Source: an uncultured Holophaga sp.
GTDB lineage: Bacteria; Acidobacteriota; Holophagae; Holophagales; Holophagaceae
Reading direction: 5' to 3'
Length of the DNA: 64,000 nucleotides
Assembly (NCBI GenBank): GCA_963664825.1
Contig: OY761614.1
Coordinates: 2,592,001-2,656,000, forward strand
Shown: one piece after another, positions 1-64,000 of the stretch
Numbering within the stretch: the stretch's first letter is position 1
How the letters are laid out: every line of letters starts with the position of its first letter
Position numbers and translations under genes: made by a program
The notes under the pieces: generated by a model
Told to the model about the DNA's origin: nothing
Seen by the model: the letters and a program-made list of their open reading frames with translations, nothing else
Database searches by the model: none

Positions 1-340
1 AACCCTGGATGGCCGATTCACGTTCCAGCCTGAAAATGTAGCGATAGACGGCCGTTGCCCGGCCTGCCTCGTCATAGCTGATAAAGTTGTCCTCTAAAAG
101 CTGTATCGCACTGTATCGTGCTCCAACAGGAATCGTGGCCGCGATCCTGATGAGTTCCGCCGCATCGACTGAGAAGGCTTCCGTTTCCAAGAGCCTGTGG
201 ATGCCTGGCGATGCTGCAGATGAAAGAGCCTGTCCGGGCCCGGAATGGGCGGATATCGCAGCGGTTGGCATGGCTCCAACCAGCACGAGACCCAGACAGA
301 GGGACGGCAGAGATTGGAATGGCGTACAGGAACGCGACAT
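1..340 (-). CDS. Secreted protein, N-terminal part only (possibly DUF3857/transglutaminase-associated); runs off the window
   Basis: ATG at 340 with GGAG RBS; my translation MSRSCTPFQSLPSLCLGLVLVGAMP...LLEDNFISYDEAGRATAVYRYIFRL is open to the window edge and starts like a signal peptide. Confidence 0.55.
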   Translation of the reverse strand, partial: MSRSCTPFQSLPSLCLGLVLVGAMPTAAISAHSGPGQALSSAASPGIHRLLETEAFSVDAAELIRIAATIPVGARYSAIQLLEDNFISYDEAGRATAVYRYIFRLERESAIQG

Positions 341-551
341 GAATACTCCGTTGGAGCCGTGATCGTAGATGATGTTTTAATTTTCCCTAATGGCGCAAGA
401 TGACGCAAGGCTAGTTTTTGCGGGGGTTGTGGTTTGATCCCTCATTGGGGAAGTTTGCCTCTGCTGCAGAATGTCTGGCCCTCGGACCTTTGGTCCACAG
501 CGCCGCATTGTGGAATCTGCCTAGCTCCTGGTTCGACAAAAATGGCTAGGC

Positions 552-1127
552 TTATTCCCTGCCCGCTCGTGCCAGCAGAGCCTCGAAGGCCTTCCACACC
601 CGGGCCCGCGCCGAAGGATCCCGCAGGACGCGAGAGGCATGGTGATAGGCCAGCGTGATGGCCCGGTATTCGAAGACGAGCTGTTCGAGATCGGCCCCCT
701 GGGGTGCGAGGGCGCGGAACTGGCCCACGGTCCAGGCCTGGGTGGCCACCTGGCGGGCCACCAGGGCCTCCCGGGGGGCGCCCTCCCGGTCATCGAGTTC
801 GAAGCAGGCGCCCATGATGGGGCAGCCACCGGGGAGGGCGGGATCGTCCACCCAGTCCAGGGTCACCTGAAGGAGGGCCCGCAGACTCTCGGCGCCCGTA
901 GTGGCAGCTTCCACGGGGCCCATGCGCTCCCGGAAACGCGCACCCGTGTGTTCCAGCACCGCCACCTGGAGGGCTTCCTTGGAACCGAAATGGGCGAAGA
1001 GCCCGCTCTTGGAAAGGGAGAGGGCCGTGGCCAGCCCGCCGATGCTGAGGCCCTCCAGCCCATCCCGGCTGGCGATGCGCATGGCCTCATCCAGGATGCG
1101 CTCCCGGGTCATGGCGCCCTTGCCCAT
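552..1127 (-). CDS. TetR/AcrR family transcriptional regulator
   Basis: TRERILDEA...LSIGGLATALSLSKSGLFAHFGSKEAL HTH; GGAGGAG RBS before ATG 1127. Confidence 0.92.
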   Translation of the reverse strand: MGKGAMTRERILDEAMRIASRDGLEGLSIGGLATALSLSKSGLFAHFGSKEALQVAVLEHTGARFRERMGPVEAATTGAESLRALLQVTLDWVDDPALPGGCPIMGACFELDDREGAPREALVARQVATQAWTVGQFRALAPQGADLEQLVFEYRAITLAYHHASRVLRDPSARARVWKAFEALLARAGRE

Positions 1128-1182
1128 GGAATCTCCTCCCAAAAAGAGTATTGCCGAAGGGCAGATGGGAGGGTAAAACAAA

Positions 1183-1197
1183 ACGAACGATCGTGCT
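1183..1197. promoter_or_regulatory. Putative TetR operator
   Basis: Imperfect palindrome ACGAACGATCGTGCT (perfect core ACGATCGT 1187-1194) between the divergent tetR and cupin genes. Confidence 0.5.
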
Positions 1198-1249
1198 AAA
1201 ATATAGCCGATCCCACCGCGGAACCCTCCGCCTTTTTCAAGGAGCCGCC

Positions 1250-1702
1250 ATGGCCCGCACACCTCAAGACATCCTGAGCCGCCCGCACGTCACCGGCGCT
1301 GAATTCGGCGCACCCAGTGAATGGCAGGAGTTCGGCTACACCCATCCTCGCCTGGGGGAGGTGAAGGGAAAGGCCTTCCTGAAAGAGACGCTCGGCCTCT
1401 CCTCGATGGAAGTCTCCCTCAATTCCCTGCCCGGGGGGGCTTCCGTGCCCTTCCTCCACGCCCATCATCAAAATGAGGAGCTGTATCTCTTCCTGAGCGG
1501 GGAGGGGGAGTTCCAGGTGGATGAGGACCGCTTTCCCGTCTCGGCCGGTTCCGCCCTGCGGGTCGCGCCGGAGGGGATGCGAGCTTGGCGCTCCACCGGC
1601 GCCGAACCCCTCACCTTCCTGGTGATCCAGGCCAAGGCCGGGAGCCTGGAACAGGCCACGGGCCAGGACGGCATCCTGGGCCCGGAGGCCCCTCGCTGGT
1701 GA
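1250..1702 (+). CDS. Cupin domain protein
   Basis: PFLHAHHQNEELYLFLSGEG cupin motif; AAGGAG RBS. Confidence 0.88.
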   Translation: MARTPQDILSRPHVTGAEFGAPSEWQEFGYTHPRLGEVKGKAFLKETLGLSSMEVSLNSLPGGASVPFLHAHHQNEELYLFLSGEGEFQVDEDRFPVSAGSALRVAPEGMRAWRSTGAEPLTFLVIQAKAGSLEQATGQDGILGPEAPRW

Positions 1703-1709
1703 GGGAAGC

Positions 1710-2447
1710 TCAGGCGAGCATCCTGTGGAGCACCTCGTAGCTGCCCACGCGCCCCCCTAGTTCCCGCAGCAGGCGCCCCCGCAGGAGCTCGGTGATGGCG
1801 CGGCTGGCCTCGCTGCTTCCGGGGTCCGGGGCCTCCTCGGCCCCGGTGGTGCGGAGCAGGCGCAGGTGTTCCCGTGTGCCCGGCGGAAGCGATTCCGAAG
1901 GGTCCACCGGTGTGCAGGCGGCGCAGCGCCATCCGTGTTCTTCGGTCAGCATCACCAGGGGGGCGGCGTCCCCGCCGCAGTAGCCGCAGGTGCGGGGATG
2001 GGGCAGCAGCCCCAGGCAGTGGAGGAGCCAGTGTTCTGCGTAGGCCAAGACGGCCATGGCGCGATCGGGATTGGCCTTGATGGCCCGGCCGCAGGCCGAG
2101 AGCAGGCGGAAGAGCCGGTCGTCCTCGACCCCCTCCTTGGCCACTCGGTCGAAGAGATCGGCTAGGCAGGCCACCACGAGATTGGATTCCAGATGTCCCA
2201 GGATCAGGGGCGTGTGCTGGAGTTCGCAGCGGGTGATGCGGCGGACCTCCACGTGTTCCTTCCCGAAGAAACTCACCCGCACCAGTCCCATGGGCTCAAA
2301 GGAGGAGACCCATTTGGCCGTGGGCTTCTTGGCGCCCCTGGCCAGCCCCACCAGACGTTCGCCGTGCTCGGTGAGGAACGATACGATCAGCCCGCCCTCC
2401 TGGAAGGGCGTGGGGCGGAGGACGATGGCATCGAGGGTGCGGATCAT
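1710..2447 (-). CDS. recO: DNA repair protein RecO
   Basis: N-terminal OB-fold pattern (AIVLR...SFLTEHG...ARGAKK) and CxxC...CxxC zinc finger. Confidence 0.88.
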   Translation of the reverse strand: MIRTLDAIVLRPTPFQEGGLIVSFLTEHGERLVGLARGAKKPTAKWVSSFEPMGLVRVSFFGKEHVEVRRITRCELQHTPLILGHLESNLVVACLADLFDRVAKEGVEDDRLFRLLSACGRAIKANPDRAMAVLAYAEHWLLHCLGLLPHPRTCGYCGGDAAPLVMLTEEHGWRCAACTPVDPSESLPPGTREHLRLLRTTGAEEAPDPGSSEASRAITELLRGRLLRELGGRVGSYEVLHRMLA

Positions 2448-2498
2448 GGCCCCCTCAGTGTGACGGCTTCCCCGCTACCCTGGAGCCCGGAGCTTTGC

Positions 2499-4244
2499 AT
2501 GGTCTTCGTCCCCCGGGTGCTGGTGTGTCTATTCCTCCTTGTCTCCTGGGCCTTCGCCCAGGAAACGGTGCGTTTTCGCATCTGGATGGGGGGCCAGGAG
2601 GTGGGCTCGCGGGAGCTGATCCGCGGGAAATCCGGGGCGGGGGAGAGCCTCCAGACCCGGGAGTGGATCCGCCTGGAGCGCCAGGGCATGGCCGTGGAAC
2701 AGAGGGTGGAGGAGACCGCTTCCAAGGCCACGGACGGGGGCTTGGAATTCACCTGGTCCATCCGGCTCTCCCAGGAGCCCATGGAGGGGCGCGCCCTCTG
2801 GAGCCCGGCCGATCCCAAGCGGATCCATATCCTTTCCAGGAATCTGCCCGAACGTGTGCTCGATCTCCAGGAGGGATGGCTGCTCTGGCCCGGCGACCAG
2901 GAGGCGCGGATGCGCCAGGCCGCAGGGGCCCGGCGCGCCCTTTCCCTCAAGGGCTTTCTCCCCTCCATGCAGCAGGCGACCGAACTGGAACTCCAGGTGA
3001 TCGGAGCCGATGCCCTGCCGGGATTCCCCGACGCCGTGCGCTTCAAGGGTTGCAGCCGCGAAGGGGCCAGTCAGTCCGAGATGGAGATGTGGATCTCCCC
3101 GACCCAAGGCGAAGTGAAGGAAATCAGCAATCTCGGGGGCATTCCCCTCCTGGTGCAGCGGGCCGAAATGCCGGGTCCCGGGGGGCCGAGGCCGGGCGTG
3201 GGCTTTTTCGAACAGACCCTGAAGACCCTGCCTCCCCATCCCTTCCTGCCCTGGATCTCTCGGGCCACCCTGCGCTGGGAGGGCAGGGGCGAACAGAAGC
3301 TCCCCGAGGACCCTCAGCAGAAAAACGTGGGACCTGGGCGGATGGAGCTGGTCCGCGCCGCACTGCCGAATCCTCTGGAGGCCCTGGAACCTCCGGTGAA
3401 GGGGCTTCCAAAGGCTTCAGAGGCGCCCTTCCTCGCGCCCTCGCCGTTGCTCCAGTTCCAGGATCCCGCCTTCGAGGGCCTGCTGGCGCGGCTGCGGGCG
3501 CCGGAAGGGGCCTCCCGCTGGGAACTGGCCCGCAGGGTGAACCGCTTCGTCTTCGACTGGATCACCGAGAAGAACTACACCGTGGGTTTCGCCTCGGCTC
3601 TGGAAGTGGCCCACACGCCCAAGGGCGATTGCACGGAGCACGGCGTGCTCGCCGTGGCTCTGCTCCGCAGGCTGGGCGTTCCCTCCCGGGGTGTGGTGGG
3701 CTGGATCGGCGCGGGGGGCGTCATGGGGCTGCACTTCTGGGTGGAGGTGGAGCTGGCGGGCCGCTGGGTGCCCATCGATCCCACCTTCGACGAGGCCCCG
3801 GCCTCGACCCTTCACCTCAAGCTGGGGACCACCGATCTGGCCGATCTGGGCAGCGTGGGCTGGGATACGGCGGCCACGCGCCTCGCCGACGGGAGCTGGG
3901 TGCCAGAGGGGGAATGGCCGCGGGGCATCCAGATCGCGGGAGACCGGGTGTATGGGCCGGAGGGTCTGGGGCTGGCCCTTCCGGGCGCCGCTTGGAAGTT
4001 GCACAAGGGCGCGCTTTCCCTGATCTGGCGGGGCACGCATGAGATGGAGGCCGTGCCCCATCCTTCGGCGGCTTCCTTGAGGGGGGCCAAGGCCTTCCTG
4101 AGTGCGCATCGCGGATGGTGGCTGGGGGCTGCGCGGATGTTCTGGATCCAGTTGGACGAGGCCAGGTGGCTCCGCGTTTCGGATATCGAGGAACGGGATG
4201 CCTTGGCCCTGTTGGATCAGCTGGAAACTCTGCCGCCGCTGTGA
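2499..4244 (+). CDS. Secreted transglutaminase-like protein
   Basis: Signal peptide; GDCTEHG...LHFWVEV...WVPIDPT Cys-His-Asp triad. Confidence 0.85.
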   Translation: MVFVPRVLVCLFLLVSWAFAQETVRFRIWMGGQEVGSRELIRGKSGAGESLQTREWIRLERQGMAVEQRVEETASKATDGGLEFTWSIRLSQEPMEGRALWSPADPKRIHILSRNLPERVLDLQEGWLLWPGDQEARMRQAAGARRALSLKGFLPSMQQATELELQVIGADALPGFPDAVRFKGCSREGASQSEMEMWISPTQGEVKEISNLGGIPLLVQRAEMPGPGGPRPGVGFFEQTLKTLPPHPFLPWISRATLRWEGRGEQKLPEDPQQKNVGPGRMELVRAALPNPLEALEPPVKGLPKASEAPFLAPSPLLQFQDPAFEGLLARLRAPEGASRWELARRVNRFVFDWITEKNYTVGFASALEVAHTPKGDCTEHGVLAVALLRRLGVPSRGVVGWIGAGGVMGLHFWVEVELAGRWVPIDPTFDEAPASTLHLKLGTTDLADLGSVGWDTAATRLADGSWVPEGEWPRGIQIAGDRVYGPEGLGLALPGAAWKLHKGALSLIWRGTHEMEAVPHPSAASLRGAKAFLSAHRGWWLGAARMFWIQLDEARWLRVSDIEERDALALLDQLETLPPL

Positions 4245-4269
4245 TTCGGCAGTTTCTTTTCCCGAAGGC

Positions 4270-4437
4270 CTATTCCAGGTATTCCCGCCCCACCCACCGG
4301 GCCGCCCAGAGGCCCACGCCGCTGAGGATGCCGCTCAGCACCACGGCGGTGGTGATGCCCACGAAGGCGCCGAGCCACCATCCGACCCAGCCGCCGATGG
4401 TGAGGCCGATGAAGCCGAAGATGCCGCGCAGGTTCAT
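4270..4437 (-). CDS. Small membrane protein (55 aa)
   Basis: MNLRGIFGFIGLTIGGWVGWWLG..., two hydrophobic helices, coupled to the upstream gene. Confidence 0.7.
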   Translation of the reverse strand: MNLRGIFGFIGLTIGGWVGWWLGAFVGITTAVVLSGILSGVGLWAARWVGREYLE

Positions 4438-4438
4438 C

Positions 4439-4636
4439 TCAGGGCTTCCCTTGATCCCGGCAGAAGGCCCCATAGCTGCGATCCCAGAGGGCCTCGCCTT
4501 CCTTGGTGAAGAGGCATCCGGGCACCTCCCGTTTGCGGCGATGCCTGGCGATGCAGGCGCAGCAGTGGCCGTGATGGGGGCAATCCCCATAGGTGCAGGT
4601 GCAGTCCTTCGTGTTGGCTTCCAGGGTGCATTCCAT
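4439..4636 (-). CDS. Small Cys-rich protein (DUF6485-like)
   Basis: MECTLEANTKDCTCTYGDCPHHGHCCACIARH...PGCLF; starts 8 nt after the pyk stop. Confidence 0.75.
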   Translation of the reverse strand: MECTLEANTKDCTCTYGDCPHHGHCCACIARHRRKREVPGCLFTKEGEALWDRSYGAFCRDQGKP

Positions 4637-4644
4637 GGCGATCC

Positions 4645-6063
4645 CTAATAGGTGAGGACCCGCATCGTATTGGTGCCCCCGGCGGTCCAGAGGGGATGGC
4701 CCAGGGTCATCACCACCCGGTCCCCGGGCTGGAGATCGTGTTCGGCCTTCAGGGTCGGTTCGATGGAGGCGATCATTTCCGAGAGGTGCTCGGCCCTGGG
4801 GATGAGCAGGCTGGTGACGCCGCGCAATAGGCCGATGCGCCGGGCATTCCCGAGATCGGTGGTGGCGCCCACCACCGGCACGCTGCCCGCCAGGCGGCTC
4901 ACCATGCGGGCGCTGCCGCCGCCTTCGGTGAAGACGAGCAGGAGTTTGGCCTTGAGCTCTTCGGCCGCCCGGCAGGCCGCGAAGGTCACCGAGACATCCA
5001 TGCGCGCCGCCAGCGGATCCGGAAGGGTGGTGATCCGGCGCTCGGAAGGGGCCGGGGCATGCTCGTCGGCGTCCTCTGCGATGCGCGCCAGCCACTGTAC
5101 GGCCTCCAGGGGATACTTGCCGGCGGCGCTCTCGGCGCTGAGCATCACGGCGTCCGTGCCATCCCAGATGGCGTTGGCGATATCGCTGGCTTCGGCCCGG
5201 GTGGGCTGGGGGCTCTCGATCATGCTCTCCAGCATCTGGGTGGCCGTGATGACGGGCTTGAGGGCCTGGCGGGCCATGCGGATGATCCGCTTCTGCAGGC
5301 TGGGCACCTTCTCCACCCCCAGTTCCACCCCCAGATCTCCCCGGGCCACCATCACGCCCCAGGACACATCTAGGATCTCCTCCAGGTGGTCCAGGGCCTG
5401 GGGGTGTTCGATCTTGGCGATGATGGGCTGGGACCCGCCAAAGGCGCGGATGGTGGCCTGGAGGGCCTGGACGTCGGCGGCGCGGCGGACGAAGCTCTGG
5501 GCGAAGAGGTCCACCCCCTGTTCGATGCCCCACTTGATGTCCTCGAGATCCTTGGGTGTGAGCGGATCGAAGGCCACATCCAGGCCGATGGGGTGGACGC
5601 CCTTCCGGGGCTTAAGCTGGCCGCCCACCTTCACCCGGGCCAGGAGAAGTCCCAATTTCACATCCGTGATCTCCAGGACGATATTGCCATCGTCCAGCAG
5701 CCAGATTTGACCCACGCGCGCGCCCCGGAAGAGCTCGGGGTGGGGCAGGGGCGCGGCCCAGGGTAATCCTTCGGGGGCTGCCCCTTCGGCGGGGTAGAGG
5801 GCGCCGATGCTGCCCTCGACCAGCTCCACCGGGTCCATCTTCCCCACGCGCCACTTGGGCCCCTGGAGATCGAGGAAGATGGGAATGCGCCGTCCCAGGC
5901 CGTCGGCCGTGTCGCGCAGGAGCTTCATACAAGGCGTGCGCTCGGCGGGCGTGCTGTGGCTCGCATTGATGCGGACGGCATCGGCGAGTTCCAAAACTTT
6001 CGCGAGGGGACCGCCATCCAAGAGGGCTGGACCTACCGTGATTACCAGCTTGGTCTTGCGCAT
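4645..6063 (-). CDS. pyk: Pyruvate kinase
   Basis: RKTKLVITVGP, DLQGPK, IIAKIE, MVARGDLGVE, ATQMLESM, DAVMLSAESA. Confidence 0.97.
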   Translation of the reverse strand: MRKTKLVITVGPALLDGGPLAKVLELADAVRINASHSTPAERTPCMKLLRDTADGLGRRIPIFLDLQGPKWRVGKMDPVELVEGSIGALYPAEGAAPEGLPWAAPLPHPELFRGARVGQIWLLDDGNIVLEITDVKLGLLLARVKVGGQLKPRKGVHPIGLDVAFDPLTPKDLEDIKWGIEQGVDLFAQSFVRRAADVQALQATIRAFGGSQPIIAKIEHPQALDHLEEILDVSWGVMVARGDLGVELGVEKVPSLQKRIIRMARQALKPVITATQMLESMIESPQPTRAEASDIANAIWDGTDAVMLSAESAAGKYPLEAVQWLARIAEDADEHAPAPSERRITTLPDPLAARMDVSVTFAACRAAEELKAKLLLVFTEGGGSARMVSRLAGSVPVVGATTDLGNARRIGLLRGVTSLLIPRAEHLSEMIASIEPTLKAEHDLQPGDRVVMTLGHPLWTAGGTNTMRVLTY

Positions 6064-6199
6064 CTTTTGCTCCGATCTCTCCACAAGTATTCCACAGGGT
6101 TTTCCACAGGATGGTGGGGATCTGGAAACGAAATGAGGCTTCGCCTCCGATTCTATCGGTGATACCTTCGACCCTCACCTTTATTGGAGTGGATTCGTG

Positions 6200-7488
<1,289 letters not shown>

Positions 7489-7503
7489 GCCCTTCCCTCC
7501 GCC

Positions 7504-7534
7504 CGCAAAACCGGCCTTCGGGCCGGTTTTTGCG
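7504..7534 (+). terminator. Intrinsic terminator after gap
   Basis: AAAACCGGCC-TTCG-GGCCGGTTTTT hairpin. Confidence 0.85.
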
Positions 7535-7643
7535 TACATGGTCCAGGATGGGCCTGGCGTTTTGCCTTGCACGGCCTGGGGAGGTGAATATCCTTGGGCT
7601 CGTTGCCCGCTTCAGACGCCATGCCCTTGGACCGGAGGCCGAT

Positions 7644-9766
7644 ATGCCGGATCATAAAATTCACCTGGGCCGCCACCACGTGCTCCTGGACGCACGTCCG
7701 GATCGCCTGGATCTGAGGGACTTTCCCTACCGTCCCCCGGTGGAGAACCTGCCGCCCGTCTTTCCCAGCGAGGGGCAGATTCGTACGCTCCTGCCGGGAT
7801 ACGCGAAGGCCGGGATGGTCTTGGACCAGGGCTCCGAGGGCGCCTGCACGGGTTTCGGCCTGGCGGCGGTGATCAACTACCTGCAATGGCTCCGCGCCAG
7901 AGATTCCGTGCAGGAGGCCTCCGAGCTCGTGAGCCCCCGCATGCTCTACCATCTGGCCAAGCTCTATGACGAATGGCCCGGCGAGGATTACGAGGGGAGC
8001 AGTTGCCGGGGCGCGCTGCGGGGCTGGCAGCGCCATGGCGTCTGTCTGGAGAAGCTGTGGCCCTATGGGGACGGGACCTTCCAGCGGCCCAAGGCCGGTT
8101 GGGAGATCGATGCCGCCCGTCGCCCCCTGGGGATCTACTACCGGGTCCAGCCCGATTCCGTGGTGGATATGCAAGCGGCCATCCATCAGGCCGGCGCCAT
8201 CTATGTATCTGCCCGTGTCCATGAGGGCTGGGCCAAGCTGGCCAAGGCGAAGCGCAAGGCGGGCCTCCTGCCTTCCCATGACACCCTTCCGGTGATCCAG
8301 GCCTCCTCCCAGGAGCTGGGCGGCCACGCCTTCGCCCTTGTGGGCTACAACGGCCTGGGTTTTGTGGTGCAGAATTCCTGGGGCGAGACCTGGGGTTGGG
8401 GCGGCTTCGGGATCCTGCCCTACGAAGATTGGACAGCCCATGGCCAGGACGCCTGGGTGATGGGCCTCGGCGTCCCCGTTCAACAAGCCTCTTCCCTGGC
8501 GGCCCCGCGCCACTTCGTCTCTCGGGGCTGCCGCACCCCTCGCACAGCGGGCTGGTTTGCCGACAAGCAGGATCCCTTCGCCGGGCAGGGCCGGACCTGG
8601 TCCGAGACCCACGCCTACGGGCATACGCTCGTTACCGGCAACGATGGCGTGATCCTGAACCGGCTGCCCCAGGTGGAAAACGCCCTGGACAACGTGAGGT
8701 TCGTGGCCCTGGAGGAACCCATGGACGCCTGGAAGGGTCTGGCCCCGGGCCCCCGGAAGCTCGTCATCTACGCTCATGGTGGGCTCAACGCCGAGGCCGA
8801 ATCCATTGGGAAGATCCGTGTCCTGGGTCCGGCCTTCGAGGCCAATGGCATCTATCCGCTCTTCGTGACCTGGAAGAGCGGTCCCGGGGAAACCATCCAG
8901 GACATGCTCCAGGACAGCGCCCGGGGCCTCTTCGGCGAGAAGGGGATGCCCACCAAGGGCTTTACGGAATTCCTGAGCGAGGCTTCCGACCGCACTCTTG
9001 AAGTCGCCGCCAGGGGGCTGCTGGTACGCGCGGCCTGGTCGGAGATGAAGGAGAACGTGGCCCGTTCCTCCGAAGAGAGGCACGGGCTCGATGTGCTGGC
9101 CGAGAGGCTTCGGGAGTTGCATGAGGCCACAAAGGGGACCCTGGAGATCCATCTGATGGGGCACTCCGCCGGGTCCTTCGTCTGTGGACGCCTGCTGACC
9201 GAATTCGGGGCCCGGGGCCTCTCGGCCTCCAGCTGCACCCTTTTCGCTCCGGCCTGTGATCTGGGCTTCGCGTTGGAACACTTCCGGGCCGCCGTTTTGG
9301 ACAAGCGGCTCCCCAGGGAGCGCCTGCGGATCCACAATCTCTCCGATGGCCTGGAACGGGCCGACAACGTGGGGAAGGTCTACCGGAAGTCCTTGCTTTA
9401 CCTCGTCAGCCGGCCCTCGAACGCTGGCACAAGACGCCCCTCCTGGGGCTCTCTGCGGCCTTCGATCCCGTTACGGCCGGCGACGGTTTCTGGTCCGACA
9501 AGGCGCTGGGGGACCTGGCGGATTGGCAGGCCTTCTTCTGGGGGAAGGACATTCCCGGGCCTGGCTTCTCCCTTGATGGAGGGACGGGCGTCTTCCAGGG
9601 GCTCCAGATTCTCCGGGAGGCTCAGGTGGATACCGGCGCCGGGCTGATCGCCAGCTCCCACGGGTGTTTCGATAATAGTCTGGCCCACATCGGGCAGAGC
9701 ATCCGGGAAATCCGGGGGGATGGTCGCCTGGAACCCATCGGGCCCCTGGCATTTTTGGGGCGTTAG
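7644..9766 (+). pseudogene. C1 (papain-like) peptidase fused to an alpha/beta-hydrolase domain, with a 1-nt frameshift at ~9413
   Basis: DQGSEGACTGF, GGHAF, QNSWG catalytic motifs; YAHGG and GHSAG; C-terminus continues in the -1 frame (ALERWHKTPLLG...SSHGCFDN...) to TAG 9764-9766. Confidence 0.8.
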
Positions 9767-9874
9767 GAAGCCCCTCTTCCCCCGGCCAGATGTGGATAGG
9801 CGGGAAGGGGATGGCCAAAGGTGTCTTGCCCCCCTATCATCCAAGCACATCGAAATGGATCAGGGGGGAAGGCC

Positions 9875-12505
9875 TTGAAGCGTGGGAAAAATGGGATGTG
9901 CCTGGTCATCGGGTTCCTTCTGGTGCTCGGCCTGGGCGGCTTCCCCTGCAGGGCCTCATTACCCCGCCACGTGCTTCTCCTGAATTCCTACGATCAGCGC
10001 ATGAGCTGGGTCCAGGACATCACCCGCGCCGTGGAGGATGTCCTGCAGCCGGAGGCGGCCAACACTGTCCTCCATGTCTTCAATATGGATTCCAAGCAGT
10101 ATTATTCGCGCGCCTACTTCGAGAGCCTCTGCCCCCTCTTCCGCGCCAAGTACGGCGGCACGCGCTTCTCCCTGATACTGGCCTCCGATAACAACGCCTT
10201 CGATTTCCTGCGCGCCCATCGGGACGAGCTCTTCCCCGGCGTGCCGGTGGCCTTCTGTGGCCTCAATAATTTTCGGGACGAGGACCTGAAGGGCCTGCAT
10301 GGCTATACGGGCGTGGCGGAGGTCTTCTCCGCTCGGGAGACCGTGGAACTGATCCTGAAGCAGCACCCGGGCACTCGGGAGATCTTCAGCATCAACGACT
10401 ACCTGGAGAGCGGCCGGAAGAGCGCTCGCGAGATCGAAAGCGAACTGGAGCCCCTTCGGGGCAGACTTGGCCTCACTCAAAACGAGGACTCGTCCATGGA
10501 CGGGCTGAAGGCGCGCATCGCGGGTCTTCAGGAGGGCACAGTGGTGCTCCTGGGCGTCTACTATGCCGATCGCGATGGGCGCTCCTTCACCTTCGAGCGG
10601 ATCGGCGCCCTGCTTGCCGAAGCCAGTCGCGTGCCTGTCTACTGTCTAGTGCAGTTCAATATCGGTCAAGGGGTGATCGGCGGGAAGGTGATCAGCGGCT
10701 ACTACCAGGGTCACACCATGGCCCTCCTCGGCCAGCGGATCCTTGCGGGGGAGGACCCTTCCTCCCTTCCCGTGGTCAAGCGGGAAGCCAACCGCTTCAT
10801 CTTCGATTACGCGCAACTCCAGCGCTTCCAGGTGGGGGAGGCGGGTCTGCCGAAGGGCAGCCTCGTCCTCCACCGGCCCGTCTCCCTCTACCAGACGCAC
10901 AAGAAGGAAATCTGGGCCCTGGCTGGCTTCATCTGTGCCCTGCTGGCCATCGTCCTGGGACTGGCCTCCAACCTCGCTCTCCGCAGGCGGACCGAGCGGG
11001 AACTCCGCCGCAGCGAGGCGCGCTTCCGCCAGATGGCGGAGGCCACCTGGGAAGGGATCCTGGTCCATGACCGGGGCATTGCCTTGAGAACGAACGGGGT
11101 TTTCCGGGAGATGTTCGGCTTCAAGACCGAAGGGGAACTGGAGGGGCGGGACCTGGTCCCCCTCATCACAGCCCCCCAGTCCAGTGAACGTGCGCGGCAG
11201 AGGATCACCGATGCGATTCGGGATCCCTACGAACTCATGGGCCGAAGGCAGGATGGGACGGAGTTCCCCCTGGAGGTCCGGGTCCGCAGCATCGATTTTG
11301 CCGGCCGCGAGGTGCGGGTGGTGGCCTTCCGGGATCTCACAGAGCAGAAGCAGCTTGAGGAACAGCTGGCCCAGTCCCAGAAGATGGAGGCCATCGGGAC
11401 GCTCTCTGGAGGCATCGCCCACGATTTCAACAACATCCTATCGGCCATCTTCGGCTATACGGATCTGCTGCTCCTGGACGCGCCCAAGGATTCGGAGCTG
11501 CGCGCCGATCTCGAGCAGATCCTCAAGGCCGCCAACCGGGCCAAGGATCTCGTCCAGCAGATCCTCACCTTCAGCCGCCATGCCAAGCGGGCCGAACAGC
11601 CGCTTCTGGTTTCCAGCATGGTGAAGGAGACGATGAAGATGCTTCGAGCCTCCCTGCCGGCCACCATCGAGATCCAGTGCCATGTCGCCACCGAGGCCCT
11701 GGTGTTGGCTGATCCCACCCAGATCCATCAGGTGGTGATGAATCTCTGCACCAATGCGGCGCTGGCCATGCGTGCCGACGGTGGGCGCCTGGAGATCGCC
11801 CTGGACGAATTGTGCCTGGACGAGGAGGCTCCGGACCTACCTAAGGGCTTGGCTCCGGGCTCGTACCTGCGCTTGACGGTGGCCGACACCGGATGCGGCA
11901 TGAGTCCTGAGCTCCAGCGGCGGATCTTTGAACCCTTCTTCACTACGCGGCCCCAGGGGGAGGGCACGGGGCTGGGGCTCTCCGTGGTGCATGGCATCGT
12001 CAAGGGCCTGGGAGGCGCCATCTCCGTCGAAAGCGAAGCTGGCCATGGCAGCACCTTCCGGGTATTCCTGCCTGCACTACCATCGGATGCGCTGGTCGAA
12101 CAGGCAGAGCAGGCGCCCCTGCCCATGGGCAGAGAGCGCATCCTGTTCGTGGATGACGAAGCCTTCCAGGTGGCTCTGGCCACTCGGATGCTCGGACGGC
12201 TCGGATATCGCGTGACTGCCGAGACGCGCAGCGAGGAAGCGCTGGCAATCTTCCGGAAGGACCCCCTTGCCTTCGACTTGGTGATCACCGATATGACCAT
12301 GCCAAAGATGACAGGAGATGTTCTGGTGGAGTGCTTCCGTGCCATTCGTGCCGAGATTCCCGTGATCATCTGCACGGGTTTCAGCGAGCGCCTCACCCAG
12401 GAGAGGCTCCAGAGCCTCGGCCCGGTGGGCTTTGCGATGAAGCCCCTGAACCTGGAGGAGATCGCCCGGAAGATCCGTTTGGCCCTGGGCAAGGGGACCT
12501 GCTGA
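9875..12505 (+). CDS. Hybrid sensor histidine kinase (extracytoplasmic ABC-binding-like sensor, PAS, HisKA, HATPase, REC)
   Basis: [19 protein letters not shown]...GTGLGL, FVDDE receiver; start uncertain (9875 TTG or 9896 ATG). Confidence 0.93.
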
Positions 12506-12545
12506 AACACGGTAGGGGAACCGCGGAACCGGGTGTGCCCCGGGT

Positions 12546-14039
12546 TCAGTTACCACCTTCGAGCCCCGCGCTCAGATGATCCCGCAGGCGATCCAGCCGT
12601 AGGACGGCCTTCGGAACGGCGTGGCCGAGCAGTCCTCCCCCGAGGCCCGCGGCCCCGAGCATCAGGCCCAGCAGGATCTTTTCCCCCAGGAAGGAGCCCG
12701 CAATCCAGGTCAGGACCAGCAGCATCCAGGGCAGGAGCAGACGTCCGAGTTTGGTCAGGTGTTCGTCTCCAAAATCCCCGGGGTTCAATCCCTTGGGGTC
12801 CAGGGGGCGGGGGTATTCGAGGCTGTGGCGGAGCCCGGCGCGAAGCTGGAAACAGGCTAGGGCCACGCAGAAGAGGCAGACGGCCGGGAGCAGGCGCAGG
12901 GGCATGGGCGTGGTGAGGGGCAGGAGGGCGAGGCAGATCAGGATGACCACGGCCTGGTAGGCGGCGGTGCCCGCCACCTTGCCCACTAGCAGATCCCGAT
13001 CCTCCAGGGGCCAGGTCCAGAAGCTCCGGACAGCCTTGCGATCCAGTCCGAAGAGGGTGCAGGCCAGCGCCCCCAGGGGCAGCATCACCCAGCCCACGCA
13101 TCCGATGAGGAAGGCCGGGGCGGGCCTCTGGCGGAAAAGCATGGCGTCCACCTGACAAAAGGGCACCAGGAGCGGTACGAAGAGGAAGAAACGCCCCTGT
13201 TTGCTGGCCCAAAGGCTCTCCCAGCGATGGCGGGCCACGCCGACCCAGGGTCTCTGGAATCGCCAGATCCCGCCCGCCTGAGCGTGGCTCGTGGACCCGT
13301 TGCCCTTCAGCTCCTGGCGCAGGACGAGGAAGGTCAGGGCCAGCAGGGCCGTTGTTCCGAGGCCGGTGCCGACGATAACCCACGGCCAGCTCGGTGTGTG
13401 GGATGATTTGGGAGTCCATTCCGCAAGGCGCTCCAGGTTCAGGCCCAGCGCGCCACTCATCAAGGGCCTTCCCAGGAAGTCTTGGGCTACGGCGTTGATC
13501 ATGAGACGCATCGGGGGCACCAGCGCCACGAAGACCAGGGCCAAACGGAGATGCTGGGTCGCTAAGCGCGTGAGGCGGCCTAGGAGGCGCTCCAGGCACA
13601 CCAGCGATACCAGCAGGCCGACCGCCAGAGGCAGGAGTCCGAGCAGCAGTGGGCGGGCGGCCCCGGCTCCCAGGCTGAAGGCGAGCAGAAGCAGGCCCTG
13701 GGCCAGCTTGAAGGGCGTCATCAGGGAGAGGGCGAGCTCGGCTTCGAAAAGGGAAAGGGGCCGCGCCTGGAAGGGGCGCAAGGGCCGCGTATCCAGGGCG
13801 GGTGTGCCATCCCAGATGGCGGCCAGCAGGGCCAGGACGCAGAGGCCCGCCGCGACGCTTGAACCGACGTTCATTGCGTTCAGGCGCGGCAGCTCATGGG
13901 CAAAGTCCCAGCCCAGGAGGGCCGAGAGCACGGTCGTGGGCAACAAGGCGATGGCCAGCACGATGCGGAGGGCCTTCTTGCCGCCCCGAAATCGTTCCCA
14001 TTCAGCCCAGAGCACGGCTCGCAGCAGATTCACATCCAT
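12546..14039 (-). CDS. Multi-pass membrane protein, probable ABC permease
   Basis: Many hydrophobic helices; overlaps the ABC ATPase gene. Confidence 0.75.
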   Translation of the reverse strand: MDVNLLRAVLWAEWERFRGGKKALRIVLAIALLPTTVLSALLGWDFAHELPRLNAMNVGSSVAAGLCVLALLAAIWDGTPALDTRPLRPFQARPLSLFEAELALSLMTPFKLAQGLLLLAFSLGAGAARPLLLGLLPLAVGLLVSLVCLERLLGRLTRLATQHLRLALVFVALVPPMRLMINAVAQDFLGRPLMSGALGLNLERLAEWTPKSSHTPSWPWVIVGTGLGTTALLALTFLVLRQELKGNGSTSHAQAGGIWRFQRPWVGVARHRWESLWASKQGRFFLFVPLLVPFCQVDAMLFRQRPAPAFLIGCVGWVMLPLGALACTLFGLDRKAVRSFWTWPLEDRDLLVGKVAGTAAYQAVVILICLALLPLTTPMPLRLLPAVCLFCVALACFQLRAGLRHSLEYPRPLDPKGLNPGDFGDEHLTKLGRLLLPWMLLVLTWIAGSFLGEKILLGLMLGAAGLGGGLLGHAVPKAVLRLDRLRDHLSAGLEGGN

Positions 14040-14764
14040 GAGAGTCTCCCCGATTCCTTGCGTCCCACGAGGCGCAGGAAGAGACCTTCCAGGGTCTCGT
14101 CTCCCTTGAGCAGATCAGAGGCGGGACCCTGGGCCAGGATGCGGCCCTCGTCCACCACCAGGAAGTGATCGCATAGGCGCTCCGCCAGGCCCAGCTGATG
14201 GCTGGTGAGGAGGATTGTTGTACCCCGAGCGTGGAGATCTGTCAGCAGGCCCTGGAGGGCGACGGACGTCACGGGGTCCAGGCCCTCGAAGGGCTCGTCC
14301 AGAAACAGAATCTCTGGGCCGTGCAAGAGCGACGCGGCCAGGGCCGTCTTCTTCTTCATGCCGAAGCTGTATTCGGCGATGGGGGCCGTATTGAAATCCA
14401 TGTCCAGCAGGGCGCCCAGCTCCCGGATGCGGGATTCCAGTTCATCCAAGCCAAGGCCATGGAGCCGCCCCACGAAGCCCAGATACTGCTGGCCCGTGAG
14501 CCCCTCCAGCAGGGCGCCCGCCTCGGGCATGACGCCGATGCGTTGCCGCAGTTCCAGGGAACGTCGGTCCACCTCCAGGCCCGCGACCCTGGCCGAGCCC
14601 GCATCCGGGGAGAGCTGTCCCGTGAGCAGGCGCACCAGGGTCGTCTTGCCCGCCCCGTTGCGCCCCAGCGCGCCCAGGAAGCTGCCCCGGGCCACCTGGA
14701 AGCCCAGGCATTGCAGGGCCCAGTGCTCGCCGAATCGTTTGCCGAGATCCTCGACCTGGATCAT
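14030..14764 (-). CDS. ABC transporter ATP-binding protein
   Basis: GRNGAGKT, YSFGMKKK, LFLDEPF, H-loop. Confidence 0.95.
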   Translation of the reverse strand: MIQVEDLGKRFGEHWALQCLGFQVARGSFLGALGRNGAGKTTLVRLLTGQLSPDAGSARVAGLEVDRRSLELRQRIGVMPEAGALLEGLTGQQYLGFVGRLHGLGLDELESRIRELGALLDMDFNTAPIAEYSFGMKKKTALAASLLHGPEILFLDEPFEGLDPVTSVALQGLLTDLHARGTTILLTSHQLGLAERLCDHFLVVDEGRILAQGPASDLLKGDETLEGLFLRLVGRKESGRLSWM

Positions 14765-15450
14765 GCCAGCCTCCGAAGGGTCAGAAAGACGAGGCCCCCC
14801 AGGATGCCTCCCGCGTTGCCTGCGAGATGGACAGCGATGGCCGGAAGCAGGCTCCCCCTGCGCTCCCGGATGATTCCCGCCAGCAGGCCCAGGGAGGTGG
14901 TGAAGGCCAGGATGAGGACAGCCGTCCACGCATCGATTCTGAGCACCGTCGGAAGATGCATGGCGCCGAAGGCCAGGGCCCCTGTGAGGGCGGGCACGCT
15001 CACATTTGTGAAGCCGAGCTTCACGCTCCGGGCGCTCGAGGGTTGCAGGAAGCCCTGAAGCCATCCCCGCACGAGGAGTTCCTCGCAGGTGCTGGCGATG
15101 ATGAGGAGCAACGGGATCTGGAAGGGCTTCAGCCCCTTCATCACGCCCTCCATGCCCCTGCCCGGACTCAGCTTGATGGCCAGCGTGGTGGCGGCCCCCA
15201 GCAGCAGGCCGTAGAGCACGAGCTTCCCCCAGGCGCCTTGGGCCTTCTGGAACCCGAAGTCCTTCCAGCGGCCTTCCCCGAAGAGCGCCATGGCTCCCGT
15301 GGAGAGCAGCGCCACGAGGCCATAGGCCAGCATGCTCTTCGTGAAGGAGGGCAGTGCGGCCAGAGGGGCCCAGTACTTCGGCAAGAACAGGGCCCCGAAG
15401 ATGGGGAGGCTGATCAGGAGGCCCAGGGGGATAGTTCGCGGGATCTTCAT
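14761..15450 (-). CDS. CPBP (CAAX/Abi) intramembrane metalloprotease
   Basis: EELLVRG, FGAMH, HLAGN motifs. Confidence 0.9.
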   Translation of the reverse strand: MKIPRTIPLGLLISLPIFGALFLPKYWAPLAALPSFTKSMLAYGLVALLSTGAMALFGEGRWKDFGFQKAQGAWGKLVLYGLLLGAATTLAIKLSPGRGMEGVMKGLKPFQIPLLLIIASTCEELLVRGWLQGFLQPSSARSVKLGFTNVSVPALTGALAFGAMHLPTVLRIDAWTAVLILAFTTSLGLLAGIIRERRGSLLPAIAVHLAGNAGGILGGLVFLTLRRLA

Positions 15451-15518
15451 GGCTTTCCTTTTGGGGTAAGGCTTCGCCAGACCCGGCCGGGCCTCCGCAA
15501 AGACAGATTGTTTCGGGT

Positions 15519-15824
15519 CTATCCGTTCGTATTGGCCGCCATCAATTGCTCCCAGTACTTCGCCAGGGCTTCGCGACCCTGCTTGGTGATGCGAAAGCTC
15601 GTCAGGGGCACCTTGCCGCGGAAGGCCTTCTGCACATCCAGATATCCCGCCGTCTCCAGCTTGGTGGCGTGGCTATTGAGATTGCCCTTGCTGAGGTGCG
15701 TCACCTGTTCCATGAACTTGAATTCCACCGATCCGGCGGAGGCCAGCACCGTGAGGATGGCCAGGCGCGCGGGCTCATGGACCAAGCGGTCCAGCTCCAG
15801 CAGCGTGCGGATGGGATCCTTCAC
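15519..15824 (-). CDS. Winged-helix (ArsR/MarR-like) transcriptional regulator
   Basis: LDRLVHEPARLAIL...LSKGNLNSHATKLETAGY; GTG start overlaps the upstream stop. Confidence 0.9.
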   Translation of the reverse strand: MKDPIRTLLELDRLVHEPARLAILTVLASAGSVEFKFMEQVTHLSKGNLNSHATKLETAGYLDVQKAFRGKVPLTSFRITKQGREALAKYWEQLMAANTNG

Positions 15825-16540
15825 GCCATCCCTTCCAGTTCTCGCTTCACGCGGCGGAAGGCGAGATGGTCCCTGAATCCAAGGTACATGGCCGCTGTGC
15901 CGACCAGGGGAAAGGACGCCAGGGTATCGCCGACTGCCATCTGGATGCCGGAGAGCAGGAAGGCGGATCCAAAGAAAAGCAGGATGGCCACGAAGCGTTC
16001 CATCCGCCCCCTCAGGCGCGGGAAGGTGAAGTGCATCCCCAGGGCCAGCAGGATCACGAGGCCAGCCCTGACGAAGCGAGCCGACAGGGGTTCCGCCAGG
16101 ATGAGCACCACCCCCAACAGCATCATTCCCGGGAGGATGAAGCGGCCCAGCGCTCTCCGAAGGCTTTCCTTGCGAGATGCGGCGGAACTTGGATTCTCCA
16201 GTTCCTCCACCAGGCCGAAGCGTTCCGTGGCCCAGCGGCGCAGCCCTCGGCGTGCTCCCAGCCACAGGAAGGGCAGCAGGGTCGTGCCCAGGACCACGGG
16301 GAGGGGCAGGGGGGCGAGGGCTCCGATCCAGGTGAAGTGCCAACCATGGCCGCCCATCTCCACCAGGGCGACCAGCAGCAGGAAGGCGCCCCCCAGCAGG
16401 CTGGAGAGGCCCGCCTGGCCTTGGGAGAGCCGGGCGTATTCCCTGGTGAGCCGGGCCAATCGGGCCACGGAATCAGGGGACAGTGCCGGAAGGGATTCGG
16501 GCACTGGGAGTTCAGGGATACATTGCGTGGTCTCGGACAT
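15821..16540 (-). CDS. Hypothetical membrane protein
   Basis: About six hydrophobic segments; first gene of the wHTH/CPBP/ABC operon. Confidence 0.75.
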   Translation of the reverse strand: MSETTQCIPELPVPESLPALSPDSVARLARLTREYARLSQGQAGLSSLLGGAFLLLVALVEMGGHGWHFTWIGALAPLPLPVVLGTTLLPFLWLGARRGLRRWATERFGLVEELENPSSAASRKESLRRALGRFILPGMMLLGVVLILAEPLSARFVRAGLVILLALGMHFTFPRLRGRMERFVAILLFFGSAFLLSGIQMAVGDTLASFPLVGTAAMYLGFRDHLAFRRVKRELEGMA

Positions 16541-16547
16541 GAGGCAA

Positions 16548-16562
16548 GTCTGTATTGCAGAC
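16548..16562. promoter_or_regulatory. Putative operator of the wHTH regulator
   Basis: Near-palindrome GTCTGTATTGCAGAC 7 nt upstream of the operon start codon. Confidence 0.45.
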
Positions 16563-16671
16563 CGGTCTCTGGCAAGTCCGAAAATAATTTTTAGAAACAA
16601 GAATGAACGCCGTTGCACGCAGATGAAAAATCGCCCTGCCTGCGGTCGCTTCGCTTGGATGCAAGGGGAGA

Positions 16672-17361
16672 TCAGATCTGCGCTGTCAGCCAATCCGGTA
16701 GCAGGCCCAGGTGCTCGAGGGTGGCGAAGCGGCTGGCATCCACATCCTCCACATGCTCATGGGCCCAGGTGGTGGCATAGGGCACATGCACGGCACGAGC
16801 GCCCAACGTAATGACGGGCAGAATATCGGATTTCACGGAGTTGCCCACCATGAGGAATTCCCTCGGGGGGATATCGTGGCGGGTGAGGATGGCGTGGTAG
16901 GCGGCCTGGTCCTTCTCGCTCACGATTTCCACCGCCGAAAAGAAGGCATCCAGGCCCGAGCGGGTCAGCTTGGCCTCCTGGTCCAGGAGATCGCCCTTGG
17001 TGATGAGCATCAGGCTGTAGCGCTTCTGGAGTCGGGTTAGGGCTTCCTGGACCCGGGGTAGCAGTTCCACGGGATGATTCAGCATTTCCCTGCCGAGATC
17101 GACGATGGCCTGGATCTCCCGACCCGTGATCCGGCCCTCGGTGAGTTCGATGGCCGTCTCGATCATGGAGAGCACGAAGCTCTTGATGCCGTATCCGAAG
17201 TGGCCCAGGTTGCGCATCTCGGTGGCGAAGAGGCGTTCCTGGACCCAGGCCTCGTCGTGGTGGGCCACGAGCATATGGCGGAAGGCGGCTTCGGCGTCTC
17301 GATAATAGGTCTCGTTGTGCCAGAGCGTATCGTCGGCATCGAAGGCGATGACGCGGATCAT
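16672..17361 (-). CDS. HAD-superfamily hydrolase
   Basis: FDADDTLW, ITKGD, MVGNSVKSDI. Confidence 0.93.
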   Translation of the reverse strand: MIRVIAFDADDTLWHNETYYRDAEAAFRHMLVAHHDEAWVQERLFATEMRNLGHFGYGIKSFVLSMIETAIELTEGRITGREIQAIVDLGREMLNHPVELLPRVQEALTRLQKRYSLMLITKGDLLDQEAKLTRSGLDAFFSAVEIVSEKDQAAYHAILTRHDIPPREFLMVGNSVKSDILPVITLGARAVHVPYATTWAHEHVEDVDASRFATLEHLGLLPDWLTAQI

Positions 17362-17441
17362 CCAGAATCTCCTCAGGATCCAGGATACACGCCACCTGCC
17401 GGTGGGCCAGCCGTGCGAGGATGGAGGGTGGAGGCAGGTTC

Positions 17442-18437
17442 GTGAAGCTCGCCATCAATGGCCTTGGCCGCATCGGTCGCTTGGCGCTGCGCCATCTGGT
17501 GAAGGTGCCCGGGCTCCAGATCGTGGCCGTGAATGATCTTTCGGAGGCCCGGGTCCTGGCCCACCTCATCAAGCATGATTCCGTGCATGGGCGGGCCGAT
17601 TTCGAGATCGGGACGGATGGCGAGGCCTTGATCCTTGGGGGCGCCCGCATTCCGGTCTTTCGCCAAGCCGATCCCGCCCTTCTGCCCTTCGGCCGCCTGG
17701 GGGCCAGGCTGGTGCTGGAATGCACGGGCCGCTTCACGGATCGGGCGGGGGCCTCGGCTCATCTGCGGGAGGGCGTGGAACGCGTGCTCGTCAGCGCGCC
17801 CATGGAAGATGCCGATCGCACGCTGGTGCTGGGCGTGAACGGCCAGGCCTTCGATGGGGAGAGGGACCGCATCGTCTCCGCGGCCAGCTGCACCACCCAT
17901 GGCCTGGCCATCATGGCGAAGGTGCTCGACGAGACCTTCGGTCTGGAATACGGCCTGCTGACCGCCGTGCATAGCTACACCAGCGACCAACACATCCTGG
18001 ACCTGCCCCACGAGGATCTGCGCCGGGCCCGGGCAGCCAGCATGAGCATGATCCCCACCACCACCGGCGCCCAGAAGACCATCGGCCTGGTGCTGCCCCA
18101 TCTGCTGGGCAGGCTCGATGGCATCGCCGTGCGGGTGCCCACCCCGGACGTGAGCCTCACGGACCTCACGGCCCTGCTCCGGCGGTCTGTCACGCGCGAC
18201 GAGGTGAACGAGGCCTTCCAGCGCGCCGCTGGGGGGGCCCTGAAGGGTTATCTGGAGGTGCTGGAAGACGAGCTGGTCAGCACGGATCTGGTGGGCAGCG
18301 AGGCCAGCTGCCTCTTCGATCCCTTCCTCACCAAGGTGATGGACGGCACCATGGTCAAGATCCACGGGTGGTACGACAACGAATGGGGCTACGCGGCCCG
18401 GATGAAGGACCTGGCGCTGCTGTTGTTGAGGGCCTGA
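17442..18437 (+). CDS. GAPDH-family paralogue 2
   Basis: [40 protein letters not shown]. Confidence 0.93.
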   Translation: MKLAINGLGRIGRLALRHLVKVPGLQIVAVNDLSEARVLAHLIKHDSVHGRADFEIGTDGEALILGGARIPVFRQADPALLPFGRLGARLVLECTGRFTDRAGASAHLREGVERVLVSAPMEDADRTLVLGVNGQAFDGERDRIVSAASCTTHGLAIMAKVLDETFGLEYGLLTAVHSYTSDQHILDLPHEDLRRARAASMSMIPTTTGAQKTIGLVLPHLLGRLDGIAVRVPTPDVSLTDLTALLRRSVTRDEVNEAFQRAAGGALKGYLEVLEDELVSTDLVGSEASCLFDPFLTKVMDGTMVKIHGWYDNEWGYAARMKDLALLLLRA

Positions 18438-18535
18438 ACCCGGGCCCACTGCTCATGCGCCTCGCCCCGATGGGCATCCAGCTTCCGTCATGTTTGAATG
18501 AAGGCACCCGCTTGGCGGGTCCTGGGAGCGAACCC

Positions 18536-18973
18536 ATGCTGCGAAACCTTCTCTCCGTCCTCTGCCTGGCGGTGCCGCTGGTGGCCGCCGAACCCGTGTG
18601 GCATACGGATCTGGCCGAGGCCAAGGCCCTGGCGGCCCGGGAGCACAAGGCCCTCCTGCTGGATTTCACCGGCTCTCAATGGTGTCCCTACTGCGTGCTC
18701 CTCCATCGGGAGGTGTTCACCACGCCTGAATTCGCCCGCTTCGCCGAAGGGTGCGTGCTGGTCAAGCTGGACTACCCTCCCATGTCCGGGCGCAGCCCCG
18801 AGAAGATCAAGGCCGATCCCGCGCTGGGGCGGCTCATGGAACTCAAGGCCGCCTATCGGATCACCAGTTTTCCCACCGTGGTCCTGCTGGGGCCCGACGG
18901 CACCGAGAAGACCCGGATGCAGGGCTACGCCAAGGGGACGGGACCCTCGGCCTACCTGGGCCACCTGAAGTAG
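18536..18973 (+). CDS. Secreted thioredoxin-fold protein
   Basis: Signal peptide; DFTGSQWCPYC; FPTV. Confidence 0.88.
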   Translation: MLRNLLSVLCLAVPLVAAEPVWHTDLAEAKALAAREHKALLLDFTGSQWCPYCVLLHREVFTTPEFARFAEGCVLVKLDYPPMSGRSPEKIKADPALGRLMELKAAYRITSFPTVVLLGPDGTEKTRMQGYAKGTGPSAYLGHLK

Positions 18974-18976
18974 GTC

Positions 18977-20089
18977 CTACCGGGTCCTGTTTACGGAACA
19001 GCGGAGCGGCCCCTTGCGGATGGAGGCGAAGCAGGCCAGGCACTGTCGACAGCGCCGGATCTCATCGTCGCGGCCCTCCAGCAGCTTGGTGGGGGTATCG
19101 GGGTCGGCGATGAGCTGGCGGGCCAGGGCCACGAGATCGGCCTGGCCGGCGTCCAGCACGCCCTGGGCCAGTCCAGGCTCCGCAAGCTTCCCCACGGCGA
19201 TGACCGGGATCTTGAGGGCCGCCTTGATCCGTCCGGTGGCAGGCGCCAGGGTGCCTCCGGGCACTTCCTTGGGCAGGACGGAGCTGGTGTTCAGGTAGGT
19301 GTGTCCCTCCCATTGGCTAAAGGAGGCTTGTCCTATTCCCGAAGCGTTCAGGAGATCGACGCCAGCGGCCTCCAGGCCCTGGGCGCAGAAGATGGCGTCC
19401 TCCGTCGAGAGGCCTCCCTCGAAGCGCTCCAGGGCGTGCATGCGGCAGGAGAGGATGAAGTCGGGCCCTACTTCAAAGCGCACGGCCTTCACCACTTCCA
19501 GGAGGAGCCGCAGGCGGTTCTCCCGGCTGCCTCCCCAGGGATCCGTGCGGTGATTGGTGAAGGGGGAGAGAAATTCGGAAAGGAGGTAGTAGTGGGCGGC
19601 GTGGACTTCCACGCCATCGAAGCCCGCGGCCTTGGCGCGTCGGGCGGCCTGGGCAAAGGCCCGTACCACGCCCTCCAGTTCCCCTTCGCTCATCGCCCAG
19701 GGAGGGGGGCCGGGCAGGAGGGGAACCTCGGAAGGCGCGAGACGCGGTGCAGAGGGATCCTCTCGCCAGGCTCTCGCCCCGCCATGGACGAGCTGGAGCA
19801 GGGCCGGCACCCCTTCGGCGTGGATGGCCTCCGCCAGCTTGGCCAGACCCGGGATCTGCCCGTCCTCCCAGATCCCCATGGTGTGGGGCATCAGCCGGGC
19901 CTCGGGCGCGATGGCGCAGGCCTCCACGATCACCAGACCCACGCCGCCCCGCGCGCGCCGGGCGTACCATTCCAGCAAACCCAGGCTGGGCGCGTCGTCC
20001 ACGGCCAGTCCCGTCACCATGGGGGCCATCACCAGGCGATTCTTCAAGGCGAGGTGCTTGATCTGGAGGGGGTCGGAAAGGCGGGGCAT
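18977..20089 (-). CDS. NADH:flavin oxidoreductase (Old Yellow Enzyme family)
   Basis: LKNRLVMAPM, AGFDGVEVHAAHYYL, C-terminal CRQCLAC...C. Confidence 0.93.
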   Translation of the reverse strand: MPRLSDPLQIKHLALKNRLVMAPMVTGLAVDDAPSLGLLEWYARRARGGVGLVIVEACAIAPEARLMPHTMGIWEDGQIPGLAKLAEAIHAEGVPALLQLVHGGARAWREDPSAPRLAPSEVPLLPGPPPWAMSEGELEGVVRAFAQAARRAKAAGFDGVEVHAAHYYLLSEFLSPFTNHRTDPWGGSRENRLRLLLEVVKAVRFEVGPDFILSCRMHALERFEGGLSTEDAIFCAQGLEAAGVDLLNASGIGQASFSQWEGHTYLNTSSVLPKEVPGGTLAPATGRIKAALKIPVIAVGKLAEPGLAQGVLDAGQADLVALARQLIADPDTPTKLLEGRDDEIRRCRQCLACFASIRKGPLRCSVNRTR

Positions 20090-20171
20090 GGGGATCTCCT
20101 GTCTTTGAAGGTAGCGCAGGCGTGTGTCCCTGGGAGCGCTGGCGCGATAGGGTAGAAGGGGAGGTTCCTGG

Positions 20172-21179
20172 ATGGTCGGTATCAATGGTCTGGGGCGCAT
20201 CGGGCGGCTGGCGGCGCGCAGGCTGGTGTTCCAATCGCCGGGGCTGCTCCGGGCCATCAATGATCCCGCGGATCTGGCCACGCTGGTGCATCTCTCCCGC
20301 TACGATTCGGTGCATAGCCTCAGGCATCTGGAGGTGGTGGGGGAAAGGCTGGATGGCCAGGATTTCATGGTGATCGAAGGCCAGCGCATCCCGCTCTTCC
20401 ACGCCAAGGACCCTGCGGAGATCCCCTGGGGAAGGGCCGGCGTGCGCCTCGTGGTGGAATCCTCGGGCCGCTTCACCAAGCGCAGCGAGGCCGCCCGGCA
20501 TCTGGGGGAAGGCGTGGCCCAGGTGGTCATCAGCGCCCCCAGCCCAGACCCCGATTTCACGGTGATCTTCCCCATCAATGGGGCGGAGCTGGATCCGGCG
20601 CGGCACCGGGTCATCTCCAACGCCAGCTGCACGGCCCACGCCACGGCGCCCATGCTCTTCGTCTTGGAACGGGCCTTCGGCATCCAGGCCAGCACCATGA
20701 GCACGGTGCATGTGGCCACCAACGACCAGCGGCTGGTGGACGCGCCCCACAGTGACTTGCGCCGGGCCAGGGCCGCCATGATCGGCATCCATCCCACCAC
20801 CTCCAGTGCCTTCGGCGCCCTCAAAAAAGCCCTTCCCTGGATGCGTTCCGATTTCGACGGCTGGGCCCTGCGGGTGCCGGCTCTCAGCGTGAACCTCGTC
20901 GATCTCACGGCCACGGTGAAGCAGCCCGTGACCGCAGAGGCCATCAATGGCGCCTTCCGGGAGGCCGCCGAGGGCGACCTGAAGGGCATCCTCGGCATCG
21001 CCGAAGCCCCCCTGGTGAGCTGTGATTTCACCGGGCGGGAAGAGAGCGTGGTCATGGATCTGGAACTGACCAAGGTGTTGGGGGGGCGCTTCCTCAAGGT
21101 CTTCGGGTGGCACGACAACGAGATCGCCTACGCGGCCCGGCTGGTGGAGCTGGTGCGGCATCTGGCGCTGCGGGCCTGA
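20172..21179 (+). CDS. GAPDH/Epd-family paralogue 3 (divergent)
   Basis: GINGLGRIGR, NASCTAHA, HVATNDQ, HPTTSSA, WHDNE. Confidence 0.9.
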   Translation: MVGINGLGRIGRLAARRLVFQSPGLLRAINDPADLATLVHLSRYDSVHSLRHLEVVGERLDGQDFMVIEGQRIPLFHAKDPAEIPWGRAGVRLVVESSGRFTKRSEAARHLGEGVAQVVISAPSPDPDFTVIFPINGAELDPARHRVISNASCTAHATAPMLFVLERAFGIQASTMSTVHVATNDQRLVDAPHSDLRRARAAMIGIHPTTSSAFGALKKALPWMRSDFDGWALRVPALSVNLVDLTATVKQPVTAEAINGAFREAAEGDLKGILGIAEAPLVSCDFTGREESVVMDLELTKVLGGRFLKVFGWHDNEIAYAARLVELVRHLALRA

Positions 21180-21188
21180 TATCAGGGT

Positions 21189-21306
21189 GCGTTCGAAGAT
21201 AGCGATCTGCGAAGCAGAGCGCGTCAAGCGCAGCAGCGCAGACCGGCCTGCCCCCGAAGGGGGTGCGACGAGGGCCGAGGTTGCGATGCGGAGCGACTTC
21301 GAACGC
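21189..21306. repeat. Small structured intergenic element (MITE/REP-like)
   Basis: Perfect 10-bp terminal inverted repeat GCGTTCGAAG (21189-98) / CTTCGAACGC (21297-306); internal hairpins CTGC-GAA-GCAG and CCCCC-GAA-GGGGG. Confidence 0.55.
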
Positions 21307-21377
21307 CCGACTACATTCTAAATTATTGAATGCGAATCGGTATGAACCGTCGCCGGGCCAGCCTGATCGTTAGGACC

Positions 21378-22643
21378 CTATTTGGCGCTGGTCTCCCGCA
21401 GCCTGCGCGCCATCTCCACGAGCATGCCCCGCAGCAGATCGGGAAACTCGCGCATGAGGGTATCGATATTGCCCTCGTGGATGACCAGGCACTCGCAGTC
21501 CTCCAGGGCGATGGCCGTGGCGGAGCGGGGCAGGCCCAGCAGGAAGGACATCTCGCCGAAGAAGGCGCCGGGCCCGATCACCGCCAGCTCCTGGTCGCCC
21601 TTGCTCAGGCTCACCGATCCCTTCAGCACGTGATACATCTCGCCGCTCAGGTCCCCTTCGTCAAAGAAGACACCCCTGACGGGCACCTGGGCCATGAGGT
21701 GCTTGCGCCGCAGGAGGGGCAGGCCGCCCTGGCCCTTCATCATGCGCCGGATGAAGAGCGTCTCCTGATGATGGAGGGCCGCCACTACTTCGGCGCCGAA
21801 GAGAAAGACCGCTTGCGAATAGTAGATCCAGATGACGACCACGAAGAGCGACTTGAAGGACCCAAAGGCTAGGCCATAGCCTGGGTTGTAGGTGAGGAAT
21901 AGATTGAAGGCCGGGCGCAGCAGGAACCACAGAAACGCGGTGGTGAGGGCGCCTGCGAGGAGGTTCCGCAGCTTGGTCCTGGGGGCAAAGACCCCGTACA
22001 TCAGCAGGAGCAGCAGGACGGTGGTGGCGAAGGGCACGGTGAACCCGAGGGCGACCGGGGGCGTCAGATCGATCTCCAGGATCTTCAGGTAGCGGAAGAA
22101 GAGGCCCATGCCCGCCACCGCGGTGATCCCGGTGATGAAGACCACGGCCATGAGGAGATCCAGGGCCTTGGTGGTCCAGAAGGGGCGGCGGGGTGTGATG
22201 CGGAAGATGGCGTTGAGGACGGCCCGCGTATTGGCGACCAGGGGCGTCATGACCCAGAGGAGGGCCAGGACATTGAGGAGCCCGGCGCTCCGGGTGTGCT
22301 GGGTGATGTGGACCACCTCCCGCAGGATCACGTCCCCGAACTGGGGGAGGATATCGCCCACGAATTCGGTCACCTTCTGCATGGCGACCCGGCTCGAACC
22401 GATGCCCATGCCCAAGAGGTAGGTCAGCAGCAGCATGGCGGGGATGAGGGCCAGCATGGCCGCGAAGGCGAGCGAAGAAGCCTGGCGCAGATCATCATTC
22501 CGCCGGAACCCGCTGATGGCTTCCAGGAGCACGATCCAGGCGTGCCGGGCTCCATCCTGGAGCCGCTCCGGCCAGGGCCCGGGCTTTCGCATCAGGATGG
22601 GATCAGCCACGGTAGGCCCGCGGGAAGGATCGGTTTGGCGCAT
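21378..22643 (-). CDS. YihY/BrkB-family membrane protein fused to a C-terminal cyclic-nucleotide-binding domain
   Basis: ASSLAF...ALIP, YGLAFGS...WIYYS...LFGAE; then FDEGD...GEMSFL...PRSATAIA. Confidence 0.88.
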   Translation of the reverse strand: MRQTDPSRGPTVADPILMRKPGPWPERLQDGARHAWIVLLEAISGFRRNDDLRQASSLAFAAMLALIPAMLLLTYLLGMGIGSSRVAMQKVTEFVGDILPQFGDVILREVVHITQHTRSAGLLNVLALLWVMTPLVANTRAVLNAIFRITPRRPFWTTKALDLLMAVVFITGITAVAGMGLFFRYLKILEIDLTPPVALGFTVPFATTVLLLLLMYGVFAPRTKLRNLLAGALTTAFLWFLLRPAFNLFLTYNPGYGLAFGSFKSLFVVVIWIYYSQAVFLFGAEVVAALHHQETLFIRRMMKGQGGLPLLRRKHLMAQVPVRGVFFDEGDLSGEMYHVLKGSVSLSKGDQELAVIGPGAFFGEMSFLLGLPRSATAIALEDCECLVIHEGNIDTLMREFPDLLRGMLVEMARRLRETSAK

Positions 22644-22652
22644 CCTTCCATC

Positions 22653-24452
22653 TTACGAAGGAGTAGCACCTTCCAGCACCTCCACCTCTTCAAGCCTGGC
22701 CCCCAGCTCCAGGTCGTCCAGGAGCCTCAGGCCCTGGTCCAGGTCTTCCACCTCGCCCACCCGGGTGTAGCGGCCCGTGAGATGGGGCGCGGCGTTGGTG
22801 GTGATGAAGAACTGGCTTCCGCCGGTGTCCTTCCCCGAGAGCGCCATGCCCACGCTGCCGGGGCCGTACCAGTCCAGGCTATTCTCGCAGCGCACGGTGT
22901 ATCCAGGCCCCCCGTCCATGGTGTCGCAGGGAGAGCCCATCTGCACCACGAAGTCTGGCACCACCCGCGGCACCAGGCGGCCGTTGAAGAAGCCCTTGCG
23001 GGCCAGCAGCACGAGGTTGGCCACGTTCATGGGCGCGTTGAGGGGATCGAGCCTTAGGGTGATCCGGCGCTTGCCACTGAAGGTGAGGCGCAGGCGCACG
23101 GGCCTGCCTGCCGTGGCAAGGACCTCGGCTTCCTTCAGGATCGCCTCGTCCGTGGCGCTGGGCCTGGGCGCCTTGGGCCAGGGGGCCTTGGGATCCAGCT
23201 TGGAGAGTTCGCGCCAGGCGTCCAGCCGCGCCGTCCAGCAGGGGTGATCGTAGAAGCGCGCCAGGATGGCCCGGCGGCGCGCTTCGGTGAGCTTCCACTT
23301 CTCCAGGGAGGGGAGCAGCACCTGGACGCCATCGTATTCCTCGGTTTTCCAAAGGCGCGCTTGAAGCGCCTCCAGATCGGCGGGGGCCTCCGTCATATCG
23401 TCGATGGCCGCGGCGCGGGCGATGGGATCGGAGCCGAGAAGAAGGCGTTGTCTGAGCCCGTCAGCTTCTCGTTCATCGTGCTTGCGCAGCGCAGGTAGGA
23501 CGTGCGCGAAAAGGGCAGGAGACGTCACCCTGTTCTCTTCCATTAAGATGGCAATGCCTTCTCCCGCCTCCGAGTCGTACGGGATGCGTGCGCAGAAGTC
23601 GAACAACGCGGTGAGCACGAGGGGGTTTCCCCAAAGGGTCTTTGACCGTTTGTTCTCCCCTGGTTTATCACCCGGAATTGATTTGTCATCTGGCAAACCG
23701 TCGAGCAACCGTTGCAGAACGCCTGGTGATGCCGCCCTCAGGACGTCTAGGGTTGGGTGCTTCACGCCGATGGCCGCCCACAGCGAATTGTGGTGCTGGA
23801 AGCTCCAGATGGCATCTCCCTGGACAGTCTTCCGCATCTCCCACGGCGCCTTGTTCCACGCATCCATCATTGCCAGCACGCTTCCCGCCGTGGCCTTCAC
23901 AGGCGGCAACAGTTCCTTCTCTTTCCCTCCCATCACAAGCCGCAGTTGAGCGGCTTGTGCCCTCACGGGGTCGATCTTCCCGGCCTTTTGCAGCGCGTCC
24001 AGGAATCCCTGGAGCCCGGGGCCCACCTCGCCTCCGTTCAGCCGCGCCGTGGCGATCTGGGCTTCCAGATGCAGGTGCCCGGGCCAGCTCTCCGCGTCCT
24101 TCGCCCCCAATCCCTCCAGTGTAAAAAGCGCCTTGGCGCTTTTTAACCGGTTCAGGAAGAAGAGGGCCGTGAAGCGCGCCTGGGGCGTCTGGGCGACCCT
24201 GGCCCTGGCTTCCCAGGTTTCGGGGGTGGGCTTGTCCAGTTCCGGGGGCAGGAGGCCAGGCGCTCCGGGGGCGCCGATGCGCTGGAGCGTGAGTTCCAGG
24301 CGGGCCCGATCCCCAGGGGAAAGCCGGGCCTTCTCGGTTTCGCTCCAGGTCGGCGCCTGGCGCTTCCACTGGGCGCGAATGGCATCCTGCACGGTGAAGG
24401 CAGGGGGAGCCGCCAGCAGGGGGAGGCCGAGCAGGGCGAAGGCGAGGCGCAT
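22653..24452 (-). CDS. Secreted protein with helical repeats and a C-terminal cyclophilin-type PPIase
   Basis: APMNVANL...GFFNG...RVVPDFVVQMG...GSVGMALSGKDTGGSQFFI. Confidence 0.88.
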   Translation of the reverse strand: MRLAFALLGLPLLAAPPAFTVQDAIRAQWKRQAPTWSETEKARLSPGDRARLELTLQRIGAPGAPGLLPPELDKPTPETWEARARVAQTPQARFTALFFLNRLKSAKALFTLEGLGAKDAESWPGHLHLEAQIATARLNGGEVGPGLQGFLDALQKAGKIDPVRAQAAQLRLVMGGKEKELLPPVKATAGSVLAMMDAWNKAPWEMRKTVQGDAIWSFQHHNSLWAAIGVKHPTLDVLRAASPGVLQRLLDGLPDDKSIPGDKPGENKRSKTLWGNPLVLTALFDFCARIPYDSEAGEGIAILMEENRVTSPALFAHVLPALRKHDEREADGLRQRLLLGSDPIARAAAIDDMTEAPADLEALQARLWKTEEYDGVQVLLPSLEKWKLTEARRRAILARFYDHPCWTARLDAWRELSKLDPKAPWPKAPRPSATDEAILKEAEVLATAGRPVRLRLTFSGKRRITLRLDPLNAPMNVANLVLLARKGFFNGRLVPRVVPDFVVQMGSPCDTMDGGPGYTVRCENSLDWYGPGSVGMALSGKDTGGSQFFITTNAAPHLTGRYTRVGEVEDLDQGLRLLDDLELGARLEEVEVLEGATPS

Positions 24453-24586
24453 GGGTTCTCCAGGGGCTTCCACCATGGTATGCCGCCTCGCCTGAAACGG
24501 AGGAACGCTGCGCTCCCCCATTGGGCCTGCGGCCCTGGGCGCGTGCCATACTTGGGATCCGCGTTCCCTTTTGCGGAAAAGCCAAT

Positions 24587-25570
24587 ATGCCCAAGACCCC
24601 CCACCCGACCCTTCGCCATGCCATCGAATACACGGCCTTTCGCATCGCCGAGGGGCTGATCCGCCTGCTGCCCTGGCGGGTGGCCCTGGCGCTGGGATCG
24701 ACCGTGGGGCGCTTCTACTACCTGTTGGATAGTCGGCACCGCCGCGTGGTTCGGGACAATCTCCGGGCTTCCGATCTGGGCCTTCGTGAAGCGGATGTTC
24801 GGCGTGTGGCGCGGGCCTGCTTCGCTCATTTCGGGTCCCTGCTCTTTGGCACCGTGAGGATGCTCCACATGCCGAAGGACCGCCTCCGGAACCTCGTGGA
24901 CTTCGAGGGCCTGGAGCACTTCGATGCCGCGAGGGCGGAGGGGAAGGGCGTCATCGGCCTCACGGGTCATTTCGGCAACTGGGAACTGATGGCCCTGGCC
25001 CTCAGCCTGGAGGGCCGCACCCTCGCCGTCATCGGCCGCGAGCTGGATAATCCGCTGCTGGAGCCCTACCTGAGCGGGCTGAGGGGGCGCTTCGGCAATA
25101 CGGTCATTCCCAAGGCCGGCGCCATGCGCGGCACCCTCAAAGTGCTGCGCATGGGCAAGGCCGTGGGCTTCCTGCTGGACCAGGACGCCCTTGGGAATGG
25201 CGTATTCACACGCTTCCACGGCAGGTGGGCCTCCACCCATCCCACTGCGGGCCTGCTGGCGGTGAAGTACGCGCTGCCCATCGTGCCCATCTTCAACCGC
25301 ATCCATGCCGATGGCAGGCTCACCGTCGTGATTCATCCGCCCTTCCATGTGCCTTCCAGCGGTGACCCGGAGCGGGATACCTGGATCGCCACCCAGATGA
25401 TGACCCGCTGCATCGAAGCCGAAGGGCACCGAGACCCCGCCCGCTGGTTCTGGATGCATCGGCGCTTCAAGACACAGCCCGCGGCGGAACAGCTTCCTCC
25501 TGCCGAGTGGCAGGCGGCGGCCGAGGCGATGTGGGAGAGCTATTTGCGCCAAGGGAGCCTCTCGTTATGA
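24587..25570 (+). CDS. Lipid A/lysophospholipid acyltransferase (LpxL/HtrB family)
   Basis: GHFGNWE, LLDQD, WFWMHRRFK. Confidence 0.92.
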   Translation: MPKTPHPTLRHAIEYTAFRIAEGLIRLLPWRVALALGSTVGRFYYLLDSRHRRVVRDNLRASDLGLREADVRRVARACFAHFGSLLFGTVRMLHMPKDRLRNLVDFEGLEHFDAARAEGKGVIGLTGHFGNWELMALALSLEGRTLAVIGRELDNPLLEPYLSGLRGRFGNTVIPKAGAMRGTLKVLRMGKAVGFLLDQDALGNGVFTRFHGRWASTHPTAGLLAVKYALPIVPIFNRIHADGRLTVVIHPPFHVPSSGDPERDTWIATQMMTRCIEAEGHRDPARWFWMHRRFKTQPAAEQLPPAEWQAAAEAMWESYLRQGSLSL

Positions 25571-25655
25571 CGCCTGGGGCCCCCGACCGCAAGGCCCTTC
25601 GGGCCGGTCCTCAATGTTTTTGGGGACTCGCGCTCACCGAACCGAAACGGGCGGC

Positions 25656-26660
25656 ATGAACTCGCCCCGGGTGAGCATCCTGATTCCCACTTTTCGCTAT
25701 GGAAGGTACCTTCCCGAGGCCCTGAATTCGGTGCTTTCACAGGATTTTAAGGATATTGAAGTCCTGGTGAGCGATGATTGCTCCGGGGATGGATCGGCGG
25801 AATTACTCCATCACTATGCCGCGCGGGACGCCCGGATTCGCGTGTGCATCCAACCGGTGAACCTTGGCATGGTCCAAAATTGGAATTGGTGCCTGGCCCG
25901 GGCACGGGGCGAGTTTGTGCAATACCTCTTCGGCGACGATCTGCTCACGCGGCCGGATGCCATCCGGAAGATGGTGATGATGCTCGAGTCGCATCCTGAA
26001 GCGGTGCTCTCGGCGTGTGCGCGGAACGTGATCGATGAACAATCCCGCGTCCTGGATGTCTGGTCCGTGCTCGGTAAATCCGGCATGCATGGGAGCGCTG
26101 AGACAGTTTCTCGCTGCCTCATCAAGGGAAACATCATTGGAGAGCCCACAGCGGTCATGTTCCGGCGCAGCGCCGCTCTTCGAGGTTTTTCCGAGACCTA
26201 CAATCAGCTGGTGGATCTCGAAATGTGGCTGCACCTGCTCGAGCGTGGGCCGCTGGTTTTCACGGAGGAACCGCTCTGTGGGTTCCGGAGGCATCCCCTA
26301 CAGCGCACGGTCGCGAACACGAAGATGGGCCTTCACCAGCGGGAAATTCTCCACCTTGCCCTGGACTATGGCGGTCCCCTGACCTTGGATGATCGGGGCG
26401 TGCGGCGCGTCGCGTTCCACCGCCTGTACAAGAGCCGAAGATATGTCGGCCAGGACCCTGAGATCGATGCTGCGCGGGAACGGCTTCTGGGACGCATTGG
26501 TAGGCCTGTCTACTGGGTGCGATGGGTCGGTAAAAAACTGCACAACCCCATCATCGAGGTTGGCCGATGGTGCTTGAGGTTGAAACGCATCCTGCTGCGC
26601 CGAAACGGGTATGAGCAGAGCCCCGGTTTCAGGGCACTTCGAGGCGAGGGGCAGCGCTAG
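25656..26660 (+). CDS. Glycosyltransferase family 2
   Basis: VSILIPT, VSDDCSGD, NLGMVQNWN, FGDD, GEPTAVMFR. Confidence 0.92.
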   Translation: MNSPRVSILIPTFRYGRYLPEALNSVLSQDFKDIEVLVSDDCSGDGSAELLHHYAARDARIRVCIQPVNLGMVQNWNWCLARARGEFVQYLFGDDLLTRPDAIRKMVMMLESHPEAVLSACARNVIDEQSRVLDVWSVLGKSGMHGSAETVSRCLIKGNIIGEPTAVMFRRSAALRGFSETYNQLVDLEMWLHLLERGPLVFTEEPLCGFRRHPLQRTVANTKMGLHQREILHLALDYGGPLTLDDRGVRRVAFHRLYKSRRYVGQDPEIDAARERLLGRIGRPVYWVRWVGKKLHNPIIEVGRWCLRLKRILLRRNGYEQSPGFRALRGEGQR

Positions 26661-28240
26661 CGTTTGGGGGCGGCAGGCCACCGGTATGCTAGGTCCGCGA
26701 ACCAGCGGAAACCGTTTTTGCTCTGGCCCTGTACGGATTCGACCGCGCCATGGTGGCGCCAGGAGGCACCCAGTTCCAGGCGAGTGGATTCCTTCAATTG
26801 GAATTTCCAGGTCTGCTGGAGGCCCTGGAAATGGTCATCGACAGGCACTGCACCGGGGTGGGCCAGCAGCCAGTCCTCCATGTGGTCGCGGAAGGGCTGG
26901 AATCCAACATGGACCAGGGTCTCGCAGGAGATGCGGCTGGAAAGTTCCGATTCCAGCCGGAGGGTGAGCGTTTTGGTCTCCCCGGCGATGGCATTGCCCA
27001 GGGGATCCCCGTAGGTATAAAAACCGGTGATGTACTCATAATGCATGAAGGGGCGGGCGTCATGGCGCGTCGTGGTGATGGTGTTTGCGTATTCCAGACC
27101 GAGCCTGAGCTTCGGCCATTGGATGAGGACACCCATGATGTCGTTGGGCGGAGTGGCTGCATTGGGAACGGAGTAGCGGTCAGTCTTGTTCCAGAAATTC
27201 ACAAAGCGCCCGTTGAGAAGATCCCGATTATCGCTTTCAAAGTCCTTCCCAAGGCAGTAGAGGGGCTTGTGGTAAAGGAGCGCCGGCGCCCAATAGACAT
27301 TCTTGGTGCCTCGGGTGATGTAGGCGTGGAACTGCTCGGCGCCGAGGAACCTCTCGAAAGGGCGGACCCGGAGGCGGGCCCCAATATCGGCGTTGGAGGC
27401 GCTTCGGGCGTTGTTCTTGTAGGGGGTGGAGGGAGGATTCGGGTCATGGGGATCCACATTGGCTTCCGCCAGGGCATCCTTGAGGCCGAACATGGCCGTC
27501 AGGTAGTCCCCCAGGTTGTACCCGGTCGTGCGGCCCACCCCGTTGAGGGTCCCGCTCCAGAGATTGGTGTAGTTGGCGTAGAACTCCAGGGAAGGGCCGA
27601 AGCGGGCCTGAAGGCGATAGCCATTGAACATGGGCGTCTGGGGATCCCCTTGGCGAAGGATTGCGGTGCGCCGCCAGGCGGGATCCTGGACCGAATCGCC
27701 GAGGACCCGGTCCCGCTCGAGCCTTCCGACGAAGATTTGGGCGCCCCAGGTGCCCAAGGGAATCCGGAAGAAGCGCAGGGGCACCATCGGTGTCTCCACC
27801 CGGAATTTCGGAAAGGGACGGGCGGCTTCGCTCAGGAGGTAACCTCCGTTGAGGCCATAGCCCCAGACGAGGGGTTCCTGCTCGAACCCGAACGTCCATC
27901 CGCTCAGGCTTTTTCGCGTGATGTGGCTGCGATAGATCGATAGGTAGGCTTGGCCCTGAGAATCCCGGATGCCCAGGCCTTCGATCGCCAGGTCCCAGTT
28001 GCCCTTCTTCAGGCCGAATTCTCCGTGGATGCCGCCCCCCCGGAGGGCGTTGCCCATCCCGAGCGAATCCACGAAGGTCGCCGAGGGACCATGGGAATCC
28101 GCGGCCCAGGTGCCGACGCCATACCAGGTGGTATCCGTTGGGTACTCGGCGCCCAGCCAAGGTCGAGCGTTCCATCCGGGAGGTGCCTGGGCGAGCAGGG
28201 GAGGGGCAAGCAGGGTGAAGATCAGTTTTCTAAAAATCAA
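26657..28240 (-). CDS. Outer-membrane protein, capsule assembly Wzi-like
   Basis: Signal peptide; WGYGLNGGYLLSEAARPFP and YxHxxYxxGFYTYGDPLG-type motifs recalled for the Wzi family. Confidence 0.7.
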   Translation of the reverse strand: MIFRKLIFTLLAPPLLAQAPPGWNARPWLGAEYPTDTTWYGVGTWAADSHGPSATFVDSLGMGNALRGGGIHGEFGLKKGNWDLAIEGLGIRDSQGQAYLSIYRSHITRKSLSGWTFGFEQEPLVWGYGLNGGYLLSEAARPFPKFRVETPMVPLRFFRIPLGTWGAQIFVGRLERDRVLGDSVQDPAWRRTAILRQGDPQTPMFNGYRLQARFGPSLEFYANYTNLWSGTLNGVGRTTGYNLGDYLTAMFGLKDALAEANVDPHDPNPPSTPYKNNARSASNADIGARLRVRPFERFLGAEQFHAYITRGTKNVYWAPALLYHKPLYCLGKDFESDNRDLLNGRFVNFWNKTDRYSVPNAATPPNDIMGVLIQWPKLRLGLEYANTITTTRHDARPFMHYEYITGFYTYGDPLGNAIAGETKTLTLRLESELSSRISCETLVHVGFQPFRDHMEDWLLAHPGAVPVDDHFQGLQQTWKFQLKESTRLELGASWRHHGAVESVQGQSKNGFRWFADLAYRWPAAPKR

Positions 28241-28315
28241 TGAGCACCGGCATGTGGATGGATCAACGAGGCCTTGGGATCGGGCCTGCTTTTGAATTCA
28301 TTTGGCAAAAACGAA

Positions 28316-29926
28316 TTATATCTGATCCCAAGCCGTCACGCCATATTCGGCCTGCTTGCCATAGTCGGTTTCGATCTGGGCGAGCTGGAGCCTGCCGCTG
28401 GCGTCATCGTTGACGGCCTGCCAGCGGGTGTAGGCATCGAGCACCCAGGGGCCGCTCTCCCGGGATCCGTTGCCGCTCCAGCCGTTGCCGCCGAAGGGAG
28501 CATGGGCCTCGGAGCCCACGGTGGAATTGTTGATGGAAACCATGCCGGCGGTGATCTGGCGCTTGAAGCGGTCCACCCAGGCGCGGTTTTCCGTGTAGAT
28601 GGCGCTGGAGAGGCCGTAGGGGGTGCCGTTGGCGTATTCCATGGCCTCTTCGAAACTGCCCACGGTGCTCAGGTTGACGGTGGGACCGAAGATCTCGGTC
28701 TGGAAGATCTCCATATCAGGGGTCACGCCGTCCCACACGCAGGGCTGCATGAACTGGCCGCGATGGATCTCCCCATGCACCTGGGTGTTGCGATTCTCCT
28801 CCGTCCAGGGAGCGCCACCGCAGAGCAGCCTCGCGCCGTCCTTCCTTCCCATCTCCCAGTGCGCCTCGAAGGCCGAAGTAAAGCGGGCGTTGATCATGGG
28901 GCCGTAGAGCACTTCCGGATGGCTGAGGGGATTGCCGATGGGCAGGGCGCTCACGGCCAGGAGGAAGCGTTCCGTGAAGGCCGGGGCGATATCCCGGTGG
29001 AGGATGACATTGGCCGTGGATGTGCAGCGCTGGCCCGCGGTGGCGAAGGCGCCGAAGAGGGCGCCATGCACGGCGTTTTCCAGATCGGCGTCGGGCATGA
29101 TGATCATGGGGTTCTTCCCGCCCAGCTCCAGGCTGGGGCTGATCAGGTTGCGTCCGCACATCTCGCCGATCTGGCGCCCCAGGGCGGTGGAACCCGTGAA
29201 GCTGAAGGCGTCGTACCAGCCCTTGTCGATGCCGGCCAGGAAGAACTTTCCGCAGCCTGTCTGCCCCTTGCCGTTCACCACATTCACGACTCCCGGCGGC
29301 AGGCCTGCATCCATCATGCAGCGGGCGAAGAGGTAGGCGATGGTCGGGGCGTCTTCGCTGGGCTTCCAGACCACCGTATTGCCGCAGAGAATGGCGGGGA
29401 TGATCTTCCAGCTGGGGATGGCCAGGGGGACATTGGCCGGGGTCATGACGCCGCAGACGCCCACGGGGCGCCGGTAGGTGCTGATCTCCTTGCTGGGCAG
29501 CTCGGAGGGTACGGTCTGGCCGTAGAGCCGCCGGCCTTCGCTCTGGAAGAAATTGCAGGTGTCGATGGCCTCCTGCACTTCGCCTCGGGCTTCCCGGAGG
29601 GTCTTGCCGATTTCCCGGGTGATGATCCGGGCGAGTTTCTCCTTATTGGCCAGGAGGGTGGCGCCGATGCGGCCGATGAGTTCTCCCCGCACGGGAGCAG
29701 GGACTTCCCTCCAGGTCTGGAAGGCCTCCCGGGCGGCCTTGGCGGCCTTCTCGATATCCCGCGCGCCGCATTCGGGGAAGATGCCCACGGTGTCGCGGCG
29801 ATCCACGGCGGACTTGGAATCGAAGGAGGGCAGGTCGCCTTCCAGCTCCTTGCCGCCGATCCAGTTGAACCCGATGACGGTCTTGCCCGTGGAGGCCACC
29901 TGGGGGTGATTGAGCTTCAGGTACAT
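28316..29926 (-). CDS. Aldehyde dehydrogenase family protein
   Basis: WKPSE, FTGST, LELGGKNP, GQRCT, EIFGP. Confidence 0.96.
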   Translation of the reverse strand: MYLKLNHPQVASTGKTVIGFNWIGGKELEGDLPSFDSKSAVDRRDTVGIFPECGARDIEKAAKAAREAFQTWREVPAPVRGELIGRIGATLLANKEKLARIITREIGKTLREARGEVQEAIDTCNFFQSEGRRLYGQTVPSELPSKEISTYRRPVGVCGVMTPANVPLAIPSWKIIPAILCGNTVVWKPSEDAPTIAYLFARCMMDAGLPPGVVNVVNGKGQTGCGKFFLAGIDKGWYDAFSFTGSTALGRQIGEMCGRNLISPSLELGGKNPMIIMPDADLENAVHGALFGAFATAGQRCTSTANVILHRDIAPAFTERFLLAVSALPIGNPLSHPEVLYGPMINARFTSAFEAHWEMGRKDGARLLCGGAPWTEENRNTQVHGEIHRGQFMQPCVWDGVTPDMEIFQTEIFGPTVNLSTVGSFEEAMEYANGTPYGLSSAIYTENRAWVDRFKRQITAGMVSINNSTVGSEAHAPFGGNGWSGNGSRESGPWVLDAYTRWQAVNDDASGRLQLAQIETDYGKQAEYGVTAWDQI

Positions 29927-30063
29927 GGAACCTCCAAGGAACAGCGAAGCCCTAGGTTATCCGAGAGGTCCCGGGATTTCATCGAAGGTCTCTGATCCTG
30001 AGCGCTGGGAGGCTCAAGGGGTGGGTGCGGGTCGGGTATCCTGGAGGTTCCCTTGGAGCCGCT

Positions 30064-30819
30064 TTGTTCGAACACATTCCCTTCGCAACGATCCTGGTGA
30101 GTTATGTGGCGGTCCTCTTCGCCCTGAGCCTCCACGAAGCCGCCCACGCCACCACCGCCTATCTGCTGGGCGACGACACCGCCGCCAGCCTGGGGCGCAT
30201 GACGTTGAACCCCATCGCTCACATGGACTGGCTGGGCACCCTGGTGCTGCCCCTCATCGGCATGATGACCCACGCGCCGGTCATCGGGTGGGCCAAGCCC
30301 GTGCCCGTGGACCCCAATCGTCTGAGCCGGAAGTTCAGGGCCCGCGTGGGGTACGCCATGGTGGCCGCCGCAGGGCCTGCCTCGAACCTGATCCAGTCCT
30401 TCGTCTTTCTCCTCGTCCTGACCCTATTCCTCCGCTTTGCCATTCCGGCCAGTCCCATGGGGCACTTGAATCTCTTCGTGGCCTCCATGTCCGTGCCCGT
30501 GGAGGAATTCCTCCGCGATGGGGCCTTCTCCGGGGGGCAGGTGTTGGCCATGACGCTCCTGGGGCGACTGGTGATCATCAACGTGGGCCTGGCGCTCTTC
30601 AACCTGCTGCCCTTCGGGCCTCTGGACGGGGCGGGCATCCTGCGGGGCTTCCTGCCCTTTCGCTGGCTGGCCACCTTCGACCGCATCCAGCCCACCATCA
30701 CCATCGTGCTCTTGATCCTCTTCTTCGTGGGTGTGTTGGACTTTGTCCTGGGGCCGCTCTTCTTCGTCGCCCAACGCCTCTATATCATCCCCCTCGCCCG
30801 TCTGATTCTCGGAGCCTGA
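30064..30819 (+). CDS. Site-2 protease (M50 family)
   Basis: HEAAH, AGPASN, FNLLPFGPLDG; TTG start after GGAG. Confidence 0.92.
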   Translation: MFEHIPFATILVSYVAVLFALSLHEAAHATTAYLLGDDTAASLGRMTLNPIAHMDWLGTLVLPLIGMMTHAPVIGWAKPVPVDPNRLSRKFRARVGYAMVAAAGPASNLIQSFVFLLVLTLFLRFAIPASPMGHLNLFVASMSVPVEEFLRDGAFSGGQVLAMTLLGRLVIINVGLALFNLLPFGPLDGAGILRGFLPFRWLATFDRIQPTITIVLLILFFVGVLDFVLGPLFFVAQRLYIIPLARLILGA

Positions 30820-30965
30820 CACTGAAGTGGGGGGACCGCGCGGCCTCGCCTCCCCTTGATGGCAGAATGGAGAGTTGGAGACGCGAGGTCTCTCCGTCCC
30901 CCCACACCCCCGCGCCGAATGCGGGCAAAGCCTGCATCCGGCGCCTCAATCCTGAAGGTACTGTC

Positions 30966-31955
30966 ATGCAGCGTGTCCTTTCCGGCGTCCAGCCCAGCGG
31001 TTCCCTCCACCTCGGAAACCTGGTGGGAGCCATCGAAAACTTCGTCCATCTCCAGGATCAGTTCGAGGCCTTCTACATGATCGCGGACTGGCACGCGCTC
31101 ACCTCCAAGTTCGACAAGGTCGACGAGATTCGCCCCGCCATTCTCGAGGTGACGGCCACCTTCCTGGCCGCCGGCCTCGATCCCGAGCGCTCCACCCTCT
31201 TCATCCAGAGCCAGGTGAAGGAGCATGCCGAATTGCATCTGCTCTTCAGCATGATCACGCCCCTCTCCTGGGTGGAGCGGGTGCCCACCTACAAGGAGAA
31301 GCTGCAGAACAGCGAGGCCGATCTGGGCTCCTACGGATTCCTGGGATATCCCGTCCTCCAGGCCGCCGATATCCTCATCTACAAGGCCCAGAGGGTGCCC
31401 GTGGGCGAGGACCAGCTCTTCCACCTGGAGCTCACCCGGGAGATCGGGCGGCGCTTCAATTTCCTCTATGGCGCCGAGACCTTCCCCGATCCCCAGGCCG
31501 TGCTCACCAAGGCCGTGCGGGTGCCGGGGCTGGATGGCCGCAAGATGAGCAAGACCTACAACAACGGCCTCTACCTGCGGGATACGCCGGAGCAGACCCT
31601 CCAAAAGTGCACCCGGGAGATGCTGTCGGATACCGCCAGGGTGCGCAAGTCCGATCCGGGAAACCCCGAGGTCTGCAATGTCTTCACCTTCCACAAGCTC
31701 TTCTCGAGCGCCGATACCGTGGCGTCGGTGGCGCTGGAATGTCCCCGGGCGGGCATCGGCTGCTTCGATTGCAAGAAGAGGCTGGCGGAGGCCATCACGG
31801 CTCGGGTGGAGCCCCTGCGCCTGAAGATCGAGGACCATCTGGCCCACCCGGAGCGCCTGGACGAGATCCTGCGCGCGGGCGCCGACAGGGCTCGGATCGC
31901 CGCCCAGGCCACTATGGCCGAGGTGCGCGAGGCCATGCAGTTGCCCAAGGCCTAA
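30966..31955 (+). CDS. trpS: Tryptophan--tRNA ligase
   Basis: SGVQPSGSLHLGN, YPVLQAADIL, VPVGEDQ, KMSKT. Confidence 0.97.
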   Translation: MQRVLSGVQPSGSLHLGNLVGAIENFVHLQDQFEAFYMIADWHALTSKFDKVDEIRPAILEVTATFLAAGLDPERSTLFIQSQVKEHAELHLLFSMITPLSWVERVPTYKEKLQNSEADLGSYGFLGYPVLQAADILIYKAQRVPVGEDQLFHLELTREIGRRFNFLYGAETFPDPQAVLTKAVRVPGLDGRKMSKTYNNGLYLRDTPEQTLQKCTREMLSDTARVRKSDPGNPEVCNVFTFHKLFSSADTVASVALECPRAGIGCFDCKKRLAEAITARVEPLRLKIEDHLAHPERLDEILRAGADRARIAAQATMAEVREAMQLPKA

Positions 31956-32041
31956 AAACGAGTCGATCCCCGAGTGGATTTTCGGCTTGCCTGCTTCCGA
32001 GGCTCCAGCTACACTAAGTGCTCTGGGGATTTCCGCCCCAC

Positions 32042-32118
32042 GGTTCCTTAGCTCAGTTGGTTAGAGCATCTGACTCTTAATCAGAGGGTCCTGGGTTCGA
32101 GTCCCAGAGGGACCACCA
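32042..32118 (+). tRNA. tRNA-Lys(CTT)
   Basis: Cloverleaf: GGTTCCT/AGGGACC acceptor, anticodon arm TCTGA-CTCTTAA-TCAGA, GGTTCGAGTCC T-arm, encoded CCA. Confidence 0.97.
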
Positions 32119-32160
32119 ACAAAAAGCCCTGAAACGTAACAGTTTCAGGGCTTTTTGTTG
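32117..32160 (+). terminator. Intrinsic terminator after the tRNA
   Basis: CAACAAAAAGCCCTGAAAC...GTTTCAGGGCTTTTTGTTG. Confidence 0.88.
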
Positions 32161-32263
32161 TGGATCCAGCAGGGACCAAAAGATCGGCATCCGGGTAAAC
32201 CCGAATCCCCGCTGCCGTGGCAGACTTGAGAAGGATGAACCACAGCGAACGCAGAGACACACG

Positions 32264-33001
32264 ATGATTCCCCTGGAACGCCTGCCGGGTTTCGGGCAAT
32301 GGGGCCGGGCCCTGGGGGATCTGCTGGCACGGCCCGAACCGATCTGGATCCACGGCGGAGCTGGCTGTGGATCCAGCACCCTGGGGCTGGAACTGGCCCG
32401 GCGGCGGGGGGCGGCTTTCCTGGACGATGGGGACCAATTGAGTGAAACGGACCTGGAGGATTGGCTGCGGGCCCATCCCGGCGGCGTCCTGGCGGCCCAT
32501 CGGCCACCGGAAGGGGGGCATTGCCTGGTGCTGCGCCTCCCTGCGCTTTCGGAGGATCCCGCCTCCCTGCTCGGTTGCCTGGCGATCTTGGCCGAGGAAG
32601 AGGGTTGTGTGGGGACCCTGCCGTCGGCTCTCGCCCGCCTGCCCTGTCCCGGTAACCTGCGGGGGCTGCGCAATCGCGTGGTGCGCTGGAAGCTCCTGGG
32701 GCAACTGCCCGAGGAGGGGCCCGCAGCGCTCGGCGAAGGGCCCCTTCCCCTGGATTCCGATGATCTGGCGACCAATCTCCATATCCTGGAGCGTCTGCTC
32801 CTCCACCGGGTCCTGCGCCGGAGCTACGGCAACCGCGTGGAGGCCGCCCAGCGCCTGGGGGTGAGCCGCCGCCAGCTCTACCTGCTGATCGCCCGGCACG
32901 GGGACCCTGTGCGGGGCGAGGCGCCCACCAGCGATGGCCCTAAACGGTTGGGAAAGGCGCGAATGCGCCAAAACTCCAGTCCGGTCCCTTCGTCCCGATA
33001 A
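32264..33001 (+). CDS. Degenerate sigma54-activator-like protein with Fis HTH
   Basis: Decayed Walker A (GGAGCGSS), FLDD, CPGNLRGLRN, GNRVEAAQRLGVSRRQLY; no GAFTGA. Confidence 0.75.
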   Translation: MIPLERLPGFGQWGRALGDLLARPEPIWIHGGAGCGSSTLGLELARRRGAAFLDDGDQLSETDLEDWLRAHPGGVLAAHRPPEGGHCLVLRLPALSEDPASLLGCLAILAEEEGCVGTLPSALARLPCPGNLRGLRNRVVRWKLLGQLPEEGPAALGEGPLPLDSDDLATNLHILERLLLHRVLRRSYGNRVEAAQRLGVSRRQLYLLIARHGDPVRGEAPTSDGPKRLGKARMRQNSSPVPSSR

Positions 33002-33040
33002 CCCTTTCGAATACTGTCTCGGTCTTGACTGGAAGAACTC

Positions 33041-34549
33041 ATGGCAAATCCTTTGCGGGTCCTGGTGGTGGATGACGATCCCGGCATGCGGGACGGCATG
33101 GCCATGAGTCTGAAACGGGCCGGTTTTGTCACCGAACAGGCCAAGAGCGGCGAGGACGCCCTGCGCATGACCCGCCCGGGGGCCTTCGACGCCGTGGTGA
33201 CCGATCTGCGGATGATGGGCATGGATGGGCTTCAGCTCACGGCTCGCCTCAAGGCCCTGGATCCTGGGATGCCTGTGCTGCTGGTGACGGCCTTCAGCAG
33301 TCTGGATACGGCCCGGGAGGCCATGCGCCTGGGGGCCTTCGATTACCTCTCCAAGCCCTTCAGCCCCGATGAGCTGGTGAACGCGGTGCGCAAGGCCATC
33401 CAGAGCGATGCGCACCTCAAGGCCGAAGAACCCGGCGATGCGCCGGTGATCCTCACGCAGGATCCGGTGCTCGCCGAGACCCTGGCCCTGGCGCGGCGGG
33501 CGGCGGACAGCCGGGCCACCATCCTCATCCAGGCCGAGAGCGGCACGGGCAAGGAACTCCTGGCCAAGCTCATCCATGCTTCCAGTCCCCGGCGCAAGGG
33601 GGCCTTCGTGGCCATCAATTGCGCGGCCATCCCCGAGAACCTGCTGGAGAGCGAACTCTTCGGCTACGAGAAGGGGGCCTTCACCGGCGCCACTAGCGCC
33701 AAGTCGGGTCGCTTCGAGATGGCCGAAGGCGGCACCCTGGTGCTTGACGAGATCGGCGAACTGCCGCTGGCCCTCCAGGGCAAGCTCCTGCGGGTCCTCC
33801 AGGAACGGGCGGTGGATCGGCTGGGGGGGAACCGGCCCATCCAGGTGGATGTGCGGATGATCGCCCTTACTAATCGCGATCTGGCCACGGAGGTCAAGGA
33901 AGGGCGCTTCCGGGAGGATCTCTACTATCGCCTCAATGTCATCCCTCTTCGCCTGCCGCCCCTGCGGGAGCGCACGGCCGATCTCGTGCTGCTGGCCCTC
34001 CATTTCGCCGAGCGCTACGCCCGGGAGAACGACCGGGCCACCCCCAAGCTCTCCCCCAGCTTCCTGGAAGCCCTGAACCGCCATGCCTGGCCGGGCAATA
34101 TCCGGGAACTGGAAAACGCCATCCAGCGCTGCGTGGTGCTGAATCCCGGCAATATGCTCACGGAAAAGGATCTGCGCTGGTTGCTCGACCCCGAACAGAT
34201 GGAGGGCCTGCCCGAGGATCCGCCGGAACCCGCTATCGAGAGCCCTTCGTTGCCCCAGGTTGTGAGCCTCCCGCCCGAATTGCCTTCCGGCGTGGTGATT
34301 GCCGATCCCGGCCATCCCCTCCGGGACACCCCTCTAGGCACGCTGGTGGCGCTGCCTCTGGGGCTCTCCCTGCCGGAACTGGAGCGCTTCTGGTTGCTCT
34401 CGACCCTGGGGGCCCTGGAGGGCAACCGCACCCACTGCGCCCAGCAGCTCGATATCGCCCTGCGCACGGTGCGCAACAAGATCAACGAGTACCGTCTTGA
34501 GAATTTCGAAATCCCCGCCAGCGGCCATGGGAAGGACAACGGCGACTGA
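33041..34549 (+). CDS. Sigma54-dependent response regulator (NtrC/FleR type)
   Basis: [30 protein letters not shown], Fis HTH. Confidence 0.96.
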
Positions 34550-34563
34550 TGCGGTTCCGCCCT

Positions 34564-35226
34564 TCAAAAGAACAGATTCAACGCGGAGGCACGGAGTTCA
34601 CGGAGGAAAGCAGGTGGAGAAACACCTGGCTCTTGTAGGATCATCTCCGCGCCTCTAGGCACGCTGCTGGACGAGGGCCGGAGCAGGGCCGCCTTGCTGA
34701 AGGACACGTGGGGTCGCGCCGCGACGGTGAAACCGGCAGTCTGAGCGGTGCGAAGGGTGGTCTCGAAGGCGGCTCTGGAGACATGCAGGGGCGGCTCCAC
34801 GATGAAAAGGTGCCCCCCTTCCGATAGCAGCTGCCGGGCTTCGCCAAAGAAGGCCCCTTGATCGGGGAGTTCATGCAGCATGTAGAACGCGAGCGCGAAG
34901 TCGACGGAAGGGCAGGGGCCGATCGCGTCGGGCCCGCATGGATGCAGGGATATCCGCCCTTCGAGTGGGGTGCCTTGGATTTTTGCCCGGACCTTCTCGA
35001 GCATCCCCTCTTGCACGTCGGCTGCGATGACCCTGCCGGTGGGCCCGACGAGCTGCGCGAGTGCGAGGGTGAAGAATCCGGGGCCACACCCGAAGTCGAG
35101 GACCGTCATGCCTTCCTGGACATAGGGCCCCAGCAGGCGCAGCGGGTTTTGAAACCACCGTCGAAGCCTGTTATCGAGCCCACCGGCAAGAGCCACGGGG
35201 CACACGCGATCGTTTCTGTCAGCCAT
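34564..35226 (-). CDS. Class I SAM-dependent methyltransferase
   Basis: VLDFGCGPGFFT; the C-terminal tail reads through a repeat-like sequence. Confidence 0.9.
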   Translation of the reverse strand: MADRNDRVCPVALAGGLDNRLRRWFQNPLRLLGPYVQEGMTVLDFGCGPGFFTLALAQLVGPTGRVIAADVQEGMLEKVRAKIQGTPLEGRISLHPCGPDAIGPCPSVDFALAFYMLHELPDQGAFFGEARQLLSEGGHLFIVEPPLHVSRAAFETTLRTAQTAGFTVAARPHVSFSKAALLRPSSSSVPRGAEMILQEPGVSPPAFLRELRASALNLFF

Positions 35227-35247
35227 GCGCGCCTCAAATGTGAAGGT

Positions 35248-36189
35248 CTAGTTCGATTTATTTCGAAGGTATCCCGGCACCTTGAACTCGGTGGTCGTGC
35301 CCCCCTCGTGCCGGTAGAAGCCTGCGGTGATTTCGGCGCCCAGCAGGAAGATGGCGCAGGAATAATAGAGGAAGGTGAGACCGGCCACCATGCTCAGCAT
35401 GGAGCCGTACATGATGCCCCAGGTGAAGGTGTGGTGCAGGTAGACGGCGAAGCCCCACTTGGCCAGCCACCAGAGGGAGGTCGAGATGGCCGAGCCCAGG
35501 AAGGCGTGGCGCCAGTTCACGTGCAGGCGTGGCAGGTGCTGCAGCAGCACGGTCATGGTCAGCAGGAAGAGCAGGGGCGGGAGATAGGGCAGGTATTCCG
35601 CCTGGGGGAAGGGCAGGTGCTTGCTGAGGGCCCCGCCCACCAGGAGGGCGGTGAAGAGCACCAGCAGCACCATGCCCCCCACCAGGACATAGAGTTGGCG
35701 GATCAGGGGGTTCTTGCGAGTCTGGCGGTGCTTCTTGATGCGCAGGCCGAAGACATGGGCCAGGCTCGTGTCCAGCTGGCCGATGCCCCAGTAGCTGCCG
35801 AAGATCAGTACCGGGATGGAGAGCCCCAGGCCTCCGATCTGCTGGCTGTTGCGGATGGAATCCTCCACGAAGCCCGGGGGCAGAAAGGGCACGATGGTCT
35901 CCAGCACGCGCTGGGTGGCTTCCGCGTAGGCTCCCTTGCCGAGGAGCAGTCCCAGCATCTTGAAGAGCAGCGTGCTCATGGGCACCAGGCTGATGATGAA
36001 CCAGAAGCTGAGCCCCGCCGCGTAGCTGAAGCAGTCGTCCCGGTAGTATTTCTTCAGCACTTCCCAGGAGAATCCCACGCCCCTGCCAAAGCGGGGGAAG
36101 GCCTGGGTGATCCGGCGCCAGGAGGCGGTGAGGACGAAACGCAGTACGCGATGCGCTCGCCGCACGCGTGCGCGAGCCCTGGGGAGCAT
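35248..36189 (-). CDS. YihY/BrkB family membrane protein
   Basis: AAGLSFW...SLVP, MYGS...LYYS...LLGAE. Confidence 0.88.
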   Translation of the reverse strand: MLPRARARVRRAHRVLRFVLTASWRRITQAFPRFGRGVGFSWEVLKKYYRDDCFSYAAGLSFWFIISLVPMSTLLFKMLGLLLGKGAYAEATQRVLETIVPFLPPGFVEDSIRNSQQIGGLGLSIPVLIFGSYWGIGQLDTSLAHVFGLRIKKHRQTRKNPLIRQLYVLVGGMVLLVLFTALLVGGALSKHLPFPQAEYLPYLPPLLFLLTMTVLLQHLPRLHVNWRHAFLGSAISTSLWWLAKWGFAVYLHHTFTWGIMYGSMLSMVAGLTFLYYSCAIFLLGAEITAGFYRHEGGTTTEFKVPGYLRNKSN

Positions 36190-36191
36190 GG

Positions 36192-36392
36192 CTAGAACCT
36201 TACGGGGTGCCGGGGCAGCAGGTACATCACCCAGGCCAGCACCAGGCCGATGCCCAGCAGGCCTGCGGCGTGCTTCAGGATACTGATCCGGGTGCGCTCC
36301 GGGCGCAGGGTGGGATGGAGCATGCCTAGCACGGCGGAGATGCCGAGGCCCATCAGGAAGAAATGGAGGATGTGGCTGCTGAGAAAGCGCAT
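36192..36392 (-). CDS. Small membrane protein
   Basis: Two hydrophobic helices, in operon. Confidence 0.7.
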   Translation of the reverse strand: MRFLSSHILHFFLMGLGISAVLGMLHPTLRPERTRISILKHAAGLLGIGLVLAWVMYLLPRHPVRF

Positions 36393-36404
36393 GGAAGAAG
36401 GGTA

Positions 36405-37028
36405 TCAGACCGGGGCCATCTCCAGTGAATCCAGCCAGGTCTTGAGCACAAGGGCCGTGGCGCCCCAGAGGGGGATTCCGGGGAGCTCCAGGCGCCAGGT
36501 TCGGATCTGGATGCCCTGGTAGGTTCGAGCCTCCTCCTTCCAGGGTGCGTCGCGGAGGCCCTTCAGGGGCAGGGTCAGCACGGCCTGGAGCTCTGAGCCG
36601 AGCTGGAAGTGGGGGACCGGAGCCTCCCAGCGGAAAAAGACCGGCGTGAAGCGGGTCCGGGCCTTGGCGACCCCGTCCGGGAAACAGCCCAGCTCCCAGA
36701 GGGGCCCGGTGACACCCAGCTCCTCGGCCAGTTCCCGTCGGGCGGTGGCGGGCAGATCCCGGTCGTGGGCCTCCACCATGCCTCCCGGGAAGGCCAATTC
36801 GCCCGGGTGCTGGGGCGCCGTGGGACCCCGCTGGACGAGCACGATGCGCCGGGCGCCGTCCTCGTGGCCCCAGAGCAGGACGGCCACCGCCGCGCGGCGG
36901 GGGGATTCGGGTTTCCAGGGGCTCATCAGGTGCGGGGAGGTCCGGCGATTGGCGGCCCGCAGGCTGGTTTCGATGAGCGCCCAGGGAATGGGCGGCGCAT
37001 CCTCGGGAGGCATCCAGGCTGCGACCAT
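36405..37028 (-). CDS. Nudix hydrolase (CoA pyrophosphatase-like)
   Basis: HPGELAFPGG...ATARRELAEELG, LWGATA. Confidence 0.9.
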   Translation of the reverse strand: MVAAWMPPEDAPPIPWALIETSLRAANRRTSPHLMSPWKPESPRRAAVAVLLWGHEDGARRIVLVQRGPTAPQHPGELAFPGGMVEAHDRDLPATARRELAEELGVTGPLWELGCFPDGVAKARTRFTPVFFRWEAPVPHFQLGSELQAVLTLPLKGLRDAPWKEEARTYQGIQIRTWRLELPGIPLWGATALVLKTWLDSLEMAPV

Positions 37029-37036
37029 CGCTTTCC

Positions 37037-39262
37037 CTAGCGTGTGGAGCCGAAGATGGAGCCCCTCACCCGCTCCACGGTGAAGACGCCCTTGATCTTC
37101 CGCACCGCGGCCATGAGTTCGACCACATGGTTGCGGTCCTTCACCCTCAGCGCGATGTGGACGAGGCCCGCGCCCCCCTCGGTGGAAGAGGCGTTGAAGC
37201 GCTGCACGCTGAAACCCGCGTGCTGGATGGCGTCCGAGATGGCCGCCACCATGCCGGGCCTATCGGCGGTGCTGACGGCGATCTCCGTATCGAAGAGGCT
37301 CGCGCCCTGCTTGCCCCAGGCCACGCTCACCCGGCGCTCCGGGTTCATGGCGGCGGAAAGGAGATGGGGACAGACCGAGCGATGGATGCTGATGCCGCGA
37401 CCCCGGGTGGTGTAGCCCACGATCTCGTCTCCCCAGATGGGCTTGCAGCACTGGGCCAGGAGGTAGAGGACCCCCACGTTGTCATCGACCAGGATCGTGC
37501 TGTTATCGAAGGAGAGGCTCTTGTCCTCGGCCTTGCGCTGGGTTTCCGGCAGCAGAGGCTCCAGCAGGCGATGGACCGAGATCCGGTTGAAGCCTACGGC
37601 GGCGTAGAAGGCCTCCCACCCGGCCAGTTTCAGCTCCTTGAGCCGCGCCTCCAGGGCCAGATGGACCTGGGGATCCTCCAGATGGATGCTGTGGGAGCGC
37701 GCCTCCCGCTCCAGGTGCTCCCGGCCCATGGCGATGGCGTGGGTGCGCTCCTCTTCGCGGATGTAGGTCTGGATGCGGGATCTGGCGCTGGCGCTCTTGA
37801 CGATGGTGAGCCAGTCGCGGCTGGGCTTGTGATCGGCCCGGGTGAGGATCTCCACCCGGTCGCCATTCTCCAACACGTGGCGCAGGGGGACGATGCGGCC
37901 GCTGACCTTGGCACCCACGCAGTGATGGCCCACCTGGGTGTGGATGGCGTAGGCGAAGTCGATGGGGGTGGAGCCTTCCGGCAGGCTGCGCAGATCGCCC
38001 TTGGGGGTGAAGACCTGGATGCGCCGGATGGAGAGTTCGCCCTTGAGATTGGCCAGGAGATCGCGACTATCCCGGGCATCCTGGTGCAGCTCCACCATGC
38101 GCCGCAGGAAGGAGGCCTGGTTGATCTCCTGGCGATTGGCGATGCGGCCTTCCTTGTAGGTCCAATGGGAGGCGATGCCGGCCTCGGCGTGCTGATGCAT
38201 CTCCACGGTGCGGAACTGCACCTCGAAGCTGTCCCCCGAGGGCATGAAGACCGTGGTGTGGATGCTCTGGTAGCCATTGTCCTTGGGCAGGCTGATGTAG
38301 TCCTTGAAGCGCCCGGGGATGGGCTGGAAGAGGGCGTGCACCAGGCCCATGGCCGTATAGCAGGCGGCACGGTCGGGGCATATCACCCGGTAGGCCAGCC
38401 AGTCGTGGATATCCTCCAGGCCCTTCTCCTGGATGCCCATCTTGCGCCAGATGCCGTAGAGGTGCTTCACCCGGCCATCGACTTCGGCCTTGATTCCTTG
38501 AGTCAGGAGGGCGGCCTTGAGGGTGTGCTGGATCTGGGCGATGAGGGTGGCGTTCTTGGCGCGCTTGGCCTCGACTCCCCGTTTCATCTCCTGGTAGCGC
38601 AGAGGCTCCAGGGTGGCGAAGGCGAGATCCTCCAGTTCGGCACGCACCGCGCCCATGCCCAGCCTGTTGGCCAGGGGGGCGAAGAGCTCCAGGGTCTCCC
38701 GGGCGATGCGGCGCTGCTTCTCCTCCCGCATGGAGCCCAGGGTGCGCATATTGTGGAGGCGGTCGGCCAGCTTCACCAGCAGCACGCGCACATCCTTGCC
38801 CATGGCCACCAGCAGCTTGCGGACATTCTCCGCGTTCATGAGCGTGCGGTCCGTGAAGTCCAGCTTGGACATCTTGGTGAGGCCGTCCACGATCAGGGCG
38901 ATCTCCTCCCCGAAGGCCTTCCGCACATCCTCCTGGGTCATCAGGGTGTCTTCCACCGTGTCGTGCAGCATGCCGCAGGCCACGCTCACCGCGTCCAGGC
39001 GCCACTCCGCCAGGCTGCGCGCCACCGCGAGGGGATGGAAGAAGTAGGGCTCACCGCTCTTGCGGCGCTGGTTCTCGTGGGCGGCCTTGGCCACCTTGAA
39101 GGCCTTGTCCAATAGGGCCACGTCGCTGCCCGGATGGTGCCGCAGGAAGGTCTGCTTCACCAAGCTGTAGGCGCCCTCCTGGGTAGGGCAGCTCTCGAAA
39201 CCCGAAGCGATATCCTCCCCCTCCCGGAGGACGACAGGCTTGGGTTTGGCAGCATCGGTCAT
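37037..39262 (-). CDS. rel: Bifunctional (p)ppGpp synthetase/hydrolase (RelA/SpoT homologue)
   Basis: RKSGEPY, LHDTVED, KLADRLHNMRT, RFKDY, NGYQSIHT, TGS and ACT domains. Confidence 0.96.
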   Translation of the reverse strand: MTDAAKPKPVVLREGEDIASGFESCPTQEGAYSLVKQTFLRHHPGSDVALLDKAFKVAKAAHENQRRKSGEPYFFHPLAVARSLAEWRLDAVSVACGMLHDTVEDTLMTQEDVRKAFGEEIALIVDGLTKMSKLDFTDRTLMNAENVRKLLVAMGKDVRVLLVKLADRLHNMRTLGSMREEKQRRIARETLELFAPLANRLGMGAVRAELEDLAFATLEPLRYQEMKRGVEAKRAKNATLIAQIQHTLKAALLTQGIKAEVDGRVKHLYGIWRKMGIQEKGLEDIHDWLAYRVICPDRAACYTAMGLVHALFQPIPGRFKDYISLPKDNGYQSIHTTVFMPSGDSFEVQFRTVEMHQHAEAGIASHWTYKEGRIANRQEINQASFLRRMVELHQDARDSRDLLANLKGELSIRRIQVFTPKGDLRSLPEGSTPIDFAYAIHTQVGHHCVGAKVSGRIVPLRHVLENGDRVEILTRADHKPSRDWLTIVKSASARSRIQTYIREEERTHAIAMGREHLEREARSHSIHLEDPQVHLALEARLKELKLAGWEAFYAAVGFNRISVHRLLEPLLPETQRKAEDKSLSFDNSTILVDDNVGVLYLLAQCCKPIWGDEIVGYTTRGRGISIHRSVCPHLLSAAMNPERRVSVAWGKQGASLFDTEIAVSTADRPGMVAAISDAIQHAGFSVQRFNASSTEGGAGLVHIALRVKDRNHVVELMAAVRKIKGVFTVERVRGSIFGSTR

Positions 39263-39317
39263 GCCATTGAGTTTGCGCCAGGGAGCCCCGGCATTCCAGG
39301 GGTGGACTGGACTTAGA

Positions 39318-41033
39318 TCAGAAATCCTGGGTCAGCTCGGCCACCAGCTCCCGGACATTGACCAGTTCCCGCAGCTTCCAGCCGTTGCTGCCAGTGAAGA
39401 AGAGCCCGGTTTTCTTCAATCCCGTCCGAGCGTCCTCCAGGCAGTCGGCGATGCAGTAGCCCACGTCTCGGGCGCCCTTTCCGTGGGCGCAGGGGGTCAG
39501 GCAGTTGCTGATGCAGCGGATGGGAGGCGCTGTGCCCTCCTCGATGGAGGATTGCAGCTCGGTGACCACCGCCCGGCCGGGCATGCCCACCGGGGACTTG
39601 ACCAGGCGGATGTCCTCGCGCTTGGCCCGGAGGATGACCTCCTTGAAGACAGGATCGGCGTCGCATTCGAGGGTGCCGATGAAGCGGGTGGCCATCTGGA
39701 CGCCACCGGCCCCCATGGCCAGGAAGCGGTCGATATCGGCCCGGTCCCAGACGCCCCCGGCCACGATCACCGGGAAGTCCCCCCACTTGTTCCGTTCCTC
39801 GATGACGGGGCCGAGGAGGTGCTCGACGGCGAAGGCGGGATCCCCGCACTGCTCGACGCTGAAGCCCTGATGGCCGCCGGATTCGGGGCCCTCCAGCACC
39901 ACGGCGTCCGGCAGGCGGTTGAATTTTCGCTGCCAGGTCTTGCAGATGAGGCCCAGGGCCCGGGCCGAGGAAACGATGGGCACCAGCGCCACATCTGCGT
40001 CGCCCACATAGTCGGGAAGGCTCATGGGCAGGCCCGCGCCGGAGATGATGAGCCGGGCGCCCGCAGCCACAGAGGCCCTCACGGCTCCTTCGTAGCCCTG
40101 GATGGCGCAGAGGATATTCACACCCACCGCTCCCCTGCCTTCGGAGATGCGGATGGCTTCCTTGAGAATCCGGGCCAGCGCCTCCGGGTTGTTCAGGCTC
40201 TCCGGGCCATAGGGGCGGCCCTGGAGGTGTTCCACCAGTTCCGGGAAGCGGTTGCCGGTGCCGATGGCCGATACGATGCCGACGCAACCCGCCCGGGCGG
40301 CAGCGCCCGCCAGCTTCTCCCAGGATACGCCGATGCCCATGCCGCCCTGGACGATGGGGTAGCGCACTTCCAGATTGCGGATCTTCAGGCTGGGCAGGGG
40401 GGCGGCGCCCTCTCCCAGCACATGAGCGGGAAGGCTGGCCAGATTCGAAAAGCCCGGAATTTCGGCGGCGGCGCCGGAGTGGAGCAGGGCCGGAGAGCGC
40501 AGCTGAAGGCCCGCCACCCCTTCGATCTTCAGGAGGGTCTGGGCCTCGCCCAGATCCTTACCGGCCTCGGCCAGCAGGGGGAGTCCTGTGCGGCGGTGGA
40601 TCTCGGCCAGGCGTTCCGGGAGATCCGGGCCCTCCTCCACCACGAGGACATCGGCGCCGTCCCGGGCGGTGCGTTCGGCTTCATCGGGGCTCTGGACGAA
40701 GGCCAGCCGGGGGATGCCGCAATTCTGGAGGCTCTCGAGCAGTTCGGGCGCAGGATTTGGGCCGTGGGCCAGGAAGGGCACGCCGCGCTGGCGGGCCAGT
40801 TCCACCACTTCCTTGAAACGATCCATGAGGCCCTTGAGATCCAGTCCGGCCCCTCGGGCCTTCTCGATCCAGGCCTCCAGTTCCCCTTCGCCGGGAAAGG
40901 CCGGCACCCTCAGCATGCCCAGGGCGCCGCCCTGAGCCATGGCCCCCGCAAGTTCCGGCCCTTGGCCGGGAAACCAGCCCTGCAAGAGCCAGGGTCCAGC
41001 CCCTGCGGGGTCAAGCTTGGGGAAAAGGTTCAT
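39318..41033 (-). CDS. Nitronate monooxygenase/FabK-like flavoprotein with an extra N-terminal degenerate domain
   Basis: PIVQGGMGIGVS, ISGAGLP, EGPESGGHQG, GVQMATRF; ~210-aa N-terminal extension. Confidence 0.85.
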   Translation of the reverse strand: MNLFPKLDPAGAGPWLLQGWFPGQGPELAGAMAQGGALGMLRVPAFPGEGELEAWIEKARGAGLDLKGLMDRFKEVVELARQRGVPFLAHGPNPAPELLESLQNCGIPRLAFVQSPDEAERTARDGADVLVVEEGPDLPERLAEIHRRTGLPLLAEAGKDLGEAQTLLKIEGVAGLQLRSPALLHSGAAAEIPGFSNLASLPAHVLGEGAAPLPSLKIRNLEVRYPIVQGGMGIGVSWEKLAGAAARAGCVGIVSAIGTGNRFPELVEHLQGRPYGPESLNNPEALARILKEAIRISEGRGAVGVNILCAIQGYEGAVRASVAAGARLIISGAGLPMSLPDYVGDADVALVPIVSSARALGLICKTWQRKFNRLPDAVVLEGPESGGHQGFSVEQCGDPAFAVEHLLGPVIEERNKWGDFPVIVAGGVWDRADIDRFLAMGAGGVQMATRFIGTLECDADPVFKEVILRAKREDIRLVKSPVGMPGRAVVTELQSSIEEGTAPPIRCISNCLTPCAHGKGARDVGYCIADCLEDARTGLKKTGLFFTGSNGWKLRELVNVRELVAELTQDF

Positions 41034-41242
41034 CCGCTGCCTCCGAGATCCTGCCTTCCATCCGGAGCCTTGAAGGTTCACGAATGTCTCCAGTCTACCC
41101 TGTTCCTGGCTTTTCCCGGGGGGGCGGGCCCAGGTCCCGAGGTTGGTGTCAGCCTTTCGCAGCCAGGGACGGCCCAAGGACCCCCAACGGGAAGGCCGCA
41201 AGGCCTTTAGTCTCCTGCGAAAGATCTCCTAAGATGGAGGCT

Positions 41243-42370
41243 ATGCGCGAAACGCCACCGTTGATGGAACTCGAGGACGCTTTGGCCCTGTTGGCCGAGG
41301 CTCTGCCTTCGCCGGAGGCGGCGGCGATCCGGGCCGATCGGGATGATCCCGCCCTGGGCCGCAGCACCATGGACGGCATCGTCCTCCGGGCCGCCGATGG
41401 CCTGGAGGCCCGGAGGCTCCTCGGCACGCTCTACGCGGGCGATGACCCGGCGCCCTTTCGGGTGGAGCCCGGGGGGTGCCTCAGGATCATGACCGGCGCC
41501 TGCATTCCCGAGGGGGGGGATGCGGTGGTTCCCCTCGAGGGCCTGCAGGACCTGAATGGCCTCTGGGTGCCGCTCCAGATGCCCTGCCCCGGGGACTTCA
41601 TCCGCTCCCGAGGGGATCAGGCCCGGGCCGGGTCGCTGCTGCTTCCCCCCGGGAAACCCCTGAATGCCGCCCGTAGGGGCCTGATGGCCCAGGTGGGGTT
41701 GCCCATTCCCGCCCTGACGCGTATCCGGGTCGGCATCGCGTCCACCGGGGACGAATTACGGGGAGAACCCGCGCCCTGGCAGATCCGTGATTCCAATGGC
41801 CCCATGATGGCGGCCCTGGCCCATGCCCTCGGGGCCGAGGTCCTGGAGCTGCCCCCGGTGCCGGATGATCCGGCCGCCGTGGCGCGTTTCTTTAGGGGCC
41901 GCCAGGATTGTCGGATCGTGTTCACGGCCGGGGGCGTGTCCATGGGGGAGAAGGATCATCTGCCCCGGGTGCTGGCGGAGCTGGGGGCGCGCATCCTCTT
42001 CCACAAGATCCGCCTGAAACCTGGGAAACCCACACTGGCGGCCATCCTGGGCGATCTCGTGGTCCTGTGCCTGCCGGGAAATCCCGTGGCCGCCTATCTC
42101 AACACGCTGCTCTTCCTGCCCGTGATCCTGGCGCGCCTGGAGGGGCGGGCCCTGCCGGATCCCTGGCGGCCCGGGTGCCTGGAGAATCCCGTTTCCAACC
42201 CCGGGGAACGCCCCCTGCTGCACCCCTGCCTCCGGGAAGGGGATCGGCTGAAGCCCCTGCCCAGCCGGGGATCGGCCGATCTGGTCCGGCTGGCCCAGGC
42301 CGATGTCTGCGCCTGGATCCCCCAGGGCGGCGCCCAGGCTGGGCCCGTGAAATACCTCGAACTGATCTGA
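41243..42370 (+). CDS. moeA: Molybdopterin molybdotransferase MoeA
   Basis: STMDG, IMTGA, STGDEL, DSNG, GGVSMGEKD, KPGKP, LPGNP. Confidence 0.93.
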   Translation: MRETPPLMELEDALALLAEALPSPEAAAIRADRDDPALGRSTMDGIVLRAADGLEARRLLGTLYAGDDPAPFRVEPGGCLRIMTGACIPEGGDAVVPLEGLQDLNGLWVPLQMPCPGDFIRSRGDQARAGSLLLPPGKPLNAARRGLMAQVGLPIPALTRIRVGIASTGDELRGEPAPWQIRDSNGPMMAALAHALGAEVLELPPVPDDPAAVARFFRGRQDCRIVFTAGGVSMGEKDHLPRVLAELGARILFHKIRLKPGKPTLAAILGDLVVLCLPGNPVAAYLNTLLFLPVILARLEGRALPDPWRPGCLENPVSNPGERPLLHPCLREGDRLKPLPSRGSADLVRLAQADVCAWIPQGGAQAGPVKYLELI

Positions 42371-42456
42371 AGATGGTGGGACGGGAAGAAGTGACGTAAT
42401 TTGCGGAATACCCCACGGGTAGCACGTCCCCGTTCGTCTGGTCCCACGAGCGTCCC

Positions 42457-44076
42457 ATGTCCTCCTTCCGCACCCTCCTTCTCGTGGTCCTCGGGCTGGC
42501 CGCCGTGCTGGCTGGGCAGGAGCCCGCGCCGACGGAATGGGAAACCCTTGAAGCGAAGGGAGCCGTCCTTGGTGAGATCCGCCTCCTCCTGGGTGAGGTC
42601 TTCGACCTTCGGAAACCGGAAGAGGCCCACTGGGTTGGCCGCCTCGCCAATGCGCTCCATCCCACCACCCGGGAGAGGGTGGTCCGCCGCGAACTGGATT
42701 TCAAGGAGGGGGAACGGGTCTCCGCCCGGAGGATCCACGAGAGTGAGCGCCGCCTCCGCGCCTTCCGCTTCCTGAAGGATGCGCGGATCTGGCCCGAGCC
42801 GATGCCGGATGGACGGATCCGGGCCGTGGTGGAGACCCAGGACGCCTGGAGCCTCAAGGCCAGCCTCGAGTTCAACCGTATCGGTGGCCAGAATGCTTTC
42901 GGGTTTGGCCTCAAGGAGGTGAACATCCTCGGTGCGGGGAAGGCGCTGACGCTGGAGTGGAACAAGGATTCCGACCGCACGAACACCCTCGTCCAGTTCC
43001 AGGATTTCCAGGTCCTCGGCAGCGCCTGGACCCTGCTGGGCGTCTACCAGAGACGCTCCGATGGGAAGGCGCGGCAGTTTGCGCTGAACCGGCCTTTCCG
43101 GGGCCTGGATGATCCCTGGGCTGCGGACGTCCAGGCCGCTGACCAGGCATCTGTCGTCTCCCTCTACCAGCATGGCCAGGTGGCCTACGAGGTGCCTGTG
43201 AACGAGAAGACCGCAGCGGCCGGTTTCGCATGGGTCATCGGCAGGTATGACGCCATCGTCCAGCGCCTGCGCCTGGGTTTGGATTACCGCCAAGTGCGCT
43301 ACGGCACACCCCAGGCACCCCGTCCCGATCTCCTGCCGGCCCCGCGCCTGGAGGAGCAGCGTCTCGTTGGCCCTTCTCTCTCCTTGAGCCTCTTCCAGGA
43401 CGGCTTCCGCACCTACCACGACCTGGCAGGCCTGACCCATACCGAGGACTACAACCTGGGCTGGGACCTCCGGTTGGCCGCAGGCTGGTACCTTCGGTCC
43501 CTGGGTTCGGACCTCAACGCGCCCTTCCTGCGGATGAGTCTCGGCAAGGGTTGGGCACCTGGGAATTCGCTGCTCCTCCTGCGGGTCAGCGGGGAGGGCT
43601 ATCGCGAGACCGGGGAGATGCGGGACGGGCAACTGAACGCAAGCCTCACCTGGTACGGGCCGGTGGGAAAACACTTTGGGAGCGCGGCCCGGGTGGACTT
43701 CGACGCAATGCAGGATGGGGGGCCCCAGGATGTGCTCTACCTGGGCGGTTTGGAGGGCTTCCGGGGCTATCCCAACCACTTCCTGGTGGGCGACCGCCGA
43801 TGGATCGCCTCCTTCGAGGAACGGGCCCTCACCGACCTGCGCTTCTGGGGCCTCTTCCGGCTGGGCTTCGCCGCCTTCGCCGATGTCGGGGCCATCCGAA
43901 ATCTGAAACCAGGTGCCTGGAGCCGTACCTACGCGGACCTGGGCGGTGGGCTCCGGGTGGGGGACCTCAAGAGCTCCCTGGGGAGAGTGGTCTACATCTA
44001 TCTTGCGCGGCCCCTCGTGTGGGAGCCGGGCCAGGACCGCTGGCAGCTACTCTTTGGAAACATCGTGCGGTTTTGA
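42457..44076 (+). CDS. BamA/TamA-like outer-membrane protein
   Basis: Signal peptide, POTRA-like TRERVVRREL...ESERRLR, FRGY motif, terminal Phe. Confidence 0.8.
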   Translation: MSSFRTLLLVVLGLAAVLAGQEPAPTEWETLEAKGAVLGEIRLLLGEVFDLRKPEEAHWVGRLANALHPTTRERVVRRELDFKEGERVSARRIHESERRLRAFRFLKDARIWPEPMPDGRIRAVVETQDAWSLKASLEFNRIGGQNAFGFGLKEVNILGAGKALTLEWNKDSDRTNTLVQFQDFQVLGSAWTLLGVYQRRSDGKARQFALNRPFRGLDDPWAADVQAADQASVVSLYQHGQVAYEVPVNEKTAAAGFAWVIGRYDAIVQRLRLGLDYRQVRYGTPQAPRPDLLPAPRLEEQRLVGPSLSLSLFQDGFRTYHDLAGLTHTEDYNLGWDLRLAAGWYLRSLGSDLNAPFLRMSLGKGWAPGNSLLLLRVSGEGYRETGEMRDGQLNASLTWYGPVGKHFGSAARVDFDAMQDGGPQDVLYLGGLEGFRGYPNHFLVGDRRWIASFEERALTDLRFWGLFRLGFAAFADVGAIRNLKPGAWSRTYADLGGGLRVGDLKSSLGRVVYIYLARPLVWEPGQDRWQLLFGNIVRF

Positions 44077-44117
44077 AAGGAGGCAGCACCCTGGTGGCCA
44101 TCCTGGGAAGAGTCCTC

Positions 44118-44834
44118 CTAGTGCTCCCGGTGCTCGCCTTCCCAGCGTCCGCTCCAGCGATCCTTGCCGTTGCCCCAGTCGCCCCGGTCCCAGCCGCGGA
44201 ACATGGCGCCATCCACTAGGCTATTCTCGCGGTATTCAAACATCTTCTCCCGGCCATTGGGGCCGCGGGCATAGATGCGCAGGGTCTTCACTTGGCCCCG
44301 ATCGGGATCCACGCCGAAGGTGTCGTTGCTGGCCCGGAACATCTGGTCGCGCCGAGCCCCTTCCCGAAGGCGTTGGGTGACATCCACATGGTGGCGCTCG
44401 GTTCCATACTGGGCGCTCAGGATGAGGAACTCACCCTCGTCGCCGTTCCAGCGTCCGCTCCAACGCTCGTTGCCACGGCCCCAGTCGCCCCGGTCCCAGC
44501 CGCGGAACATGGCGCCATCCACTAGGCTATTCTCGCGGTATTCAAACATCTTCTCCCGGCCATTGGGGCCGCGGGCATAGATGCGCAGGGTCTTCACTTG
44601 GCCCCGATCGGGATCCACCCGAAAGGCGTCATTGCTGGCCCGGAACATCCGGTCGCGCCGGGCCTCTTCACGCAGCCGTTGGGTGACGTCCACATGGTGG
44701 TGCTCGGTCCCGTACTGGGCGCTGATAATCACGAATTCGCCAGCATCGCGGCCTGGCTGCTGGGCGACGGCCCTGGCTGGCAGGAACAGCGAGAGGGCCA
44801 GCATGAGGAGGAGCATGAATCGAGTGGGTCTCAT
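44118..44834 (-). CDS. Secreted protein with two tandem ~100-aa domains
   Basis: Signal peptide; SAQYG...VDVTQRL...DPDRGQVKTLRIY repeated twice; GGAG RBS. Confidence 0.85.
   Translation of the reverse strand: MRPTRFMLLLMLALSLFLPARAVAQQPGRDAGEFVIISAQYGTEHHHVDVTQRLREEARRDRMFRASNDAFRVDPDRGQVKTLRIYARGPNGREKMFEYRENSLVDGAMFRGWDRGDWGRGNERWSGRWNGDEGEFLILSAQYGTERHHVDVTQRLREGARRDQMFRASNDTFGVDPDRGQVKTLRIYARGPNGREKMFEYRENSLVDGAMFRGWDRGDWGNGKDRWSGRWEGEHREH
44172..44618. repeat. Intragenic tandem duplication, period 306 bp
   Basis: 44172-44312 identical to 44478-44618 (141 nt). Confidence 0.92.
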
Positions 44835-44926
44835 GGAGGTGTCCTGTGAAGTCCCGAGGGCGTTATAGAGAAAATTGAGTTTACCTCGATCTTCCCGAGT
44901 TCCCTAGGAACCGCCTTGAAGCGGCG

Positions 44927-44946
44927 CACCCCGCTGGCGCGGGGTG
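44927..44946 (-). terminator. Hairpin downstream of the tRNA 3' fragment
   Basis: CACCCCGC-TGGC-GCGGGGTG. Confidence 0.5.
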
Positions 44947-44953
44947 TCTGGGA

Positions 44954-44973
44954 TGGCGGAGGGGGCGGGATTC
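44954..44973 (-). other. tRNA-Ser-like 3'-end fragment (att-like island boundary)
   Basis: Minus strand GAAT-CCCGC-CCCCTCC-G-CCA = T-loop end, 5-nt T-stem, 7-nt acceptor strand, G discriminator, CCA; the rest of the tRNA is absent. Confidence 0.75.
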
Positions 44974-45008
44974 CCCTTGCGGGCCGCACGACTGGCTGCG
45001 TCCGCCGC

Positions 45009-45080
45009 TGTAGCGCGGCAAAATGAATCATCGGGAATCCGTCAGAATGATTGGTAGCTTTCAATCATTTTGACGGATTC
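45009..45080 (+). repeat. Mu-like right end (R1, R2, inverted R3)
   Basis: TGTAGCGCGGCAAAATGAATC; GAATCCGTCAGAATGATTG (45035-53); inverted CAATCATTTTGACGGATTC (45062-80). Confidence 0.8.
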
Positions 45081-45347
45081 TCGGCCTGGAAAGCGCGAGA
45101 GACAAACTGGCTCCCGTTGTCGTGGCGGAGTTTTAACCCGGCGGCGGCTTCTCCCACGCTGCCGAATTCTGATGGCTCTTGTGTCGCTATCACCGCCAAC
45201 CCATGGGGACATACTCGTAAAGTTCATCCCCAATGCGGTTCGAGTAGAACATCCCCCGCCAGAACCGGGGGTTTCCCTAAAAGCAGTGATGCCCGGCCAA
45301 TCTTGGGTGCCGAGGGCTCAAGGGATTACAATCCATCAGAGGCTCAA

Positions 45348-46454
45348 ATGCAGATTGATTTTCACCACGCGACCACCTATGTACTCTCGCGTTTGGCTGG
45401 CTTTAGCCATCCGGAGGCTCGTACCATCGCATATGCGGCGCAATACGTGGACGACGCCACATGTTCGGGCACGGTGTACCTCGAAGGCCGTGCCCCTTTT
45501 GACCGTGTGGCCTCGGCGCACCCGATTGATCCACGGGATGCCGAGTGCCCTCAGGATTTTATGGAAAACGCCAACAACGTGGGCAACTTGGCATCCTGGT
45601 CCCTTTTCCATTTCCTTCCCGGCAATGGCGGGGAAATAGCTGGCCAGGGAATGGATCTTGCCATGGTGGACCGCTTTGTCTGCACTCCGGACAGCCCTGT
45701 CGCCAATGCCATGTGGACTGCCTGCCGGGAGGCCAAGGGTACTCCACATGCCTTATACCGCCTGGGCATCACCGCGCATGTTTATGTCGACACGTGGGCG
45801 CACCAAGGGTTTGTGGGGATGAAACATGCCCGCAACCATGCGCACGACCTTGACCGGCCCGGTTTCAGTGTGAAAGAGCTGCTGGACAACCTTGGATCGC
45901 AGGCATTTCGGGAGTTCCCCTTAGGGCATGCCATGGGTATGACCCTGCCAGACATGCCCTTTCTCACTTGGTCCTATGTCAACTATGATGGGAACAAAAT
46001 CCTTCGCAATAACACTCTCGACTTTCTGGCTGCCAGCCAACGCCTCGTGGAGCAGATGGGGTATTTTCGAGGGGAAGAGGCCCATCTGCAGGAAGCCGAC
46101 CGTGCCGCCCTGGAACATGCCTTCCGGACCATCCAGCACACCGATGGGCGCCAGCGTCACAGGGGATGGTTGGACCTCCTCGCCCACAATCCATTCTCGT
46201 TTGGCATTCTAAGCCCTGTGGAGTTGGAGGAATTGGCATACCCGGACAAAGGTAAGGGCGTTGGATCCTGGAAAGAGGAAGCCCTGGGAACGGCCAGTCT
46301 TGTCAATAACCCTGGCCCTTTCACCTATACCCCAGCTTTTGAAACAAGCCATTGGAAGCTCTTTCATGAAGCTCTCAAGGATCATCGAAATATCGTCTGG
46401 GGAAGCATCTTTCGTGACTTCGGCTTGGTGCCAAGCGTGGCCCTCGAGGCCTGA
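45348..46454 (+). CDS. DUF6765-like protein
   Basis: MQIDFHHATTYVLSRLAGF...IAYAAQYVDD; LGITAHVYVDTWAHQGF. Confidence 0.8.
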   Translation: MQIDFHHATTYVLSRLAGFSHPEARTIAYAAQYVDDATCSGTVYLEGRAPFDRVASAHPIDPRDAECPQDFMENANNVGNLASWSLFHFLPGNGGEIAGQGMDLAMVDRFVCTPDSPVANAMWTACREAKGTPHALYRLGITAHVYVDTWAHQGFVGMKHARNHAHDLDRPGFSVKELLDNLGSQAFREFPLGHAMGMTLPDMPFLTWSYVNYDGNKILRNNTLDFLAASQRLVEQMGYFRGEEAHLQEADRAALEHAFRTIQHTDGRQRHRGWLDLLAHNPFSFGILSPVELEELAYPDKGKGVGSWKEEALGTASLVNNPGPFTYTPAFETSHWKLFHEALKDHRNIVWGSIFRDFGLVPSVALEA

Positions 46455-46540
46455 CGCCAGACGACTTCCACATATGTGCCCTGACCCTCCAAAACCTCAT
46501 CGCAGGGGTGAAGGGCCGCGCAAGGTGAGTCCGACTCCTT

Positions 46541-46759
46541 GTGGTAATAGCCGAGGTAGCCCTTCAGAAACCGCATCAGGTGCTGCTCGTCCAGCACAAT
46601 GACATGGTCGAGTAGCTCACGCCTGAGGGTTTTGATGAAACGCTCGCAGGCACCGTTTTGCCATGGGCTTCGGAAGCTGGCCTGCTTGGGGATGATGCCC
46701 ATAGACTGGATGAACGCCTTCAGGGCACCGAAGATCGTGTCCCGGTCGAAGATCAGATA
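46541..46759 (-). pseudogene. Integrase-core (rve) transposase C-terminal fragment
   Basis: YLIFDRDTIF...SPWQNGACERFIKTLRRELLDHVIV. Confidence 0.85.
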
Positions 46760-46789
46760 CCCTAAAATCCTGAACTACCTAAAAAGTTA

Positions 46790-48119
46790 GGTTCTTCACG
46801 TTTTTCCGGGGAAGGCCGCACGGATCTTAAGGAAGAAGTAGCCCTCATCCCGGTAGCCGTAGGCGATGCGCTTGAGGACTTTGATCTTGTTGTTGATCCC
46901 TTCCTGGACGCTGGTATTGAGCGGCCAGCGGCAATGGGAGAGGATTCCGTCGATCCGCTGGGCGAGATTCTTGGCGAACTTCACGAGGGGCTGGAGTCCA
47001 CTTGAGGTGGCGAGTTCCATCCAGTTCTCCCAGGCCTTCAGAGCCCAGCCCTCCCGCGTGTAGCGCCACAGTGCCTTCAGGGCGTCTTTCAGCACGTAGG
47101 CGGTCATCAGAGGCTGGTTCGCGTCCAATAACTCGTTGAGGCGGACTTTGGCATCCCGATTCGGCAGGTTCTCCCAATTGCCCAGCAGGAGCCACTTCGC
47201 GCCCTTGACGAGCTCCCGCGAGGCCTTGTCGTGCCGGTATCGATTGGCCTCATCCACCCGGATCCGGTCGATGACGTCATGGCCGTACTTTGCCACGACA
47301 TGAAACTGGTCGTAGACGATCTCGGCGTTGGGACAGCGCGCCCGGACTTCGCCTTCGAAGGCCGCCGACATGTCTATGCCCACGGCCTGGATCCGTTTGC
47401 AGCCCTTCTTCCCGATCAGATCGAAGAACGGGCGGATGTCCTCGCGGCCACGCCCTTTCCCGACCCAGAGCACGCGACGCGTTTCCGCATCCGTGATGAC
47501 CGTGGCATAGCTCTGTCCCTTGTGGATGGCGAATTCGTCCATCAGAAGAAGCCTCGCCTTGCTCAGCTTCACGGGCCCAAGTTCTCGGTCCAGGTAAGCC
47601 TTGTCGATCGCCTTCACCGTGCCCCAGTGCAGGTCATAGTGCTCCGCGACCTGTTTGATGGGCATGACCTTGCAAAGCCGCGCCACGCTCGCGGCAAGCC
47701 GGTTCGTGATCCGGGCATGGGGCTCCAACCAGTCCAGGGCTTCCAGCTTCGGGCCGCACCGGGGGCAGGCTACTCGAGCCCGCCACACCACTAGGACTGT
47801 GTCGGCGTCGAACAGCGGAAGGTCGCGGATCTCCCGCTCTGACCAGTCGTGGACGCTCCGCACGAAATGCCCACAACCGCTGCACTTCCGGGGATGATCG
47901 CCGAACCCAAGCAACTCGATCCACACCTCGGCCCGCGGCCCCTTCACCCCGGCTTCGAAGCGCTCCACGATTCCGACGCGTTGCCCTTTCCACCCGCCCA
48001 AGCGGGACATAAGCTCTTTGGTAGGCAGTGGCGGCCTCCTTCATCTCGAGTTCTCGACAAACCCAAGATGCCTGAAATCCGCCACTGCCGACCTACTTCA
48101 CGCAAATCCGCGAAGAACC
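46790..48119 (-). mobile_element. ISL3-family insertion sequence
   Basis: Terminal IRs beginning GGTTCTTC; 8-bp TSD AAAAGTTA (46782-89, 48120-27); empty site seen near 57763-70. Confidence 0.93.
46796..48010 (-). CDS. ISL3 family transposase
   Basis: CxxC...CxxC, MDEFAIHKG, IDMSAAF, YDQFHV, EGINNKIKVLKRIAYGYRD. Confidence 0.95.
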   Translation of the reverse strand: MSRLGGWKGQRVGIVERFEAGVKGPRAEVWIELLGFGDHPRKCSGCGHFVRSVHDWSEREIRDLPLFDADTVLVVWRARVACPRCGPKLEALDWLEPHARITNRLAASVARLCKVMPIKQVAEHYDLHWGTVKAIDKAYLDRELGPVKLSKARLLLMDEFAIHKGQSYATVITDAETRRVLWVGKGRGREDIRPFFDLIGKKGCKRIQAVGIDMSAAFEGEVRARCPNAEIVYDQFHVVAKYGHDVIDRIRVDEANRYRHDKASRELVKGAKWLLLGNWENLPNRDAKVRLNELLDANQPLMTAYVLKDALKALWRYTREGWALKAWENWMELATSSGLQPLVKFAKNLAQRIDGILSHCRWPLNTSVQEGINNKIKVLKRIAYGYRDEGYFFLKIRAAFPGKT

Positions 48120-48148
48120 AAAAGTTAGGGTTTCACTGCGGGGCTCCT

Positions 48149-48406
48149 TCATTCTGGGACCGTCAGCCCACCCGCAATAAGCCCCTCCAGGCTCTTTCGC
48201 TCTACCAGCAGCCTCCGCCCGCCGTTGGGTCCGGGACGCTGCCAGATGGCCACCCTGGGCGCCTTGCGATCACAGCAGGCGGCCCGGAAGGAATCCGGTT
48301 CCATGCCCATGGCGCGGGCGGCGGCCTTGACGGGGATCCAGCCTCCTTCGGAGATTAGCTCTAGGAGATTGGCTGAATCACTGGGCAGACACGGCCCCTG
48401 GCTCAC
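48149..48406 (-). CDS. Small HTH/excisionase-like protein, copy 1
   Basis: WIPVKAAARAMGMEPDSFR; near-identical to 57791-58048. Confidence 0.7.
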   Translation of the reverse strand: MSQGPCLPSDSANLLELISEGGWIPVKAAARAMGMEPDSFRAACCDRKAPRVAIWQRPGPNGGRRLLVERKSLEGLIAGGLTVPE

Positions 48407-48739
48407 TGTTCGTTCCTGGCGAACGGCTGTCCTCATCACTCCTCCTCCACCGCAGGCTTCCCGCTTTTTGGCAGTTTCAGAAAGGGGCCTTGGCCCCTTT
48501 TCTCTGTTTCTCCCCTGCCGTCTGTCCCGGTCGTGAGCCGGTCGATGCGTTCAAGTTTGGCTTCTTTCTGGCGGCTCAAATACAGGCCAAAGGGGAAACA
48601 AGGATGACCGAAGGGAATCCGCCAGGTTCCAGTTTGGACGCTCAATGGATGCGTTCCTGAGGTGGCATTGATGACCAAAGACCGCCCCCGATAGGGGGTG
48701 GGCGTAGGGCACTTCATTCCAAAACGCCAAAAGCTGTCC

Positions 48740-49828
48740 TCATGGTTCGGAACGCGTCAACGACTTTGAGACAGAAAGTTGCCTGAATTCTCGCTTGGAC
48801 CCACCCGCTGCGGAGAGGTGCCGGGGCCATGGACAAGTCTTTGACTTGACCACAGCCCCTTGGAAAACGCTGCGCGTTTCCCACACCTCACAGCAGCCGA
48901 AGGAGATCATCATGCTGCGATTTCCTTTTTTGGGGGATTGATCCACGCCGGACTTGGCAGTGCGGGCGGCGTGGATCTCCTCGGCGCGGCCTTCGTGGAC
49001 GCTGGCGGGCGTCATCATGCCGATGCCGCTGTGCCGATGCAGATGGTTGTACCAATGGAAGTAGCGGCGGCAGAAGCTTCGCGCGTCCTCGATGGAACCG
49101 AACCGCTCCGGGAAGTCGGGGCTGTATTTCAGCGTCTTGAACTGCGATTCGGAATACGGGTTGTCGTCGGAAACGTGAGGCCGACTGTGGCTCTTCGTGA
49201 CCTTCAGGTCGGTGAGGAGGGTGCCCACCGTCTTGGAAACCATGGCTGGGCCTCGGTCCGAATGCAGGGTCAGTTCACCCGGCCGGATGCCATGCTGGAG
49301 GAAGGTCTGGCGGTGGAACTCCCTGGCGAGGTCCTCGTCCTCCCGCTCCTGCACGGTCCAGCCCACGACCAGGCGGCTGAACAGATCGATGGTCACGTAG
49401 AGCTTGAAGCGGCTGCCTCGCACGGGACCCTTGAGATCCGTGATATCCCAGCTCCACACCTGGTTCGGCGCCTGCGCGCAGAGTTCGGGTTTCACATAGA
49501 CCGGATGCCGCGCCTGGTCGCGCCGTTCCTTCACTTCCTGAGCCTCGTCGAGGATTCGGTACATGGTCCGCGACGAGCAGAGATAGCGGCCTTCATCCAT
49601 CAACGTCGCCTGGATCTCGGCGGGCGCACGGTCCACGAAACGCTCCGAATGACACACCTCCAGCACTGCCTGTCGTTCCGAGTCCGAGAGCGCCCGCGGG
49701 GATTTGGGACGAGGCCCGGGTGGACCTTTCGGCTTTCGGCGGCGGTAGAAGGTCGCCCGCGATACGCACAGCAGATCACAGGCCGGCTGAATCCCGATCT
49801 CTTCCGCCAAGGCTACCGCCGCCGTCAT
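48740..49828 (-). CDS. IS3-family transposase OrfB (frameshifted tail)
   Basis: PNQVWSWDIT, LHSDRG, DNPYSESQFKTLK. Confidence 0.9.
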   Translation of the reverse strand: MTAAVALAEEIGIQPACDLLCVSRATFYRRRKPKGPPGPRPKSPRALSDSERQAVLEVCHSERFVDRAPAEIQATLMDEGRYLCSSRTMYRILDEAQEVKERRDQARHPVYVKPELCAQAPNQVWSWDITDLKGPVRGSRFKLYVTIDLFSRLVVGWTVQEREDEDLAREFHRQTFLQHGIRPGELTLHSDRGPAMVSKTVGTLLTDLKVTKSHSRPHVSDDNPYSESQFKTLKYSPDFPERFGSIEDARSFCRRYFHWYNHLHRHSGIGMMTPASVHEGRAEEIHAARTAKSGVDQSPKKGNRSMMISFGCCEVWETRSVFQGAVVKSKTCPWPRHLSAAGGSKREFRQLSVSKSLTRSEP

Positions 49829-50307
49829 TCGCTGTCCTCGTTCTCGAACCGATGGCCCAGCGACAACTTCTCCATCAGTTCGGAGGCTTTTTTTGACATC
49901 TCCAGCATCCACTCGGCCCGCGCCAGCTTGCGTTTCAGGGCCTTGTTCTCCTTCTCCAGTTCCTTGTTCCGGGCCTCGTGCGGATCCCGCGGCTTCGGTC
50001 TCGGCCCTGGTTTTACCGGGTTCAGGGCGCCCAACGCCCCGAGCTCACGCTGCTGCCGCCAACTCGAAAGGTGCGAGGAATAGAGTCCCTCTCGCCGAAG
50101 CAATGCGGCGATCTGGCCCGGCACCGAGCACACATCCACCTCGGCCAGCACCTTCAACTTGTAGCTGGCGCTGAACCGCCGCCGTTTGGGGCGGCTCAAC
50201 TCCACCTCCCCGTTCCCCAACTTCAAGACCTTGCTCATCCCATTTCCTTCCCCGCCCCGACAAAAGACTCTGAAGTGTCTCCTGTCTCAAAAAGCTTGGC
50301 GCGGGGG
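48748..50307 (-). mobile_element. IS3-like insertion sequence with a damaged orfB C-terminus
   Basis: Subterminal inverted motif TGTCTCAAA....TTG(A/G)CGCG at both ends; orfA/orfB; exact tips approximate. Confidence 0.8.
49825..50238 (-). CDS. IS3-family transposase OrfA
   Basis: RRRFSASYKL...LLRREGLYSSHLSSWR; ATGA overlap with orfB. Confidence 0.9.
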   Translation of the reverse strand: MSKVLKLGNGEVELSRPKRRRFSASYKLKVLAEVDVCSVPGQIAALLRREGLYSSHLSSWRQQRELGALGALNPVKPGPRPKPRDPHEARNKELEKENKALKRKLARAEWMLEMSKKASELMEKLSLGHRFENEDSE

Positions 50308-50438
50308 GGTTGGGGTTATCCCCTGATCGAGGATTCCGACCAGATCGCCACCCAGCGCGAGAGTTCGGAAAAACGCCTGGAGAAGACCGGGGCGAACCTG
50401 AAGCCGGAACCGAAGGCGGTCTCGTCGATAAAAGGACC

Positions 50439-53159
50439 CTAAGCTCGGGCAATGGGAGGCATCGATCCTGGGAGTGCAGTTCCTGGCGCTAGGCCCAAAA
50501 CCCCCTGGATTGCATGAGCTAATTCGTGCAACGAATATGGTTTATTTAGCAATTTCACCGCAGGTATGGCCTTGATCCTACAGCTGGTCTCGGCGTCACA
50601 GTGACCCGAGGAAATCAACACCGGGAGTTCTGGGCGCAGCATCCGCAGGCGTACAAGCGTCTCAATACCATTCATTCCAGGCATATTCAGATCCAGGATG
50701 ACCAGATCCACAAGCATCCCGGCTTCCAGCCGCCTTAGGGCCTCCAGACCACTGGAAGCCACTTGGACCTGATGCCCAATCATTTCAAGAAGATCCACGG
50801 CTGATGCTCGGATCAGTTCATCGTCATCCACGATGAGGACCCTGGAGGCTTGGGACCGTTCACCCAGGGTTGGGGTCTGGGCGATTTGGGGAGTTTCTCT
50901 CTTCGCCAGGATGGGAAAACTCAAGGTGATGCAGGTCCCCTCGCCAGGCACACTTCTGATGTCCACCGTGCCGCCATGAGCCTTCACCGTCCCATAGACG
51001 ATAGATAGCCCGAGTCCCGTTCCCTTTCCAGCGGGTTTTGTGGTGAAGAAGGGTTCCATGGCCTTCTCTGCGATTTCACTGGGCATGCCTGCACCGGTAT
51101 CGGTCACAGCGAGTTCGACCAGTTCTTCCCCCCTCTGGCGCGTTTGGAACTTTAGCGAACCTCCCTTGGGCATGGCGTCACAGGCGTTTACGCACAGGTT
51201 CATGAGGACATTGGAGAGAGCGCTGGCTTCTCCCATGATTTCAGGAAGCGGCCTCTGAAGCTCGACCTTGATCTCAATTTTTTTGAAGGTCGTGTGTTTG
51301 AGGAGATCGGCCTCCTGTTCCACCAAGACGTTGAGATCAATGGGCACGGCGTCCTGGACATCCTTGCGGGAGAAATCAGTGAGGCCCTTCACAAGATCTC
51401 GCCCGCGAATCGCGGCTTGAGCGATGACATCGAGTTTGTGAACCTGCCTCTCGTCGAGGCTTGGATCGGCCTGTAATATGTTAGTCATAGCCAAAATGGC
51501 CGCGAGCACATTATTCATGTCATGAGAGACGCCCCCCGCCAAACGGCCCACACTTTCCAATCTTTGGAGATGATTTAGCTCCTGTTCGAGTTGATGTTCC
51601 TTCTCTCGGGCGGCTTTTATTTCTGTGACATCTCGGATGAGATCCACAAGAATGGGCTGCCCACCCAACTGGATGATTTCTGCCGAAAGTAGCGCCTGGC
51701 CGACCTCTCCAGAAGCCCTGCGAAAGGTGAGTTCAAAATTCCGGATTCGCCCCGTTGATGCGAGCCGGTCCATCGCGACCTGCCGCTGTTCAGGCTGGTC
51801 CCAGAGCCCCAGTTCTATGGTCGTTCTGCCCAATACCTGATTGAGTTCGAAACCCGCCAGGGTGAGAAAGGCCCCATTGGCTTCGATGATGACGGTGTCC
51901 TCAACGCGCACCAGGACGATGGGTATCGGCGAAGCGCGAAAGACCGCTGCAAACCGAGCTTCACTGATGCGCAGTTCGGCATCGGCCCGTCGGCGATCCG
52001 TGATATCGGTGTGGATGATCACCAAGCCCCTGCGGCTTCCCGTAAGGGCCGTGGCCGCAAGATGGAACCAGCGCTCCTGATCGGGAGCGGGGCAGGGGTA
52101 TTCGATTTCGAAACGGGGCAGGTCGCCCTTCAGGAGTGCCTGGAACCCTTCCAGACATGTTTTGGCCTCCGTCTCTGAATGGGCGTTGCGGAGGGTCTCG
52201 AAGTAATTCACACCGATACCCGAGGCAAGGGCTTCATCTGCCCCGTTGGCCTGTCCAAAATCCACCCAGGCCCGGTTCACATCGAGGATGCGCCCCTCTT
52301 CATCCAGCACCACGAGACCCGGCCCCATGCTGTCCATCACTGCCCGCAGAAGTGTCTCGGAATCATGGAGGGCTGTCTCTGCGTCCCGTCTCCGCTGAAT
52401 GTCCTCCACGATGCACACAAGATAATCCGGGTCCCCTTGGGGATTCCGCACGAGGGAAACCGAAAGGGAGATCCAGACTTCAGTGCCATTTTTTCGTATA
52501 TTCGGTTTCTCCTCCAGATAGGTCGATTTTTCGCCTTCTAGGAGCAGCCCAATCTTGGCCCGTGTTGAAGCGGCCCATTGAGGAGAACACAGGTCCTGGG
52601 TTCGAAGACACAGCAGCTCCTCTTGGGAGTAGCCCAAAATATCGCATAGGCGCTGATTGACTCGGAGGAAGCGCCCATCCAGGGCGACCTGGGCGATGCC
52701 GATAGCGGCTTGCTCAAAGGTCGCCTGGAAGCGAGCCTCCGAGGCGGCCAGGGCTTGCAAACCTTCGATACTGGCCTTGCGGGTGTGGGCTCCAAGCACG
52801 GCCTGTTGGATGGCAGCCACCAGGCGGCCTGGTCGGTCCTTGAGGATGAAATCCTGGACCCCTAATTTTAAGAGGGCCACGGCTTCTTCTTCCCCAACGC
52901 TCCCGGAGAAGAGGATGACGGGCAACTTGGGATCGTAGGCCTGGATCCGGTTGAGGGTTTCGCGGAAGGGCATTCCTGGTACGGAGTAATCCGATACGAT
53001 GACATCCCAGGGCCCATGTTGGAGTGCCGCATCAAGATCCCCCATGCGATCGATGCGCTGAGCTTCTGCGACGAGCCCTTCCTGTTTTAATAGGTGCAAA
53101 GTCAATAAGTAGTCTGCGGCAGAATCTTCCACGGAAAGCAGGCGAACAGGGGGACGCAT
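50439..53159 (-). CDS. Hybrid kinase REC-PAS(x3)-HisKA-HATPase-REC
   Basis: N-terminal VEDS...SDY receiver, PAS/PAC repeats, GGVSHDMNN, GTGLGL, C-terminal VDDD receiver. Confidence 0.93.
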   Translation of the reverse strand: MRPPVRLLSVEDSAADYLLTLHLLKQEGLVAEAQRIDRMGDLDAALQHGPWDVIVSDYSVPGMPFRETLNRIQAYDPKLPVILFSGSVGEEEAVALLKLGVQDFILKDRPGRLVAAIQQAVLGAHTRKASIEGLQALAASEARFQATFEQAAIGIAQVALDGRFLRVNQRLCDILGYSQEELLCLRTQDLCSPQWAASTRAKIGLLLEGEKSTYLEEKPNIRKNGTEVWISLSVSLVRNPQGDPDYLVCIVEDIQRRRDAETALHDSETLLRAVMDSMGPGLVVLDEEGRILDVNRAWVDFGQANGADEALASGIGVNYFETLRNAHSETEAKTCLEGFQALLKGDLPRFEIEYPCPAPDQERWFHLAATALTGSRRGLVIIHTDITDRRRADAELRISEARFAAVFRASPIPIVLVRVEDTVIIEANGAFLTLAGFELNQVLGRTTIELGLWDQPEQRQVAMDRLASTGRIRNFELTFRRASGEVGQALLSAEIIQLGGQPILVDLIRDVTEIKAAREKEHQLEQELNHLQRLESVGRLAGGVSHDMNNVLAAILAMTNILQADPSLDERQVHKLDVIAQAAIRGRDLVKGLTDFSRKDVQDAVPIDLNVLVEQEADLLKHTTFKKIEIKVELQRPLPEIMGEASALSNVLMNLCVNACDAMPKGGSLKFQTRQRGEELVELAVTDTGAGMPSEIAEKAMEPFFTTKPAGKGTGLGLSIVYGTVKAHGGTVDIRSVPGEGTCITLSFPILAKRETPQIAQTPTLGERSQASRVLIVDDDELIRASAVDLLEMIGHQVQVASSGLEALRRLEAGMLVDLVILDLNMPGMNGIETLVRLRMLRPELPVLISSGHCDAETSCRIKAIPAVKLLNKPYSLHELAHAIQGVLGLAPGTALPGSMPPIARA

Positions 53160-53162
53160 CGT

Positions 53163-53588
53163 TCACTCCGCACTGGGGGCAACGGGTTCGTTGATGATGG
53201 CCCAGTAGAATCCAACCCTTGCAACGGTGTCGGCGAATTCGGAAAAATCCACGGGTTTTCGCACAAAACTATTGGCTCCATGTTTGTAGCTATTTATACG
53301 GTCCTGTTCCTCGTCCGAGGACGTCAAAATCGCCACCGGCAGCAATTTGGTCCTGGGCTCTTCTCGCAGGCGTGCGAGGACTTCCAACCCTCCGATCCGA
53401 GGCAGGCCGAGGTCGAGCATGACAACCACCGGCAGCTCCTGCTTGGGATCAAGCAGGAGATCCAGGGCCTGCTGACCATCCCGGACCACGAGAATGGGAT
53501 TGGCAATATTCGCCTTCCGGAGGGCTCGGAGCGTAAGCATTTCATCCTGGATATTGTCCTCCACCAGGAGGATGGACTTGAGGGTCAT
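53163..53588 (-). CDS. Single-domain response regulator (Rcp1-like)
   Basis: LLVEDN, LDLGLP, LTSS, GANSFVRKP. Confidence 0.93.
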   Translation of the reverse strand: MTLKSILLVEDNIQDEMLTLRALRKANIANPILVVRDGQQALDLLLDPKQELPVVVMLDLGLPRIGGLEVLARLREEPRTKLLPVAILTSSDEEQDRINSYKHGANSFVRKPVDFSEFADTVARVGFYWAIINEPVAPSAE

Positions 53589-56548
53589 GGCTGGGACTCC
53601 GCGGGGCTGGGAAGGGTGAATTCGAAACGGGCGCCTTGATTGGGATGAGCCTCGGCCTGGATGCTTCCACCATGCCTGTGGATGATGCGCTGGACCGTCG
53701 CTAAACCAATGCCAATCCCGGGGAACTCATCCTGGCGGTGAAGGCGCTGAAAGGGTTGGAAGAGCTTGGTGGCGTGAGCCATATCGAACCCTGCGCCATT
53801 GTCCTCAACGACAAACCTTGCCTCTCCCCTCCGGAACCCGATGATGGCGGGATGACGGCCCTCGGTGTATTTCCAGGCGTTCCCGATCAGATTGCGCATC
53901 ATGGCTTCGATCAGCCGCGGATCGCCCCAGGCCTGCAAGTTGGATGCGATTTTCCAGACCACCTCGCGCCTGGGCTCCGAGGCCTCCAGATCCGTCCGAA
54001 TCCGCTCGACGAGGTCTGAAAGGTCCACCCAGCCTCGGTGCAGCTCGCCCCGGGTCACGCGACTCAATTGGAGGATGCCATCGATCAGGTCGGACATGCG
54101 ATTGCTGGCCAGCACGATCTGGTTGAGAAAGTTCTTTTCCGTGTTCTCAAGCTTGGGACTCAGATCCTCCATCAAGGCGAGGCTGAATCCGTTCATCGCG
54201 CGCAGGGGAGCCCTAAGGTCATGGGACACCGCATAAGCAAAGCTCTCGAGTTCGGTGTTGGCGGCTTGGAGTTCGGCGGTTCGCTCTTGAATGCGTTGCT
54301 CGAGGTGGGTGTTCAACTGCTGAATTTCATCTTCCATTCGTTTGGCTTCGGTGATATCTCGTCCCACGACAACAGCTCCCATAATCTCGCCGGAATCGTC
54401 CCGAATGGGCGCAAAGCTGTAACTTGCGACCCAAGACTCGCCGGTATCGCGTCTTCGAAGTTCATATACGGCATTGGAGGCCTTTTCGCCACGCAAGGCC
54501 CGCGGTACGGCCCATTGGGAAATGGGTGTGACTTGACCATCGGGGTAAAACATTTCCAGGCATGTTTGGTACCCGTTAAAGTTTTTTGCGCAGTCCTCTT
54601 TGCTCTCAAATTTGTGGAAAGTGGAAAAGGCCTCGTTGAATTCGATGGCGTTACCTTTCATATCTGAAATAAGCACAGCATCTTGCATGTTTTCCAGGGC
54701 TGCTTCGAGTTTTGCCCTGCTATCCCGAATAGCCGCTTCCGCTAAACGACGTTCAGTGATGTCATACACGATGGTGCATAGCAGTACACGGCTTTGCACC
54801 GGGATGGGTCCGCTGAAAACCTCCACATCGCGAATGCTCCCATCGGCTCGTCGGTGTTGGAAGAAGAAGTGTCGTTGACTTCCTCGATCGGAACACTGCA
54901 TGGCTTCATGGATCTTATCCGCTGGGAGCGTATTGATCTGAGCGATGTTCATTCGCCGAAGCTCATCAGCATCCCAGCCATAGAAATTGATGGCAGCTGG
55001 ATTGGCATCGACAATTGAACCCGTATCTTGGTCTATAATTAGTATTACACTGTAATTGTTATAGAAAAGGCTGCGATAGCGTTCCTCACTCTCGCGGAGT
55101 GCTTCTTCAGCCTGGATTCGCTGGGTGATGTCTTCGGAGAAGATGACGATTCCCGCAACTTGGCCGTCGAGGTCATGCCAGGGGCGGACTTCCCAGCGCA
55201 GCCACTGGACGGTGCCATCGAGGCGCTCAAACCGATCTCGCTCCTTCCGGATGACTTCGCCGCGCAGGCCTCGCTGATGGACCTCACGCCAGAAGGCTGG
55301 AATTTCAGGGAAGATCTCGTAGTGTGAATGTGCCAAGATCTCCCGCTCACCCAGGCCGTAGTCCTCGCGCCATTGGCGGCTGGCAGCGAGGTAGCGCACG
55401 TCCGTGTCGAACATCGCCAGCGACATGGGCGCATGCTCGATGAGGAGCCGCATCCTGGATTCGCCATCCCGCAGGGCGAAATCGATCTGCTTGCGGTCTG
55501 TGATGTCCTGCATCATGCCCCGCAGTGCACAGATCTCCCCATTGGCGTCACGCATGGCTTCACCGCGCGCTTCCGCCCAACCCGTGCCTCCATCTGCGCG
55601 AATGACACGGGTCTCCACGGAATAGGGGACTCCATCCTGGAGAGTTTGTTGAACCGCAGCTGAGAGCCGCACCCAACTCTCCGGCATAAAGTACCCTTCA
55701 ACTTCCTGGAAGTTTAAGGGTTTGCCGGACGGATCCAGGCCGAACATGTGAAACATCTCTCGGGACCAGACCGGGATATCTTGTTTGAAATCCCAGGCCC
55801 AACTGCCAATATGCCCCAGCTGCTGAATGTCTTCCAATAATTCGAGACTCTCGCGCAAGGATTGTTCGGTGGCTTTCCTGGCTCGGATATCTTCGGTCAC
55901 CGCGATAAAGAAACTCGGCCTGCCATTGGGTTTGCGCTGAAGGGCTTCGGTGATCTGCACCCAGCAGGCACTTCCGTCCTTGCAAAGGATTCTCTTGTCC
56001 CTTGTGAAGGTCTGGTTTTCCCCACTGCGCAGGCCTGCTTCGGCCAAGAGGTCCTGCTCCACATCTTCGGGGTGCGTGAGCTCCGATGCTTTGCGTCCGA
56101 TCAATTCGTGAGCGGCATATCCGGTGATATCACACAATCGCTGGTTCACCTCTTCCCAGTAGCCATCAGGTGAGACGAGGGCCATGCCAACAGCTGCTTG
56201 ATTAAATGCGGCATGGAACCTGGAATTAGACCCTTCTAAGGCTCGGTGCAATTGTGCATGAGTTCGACTGAACAAGAAGCCCACGAGGATGAAGAGGGCC
56301 AGCGACCAAAGACTGGAGATGCCCTTCTGAGCCCACTGCATACTCGGCGGAATAAAGAAATACCAGACAATCCAGGCGCTCTGGACCGTGCCCAGCAGGC
56401 CTCCCCAAAGGCCCCCCAAGTGGCCGCAAAAAAAGACTGTCGGATAGAACAAAAACCATACATATGGATGAATCCAGGGCCAGAGCTGCCATTGCAAGGC
56501 CAGTGCAAGCCAGGGCAATAATGCGATCAATACGCGGTGTTTTCGCAT
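53585..56548 (-). CDS. Membrane multi-PAS sensor histidine kinase
   Basis: N-terminal TM bundle, about five PAS/PAC repeats, SHDLRAPLR, DNGAGF, GIGIGLA. Confidence 0.93.
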   Translation of the reverse strand: MRKHRVLIALLPWLALALQWQLWPWIHPYVWFLFYPTVFFCGHLGGLWGGLLGTVQSAWIVWYFFIPPSMQWAQKGISSLWSLALFILVGFLFSRTHAQLHRALEGSNSRFHAAFNQAAVGMALVSPDGYWEEVNQRLCDITGYAAHELIGRKASELTHPEDVEQDLLAEAGLRSGENQTFTRDKRILCKDGSACWVQITEALQRKPNGRPSFFIAVTEDIRARKATEQSLRESLELLEDIQQLGHIGSWAWDFKQDIPVWSREMFHMFGLDPSGKPLNFQEVEGYFMPESWVRLSAAVQQTLQDGVPYSVETRVIRADGGTGWAEARGEAMRDANGEICALRGMMQDITDRKQIDFALRDGESRMRLLIEHAPMSLAMFDTDVRYLAASRQWREDYGLGEREILAHSHYEIFPEIPAFWREVHQRGLRGEVIRKERDRFERLDGTVQWLRWEVRPWHDLDGQVAGIVIFSEDITQRIQAEEALRESEERYRSLFYNNYSVILIIDQDTGSIVDANPAAINFYGWDADELRRMNIAQINTLPADKIHEAMQCSDRGSQRHFFFQHRRADGSIRDVEVFSGPIPVQSRVLLCTIVYDITERRLAEAAIRDSRAKLEAALENMQDAVLISDMKGNAIEFNEAFSTFHKFESKEDCAKNFNGYQTCLEMFYPDGQVTPISQWAVPRALRGEKASNAVYELRRRDTGESWVASYSFAPIRDDSGEIMGAVVVGRDITEAKRMEDEIQQLNTHLEQRIQERTAELQAANTELESFAYAVSHDLRAPLRAMNGFSLALMEDLSPKLENTEKNFLNQIVLASNRMSDLIDGILQLSRVTRGELHRGWVDLSDLVERIRTDLEASEPRREVVWKIASNLQAWGDPRLIEAMMRNLIGNAWKYTEGRHPAIIGFRRGEARFVVEDNGAGFDMAHATKLFQPFQRLHRQDEFPGIGIGLATVQRIIHRHGGSIQAEAHPNQGARFEFTLPSPAESQP

Positions 56549-56756
56549 TTTTTATTTATTAATCCCGGGATTGTATTTATATTAATACTGGTCTTGCTAT
56601 CCGTTTCCTTACGTATCGGACATATTTAGGCCCAGCATGAAAATTCACTCGCGAATCGTCTGATAGAGTCCCATCAAGTAGTGTAAGAGCGATGGCCACA
56701 TAGGTTGGCCACCGGGTCCGTAAGGTGAGTTTGCCGCTTACCGAACGGAGGGACCG

Positions 56757-56935
56757 ATGGCCATGGATAGGGTGTCGGGGCTAGAAGCCCTGAGCAAGGT
56801 GTTGGAGGAAGGGAACAGTGATTTCCTGCGGCGGGTGCTGCTGATGGGGCTGCAGGCGGTGATGGAGTCCGACGTGGCCGGGCTTTGCCAATCGGGTCCA
56901 GGCGAGCGGACACCCTCACGGGAAAATCACCGGGC
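56757..56935 (+). pseudogene. IS256-family transposase N-terminal fragment
   Basis: DFLRRVL...MESDV...GERTPSRENHR then loses similarity. Confidence 0.65.
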
Positions 56936-57236
56936 TTCCAGCCATTCCGCACAGGTGGCCACCATCGCGGCTTCTTCCACCAGACGGTCGGAAACTTGCT
57001 CATCTGTTCCTGGCGTGGGGTGGCCCTAGCCAAAACCTCATCGTAGGGGTGGAGGGCCGCTGCGAAGGCACCGAAGTCCATCGGTCGCGGCCCATCTGAA
57101 GGCCCCGCTCTGAAGGTTTTTGGCTTTCAGGGCGGAGTACCACCTGAGCTTCAACTTCTGAGCATTTTCCGGGCAGGCTCACGCCTGCCCGATCCATGTC
57201 GGGCCAGTAGGACCCTTTACAGATTCAGGCGGCCAT

Positions 57237-57680
57237 TCACCGCTGCACACTGCGCTCCGAAAGGTGAAAACCAAGGCGAAGCAACTCCCCGTGGATTCTC
57301 GGCGCCCCCCAGAGAGGGTTCTCGCGCGCCATGCGGCGAATCAGAACCCGAAGATTCCCGGAGATGGCGGGCCGACCTACCTTGCGTGTCTTCCTGGACT
57401 TCCAGCGCCAGAAGAGACGGAAGCCTGCTCGATGCCAATAGATGACGGTGGCGGGCTTCACCACCATGCAGACCTCCTGCCATCGGGGCCAGATCCGGCT
57501 CAGCATGGCCCAGAACACCCGATCACGGGCTTGGAGGCGGACCTTCCTGGTGCGGCGGAGCAGGACGGCGTTCTGCTGACGAAGGGCCAGATTCTCCTGG
57601 ATCAAGTCCTTGACCCATCCTGTCTCCTTTCCTGGGCAGGGAAGCAGCCATAGCACCATCAATCGAACAAACCATTTCAT
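57237..57680 (-). pseudogene. Integrase-core transposase N-terminal fragment
   Basis: ENLALRQQ, VKPATVIYWHR, GRP, RMARENPLWGAPRIHGEL; truncated. Confidence 0.85.
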
Positions 57681-57790
57681 GAGGACATCATGTCATGGCT
57701 GGCTGAGTCGACGTTGTGGGCAATACCCCGAGTGGCCTTACCCTAAAATCCTGAACCACCTAAAAAGTTAGGGTTTCACTGCGGGCTCCT

Positions 57791-58048
57791 TCATTCTGGG
57801 ACAGTCAGCCCACCCGCAATAAGCTCTTCCAGGCTCTTTCGCTCAACAAGCAGCCTCCGCCCGCCGTTGGGTCCGGGACGCTGCCAGATGGCCACCCTAG
57901 GCGCCTTGCGATCACAGTAGGCGGCCCGGAAGGAATCCGGTTCCATGCCCATGGCGCGGGCGGCGGCCTTCACGGGGATCCAGTTTCCTTCGGAGATTAG
58001 CTCTAGGAGATTGGCTGAATCACTGGGCAGACAGGGTCCCTGGCTCAC
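57791..58048 (-). CDS. Small HTH/excisionase-like protein, copy 2
   Basis: 85 aa; GTGA overlap with the upstream stop. Confidence 0.72.
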   Translation of the reverse strand: MSQGPCLPSDSANLLELISEGNWIPVKAAARAMGMEPDSFRAAYCDRKAPRVAIWQRPGPNGGRRLLVERKSLEELIAGGLTVPE

Positions 58049-59232
58049 TGTTCGTTCCTGGTGAACGGCTGCCCTAGCGCGTTAGCGACGGCCAGGGCGA
58101 AGGCGGAGTCATTGATGAGGAGGTCGTTAACCCGGCTGACTTCCTCCAGGTCGCGGTCCTCCGGGTTGGCGTACAGGGGATCATCCCAGATGACGAAAAC
58201 GTCCAGCGTGTGGCCATCAATAGACCAGCACTGGTAGGGAAGGCTGGGCTTGCGACGCACATAGGGGCCCTTGTCGGTGAGGGCTTTCCGAGTGCCCATG
58301 CGAAGCCCCATGAGGACGGCGGGATCCAGCTCCTGCAGGCGGCGCCGAACGGTCGCCTCGGAAATGGTGTATCCCTTCTGCTGGAGCACGTCGGCGGCGC
58401 CGATGTAGCTGCCCGTGTGGGCGAAGGCGCCACGGATTTCGTCATCCAGGCCCGGGGTTTGATCCGTGCGTCGGGGGCGGCCACAGGCGGAGTGGTGAGG
58501 CTTGAGGGCGTCGCCCGTGGGGTCCTGGGCATACAGCCCCCACCAGCGGCGCAGCGTGTTATCGCTGGGCGCGGATTTGAGGACCTTGAGGATGGCCTGA
58601 CCTTCGGAGGAGGTCCGCAGCCACTGCTGGGCCTCATCCAGGACATAGGAGGGGACTCCGCCCCGAACGGAGCGGCGTTCCCACGGATTCAGGCTGGCCA
58701 ACCTCGGGCGGACAGCCAGATCCAGGAAGCTCAGCCGCGCCTGCTGGATGGCCTGCGCCCGCTGGAGGGCGTCGGGATTGGCCCGGAGTACTACCTGCTG
58801 AGGATCGCGCTTGATCGGCGCGGGGCGGGTGGCCACGGGGCAGGGCTGGATCGAGGCCTGCTGACGCTCCCAGGCTGCGCGGGCGCCGGGATAGAGCGCG
58901 ATAAGGGCCTCCAGATGGATGGAATATTCAGTTCGCCCTTTGTTGGGGCCACTTTGGGTAATGTGAGGGGCTGCGTGCAGGCGCTCGCTCTGAATCGCCT
59001 TCAGGATGGCTTGCCTGGATTTCCCGGTTAGCTCGGCCGCTTCCGTAATCGTGAGCGCGACAACCTGTTCGGAATCTGTCGTTGTGAGCGCATCGCCCAT
59101 AACGCCATCAGAATCTATACTTTTCGAAGGATTTTGGGTCGCGACAACCGGTTGTCGCGTTGTGGCGGGGAGCGTGACAACCGTGACAACTTTGGGTTGT
59201 CGCGAGGGGATATGTTGAGGTGAGATCTGCAT
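58045..59232 (-). pseudogene. Truncated MuA-like transposase fused to the tail of a downstream gene
   Basis: Three HTH-like segments (TITEAAELTGKSRQAI; PSDNTLRRW; ISEATVRRRL) and WSIDGHTLDV first-Asp motif, then abrupt end; start may be ATG 59100. Confidence 0.78.
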
Positions 59233-59240
59233 AATCGCTT

Positions 59241-59573
59241 CTACGCGATTTCTTTCCGGAGCCGCCCCCAGATGCGGTCAGCTTCGAGCCCTAAGGTTTC
59301 TGCCAGGACGTCTTCCACCACCACGTCACGACAGTCCCGGTTGATAACCTGATGGAAGTAAGGGTCCGTGTACCCGTGCGTCTCGGCTAGCACACGGACA
59401 TTGACACCTTTGAGCTTCAGGAGGGCTCGGACGGCTTCCGGTTTCAGGCTGCCATCCAGATTGATGCCATTCGACATGAGATGTTGAACATCCGAAGCCG
59501 TGGCTAGGATGGCTTGGGTGCTTGGAGGCAGGCCATAGGCCGCCCTCTTGCGCGGGGCTTTTTCGGGTAGCAT
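59241..59573 (-). CDS. Ner/Nlp-like DNA-binding protein
   Basis: PEAVRALLKLKGVNVRVLA...EDVLAETLGLEADRIW pattern; divergent from the repressor. Confidence 0.8.
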   Translation of the reverse strand: MLPEKAPRKRAAYGLPPSTQAILATASDVQHLMSNGINLDGSLKPEAVRALLKLKGVNVRVLAETHGYTDPYFHQVINRDCRDVVVEDVLAETLGLEADRIWGRLRKEIA

Positions 59574-59603
59574 TCAAGTCTCCGATTACTTAGTTCACGA
59601 AGT

Positions 59604-60398
59604 GTGAACAGGAGAACAGTAAGTCTCGATAGGAAACACGTCAAGAGGTTGTTGCGCATCGTGAGCAAAGCTGAAATTCAGACTCCAGGCAAAAGGGTTA
59701 GACGCGCAAGGACCGCGCTGGGTAAAACTCTGGAATCTTTTGGCGCGCCAATGGAACGTTCACGTGCTGCGATTTCACGATGGGAGACGGACCAGATAAG
59801 CCTCACTGCTCTCGAAGCGGGAGCCATGGAGCACTTCCACGGCATCTCGGCCGCTTGGATCCTGAGGGGTGAAGAACCGATATGGGTTCCAGCAACCCTA
59901 GCTCCGCTAGATGATGCCGAGACCGAATATCGCCCAGTAATCCCTGGAGCCGCCTCTTGTGGGCCTGGTGGCGAAATTGCAGATCCAGGACCTTCGGCTT
60001 ACCGCCTTCCCTTCCGCAAAGACTTCCTCCAGGAGCTACTCCGCGAATGTGGAGGGGGCACCGCAGCGGATTGCTACGTTGTGGAATGCACAGGTGAGTC
60101 CATGCGTCCAACGCTCCACCCAGGAGACTTGGTGCTGATAAACACCGCGTTGGAACTGCGCGTGGAACCAGAACGGGACGCGCTCTATCTGGTACGCACA
60201 GACCCGACCAGCGTAGATGCCCGAATTAAGCGTGTCCACGTTAAGGATGATCGAATTTGTTTCGCCTCAGACGCCTCTGGATTCAAGACAATCGCGATCA
60301 ATGTGGATGGTATCCCGATCCAGCGCCTCATCCTCGGCCGCGTCTGTTGGATCGCCCGCAGTGTGGTGAAGGACGAGCGCCCAGAGCGGAACTGGTAG
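59604..60398 (+). CDS. Phage CI-type repressor (XRE HTH + S24 peptidase)
   Basis: RAAISRWE...WILRGE; GESMRPTL (Ser) and IKRV (Lys); start may be 59661. Confidence 0.9.
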   Translation: MNRRTVSLDRKHVKRLLRIVSKAEIQTPGKRVRRARTALGKTLESFGAPMERSRAAISRWETDQISLTALEAGAMEHFHGISAAWILRGEEPIWVPATLAPLDDAETEYRPVIPGAASCGPGGEIADPGPSAYRLPFRKDFLQELLRECGGGTAADCYVVECTGESMRPTLHPGDLVLINTALELRVEPERDALYLVRTDPTSVDARIKRVHVKDDRICFASDASGFKTIAINVDGIPIQRLILGRVCWIARSVVKDERPERNW

Positions 60399-60409
60399 GC
60401 GACTCGTTC

Positions 60410-60629
60410 CAACCATATTGACGGATTTAGAAGCCTCGCGCAGGATCCGAAGCTTACCCGCAGGATTCGTGCACCCTTTTTGACGGATTTCCGCTTCGTT
60501 ACGCGTCATCCGTCCCAAACTTATTGACGGATTTTCAGGTCTCTAGATCACCCACAAAGCCCCGCCCTTGTTGGCTTTTAGGCCATGTGCCCGAATCGGT
60601 CGTCATGCGAATTATTTCGACGGATCACA
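60410..60629 (-). repeat. Mu-like left end (L1 plus three internal sites)
   Basis: CA-N7-TGACGGATTT at 60410-28, 60472-90, 60516-34; terminal GAATTATTTCGACGGATCACA 60609-29. Confidence 0.82.
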
Positions 60630-60879
60630 GCGGGATTCCCCGGTGGGCCGCACGACTGGCTGCGCCCGTGTAGCGCGGCAAAATGAATCATCGGGAATCC
60701 GTCAGAATGATTGGTAGCTTTCAATCATTCTGACGGGTTTGGCCTATCGGTCTCAGCTCTCGCGACGGAAGCGGAGTCTATTGTTGAAAAGCCTCTGAAG
60801 GGCTGAACCCTGAAGGCCTCGCTGAGTGCAACATTCTTGGGGCATCCACGGGCGATCATGATGCGCTCTTGGCCTTCTC

Positions 60880-61110
60880 CTGTTTCAAAAGGAGTTCCAC
60901 CTTCGTTTCTGCGATCCAAAGTATGGCCGTGTGGACCTCACAATACAGCCGCGCATCAGTCAGATGCTGGATGGCTTTGGGCTGCACGGTCGTGTCCACG
61001 ATGACCTTCTCGAGACTGCGCTCCGTGATTGTCTTCGTGGTCTTGCCCGCCTCGATGGTGATCTGGAGCAACTTCTCCACACCCTTCTCGTCGATCCGCT
61101 GCCGTGTTAT
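60880..61110 (-). pseudogene. IS5-family transposase fragment
   Basis: RQRIDEKGVEKLL...VIVDTTVQPKAI..LTDARLY. Confidence 0.8.
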
Positions 61111-61148
61111 CGGGCAGGGGTGGATCGGCAGTGCGTGGCGGGAGAATA

Positions 61149-61376
61149 CCTCACCGCAGCCGAAGGAGATCATCATGCTGCGACTTCCTTTTTTGGGGAA
61201 TGATTCCACCCGGGCTTGGGAGTGCAGGCGGCTTGGGGTGTCCCTTGGAAAACAGCTCGGGGTGGGTCTGGAAGGTCTGATTGAACACGGCCTGCCGGGC
61301 CGCGTGGATCTCCTCGGCACGGCCTTCATGGACGCTGGCAGACGTCATCATGCCAATGCCACTGCGCCGGTGCAGG
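61149..61376 (-). pseudogene. IS3-like orfB 3' fragment
   Basis: Homologous to ~48885-49043 (HRRSGIGMMTSASVHEGRAEEIHAAR). Confidence 0.85.
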
Positions 61377-61431
61377 GTGTTGATTTTTGAAATTTCGACC
61401 GCGGGATCCGGGCTTAACCTGTACCGAAGAG

Positions 61432-61459
61432 AAAAAACAGGCACCCACATGGGTGCCTG
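61432..61459 (-). terminator. Intrinsic terminator after the RiPP precursor
   Basis: Minus strand CAGGCACCC-ATGT-GGGTGCCTG-TTTTTT. Confidence 0.88.
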
Positions 61460-61482
61460 AATGCTGGGAAACGAACACAAAA

Positions 61483-61689
61483 TCAAATACAGGCACTATT
61501 TACTGCAATGCTGATACAAACTTGGTGGATTGAATCACAATTAAAGACTGTGTCATTGCAGTACCATGAATTACGATGCTGCGCTTCACATTTGTCTATG
61601 GGTTTGGTATACACACCACCTGCTACTTCCAGGGTATCTGCAGCGTTCAACTGCTTGAGCGTTTCCTTTGAAAGGGTGAGTTTATTCAC
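61483..61689 (-). CDS. RiPP precursor peptide (double-glycine leader, lanthipeptide-like)
   Basis: AGGAGA RBS + GTG; leader MNKLTLSKETLKQLNAADTLEVAGG; 43-aa core with 5 Cys and 6 Ser/Thr. Confidence 0.85.
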   Translation of the reverse strand: MNKLTLSKETLKQLNAADTLEVAGGVYTKPIDKCEAQHRNSWYCNDTVFNCDSIHQVCISIAVNSACI

Positions 61690-61804
61690 GGGTTCTCCTG
61701 GAAAAAGGAAGGGGATTTGAAAATTTGCATCCAACGGATGCGTTGATTGGGGATTCTTCAGTAATTCTCCGCTCTTGCTGGGTTGCGTCAAGTTATTTTG
61801 CCCT

Positions 61805-63871
61805 CTACCTGACCGGTAGCTCGATCTCTTCCTGCTCCAAAGTCGCCTCCTCGGCCCTAGTTTCCGTTCTCCCCCCCATCATGATTTCCTCGTGGCTAGC
61901 GTAGATAACGGTCCTACCTTGGAAGCGGGGGCACTGGAGGATGCGCCGGCGGCTCAACCCATCCAGATTAGAGAGAGCCTCGTCCAGAAGCAGGAGCTGC
62001 TTGTCCGAGGCCAGGACTGCAGTGATGGCAATGAGCTGGCGCTGGCCGCCGGAGAGATTGCCGCCGCCGCTGGCCACCATGGTCTGGTAGCCCATGGGGA
62101 GGGTCTTCACCCATTCAGCCAGGCCAGTCTCTTTGGCCACCTCAAAGAGATGGGTCTTGGGTCCATCGCCGGAGAAAATTCGGAGGTTTTCCAAGATGGA
62201 GCCACTTGAGAGCTGGGGGAACTGGGGAAGAAAGACCATCAGGTTGTTGGCGGCCGCACTATCCAGGCCTCCCATACTGATGCGCCCGGTGTCGGGTGTA
62301 TAGAGACCCGCCAGGAGCTTCAGGAGCGTGCTCTTGCCGGATCCGGAGGCTCCCTTCACGTGATGGAAGGTGCCGGGTTGCACACGAAGATTGGCACCCT
62401 GGAGGATCCAGGGTGCCTTTTCCTTATAGCGAAACCACACATCCTCGGCCAGCACGGGGCCCGTGAGTTCCGTAGGACCGTTCAAAGGCGTTTGGGTCAG
62501 GCGAACCGTGGCAAAGGCCTCGTGGACCTGCGCGAGTTGAGGCCTCGCCAGTGCGATGGAGAGCACCGTCTGGCTAAGACTGGTGACGGCAGCCACGAAG
62601 GCAGCGCTCAGCTGCGAAAAGGCCAGGAGCTGTCCCAGCGAAAGTTCCCCGCCGAGCACCTTGAAACCACCCCAGATGAGAATGCAGATGCTGCTGCCCT
62701 GGCTGAGGAATTCGCAGATGGCATCAGCCCAGAGTCCGATGCGGTCCTGTCTGAGGCTGTGAGCCAGTTCCACTCCCAGCTTGTCCTTCCATCGCGCCAG
62801 CACCCAGTTCTGGCTGCCTGTCGCCTTGAGCGTGGAGGCACCATTCAGGAGTTCAGCCAGCGCGCTGTGCTCCGCCTGGCTGGCCTTGATCTGGAGGCGG
62901 GTCACGCGCGCCTGCAGGTATCCGATCACGGCAGACGCGAGGCTGAGCAGTAATGCCCCCAGAATCACGACGCCCGCTACGGTCGGCATGAGCATCAGCA
63001 TGTAAACCAAATAGGCCACCGCCGTGCAGGCATCGAAGACCGCCGCCAATCCTCGGTTGAGCACCAAGGCACGGGCCCGCTTGATTCCGCTGAAGGCCTG
63101 AAGCAGTTCGCCCAGGGTCTTGCCCTGAAGGTGCTTGAAGGGCAAGTGCAACAGGTGGTCGAAGAGACCCTTTTCCATCGCCACATCAATGCGCGCGGAA
63201 AAGGCATTCAGGGTGATATCTCGCAGCCAGCCCACCCAGGCCCTGAAGAGCGCCGTGAGAATCATCCCGATGCAGAGGATCTGGAGCAGGCTGCCTGAAC
63301 CCTTGGCCAGGGCGCCGTCCATCATCCAGGCCGTGAGCCACGGGGAAATGAGCGCGAGCCCCTGGACCATGGCGGAAGCCCCCAGGGACACCAGCAGGAA
63401 TTGCCGATGCCCCGGGATCAGCTTCAGGAGGCGCATCCAGAGCCCACCCTTTTCGGGGAAGGCTTCACTGATTTCCAGAGCTGTGCCAGAGAAGACTTCG
63501 GCTAGAGCCCTTTCGGGCACAAGGCTCGCGCCGCCTCCGTGTTCCACCAGCCACCCCTTGGCGCTTCGCTTCCGCAGGAGGATCCATTCGCCCGTGTGGG
63601 TCAGCATGAGTGTGGGCAGCTGCAGATGCGCAAGATCGCTGACTTGAGCCTGAACGCACCGGGCTTCGAAGCCGCTGACGCGGAGTTTCCGGAGCAGACC
63701 ATTAACACCTGGGGCGACATTCACGTCACCTTCGTCCTCCTCGTCCAAGGTTTGCAGGGTGGTCTTGATGCCCCGATGCACTAGGAGGCGCCAAAGGGCG
63801 ATGCGGGTGGGGAGGCCTTCCAGAACATTGCCTTCCGAACGGCTCGGCTCCAGGCTTGGTTGCTCCTTCAT
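61805..63871 (-). CDS. Peptidase-domain-containing ABC transporter (degenerate C39-like domain)
   Basis: N-terminal C39-like region lacking an obvious catalytic Cys; TM domain; GASGSGKS, LSGGQRQ, LLLDEA. Confidence 0.88.
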   Translation of the reverse strand: MKEQPSLEPSRSEGNVLEGLPTRIALWRLLVHRGIKTTLQTLDEEDEGDVNVAPGVNGLLRKLRVSGFEARCVQAQVSDLAHLQLPTLMLTHTGEWILLRKRSAKGWLVEHGGGASLVPERALAEVFSGTALEISEAFPEKGGLWMRLLKLIPGHRQFLLVSLGASAMVQGLALISPWLTAWMMDGALAKGSGSLLQILCIGMILTALFRAWVGWLRDITLNAFSARIDVAMEKGLFDHLLHLPFKHLQGKTLGELLQAFSGIKRARALVLNRGLAAVFDACTAVAYLVYMLMLMPTVAGVVILGALLLSLASAVIGYLQARVTRLQIKASQAEHSALAELLNGASTLKATGSQNWVLARWKDKLGVELAHSLRQDRIGLWADAICEFLSQGSSICILIWGGFKVLGGELSLGQLLAFSQLSAAFVAAVTSLSQTVLSIALARPQLAQVHEAFATVRLTQTPLNGPTELTGPVLAEDVWFRYKEKAPWILQGANLRVQPGTFHHVKGASGSGKSTLLKLLAGLYTPDTGRISMGGLDSAAANNLMVFLPQFPQLSSGSILENLRIFSGDGPKTHLFEVAKETGLAEWVKTLPMGYQTMVASGGGNLSGGQRQLIAITAVLASDKQLLLLDEALSNLDGLSRRRILQCPRFQGRTVIYASHEEIMMGGRTETRAEEATLEQEEIELPVR

Positions 63872-63872
63872 A

Positions 63873-64000
63873 TCACCCACGGCCCGCCTCCATGGCCATA
63901 ACGATCTCTCGGAAGGCGCCTGCCTGTTTGGAGAGTGCAGCATAGGTCCCCTGCTGGGCGATGCGCCCATCCTCCAGCACCAGGATTCGATCCGCGTCCT
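63873..64000 (-). CDS. ABC transporter C-terminus (partial; upstream partner exporter)
   Basis: My translation ...DADRILVLEDGRIAQQGTYAALSKQAGAFREIV...RG*; stop 1 nt before the next ATG. Confidence 0.85.
   Translation of the reverse strand, partial: DADRILVLEDGRIAQQGTYAALSKQAGAFREIVMAMEAGRG

Follow-up and report, generated by a model that had tools for sequence, protein, structure and literature searches.

Tandem Mu-like prophages beside a tRNA-Ser gene in a Holophagaceae genome and the likely steering of their phage group behind tRNA genes

The window, i.e., the whole 64,000-nucleotide stretch of DNA analyzed here, contains a tandem of two units (Table 1), both of them Mu-like prophages that have decayed in a Holophagaceae genome (G000). 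The group to which they belong has TG...CA ends that carry transposase-binding repeats, and it duplicates 5 bp of its target; the left-end order of repressor, ner, DDE transposase A, and ATPase B is intact in relatives (phrog_310, phrog_296), one of which, G066, also carries virion genes (terminase, Mu portal, head, and tail). By tblastn comparison, A is truncated in the window, its homology ending at around residue 353, immediately past the DGH motif, and B is missing. No virion genes were found in the window's two units; remnants of such genes are present in other G000 units. As G000 has no intact copy of MuA, MuB, gene 3, or gene 4, the mechanism discussed below is drawn from the relatives. 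Regarding the cargo, we take the insertion-sequence remnant of unit 1 to be IS3-like. The ABC exporter of the lanthipeptide cluster lies in the window, while LanB, LanC, and HlyD lie beyond it, and a short ORF in the cluster is a candidate precursor.

Table 1. Features of the tandem in window coordinates
Feature	Position	Strand	Basis or remark
tRNA-Ser(TGA) 3'-end duplicate (44954-44973) and terminator hairpin; far boundary of mini-insert	44911..44973	-	63 bp, 92% to genome 2678034-2678095
First half of mini-insert, holding the 20-mer (44981-45000)	44974..45003	.	aligned to intact G007 allele
Target duplication GCCGC, 5 bp	45004..45008	.	second copy at genome 2677959-2677963
Right end R1, TGT..., two inverted transposase-binding-like repeats	45009..45079	.	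7 related right ends in genome
Cargo gene, DUF6765	45348..46454	+	PF20551
ISL3-family insertion sequence	46787..48119	-	PF01610; near-identical copies elsewhere
Insertion-sequence remnant	48746..50308	-	rve and HTH_Tnp_1
Cargo: two PAS histidine kinases and a response regulator	50439..56548	-	
Truncated MuA-type transposase	58045..59232	-	74% to full-length P0001 residues 8-357
MuA segment, 282 bp; candidate crossover tract	58612..58893	-	99% identical to unit 2
Ner-like regulator	59241..59573	-	HTH_35 below cut-off; family orthologue matches phrog_769
cI-type repressor, HTH and S24 peptidase	59604..60398	+	
Left end L1, ...ACA, five ATCCGTC-type repeats	60400..60629	.	4 related left ends in genome
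Spacer, 39 bp: captured host target DNA, T-arm copy and mini-insert start	60630..60668	.	
Right end R2 of unit 2	60669..60794	.	unit 2 is 25.3 kb, to L2 at genome 2677958
Unit 2 cargo: beginning of class I lanthipeptide cluster	61483..64000	-	

Inspection of the window confirmed, to the letter, the shared stretch at 44965-45008 before the TGT of R1, the end of L1, the spacer, and the start of R2 as an earlier note on this DNA had described them. The same note had placed both right ends 4-8 bp from one 20-mer. The measured gaps are 8 and 4 bp, the second copy of the 20-mer lying at 60645-60664; there are only these two copies in the window, and two matches were reached in 0 of 100 shuffles. The stretch 44954-44973 duplicates the 3' end of tRNA-Ser(TGA), the parent gene of which is found outside the window, at genome 2678076-2678165. 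The next left end, which was also sought past 64000, is L2, 117 bp behind this gene, and the tandem pair spans genome 2637009-2677958 (40,950 bp; ~30.8 kb minus insertion sequences). Unit 1 taken alone has no 5-bp duplication, as the note had observed, but an ordinary one, GCCGC, brackets the entire ~41-kb pair at its outer ends R1 and L2. The empty site of the pair was reconstructed, and the GCCGC target forms the middle of an 8-bp palindrome. A misassembly of the junction, which the note had named as a refuting outcome for 60630-60740, is unlikely: a short-read contig of run X2 matches 60602-62101 with 0 differences and wholly bridges the spacer and the right end, with 28 letters on the left-end side, which is below the 31-letter rule, and run X2 may be the source sample.

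The target of the pair is a structured, tRNA-linked mini-insert of ~110 bp (folding z = -2.67), the halves of which are here split between 44974-45003 and the DNA past L2. Intact alleles adjoin tRNA-Ser in four relatives (G007, G008, G016, and G031), both halves align to the G007 allele, and the 39-bp spacer matches 88-95% beside tRNA-Ser in the same four genomes, the spacer and 44965-45008 being different alleles of the mini-insert region. In an Rfam search of the mini-insert only the tRNA passed the gathering score, and a literature search for a published name returned nothing relevant. These alleles already contradict the very improbable explanation that the repeats were made by an integrase island at tRNA-Ser(TGA) or by an assembly artefact. 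The tRNA end does recur as a direct repeat of 63 bp that brackets the region like attL/attR, but this repeat belongs to the mini-insert, since in the four relatives it brackets just the ~110-bp insert; moreover, 0 of the 14 G000 matches to integrase PF00589 fall within the pair, and the junction is backed by the short-read contig. The 20-mer was considered as the targeting signal and rejected. Its pattern is present in 5 of 133 family genomes, and other members sited at tRNA-Ser, -Pro, -Arg, and -Lys lack it.

The two units are ~60-70% alike in cI, ner, and the MuA N-terminus, and then 99% identical over 282 bp. Mu and D108 differ in the repressor, ner, and the A N-terminus only, and so do units 1 and 2. 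We lean toward an origin in which a resident prophage X (L2...R1) would have entered the tRNA-Ser mini-insert at GCCGC, while a relative Y, with another repressor, struck the same patch in a different allele. The ends of Y would have been joined via 39 bp of the patch, by local transposition or tandem pop-out, and the resulting circle would have recombined into X through the common MuA sequence, giving R1..L1-spacer-R2..L2 with the X duplication outside. Both units decayed afterwards, and they carry cargo. A copy at genome 3459590, in which an L1-type left arm is fused to unit-2 middle sequence, is predicted by a Y element, but its paired right end is only 88% like R2, which weakens this reading. 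The other scenario, which we hold possible though doubtful, is that both prophages had entered a donor chromosome at a distance of 39 bp from each other and that the composite moved by its outer ends, R1 and L2, to the same site in this lineage. It would explain the outer duplication and a spacer derived from another allele, and the 40,950 bp fall within the 38.5-44.7 kb of intact relatives, such that one head could carry the pair; it does not predict the 3459590 copy without an extra pop-out step. Such a whole-pair move still needs repeated targeting. Site targeting and integration of an L-spacer-R circle, which the note had offered as alternatives, are both supported and are complementary.

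In the Mu-like group of Holophagaceae, 17 of 24 mapped left ends are tRNA-linked, a count that comes from surviving lysogens only and in which related elements are not independent. The linked ends lie 35-237 bp behind the 3' end of a tRNA or its copy, one of them inside a copy, and the targets comprise six tRNA types, including tRNA-Ser, -Pro, -Arg, and -Lys, at differing distances. The left end faces the tRNA 3' end in all 16 downstream cases. By chance, oriented positions of this kind behind a tRNA would make up ~0.16% (200-bp zone), against the 17 of 24 ends. In G019, three nested left ends are found 35, 47, and 70 bp behind tRNA-Ser(TGA). Among the first 19 ends 15 are linked, and among the last five, found by end sequence alone, two. 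The seven unlinked ends are two in G000 (759706 and 3459590), G082 C83 (1107 bp away), G094, the contig of which holds an entire element whose short flanks are unmatched, and three in G010. Outside the count are four unassessable ends (G025 C72, G118 C54, L077, and L157), L171/L129 (208 bp behind a tRNA-end copy), which are without this group's ner, and L192-L194, which duplicate G021, G004, and G137. Seven elements were mapped at both ends, either next to tRNAs or in contigs of whole phages, and five of them have a 5-bp duplication; complete elements with duplications are G066 (38.5 kb), G021 (44.7 kb), and two in G091 (18.7 and 12.3 kb). The note's proposal of site targeting is supported, with a signal other than the 20-mer.

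Mu is the textbook random inserter, and near-random target choice is not what these left ends display. It could be argued that insertion is as random as in Mu and that prophages behind tRNAs survive since they do no harm there, in what is already a hotspot for islands. All data do come from elements that survived, most of them decayed; 7 of 24 ends lie elsewhere, and Mu is described as actively inserting in pre-tRNA leader and trailer DNA of E. coli (PMC7350765). We nevertheless consider this quite unlikely: harmless intergenic DNA far exceeds tRNA trailers, the left end points towards the tRNA in every linked case, hits are repeated (the nested G019 ends and three G000 junctions within 44 bp), and even with the prior share set at 5%, the 15 linked ends among the first 19 give a P of about 1e-16, a value overstated by kinship. 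A reading of hairpin-rich DNA (terminators, tRNA-linked mini-inserts), or of a host protein on it, rather than of tRNA sequence, with no need for a phage selector protein, is also unlikely, if less so. It has been proposed for Pseudomonas phage Ab30, where 55-61 bp separate the hotspots from a palindromic REP-like motif (PMC5977238), and would fit the varying distances to the tRNA, the palindrome centered on GCCGC, and the reconstructed sites in G000, G066, G091c, and G021, all within predicted hairpins of tRNA-linked inserts. Terminator hairpins, however, occur genome-wide, yet the insertions are at tRNAs; G019, G004, and G091b have no such insert, and the Ser and Pro sites track the MuB/gene 3 type.

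In wider samples, an end-motif scan of viral contigs gave 0 matches. Among 115 loci of distant transposases in viral and metagenome contigs, most of them trimmed at the prophage edge and hence a weak control, a single ARAGORN tRNA was found upstream, at L186, a group member. In the phylum sample, 7 of 401 genomes matched, four of them outside the family, weakly and without an upstream tRNA. The 13 proteobacterial D3112-like loci are mixed and are not counted as support for tRNA homing: one has a tRNA-Ser aimed at the element, two a tRNA-Asn more than 3 kb upstream of MuA, two a reverse-oriented tRNA or fragment within 200 bp, two less than 100 bp of flank, and six no tRNA. Taken together, we consider it likely that the Holophagaceae group steers its integration to a zone 35-240 bp behind tRNA genes, with the left (repressor) end towards a tRNA that stays intact and with a 5-bp duplication. 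The bias would act at integration on infection, while lytic copying would be untargeted and yield the off-target copies.

As to the selector, gene 3, encoded directly after MuB, is a tandem winged-helix protein (phrog_2030). The Pro-sited G091a and the Ser-sited G091b share 88% identity in MuA, 53% in MuB, and 44% in gene 3, while G091a and the Pro-sited G021 are only 48% identical in MuA and yet fall together in the trees of MuB (100/99) and gene 3 (98/97). Target choice tracks MuB and gene 3 and not the transposase, a signal that depends on essentially one swap. Prediction of a MuB-gene 3 complex weakly suggests binding, with a score of 0.57 against 0.00 for the best of three controls, runs agreeing in at least 73% of contacts, and partner pLDDT of at least 77; of 157 solved complexes, 18 reached the mark with 0.60 or below, as did both of the mismatches that passed (2 among 215). 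The gene 3 model has two winged-helix-like halves, and fold matches span residues 1-74 only in the test for a TnsF-type tyrosine-recombinase core-binding domain. Gene 4 resembles the N-terminal domain of MuB (Z 7.0, rmsd 2.0, 57 aligned). Only 3 of 18 alphaproteobacterial prophages with gene 3 have an upstream tRNA, so gene 3 is not sufficient for the linkage. The MuA N-terminal HTH is disfavored as selector, since two units at one site differ in it as they do in cI and ner. A Tn7-like or integrase targeting gene, for which the note had called, did not emerge: besides the integrase result above, a profile search found no TniQ (PF06527) in G000, G066, and G091, matches in G021 and G019 fall outside the mapped prophages, and TniQ is not among the fold matches listed for genes 3 and 4. 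The selector may be the MuB ATPase with the phrog_2030 protein. Slightly more tentatively, a swappable, TniQ-free module of the two may read the 3' part of particular tRNA genes at infection and send the ~40-kb phage genome behind them, its exchange re-addressing the phage from Ser to Pro.

The group shares with Mu and D3112 the ends, the duplication, and the gene order, and with Mu the portal type and gp36; the transposase of G021 matches D3112 A at 41% identity over 69% of its length, whereas the transposase clade of the window shares only ~25% identity with the D3112-like clade. Unlike Mu and D3112, its prophages cluster behind tRNA genes in a single orientation, and it has a short MuB (about 250 aa) with gene 4 as a separate gene. 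A gene 3 homologue in Rhodobacter RcapMu (31% over 83%) is annotated as a transcriptional regulator. Site-biased Mu-like phages have already been published. Citromicrobium phiA integrates within a 40-bp zone (n = 24) with a 5-bp duplication, similar to the present group, and transposes replicatively genome-wide, but its zone lies in a hypothetical host gene rather than behind tRNAs, the selector being unnamed in the section of PMC12486242 concerned. Ab30 likewise has hotspots at a short distance from a DNA feature, in its case REP/BIME motifs, which receive ~5% of replicative insertions; the word "tRNA" is absent from the main text (PMC5977238). As the family has other biased members, the tRNA bias separates the group from Mu itself and not from the Mu-like family; tRNA homing by Mu-like phages was not found in the literature searched. 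The CAST I-B2/I-D Tn7-like elements (TnsD/TniQ) also insert in an oriented manner downstream of an intact tRNA and reuse the site, and have an AAA+ ATPase gene followed by a DNA-binding gene, but CyCAST keeps a fixed 30-33 nt (PMC10293859), compared with 35-237 bp in the present group, which is without TniQ and consists of phages that have head and tail genes.

Among Tn7-like elements, TniQ/TnsD proteins are known to guide insertion to tRNA genes. If true, TniQ-free tRNA homing by Mu-like phages would amount to a separate means of safe-site targeting, and it gives a concrete candidate role to the conserved, unexplained gene adjoining MuB. Why some transposable phages seldom harm genes on lysogeny, an older question, would become testable, and the homing suggests an integration tool for payloads of ~40 kb. 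Such homing would also explain how tRNA-linked cargo islands could grow without an integrase.

The end, spacer and flank sequences quoted in the earlier note match the window, and the 20-mer that precedes both right ends occurs in it twice, 8 and 4 bp ahead of them (0 of 100 shuffles contained two copies). A short-read contig (run X2, which may be the source sample) covers 60602-62101 with 0 differences, only 28 letters of it being on the left-end side of the junction. The window is C1:2592001-2656000 of the host genome, G000, which holds seven right and four left ends of this type. The search past 64000 for the next left end and the parent tRNA yielded both: the left end of unit 2 lies at genome position 2677958, and its outer flank, GCCGC, is that of the right end of unit 1 (45009). 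Since the two outer flanks agree, one duplication brackets the pair and not unit 1 alone. The earlier note, which had seen no 5-bp duplication around unit 1, was therefore right for that unit taken singly and not for the pair, the missing copy being the flank of the unit 2 left end. This single duplication encloses all 40,950 bp, 117 bp behind tRNA-Ser(TGA).

Excision of the pair in silico regains the allele of a related genome (G007), in which the tRNA is followed by a terminator, an inverted T-arm copy, a structured core of ~110 bp, and, copied in direct orientation, the 3' end of the tRNA with its terminator. This mini-insert adjoins tRNA-Ser intact in G007, G008 and G016 and at two places in G031, and 5 of 133 genomes of the family have its pattern; shuffled versions of it fold less well (z = -2.67), and a search against Rfam gave no family at the gathering score. 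The 39-bp spacer between the units (60630-60668) is part of the mini-insert in another allele, with GGT and CCCG in place of the TTGC and TCCG of the first copy, and is therefore target DNA captured elsewhere. Small structured inserts form a family behind tRNA-Ser and tRNA-Pro genes (window 44905-45008; loci L009, L010, L011, L013, L015, L247, L256), with inverted and direct tRNA-end copies, at times in tandem, and without an Rfam family.

Both units carry at their left end a cI-type repressor, a Ner-like gene and a truncated transposase, and unit 2 retains remnants of GemA and DUF3164. As cargo, unit 1 carries two-component genes and unit 2 a lanthipeptide cluster, and insertion sequences take up ~10 kb of the pair. 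No full MuA (transposase), MuB (ATPase), gene 3 or gene 4 was found in G000, the latter two (phrog_2030 and phrog_2119) being conserved genes that come after MuB. Relatives occupy 16 places in 11 of the 133 genomes, and a complete 38.5-kb prophage in G066 has terminase, Mu portal, head, gp36 and tail genes. The transposases form two clades, ~25% alike, one of which is 41% identical to the A protein of D3112. The lanthipeptide cargo is of class I (window 61483-64000, L001:3873-14470), and a 1.85-kb stretch of it recurs, at 95%, at genome 1672267-1674120. A 314-bp direct repeat (95%; window 48120-48433 and 57763-58075), which holds a small ORF outside any Pfam family, lies at the MuA cut point. 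The gene at 44118-44834 has an internal 300-bp duplication (90%, 44134-44739) and no Pfam family above cut-off, and the 94-nt tRNA-Trp called by ARAGORN at 20197-20290 may be spurious, a normal tRNA-Trp being present elsewhere in the genome.

Left ends of Mu-like elements behind tRNA genes (distance in bp from the tRNA 3' end, or a copy of that end, to the left end)
Genome or locus	tRNA	Distance
G000	Ser-TGA	117
G019	Ser-GCT	100
G019	Ser-TGA	35/47/70 (nested ends, one count)
G019	Lys-CTT	189
G066	Ser-GCT	78
G082	Ser copy	92
G091	Pro-GGG	120
G091	Ser-TGA	91
G091	Pro-CGG	120
G137	Ser-like copy	124
G021	Pro-CGG	103
G004	Arg-CCG	124
L186	Ser-GCT	164
L187	Ser-like end	86
G132	Pro-GGG	237
G093	Ser-GCT	226

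The flanks collected from related genomes bear out the tRNA link and extend it beyond Ser. The left end faces the tRNA in 16 of 16 listed cases, and a 17th, the window's unit 1 left end, lies within a Ser 3'-end copy, giving 17 linked ends of 24 (four loci with too little flank stand outside this count). The seven unlinked ends are at 759706 and 3459590 in G000, on C83 of G082 (1107 bp), in G094, and three in G010. Oriented positions within 200 bp behind a tRNA make up ~0.16% of G000, and 15 of the first 19 ends are linked (P = 1e-16 with the prior set as high as 5%, a value overstated by kinship); the last five, found by end sequence alone, comprise two linked and three unlinked. The variety of tRNA types, six in all, and of distances speaks for separate insertion events. 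Duplications of 5 bp are confirmed in G000, G066, G021 and two G091 elements; the flanks of G091a, a Pro-site element of G091, and of G094 are unmatched. Beyond the family, alphaproteobacterial loci show a weaker link (3 of 18 analysed, 20 fetched), and 13 D3112-like loci are mixed. The genome positions support targeting behind tRNA genes well.

In proteobacterial relatives (L196:583-750, L197:775-1050, L198, L199) the left end lies <200 bp from a reverse-oriented tRNA or fragment, and two Psychrobacter elements share one locus near tRNA-Asn. The nested left ends of G019:C113 (L032:7461-7520; 12 bp, 23 bp and full) indicate that older ends were inserted into more than once, which speaks against strict target immunity; a further prophage lies there behind a divergent tRNA-Ser(GCT). 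In G000, region C1:745374-759706 (L003) has two further right ends (745374, 748181) toward tRNA-Ser(CGA), with terminase and portal remnants and without left ends, and a 4.9-kb element with duplication CAGAC, 183 bp on the 5' side of that tRNA. A 464-bp sequence (96.5%; C1:754037-754500 and 2678336-2678796) behind both tRNA-Ser(CGA) and tRNA-Ser(GCT) is likely to be the terminus of an integrative island using both genes. At C1:2988665 (L007) a lone right end, 159 bp of which are identical to the end at 754766, is next to a truncated integrase gene. At C1:3459590-3462880 (L006), a left end and a right end in the same direction share GCTAG with an IS66 copy in between, the result of an inversion that is probably IS-mediated, and beyond the right end lies a 2310-codon gene with RHS repeats.

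The two units are 90-95% alike at their ends and ~60-70% in cI, ner and the MuA N-terminus, after which 282 bp of MuA are 99% identical, a pattern similar to that of the heteroimmune pair Mu and D108. As the duplication is common to the outer ends, these can belong to one element, a resident prophage X; the inner ends, linked by foreign-allele target DNA, can be those of an incoming element Y, and one crossover of a Y circle into X would give the observed order. The copy at 3459590 joins an arm of the unit 1 left end to middle DNA of unit 2, as predicted by Y; its right end is only 88% alike to that of unit 2, which counts against Y. G091a, with its unmatched flanks within a tRNA-Pro insert, may resemble the chromosome remaining after such a circle has popped out. 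The main alternative is that a ready-made pair transposed as a whole, and under either route one 44-bp patch took insertions at three positions, in two alleles. We consider the Y-circle crossover the likely route.

As for a targeting gene, neither of the kinds suggested earlier was found: no TniQ turned up in G000, G066 or G091, and no integrase within the 41-kb pair. Gene 3 is predicted to have two winged-helix-like halves (pLDDT 84), while gene 4 combines an HTH resembling the N-terminal domain of MuB (Z 7.0, rmsd 2.0, 57 aligned) with four invariant cysteines. G091a and the Ser-site element of the same genome, G091b, share 88% in MuA, 53% in MuB and 44% in gene 3; G091a and the G021 element, both at Pro, share 48% in MuA, yet group in the MuB (100/99) and gene 3 (98/97) trees. 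Ser-site elements of both transposase clades share 59-70% in MuB, with the exception of G137 (51-55%). By sequence comparison, target class thus follows MuB and gene 3, in essentially one contrast. The complex modelled from two MuB, ATP and gene 3 scores 0.57 (best control 0.00); with scores of 0.60 or less, 18 of 157 solved complexes and both passing mismatches among 215 attained the mark. Contact agreement between runs is at least 73% and partner pLDDT at least 77, and the model weakly suggests binding. Gene 3 occurs also in prophages away from tRNAs and is therefore at most a selector of variable specificity; MuB with gene 3 is a candidate target selector. Off-target copies would fit untargeted lytic transposition; the arm of the 3459590 copy is 99.9% identical to the unit 1 left end.

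Among published systems, Citromicrobium phiA integrates in a 40-bp zone of a host gene and replicates genome-wide (PMC12486242), Ab30 hotspots are 55-61 bp away from REP-like motifs and auxotrophy is rare among D3112 lysogens (PMC5977238), Mu avoids mature tRNA sequence and enters leaders and trailers (PMC7350765), and Mu-like JBD24 is found in many genes (PMC8284892). tRNA homing is described for Tn7-like CASTs, and the same paper mentions a conserved gene next to MuB, to which its available text gives no role (PMC10293859; PMC11656645). Some of the Desulfovibrio prophages listed at tRNAs have Mu-like structural genes, transposition not being shown in the accessible part of the account (PMC12724379). 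In this literature, mainly openly accessible main text with subscription papers thinly covered, we found no account in which Mu-like phages home to sites behind tRNA genes. The tandem arrangement that the earlier note observed is real.

Follow-up and report, generated by a model that had tools for sequence, protein, structure and literature searches.

A decayed Mu-like prophage in a tandem stack behind tRNA-Ser(TGA), and the probable homing of its parent phage to the 3' zones of tRNA genes

What occupies positions 45009 to 60629 of the 64,000-nucleotide stretch of an uncultured Holophaga sp. genome analyzed here (hereinafter referred to as the window): a transposon with Mu-type ends that carries cargo, or what is left of a phage? 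The first-pass annotation had described a non-autonomous Mu-derived element bounded by these coordinates. The analysis identified the unit as a decayed Mu-like prophage that forms the distal part of a two-remnant tandem stack behind tRNA-Ser(TGA). A cargo-filled remnant alone is ordinary prophage decay; the more unusual feature is the tRNA-linked target site, which had been overlooked. It is probable that the parent phage homes to the 3' zones of tRNA genes.

Both element termini were present as claimed, with TGT at 45009 and ACA at 60627-60629, and the two terminal 21-mers could be aligned (13 of 21 positions match). The internal motif sites were recovered at ~45035 (direct), 45062-45079 (inverted), 60410, 60472, and 60516. 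The two ends were as follows.

45009..45079, plus strand: right end (R), with the terminal site, a second site in direct orientation and a third inverted (from sequence)
60410..60629, minus strand: left end (L), with the terminal site, a 74-bp gap and three further sites (from sequence)

The left end thus holds four sites (the terminal one plus three), one more than the left end of Mu, which has three. TG..CA termini with repeated putative transposase sites at both ends are the features of a Mu-like element, and the transposase would be expected to bind these repeats. The layout of the right end matched that of the intact prophage in genome G066, and the terminus of the left end was also found in G019, G066, G082, G093, and G094. 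By exact-core counts, the 3.47-Mb genome contained 20 matches to TTGACGGATT. Of these, 14 lay no more than 230 bp from an element end (11 ends in all), in windows that make up 0.08% of the genome; one further match was inside a sister remnant. The core is concentrated at element ends and not scattered by chance.

Profile matches also bore out the order left end-c-ner-A. The genes and insertion sequences of the unit, read from the left end, were:

59604..60398, plus strand: c repressor (HTH and S24 peptidase), reading frame intact (Peptidase_S24, E 2.8e-9; phrog_4, E 2.6e-24)
59241..59573, minus strand: ner-like regulator (phrog_769, E 7.8e-7)
58045..59232, minus strand: MuA-like transposase with an internal in-frame deletion (profile and family comparison)
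57791..58048, minus strand: small phage HTH protein with excisionase-like features
56661..57738, no strand: IS256-type and other IS fragments
50439..56548, minus strand: two-component cargo of three genes
53585-56548, minus strand: PAS histidine kinase of this cargo
53163-53588, minus strand: single-domain response regulator of this cargo
50439-53159, minus strand: hybrid PAS kinase of this cargo
48740..50308, minus strand: IS3-type insertion sequence (rve, HTH_Tnp_1)
48120..48435, minus strand: second copy (~95% identical) of the last A codons and the small HTH gene
46787..48119, minus strand: ISL3-family insertion sequence, with 12 more near-identical copies in the genome
45348..46454, plus strand: cargo gene, DUF6765 (Pfam, E 2.9e-84), single copy in the genome

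The A gene matched a transposase family, as proposed (phrog_310, E 8.6e-14). It retains the N-terminal DNA-binding region and the first catalytic Asp, lacks ~390-420 residues of the DDE core, and ends in 40 residues that match the C-terminus of the family. Host-type cargo stands in place of the late region, as had been noted; profile searches found no virion genes in 45009-60629, and no integrase gene was present. Because the end of A and the HTH gene recur at 48120..48435, the unit appears to be a mosaic of two remnants. The intact G066 prophage has a homologue of the HTH protein of 57791..58048 (54% identical) where its early region meets the late region.

Virion genes that are absent from the unit are present in its sister remnants, which keep terminase large subunit, portal, major head, gam, and gemA, and in G066, which identifies the unit as the remnant of a Mu-like prophage. 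The intact relatives are full tailed prophages in which B follows A in a c-ner-A-B module, whereas the window has c, ner, and A only. An intact DDE transposase and the B ATPase, present in G066, G019, and G021, have been lost from the unit. The G066 prophage is intact over 38,476 bp, has the target site duplication (TSD) ATCAG, and places its left end 78 bp behind tRNA-Ser(GCT). The unit arose by deletion from a complete family of Mu-like prophages and does not represent a separate class of cargo transposon.

Nor did 45009-60629 prove to be the unit of insertion: its flanks (GCCGC and GCGGG) form no target duplication. Instead, 45009 shares the 5-bp duplication GCCGC with a left end at genome position 2677958, 40,950 bp away and 117 bp behind tRNA-Ser(TGA). 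A second right end, 97% identical to the first and previously overlooked, begins only 39 bp after 60629. The features of the stack outside the unit were:

Genome 2678076-2678165, minus strand: intact tRNA-Ser(TGA) gene, outside the window
44954..44973, minus strand: duplicated 3' end of tRNA-Ser(TGA)
44974..45008, no strand: distal half of a tRNA-linked palindromic repeat, split by the insertion; 45004-45008 is one GCCGC copy, and the other comes after the left end at genome 2677958
60630..60668, no strand: spacer of 39 bp that copies 44965-45004 (T-stem of tRNA-Ser and repeat) at 90% identity
60669..60739, plus strand: right end of the second stacked remnant (from sequence)
61483..63970, minus strand: start of the cargo of the second remnant

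The spacer is a leftover of target DNA between two insertions and comes from a second allele. The second remnant (25,290 bp) leaves the window, extends to genome 2677958, and retains gam, gemA, an antirepressor, c, ner, and an A stub. Its cargo comprises a lanthipeptide-like precursor (61483-61791; label by eye), a peptide ABC exporter and, beyond the window, HlyD, LanB-like, and LanC-like genes. An island made by a tRNA-targeting integrase was considered and rejected: there is no integrase, the borders are Mu ends, and the duplicated tRNA 3' end lies outside them, as part of a short tRNA-linked repeat.

Two contigs, compared at 88% likeness, gave hints about this locus. One from run X6, of low depth (2.9), connects a left end with position 44751 of the window, ~200 bp beyond the copy of the tRNA 3' end; another, from run X2, resembles an empty allele.

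Could the 15.6-kb unit nevertheless be a stand-alone mini-Mu, moved with its cargo in trans? Both of its ends look intact, and a copy at genome 3459590, with a 5-bp duplication of its own, matches its left arm at 99.93% identity over 1,461 bp, which shows that this arm was copied recently. Short derivatives bounded by TSDs were found in G093 (4,148 bp), G091 (12,347 and 18,719 bp), and this genome, G000 (4,941 bp), and the whole 40,950-bp stack, which has a TSD, could have moved as one composite. However, 45009-60629 lacks a TSD, its cargo has no second copy in the genome and was found on no other element there, and the c repressor that it keeps would, judging from Mu biology, be expected to silence a homoimmune helper. 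The helper looked for among intact A and B paralogues was not found either: A was represented in the genome by IS-type matches and two stubs, and B had no match at E ≤ 1e-15. We regard a stand-alone mini-Mu as very unlikely. The unit is unable to move alone; its mobilization in trans by a superinfecting relative is possible. The TSD-bounded end pairs were the 40,950-bp stack and seven others, and a TSD was missing for 45009-60629, G091a, and G094. The G094 contig stops just outside both ends, which would fit transposition-based replication and packaging with host DNA.

The transposase clade is remote from named phages (best identity 27-34% over ~250 residues). A search of 1.84 billion representatives gave six clusters at E < 1e-30, and a PDB profile search with the transposase alignment gave no match. 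Right-end DNA of the window had no BLAST match in 60 relatives; a degenerate pattern identified right ends in G066, G093, and G094, with pattern matches also in G019:C7 and G115. End patterns gave 0 and 1 matches in viral contigs, and metagenome scans gave 0 matches plus one short contig without ends. Homologues of B were found in none of 367 other genomes of the phylum outside the host family (E ≤ 1e-25). Relatives were compared by tblastn, whole-region tblastx being dominated by GC-rich noise.

To locate insertion sites, 133 genomes of the host family were searched with the end pattern and with A, ner, c, and B as queries. At 12 of 18 left ends, the T-arm..CCA 3' end of a tRNA gene (Ser, Pro, Arg, or Lys) lay 35-226 bp upstream in the same orientation. 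All 12 sites had the left end first, and no right end was seen facing a tRNA 3' end. With a chance of 0.002 per oriented site, the binomial probability is ~1e-29, a value to be read with the reservation that kin genomes are not independent and several are MAGs. The differing tRNAs, distances, and TSDs (GCCGC, ATCAG, GCAAA, AGAAG, CTGGC, CTGTC) show that the events were independent. The nested left ends of G019, at +35, +47, and +70, suggest repeated hits on the same zone.

Three of the 18 left ends (G000 759706, G000 3459590, and G094) had no nearby tRNA; the first lies 183 bp upstream of tRNA-Ser(CGA), and the last offered only 141 bp of flank for inspection and no TSD. The left end of the unit itself abuts only a 9-bp T-stem remnant. 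Not counted among the 18 were G010 (a one-mismatch match that falls in the coding region of a gyrB-like gene, labeled by eye), G143 (a c homologue in a tyrosine-integrase prophage at tRNA-Ser, with no Mu end), G025, G118, G019:C175, L045, and L061 (contig stops before the left end), and L046 (19 bp of flank).

As a blind test, the ner search was run after the idea of tRNA-Ser had been fixed, and it yielded nine new loci with a different end sequence. Six satisfied the strict tRNA rule, one could not be evaluated, one lay behind tRNA-Ser 3' remnants (by eye), and one followed a tRNA in matching orientation at a distance of 1,107 bp. Specificity for tRNA-Ser did not hold: Pro, Arg, and Lys tRNAs are used by the second subfamily as well. 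The link to tRNA genes is common to two subfamilies whose A, B, and winged-helix proteins are 22, 54, and 42% identical, respectively.

The prophages counted in the census are survivors of selection. Integration might be random, with only those prophages behind tRNA genes surviving and decaying slowly; tRNA-adjacent regions are rich in islands and neutral, and three of 18 sites do lie elsewhere. Against this, the probability remains ~1e-17 even if only one tenth of the genome were tolerated (kin genomes again not being independent), selection does not readily explain a 200-bp window or a single orientation, and the intact prophages of G066 and G021 obey the rule too. We therefore find selection alone scarcely credible. 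The fixed position and orientation of the relatives suggest that a Mu-like phage aims its integration.

Another explanation is that the phage is drawn not to the tRNA gene but to the hairpin-rich repeats or terminators behind it, a hotspot of the REP/BIME type that would be created by DNA structure or by a host protein and for which no phage selector is needed. Palindromic repeats following tRNAs contain or adjoin ~7-8 of the sites (by eye), so hairpins may be the real target. The insertion in G000 cut a perfect 8-bp inverted repeat at its center, G021, G091a, and G091c are at or just after the same palindrome (by eye), G066, G093, and G137 are in or at similar repeats (by eye), and several tRNAs of G000 are followed by such repeats. 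BIME elements adjoin 42 hotspots of Pseudomonas phage Ab30 (PMC5977238), and Mu in Escherichia coli is described as sparing mature tRNA sequence and inserting in leaders and 3' trailers (PMC7350765). In contrast, G004, G091b, both G019:C113 sites, and G019:C50 lacked that repeat (by eye), and the Ab30 hotspots are described as free of orientation bias and as taking 5% of events, whereas 12 of 12 sites here have the left end first. A hairpin target alone is, on balance, unlikely.

For homing by the phage itself, early regions were searched for a target selector. A tandem winged-helix protein (PHROG 2030) is encoded directly behind B. Its predicted complex with B scored 0.80, compared with 0.24 for the best of three controls, with contact agreement of at least 55% and partner pLDDT of at least 76; among reference pairs, 116 of 157 solved complexes attained this mark, as did 2 of 215 mismatched pairs, and neighboring genes also pass at times (7 of 44). 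The protein is thus predicted to bind B, which does not show DNA specificity. We tentatively name it as the leading candidate for the selector, an adaptor like TniQ/TnsD without being TniQ. Fold searches returned generic tandem winged-helix matches only. Homologues occur in RcapMu, RcWaterboi, RR1-B, and vB_RhkS_P1, for which no report of tRNA targeting was found.

An HTH-zinc-finger protein (PHROG 2119) resembled TniQ by sequence pattern, and its best fold match was the MuB N-terminal domain (2mqk; Z 6.2, rmsd 2.5, 58 aligned). Among 44 ORFs from the early regions of G066 and G021, no match to a TnsA, TniQ/TnsD, or Cas family passed the cut-off; a weak TnsD match below it (E 0.0023) fell on a terminase small subunit, and late genes were scanned against PHROGs alone. 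Fold searches of the two accessory proteins listed no TniQ, which does not exclude one. RNA-guided homing found no support: the longest matches between four prophages and one tRNA target region were 11-15 nt, within the null range of 11-17. A CAST or CasMu system was rejected on the lack of Cas families in the 44 ORFs and of a guide-like match to the target.

In the model that we favor, integration of the parent phage would be ordinary MuA strand transfer. On infection, polar loading of the B ATPase close to a tRNA gene's 3' end would direct prophages into the safe zone that follows the tRNA terminator, with their left end closest to the tRNA; jumps elsewhere would also be possible in lytic replication. 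Repeated hits on one zone would build stacks, and IS-driven deletion and recombination between remnants would strip late genes and trap cargo, with c-ner kept through decay, probably for immunity. A more specific version, to which we give rather less than an even chance, is a two-mode clade in which the winged-helix adaptor binds B and homes lysogenic integration behind tRNAs, with lytic replication untargeted. If so, it would provide the Mu transpososome with a non-TniQ, non-CRISPR protein target selector, and PHROG 2030 would be a family of retargetable selectors that might account for focused sites such as those of Citromicrobium phiA as well.

Mu serves as the textbook example of random integration, and target selection is regarded as what separates the Tn7 branch from the Mu branch. 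A tRNA-homing Mu-like family with a small candidate adaptor of B would make the origin of selectors on AAA+ regulators directly testable, as well as a switch between aimed integration and random replication of a phage. Mu transpososomes are efficient and carry ~40 kb, and a protein selector for them would be of interest to genome engineers. The remnant stacks also show how such sites become cargo islands, here with two-component systems and a lanthipeptide-like cluster.

No description of tRNA-homing Mu-like phages was found in titles and abstract openings of literature mostly outside subscription journals. With Mu-like phages, the nearest named being RcapMu, RcWaterboi, and Rhizobium phage RR1-B, the family shares TG..CA ends, repeated sites, the 5-bp duplication, c-ner-A-B order, gam, gemA, and Mu-type head genes. 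The B proteins of RcapMu and RR1-B are 35-40% identical to that of the family, and all three phages have the same winged-helix gene behind B. Unlike in Mu, the N-terminal HTH of MuB corresponds to a separate HTH-zinc-finger protein, the prophages lie behind tRNA genes in one orientation, and the copy in the window is defective.

Citromicrobium phages combine focused integration (a 40-bp zone for phiA, n = 24; six hotspots for phiB) with genome-wide replicative transposition, but the phage target is a hypothetical gene rather than a tRNA, and the integration section of that paper gives no selector or orientation rule (PMC12486242). Attraction to palindromic repeats is shared with the Pseudomonas phages Ab30 and 2P1, whose BIME-adjacent hotspots account for 5% of replicative events and are reported without orientation bias (PMC5977238); the text of that paper has no mention of tRNA. 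CasMu-I and CasMu-V likewise join a Mu transposase to a proposed targeting module and adaptor (PMC10910872), and are CRISPR-associated, whereas no Cas gene or guide-like match was found here. Tn7-like elements home to tRNA genes via TnsD/TniQ or a dedicated guide RNA (CAST I-B2, I-D, and V-K; PMC11406308, PMC10293859). They resemble the family in the DDE transposase with AAA+ ATPase, the 5-bp duplication, insertion downstream of tRNA, controlled orientation, and stacking; the family differs in being a tailed phage and in having no TnsA or TniQ/TnsD above the cut-off in the 44 early-region ORFs. Insertion in one orientation at a conserved chromosomal site, as in Tn7, was found here at a looser distance, varying sixfold between left end and tRNA, compared with 30-33 nt for TnsD homing (PMC10293859).

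The unit at 45009-60629 starts with TGT and ends with ACA, and its terminal 21-mers are alike (identical at 13 of 21 positions). The internal sites proposed in the first-pass annotation were found near 45035, 45062 (inverted), 60410, 60472 and 60516; in phage Mu, R1 and R2 are direct, R3 is inverted and a gap follows L1. When checked genome-wide, the motif was tied to element ends: of the 20 exact TTGACGGATT matches in the source genome, 14 were no more than 230 bp away from an element end (11 ends in all). Genes encoding the repressor (c), Ner and a MuA-like transposase (A) were identified by Pfam and PHROGs.

Seven right and four left ends of this type were present in the source genome, including a second right end beginning at 60669, 39 bp past 60629. 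The 5-bp flanks of 45009 and 60629 were unlike (GCCGC versus GCGGG), and GCCGC recurred immediately past the left end located at genomic coordinate 2677958; accordingly, the target site duplication (TSD) bounds a 40,950-bp stack, and not 45009-60629, which had been regarded as the unit of insertion. The stack comprised two remnants in the same orientation, and its outer left end was located 117 bp downstream of tRNA-Ser(TGA). The 39-bp spacer (60630-60668) was a 90% identical copy of DNA just outside 45009, and hence target DNA from the same kind of site, so the zone received at least three insertions in the lineage. The present stack may have resulted from recombination between alleles, or from transposition of a composite by way of its outer ends.

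In the window's A gene, similarity to intact family members extends to just beyond the initial catalytic Asp (WSIDGHTLD); the sequence then resumes, still in frame, at the family C-terminus (tail match, E 1.7e-4). Mobilisation in trans had been suggested, but genome searches found no intact A or MuB-like ATPase gene (B) in the source genome. The earlier interpretation is partly supported: its Mu-type ends and c-ner-A module were retained, the inserted unit and a helper at hand were not. Sister remnants retain genes for the terminase large subunit, portal, major head protein, gam and gemA, and the family was found complete in a related genome (G066), as a 38,476-bp prophage flanked by TSD ATCAG and carrying A, B, and head and tail genes. 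With ends, the TSD of the stack and the early module present, and the intact transposase, B and virion genes lost, 45009-60629 is the remnant of a decayed Mu-like prophage. The c and ner genes were kept in all four left arms (4/4) of the source genome and in short derivatives of two relatives (G093 and G091), which is compatible with a role in immunity. The left arm had a 99.93% identical copy at genome position 3459590 with a TSD of its own, indicating that transposition was recently active in this lineage. The cargo of the two remnants was as follows.

45009-60629: DUF6765 gene, two PAS kinases, one response regulator
61483-64000, continuing into locus L003:1-10470: class I lanthipeptide-like cluster (precursor, two ABC exporters, HlyD, LanB-like protein of 1084 aa, LanC-like protein of 438 aa), cargo of the second remnant

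The former cargo was interspersed with ISL3, IS3 and IS256 pieces, and phage DNA duplicated at 95% identity flanked it, a layout typical of IS-driven remodelling; a cargo-filled remnant is in itself ordinary. The lanthipeptide-like cluster was interrupted by IS66.

The end motif also occurred mid-element as an isolated, strong copy just after gemA, both in a remnant of the source genome (L004:1721-1741; genome 2673720) and in the intact G066 prophage (~14,740); this copy is a putative conserved internal transposase or repressor site. The early genes of the intact prophages included one for a sigma-70-like factor (L041:12127-12801; L029:12079-13071), and Mor was additionally present in G021. 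A homologue of the window c repressor was found within a tyrosine-integrase prophage at tRNA-Ser (L128; G143:C304), suggesting that immunity modules may be exchanged between transposable and integrase phages. Outside the element, a host gene (44118-44834) with no Pfam match above the cut-off contained two tandem copies of a 306-bp segment (90% identical). A 94-nt tRNA-Trp called by ARAGORN at 20197-20290 was probably false, as it lacked Rfam confirmation and seems to lie within coding sequence.

The phage family appears to integrate in an oriented, tRNA-directed manner. The survey covered 133 genomes of the host family (Holophagaceae, with Geothrix among its members). First searches, using the left-end pattern and transposase, yielded loci in G019, G066, G082, G093 and G094, among which left ends lay +100, +35 (with nested copies at +47 and +70), +78, +92 and +226 bp behind tRNA-Ser genes or 3' portions of such genes; the one at +226 was +38 from a duplicated tRNA 3' end. 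A ner search, made after the tRNA idea had been set down, added nine loci with a different end sequence: six were 91-192 bp behind a tRNA gene (Pro, Ser, Arg or Lys), one was judged by eye to follow 3' remnants of tRNA-Ser, one was 1,107 bp behind tRNA-Ser(GCT), and one was not evaluable. Under a strict rule (T-arm to CCA 3' end no farther than 250 bp away and in the same orientation), 12 of the 18 left ends remaining after exclusion of some candidate loci, in 8 of 10 genomes, were tRNA-linked, and this census showed no element with its right end turned towards the 3' end of a tRNA. Chance per oriented site was ~0.002, giving a binomial probability of ~1e-29, or ~1e-17 if one tenth of the genome tolerates prophage, although kin are not independent. 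The tRNAs, distances and TSDs varied from case to case. Exceptions were source-genome ends at 759706 (183 bp upstream of tRNA-Ser(CGA)) and 3459590, and G094 (where the flank spans 141 bp). The left end inside the window adjoined only a T-stem remnant.

In G019:C113 (L025:7461-7520), three nested left-end starts (+35, +47 and +70; 12 and 23 bp apart) were located behind tRNA-Ser(TGA), and could reflect repeated insertion or an assembly artefact; another element's left end was behind the divergent tRNA-Ser(GCT), so that both tRNAs of the pair were occupied. In the source genome, ~430 bp downstream of tRNA-Ser(CGA) (754494) and tRNA-Ser(GCT) (2678342) were nearly identical, which hints at a shared island end or rearrangement. 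Behind tRNA-Ser(CGA), further remnant late genes and right ends (748181 and 745374) were found without a left end, oriented as the tRNA rule predicts.

Short palindromic repeats followed the terminators of several tRNA genes, starting with an inverted T-arm copy and often ending with a duplicate tRNA 3' end; no Rfam match to them was found in the window.

44954-45008, window
60630-60668, window
321186, genome, tRNA-Pro(CGG)
1859025, genome, tRNA-Pro(GGG)
1901011, genome, tRNA-Phe
2942444, genome, tRNA-Met
3266316, genome, tRNA-Gln(TTG)
3438939, genome, tRNA-Gly(CCC)

Two subfamilies were both tRNA-linked, although their transposases were 22% identical and their ends differed; identity was 54% for B and 42% for the protein encoded behind it. 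The shared habit thus suggests a role for B together with its partners, or for some feature of the host. TniQ, TnsD and Cas families were not detected above the cut-off among 44 early-region ORFs of G066 and G021, nor was a guide-like match to a tRNA target region in four prophages. PHROG 2030, a tandem winged-helix protein, and PHROG 2119, an HTH-zinc-finger protein, were encoded behind B. The latter resembled the N-terminal domain of MuB (2mqk; Z 6.2, rmsd 2.5, 58 aligned), and B is thus split. A predicted complex of the winged-helix protein with the B ATPase scored 0.80 (best of three controls, 0.24), with contact agreement of at least 55% and partner pLDDT of at least 76; of 157 solved complexes 116 attained this mark, as against 2 of 215 mismatched pairs. 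The prediction supports binding of the winged-helix protein to the B ATPase. By analogy with Tn7, where TnsD recruits the AAA+ protein TnsC, the winged-helix protein may be a counterpart of TnsD that recruits the B ATPase for target choice. Against this proposal, RcapMu and three other named phages also have homologues, and passages of PMC8601537 mention no tRNA preference for them, the distance from the tRNA is loose, and many sites lie within the palindromic repeats that follow tRNA genes. The winged-helix protein is a testable adaptor candidate for tRNA-directed integration.

No description of tRNA-homing Mu-like phages was found in a literature search of main texts, mostly outside subscription journals. 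The word "tRNA" was absent from papers dealing with transposable prophages of Leptospira and with hankyphage, and the available portions of PMC8541194, PMC5357137 and bioRxiv 10.1101/2021.07.06.451292 contained nothing on tRNA targeting. According to the sections available of the sources cited below, E. coli Mu undersamples mature tRNA sequence but does insert into leaders and trailers (PMC7350765), and CasMu systems have CRISPR modules added to Mu transposases (PMC10910872, PMC11656645). Mu-like Citromicrobium phiA, whose integration is focused on a 40-bp zone (PMC12486242), provides a precedent for focused integration by a Mu-like phage, but its target is a hypothetical gene. Pseudomonas phage Ab30 favours BIME elements (PMC5977238), a preference resembling the present sites in palindromic repeats behind tRNA genes. 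TnsD homing to tRNA occurs at 30-33 nt (PMC10293859), and in Tn7, TnsD recruits TnsC via its TniQ domain with controlled orientation (PMC11406308); the phage family behaves like Tn7 in homing, yet it is not classed as Tn7-like or CAST.

Follow-up and report, generated by a model that had tools for sequence, protein, structure and literature searches.

A candidate class I lanthipeptide precursor with a double-glycine leader beside lanB, lanC and C39 exporter genes in an uncultured Holophaga

The locus considered here lies near the right-hand end of a 64,000-nucleotide stretch of an uncultured Holophaga sp. genome (contig OY761614.1, positions 2,592,001 to 2,656,000; hereafter the window), and raises the question of what is made from a short, cysteine-bearing peptide gene, lanA1, and by which enzymes. 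An initial annotation, made from the letters of the window, had proposed a lanthipeptide-like precursor with a Gly-Gly leader, matured by class I enzymes or, alternatively, by a radical-SAM enzyme. The window belongs to one 3.47-Mb contig, and the coordinates of the cluster are given in window numbering that runs on beyond 64000, obtained by subtracting 2,592,000 from the genome position (Table 1).

Translation of the minus-strand open reading frame gives the 68-residue protein and the stop exactly as first written, and bears out its division into a leader, a Gly-Gly site and a 43-residue core with Ser/Thr and Cys at the positions claimed. The leader residues L4-x-L6-x-K8-x5-L14, followed by G24-G25, conform to the LxLxKx5L motif as described in the accessible text of preprint 10.1101/2020.03.13.990614. 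The core is slightly acidic, and its Ser/Thr and Cys residues follow the order T3 C9 S16 C19 T22 C26 S28 C33 S35 S40 C42. The ribosome-binding site and terminator ascribed to the gene are both present; the hairpin is persuasive by its position and shape rather than by count, as the scan returned 3 terminator-like sites against 2.4 expected. The one promoter-like site (61791-61764, 9/12) is no more than chance would give, with 0.9 expected. The mechanical reading frame starts at TTG 61791 and runs to 102 residues, 34 codons earlier than the GTG; it had been judged to start too early, and the one database record for the protein has the 68-residue form. The G+C content of lanA1 is 42% and that of lanA2 and lanA3 46%, below the 58-62% of the enzyme genes and the genome-wide 64%. 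Contigs from public runs of two studies, one of which may come from the source sample, each span lanA1 and the end of the adjacent ABC gene with zero differing letters, so the linkage of the two genes is unlikely to be an assembly error.

Table 1. Features of lanA1 and its gene cluster, in window numbering continued past 64000
Feature	Coordinates	Strand	Remarks
lanA1 intrinsic-terminator-like hairpin	61438..61459	minus	9 pairs + T-run, 3' of stop
lanA1 (68-aa precursor)	61483..61689	minus	GTG start; translation and stop; NF038153 match 17.6-19.1 bits
lanA1 core, 43 aa	61486..61614	minus	5 Cys, 6 Ser/Thr, net charge about -1
lanA1 leader, residues 1-25	61615..61689	minus	LxLxKx5L motif and Gly-Gly cleavage site
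lanA1 ribosome-binding site AGGAG	61695..61699	minus	5 nt 5' of GTG
Second ABC exporter subunit	61805..63970	minus	degenerate C39-like N-terminus; start codon uncertain
C39-peptidase ABC exporter, 711 aa	63873-66008	minus	PF03412; 3' end 63873..64000 inside window
HlyD	66012-67283	minus	beyond window end
LanB, 1084 aa	67328-70582	minus	PF04738 + PF14028
Precursor lanA2	70883-71053	minus	NF038153 match 17.4 bits
IS66	71466-73094	not minus, unlike the cluster genes	outside coding sequence, between lanC and lanB
LanC, 438 aa	73154-74470	minus	PF05147
Precursor lanA3	75527-75730	minus	NF038153 34.5 bits, over cut-off 22

The cluster reads, all on the minus strand, lanA3, lanC, lanA2, lanB, hlyD, two ABC genes and lanA1, and lanA1, one of its three precursors, lies directly behind the exporter genes and 5.6 kb from lanB. 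The earlier remark that the window holds no maturase gene is correct for the window itself, but the two exporter genes extend into it, with LanB 3.3 kb and LanC 9.2 kb beyond its end; inspection of the sequence past position 64000, as had been proposed, returned full-length lanB and lanC and no radical-SAM gene nearby. The five enzyme and exporter genes each have a full-length open frame. LanB and LanC are each the sole copy in the genome, and the 3.47 Mb contain only three matches to the L1a-leader model NF038153, all within 15 kb of that lanB and lanC. Against the curated cut-off of 22 bits, lanA3 scores above and lanA1 and lanA2 below (Table 1), and the LanA1 leader matches a family leader profile strongly (E 1e-8), a profile that includes the LanA1 leader itself. 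The core stands apart: a homologue search with the LanA1 peptide returned only LanA1 (1 candidate), and the core resembles 57 other family cores no better than shuffled sequences do (best score 35, against a shuffled mean of 35.3). An orthologue of lanA1 showing selection on the core was found neither by the homologue search, nor in the DNA of the two closest relatives, nor among the family cores. A Pfam search of the three precursors gave 0 families, and an Atlas search with LanA1 gave only leads below 0.9, to lanthipeptide-leader clusters.

The enzymes and the exporter retain their characteristic domains and active-site residues. Pfam E-values are 6e-159 (PF04738) and 8e-68 (PF14028) for LanB, 5e-41 (PF05147) for LanC and 4e-36 (PF03412) for the transporter. 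Cys16, His89 and Asp105 are present in the first ABC exporter, and we take them to serve in its C39 peptidase domain, set at residues 1-140 of the protein. The N-terminus of the second ABC subunit is related to C39, has Trp at the catalytic His position and gives no Pfam C39 match, and the two subunits would therefore form a heterodimer with one active peptidase. For TolC-type channels, 19 OEP-domain matches occur in the genome. Residues of LanB and LanC were matched to NisB and NisC by printed alignments with an index check. LanB Y80, R83, R87, T89, D121 and D299 correspond to NisB Y102, R105, R109, T111, D145 and D329, and Y776, R784, R786, E823, R826 and H961 to NisB Y834, R842, R844, E884, R887 and H1038; Y80, R83, Y776 and H961 presumably keep the functional roles of their counterparts. 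R464, which the NisB alignment does not cover, is equated with R505 solely through the GRF motif common to MibB. LanC is a stand-alone cyclase with Cys-Cys-His zinc ligands and a catalytic His, in which D139, H210, R280, C284, Y285, C333 and H334 correspond to NisC D141, H212, R280, C284, Y285, C330 and H331; CHG occurs together with WCYG in 116 of 120 LanC homologues. Roles for LanB R87, T89, D121, D299, R464, R784, R786, E823 and R826 and for the NisC residues are described in the accessible parts of PMC7296275, PMC9486935 and PMC9934072. LanB carries the Arg that the accessible literature gives as typical of anti-eliminating enzymes, and ordinary Z-dehydrobutyrine would therefore be expected. 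A genome search for the fusion enzymes of classes II, III and IV (LanM, LanKC, LanL) found none, the only LanC-like match being the 438-residue stand-alone protein, far below the cut-offs.

It is thus very probable that lanA1 encodes a class I lanthipeptide precursor matured by the neighbouring LanB and LanC; the class, the Gly-Gly leader and the C39 ABC export foreseen in the initial annotation all find their counterparts in LanB, LanC, HlyD and a C39 transporter beside lanA1 on the same strand. Judged from its sequence, LanA1 would be class I by every feature tested, and would belong to the L1a-leader group by motif, though it scores below the curated NF038153 threshold. LanB would bind the LxLxKx5L leader, glutamylate core Ser/Thr using Glu-tRNA and then eliminate glutamate to leave dehydro residues, and the zinc enzyme LanC would join the thiol of each Cys to a dehydro residue, which most likely lies N-terminal of that Cys. 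Both tRNA-Glu of the host end in U72-A73, and some LanB require the tRNA-Glu and GluRS of their host. The C39 transporter would cut after the Gly-Gly, and the 43-residue core would be secreted in a type I-like manner through the C39 ABC protein, its peptidase-dead partner, HlyD and a TolC-type channel encoded elsewhere. In nisin-type systems the protease is separate. We infer dehydration, cyclisation, cleavage and export alike by analogy with characterised systems.

The order of residues in the core bears on which rings may form. The product could carry up to five thioether rings (T3-C9, S16-C19, T22-C26, S28-C33 and S35 or S40-C42), and possibly one free dehydroalanine. The calculated mass of the core is 4887.2 Da unmodified, 4797.2 Da with five dehydrations and 4779.2 Da with six. 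A layout that gives each Cys a separate Ser/Thr, placed between it and the preceding Cys and no more than 7 residues ahead of it, arises in 0.18% of 200,000 shuffles of the core, under a rule that was set post hoc; the pattern is non-random, and a serial five-ring topology is plausible. A set of 58 family cores contains 285 Cys; for 265 of them a Ser/Thr stands 2-6 residues upstream, compared with 184 +/- 8 in shuffles, and for 202 one stands downstream, which supports a preference for N-terminal partners. These 58 cores are what remained of 70 hits after removal of 12 with a low score or no Gly-Gly/Gly-Ala split, and include near-orthologues and a few uncertain cleavage calls. In viridisin A1, according to the accessible text of PMC9680876, dehydration spared one Ser and mass spectrometry left overlapping rings unassigned, and for this reason the serial five-ring model of LanA1 may be wrong.

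The surroundings of the cluster are rich in mobile DNA, with insertion sequences, multi-copy elements and phage-like repressor and transposase remnants on both sides and a transposase fragment between lanC and lanA3. Inverted, 81%-identical fragments of one integrase-core transposase (61166-61382 and 75026-75243) flank the lanC-to-lanA1 block, and at its edges resemble the remains of a composite transposon. To the left of the cluster, 58045-60631 contains a transposase-like remnant, a small open reading frame and an S24-type repressor, and the repressor region repeats 25 kb rightward (85257-85960, 79%) and near-identically 800 kb away (867588-869050). A separate locus (L003:6924-12216, genome 1,668,924-1,674,216) has another Gly-Gly peptide gene (59 residues, three Cys), next to it a low-GC gene for a 542-residue membrane protein with a VKOR domain. 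After these, hlyD and the C39 ABC gene recur as a 95%-identical copy with an internal deletion, fused to the tail of the second ABC gene. No maturase was seen at this locus.

Since IS66 and lanA2 split lanC from lanB and transposase fragments flank the cluster, its transcription may be disturbed, and a rival reading holds that the locus, though of class I lanthipeptide descent, is silent or decaying here, with no modified LanA1 made. The IS66 insertion between lanC and the lanB operon, the inverted fragments, the multi-copy elements and repressor repeats would all fit such a fate, the deleted second hlyD-ABC copy shows that cassettes of this kind decay in this genome, and related Gram-negative operons are described, in the accessible literature, as mostly cryptic in the laboratory. 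The five full-length enzyme and exporter genes with their catalytic residues, the intact ribosome-binding site and terminator of lanA1 and the position of IS66 outside coding sequence nevertheless argue against decay, and we consider this outcome unlikely. It is improbable that LanA1 needs only the transporter and leaves the cell unmodified, or with disulfides, as a bacteriocin-like double-glycine peptide: its place directly behind the exporter genes, away from lanB, and its leader score below the curated cut-off would suit such a peptide, but the odd number of Cys, the Ser/Thr upstream of every one of them and a leader motif shared with lanA3, which passes the cut-off, and fitting the family profile (LanA1 leader included) would not. 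The suggestion that the thioethers are made by a radical-SAM enzyme, of sactipeptide or ranthipeptide type, found no support and is highly improbable, for although several Asp/Asn adjoin Cys in LanA1 and lanA2 weakly matches the radical-SAM target model TIGR04149 (17 bits, cut-off 25), the genome's 31 radical-SAM matches all lie at least 470 kb from the cluster, the sole SPASM match is found 880 kb away, and LanB and LanC are adjacent and intact.

For the class I product, the role, like the ring topology, is a guess. We lean slightly towards a secreted effector or signal rather than an antibiotic, because the core is acidic, neither of the two lipid II motifs named in the accessible text of 10.1101/2020.03.13.990614 is present in it, no immunity gene was seen among the open reading frames of the cluster, and the viridisins are described, in the text available, as having no antimicrobial activity. 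A narrow-spectrum antimicrobial is less favoured, although a real possibility.

Comparison with relatives indicates which parts of the cluster are conserved. The host is a Holophagaceae bacterium of the Acidobacteriota; the two closest LanC loci among species genomes are from Holophaga sp. (86-87% identical), and further named homologues come from Geothrix, Pyrinomonadaceae and Thermoanaerobaculia. LanB is present in 2 of 8 other genomes of the host genus, and a metagenome scan with LanB returned only distant relatives (22-33% identical). In the two closest relatives lanC, lanB, hlyD and both ABC genes have 80-86% DNA identity to this cluster, and no DNA match to lanA1, lanA2 or lanA3 was found in them; as the relatives share the block, with lanC next to lanB, and none of the three precursors, the precursors turn over around a conserved set of enzymes. 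The closest relative (G007) has lanC and lanB 31 bp apart, four different precursors and a second lanC, and no precursor was found on the contig of G008, which stops 0.9 kb short of lanC.

Across the family, the curated leader model has matches in 21 of 133 genomes at E <= 0.05 and in 0 of 14 controls, and a profile of 50 leaders, circular for the genomes that supplied leaders, has matches in 23 of 133 at E <= 0.001. LanB is present in 21 of those 23, the remaining two being 81% and 90% complete; it occurs in 70 of the 133 family genomes, many of them with no leader matches. All five genomes of genus g7 have numerous precursors, a single LanB each and 1-4 LanC-like matches; counts at E <= 0.01 are 16 (G014), 14 (G123), 26 (G029) and 35 (G125), and at E <= 0.001 there are 10 in G124. 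In G014 (2 contigs, 97% complete) both LanC are in the lanB cluster, and 15 of the 16 leader matches, spread over nine other places, lie over 15 kb from lanB; all 16 precursors were read, and their cores are rich in Cys and Ser/Thr. The assemblies of G029 and G125 are fragmented, which blurs what is far from lanB. A Pfam search of 64 neighbouring open reading frames (of 98 picked) at 16 loci of dispersed precursors found no radical-SAM enzyme, LanM or LanB; it found two satellite LanC and, repeatedly, genes for LytS-type kinases and LytTR regulators. Dispersed precursors in genomes of the g7 type are probably processed in trans by one LanB.

Several side observations concern the modifying enzymes and cores of the family. 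Satellite modules of one precursor and a lanC occur away from lanB (L165 in G029, L173 in G123, G024:C38 and G009), and G009 and G024 have 9 and 6 LanC-like matches for 1-2 LanB, which suggests dedicated cyclases sharing one dehydratase. A second widespread LanB group is found in g5 and g16 (e.g. G023, G034, G137): 40 of 62 g5 genomes have LanB and only 4 a leader match, and no LanC was found in the three LanB-bearing g16 genomes tested, so that this group is possibly a cyclase-less dehydration module. Very long repetitive cores are also encoded under the same leader (L038:95-415 in G033 and L135 in G009; 84 residues with 17 Cys, and 87 residues with 14 Cys).

The proximity of precursors to sensor kinases differs among genomes. 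The precursor loci that have a PF06580 kinase within 3 kb number 5 of 10 in G014 (0.19 expected), 4 of 9 in G123 (0.19), 3 of 17 in G029 (0.35) and 8 of 23 in G125 (0.79), four cases that belong to one genus and are not independent, followed by 1 of 3 in G091, 1 of 2 in G135, 1 of 7 in G136, 0 of 3 in G077, 0 of 2 in G007 and 0 of 2 in the host, where none of 11 LytS-type kinases has a precursor within 3 kb. Dispersed precursors often stand beside LytS/LytTR genes in G014:C2 (e.g. L157, L158, L160, L183, L184), G029 (L162, L164, L167), G123 (L171, L193, L194) and G125, and related peptides lie beside orthologous kinases in some pairs (L184/L194, L158/L193/L167). In the second LanB group, that of g5 and g16, three genomes have lanB about 1 kb from a LytS-type kinase (G091:C1:2470552, G077:C18:584776, G064:C1:266078). 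On a quick kinase tree with two poorly aligned rows, the precursor-adjacent label needs 5 changes, against 10.8 in shuffles, and a single group of weak support (80) takes in the kinase of the G123 core cluster together with 11 of the 13 kinases adjacent to precursors; this is clustering, not co-evolution. On top of processing in trans, peptide-receptor signalling through the adjacent LytS/LytTR proteins is conceivable but somewhat doubtful, and on the simpler reading the kinases do no more than regulate the peptide genes beside them. That the host cluster is the compact form of a Holophagaceae system, in which one LanB and one to a few LanC serve a genome-wide library of 10-35 hypervariable lanthipeptides, many of them signals for adjacent LytS/LytTR systems, we hold to be rather unlikely.

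Parallels to most elements of this system have been described. The viridisins (VdsA1-3, VdsB and VdsC of Thalassomonas viridans), the thalassomonasins and Pedobacter Ped15, as far as the accessible text of PMC9680876 goes, likewise combine a Gram-negative host, a full-length LanB and separate LanC, multiple precursors per cluster and double-glycine leaders, a likeness to the Vds, Tln and Ped systems drawn from their published descriptions; the present system differs in its acidobacterial host, an unrelated core and an exporter of C39 ABC, peptidase-dead ABC and HlyD proteins. Class I precursors with LxLxKx5L and Gly-Gly (NF038153 and the accessible text of 10.1101/2020.03.13.990614) share the leader motif, the cleavage site and a clustered C39 protease, but the preprint describes them from Bacteroidetes, and the term 'Acidobacteria' is absent from its main text. 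NisB/NisC, MibB and related class I structures (PDB 4WD9, 5EHK, 9G04, 2G02, 8BYK) have the same domain architecture, catalytic residues and Cys-Cys-His zinc site, although nisin-type systems use FxLD leaders (accessible text of the same preprint), in contrast to the LxLxKx5L leader of LanA1 and its core with no lipid II motif. Like the prochlorosins (ProcM/SyncM; accessible text of PMC12328550 and PMC11251773), G014, G029, G123 and G125 have a conserved leader, hypervariable cores, scattered precursors and one dehydratase; prochlorosins are made by one class II LanM with a CCG zinc motif, whereas here a class I LanB is encoded with 1-4 LanC bearing CHG. No function is assigned to prochlorosins in the accessible text of PMC11251773. 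Such dispersal is not a feature of the host genome, where the three precursors are all clustered, and is seen, by gene counts, in one related genus. The scheme seen in these relatives points to a class I system of prochlorosin type, which may serve in signalling; the host genome has no kinase link.

From the phylum itself, the accessible text of PMC13083261 (2026) presents aci (class III) and tha (class II with a GMC oxidoreductase), lanthipeptide-type clusters of other synthetase classes, as the first RiPP modifications characterised from Acidobacteriota, and holds no class I case. A term search of the accessible text of PMC8100337, on wastewater Acidobacteriota, found no mention of lanthipeptides. 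Literature searches, which reached few subscription journals, listed nothing that links lanthipeptides to Holophaga, describes a class I system from Holophagaceae or scattered precursors of that class, or pairs a lanthipeptide with LytS, and the present precursors may be listed in the precursor tables of the RODEO study. The chemistry, leader class and architecture of LanA1 are published; the peptide itself is new.

LanA1 thus brings a new 43-residue core, with up to five rings, from a phylum with almost no characterised RiPPs. If the LanB and LanC enzymes of the family do take dozens of unrelated cores behind a single 25-residue leader, they would be useful macrocyclisation tools, and the precursor-kinase pairs of the family would offer a direct route to asking what non-antibiotic lanthipeptides of Gram-negative bacteria do.
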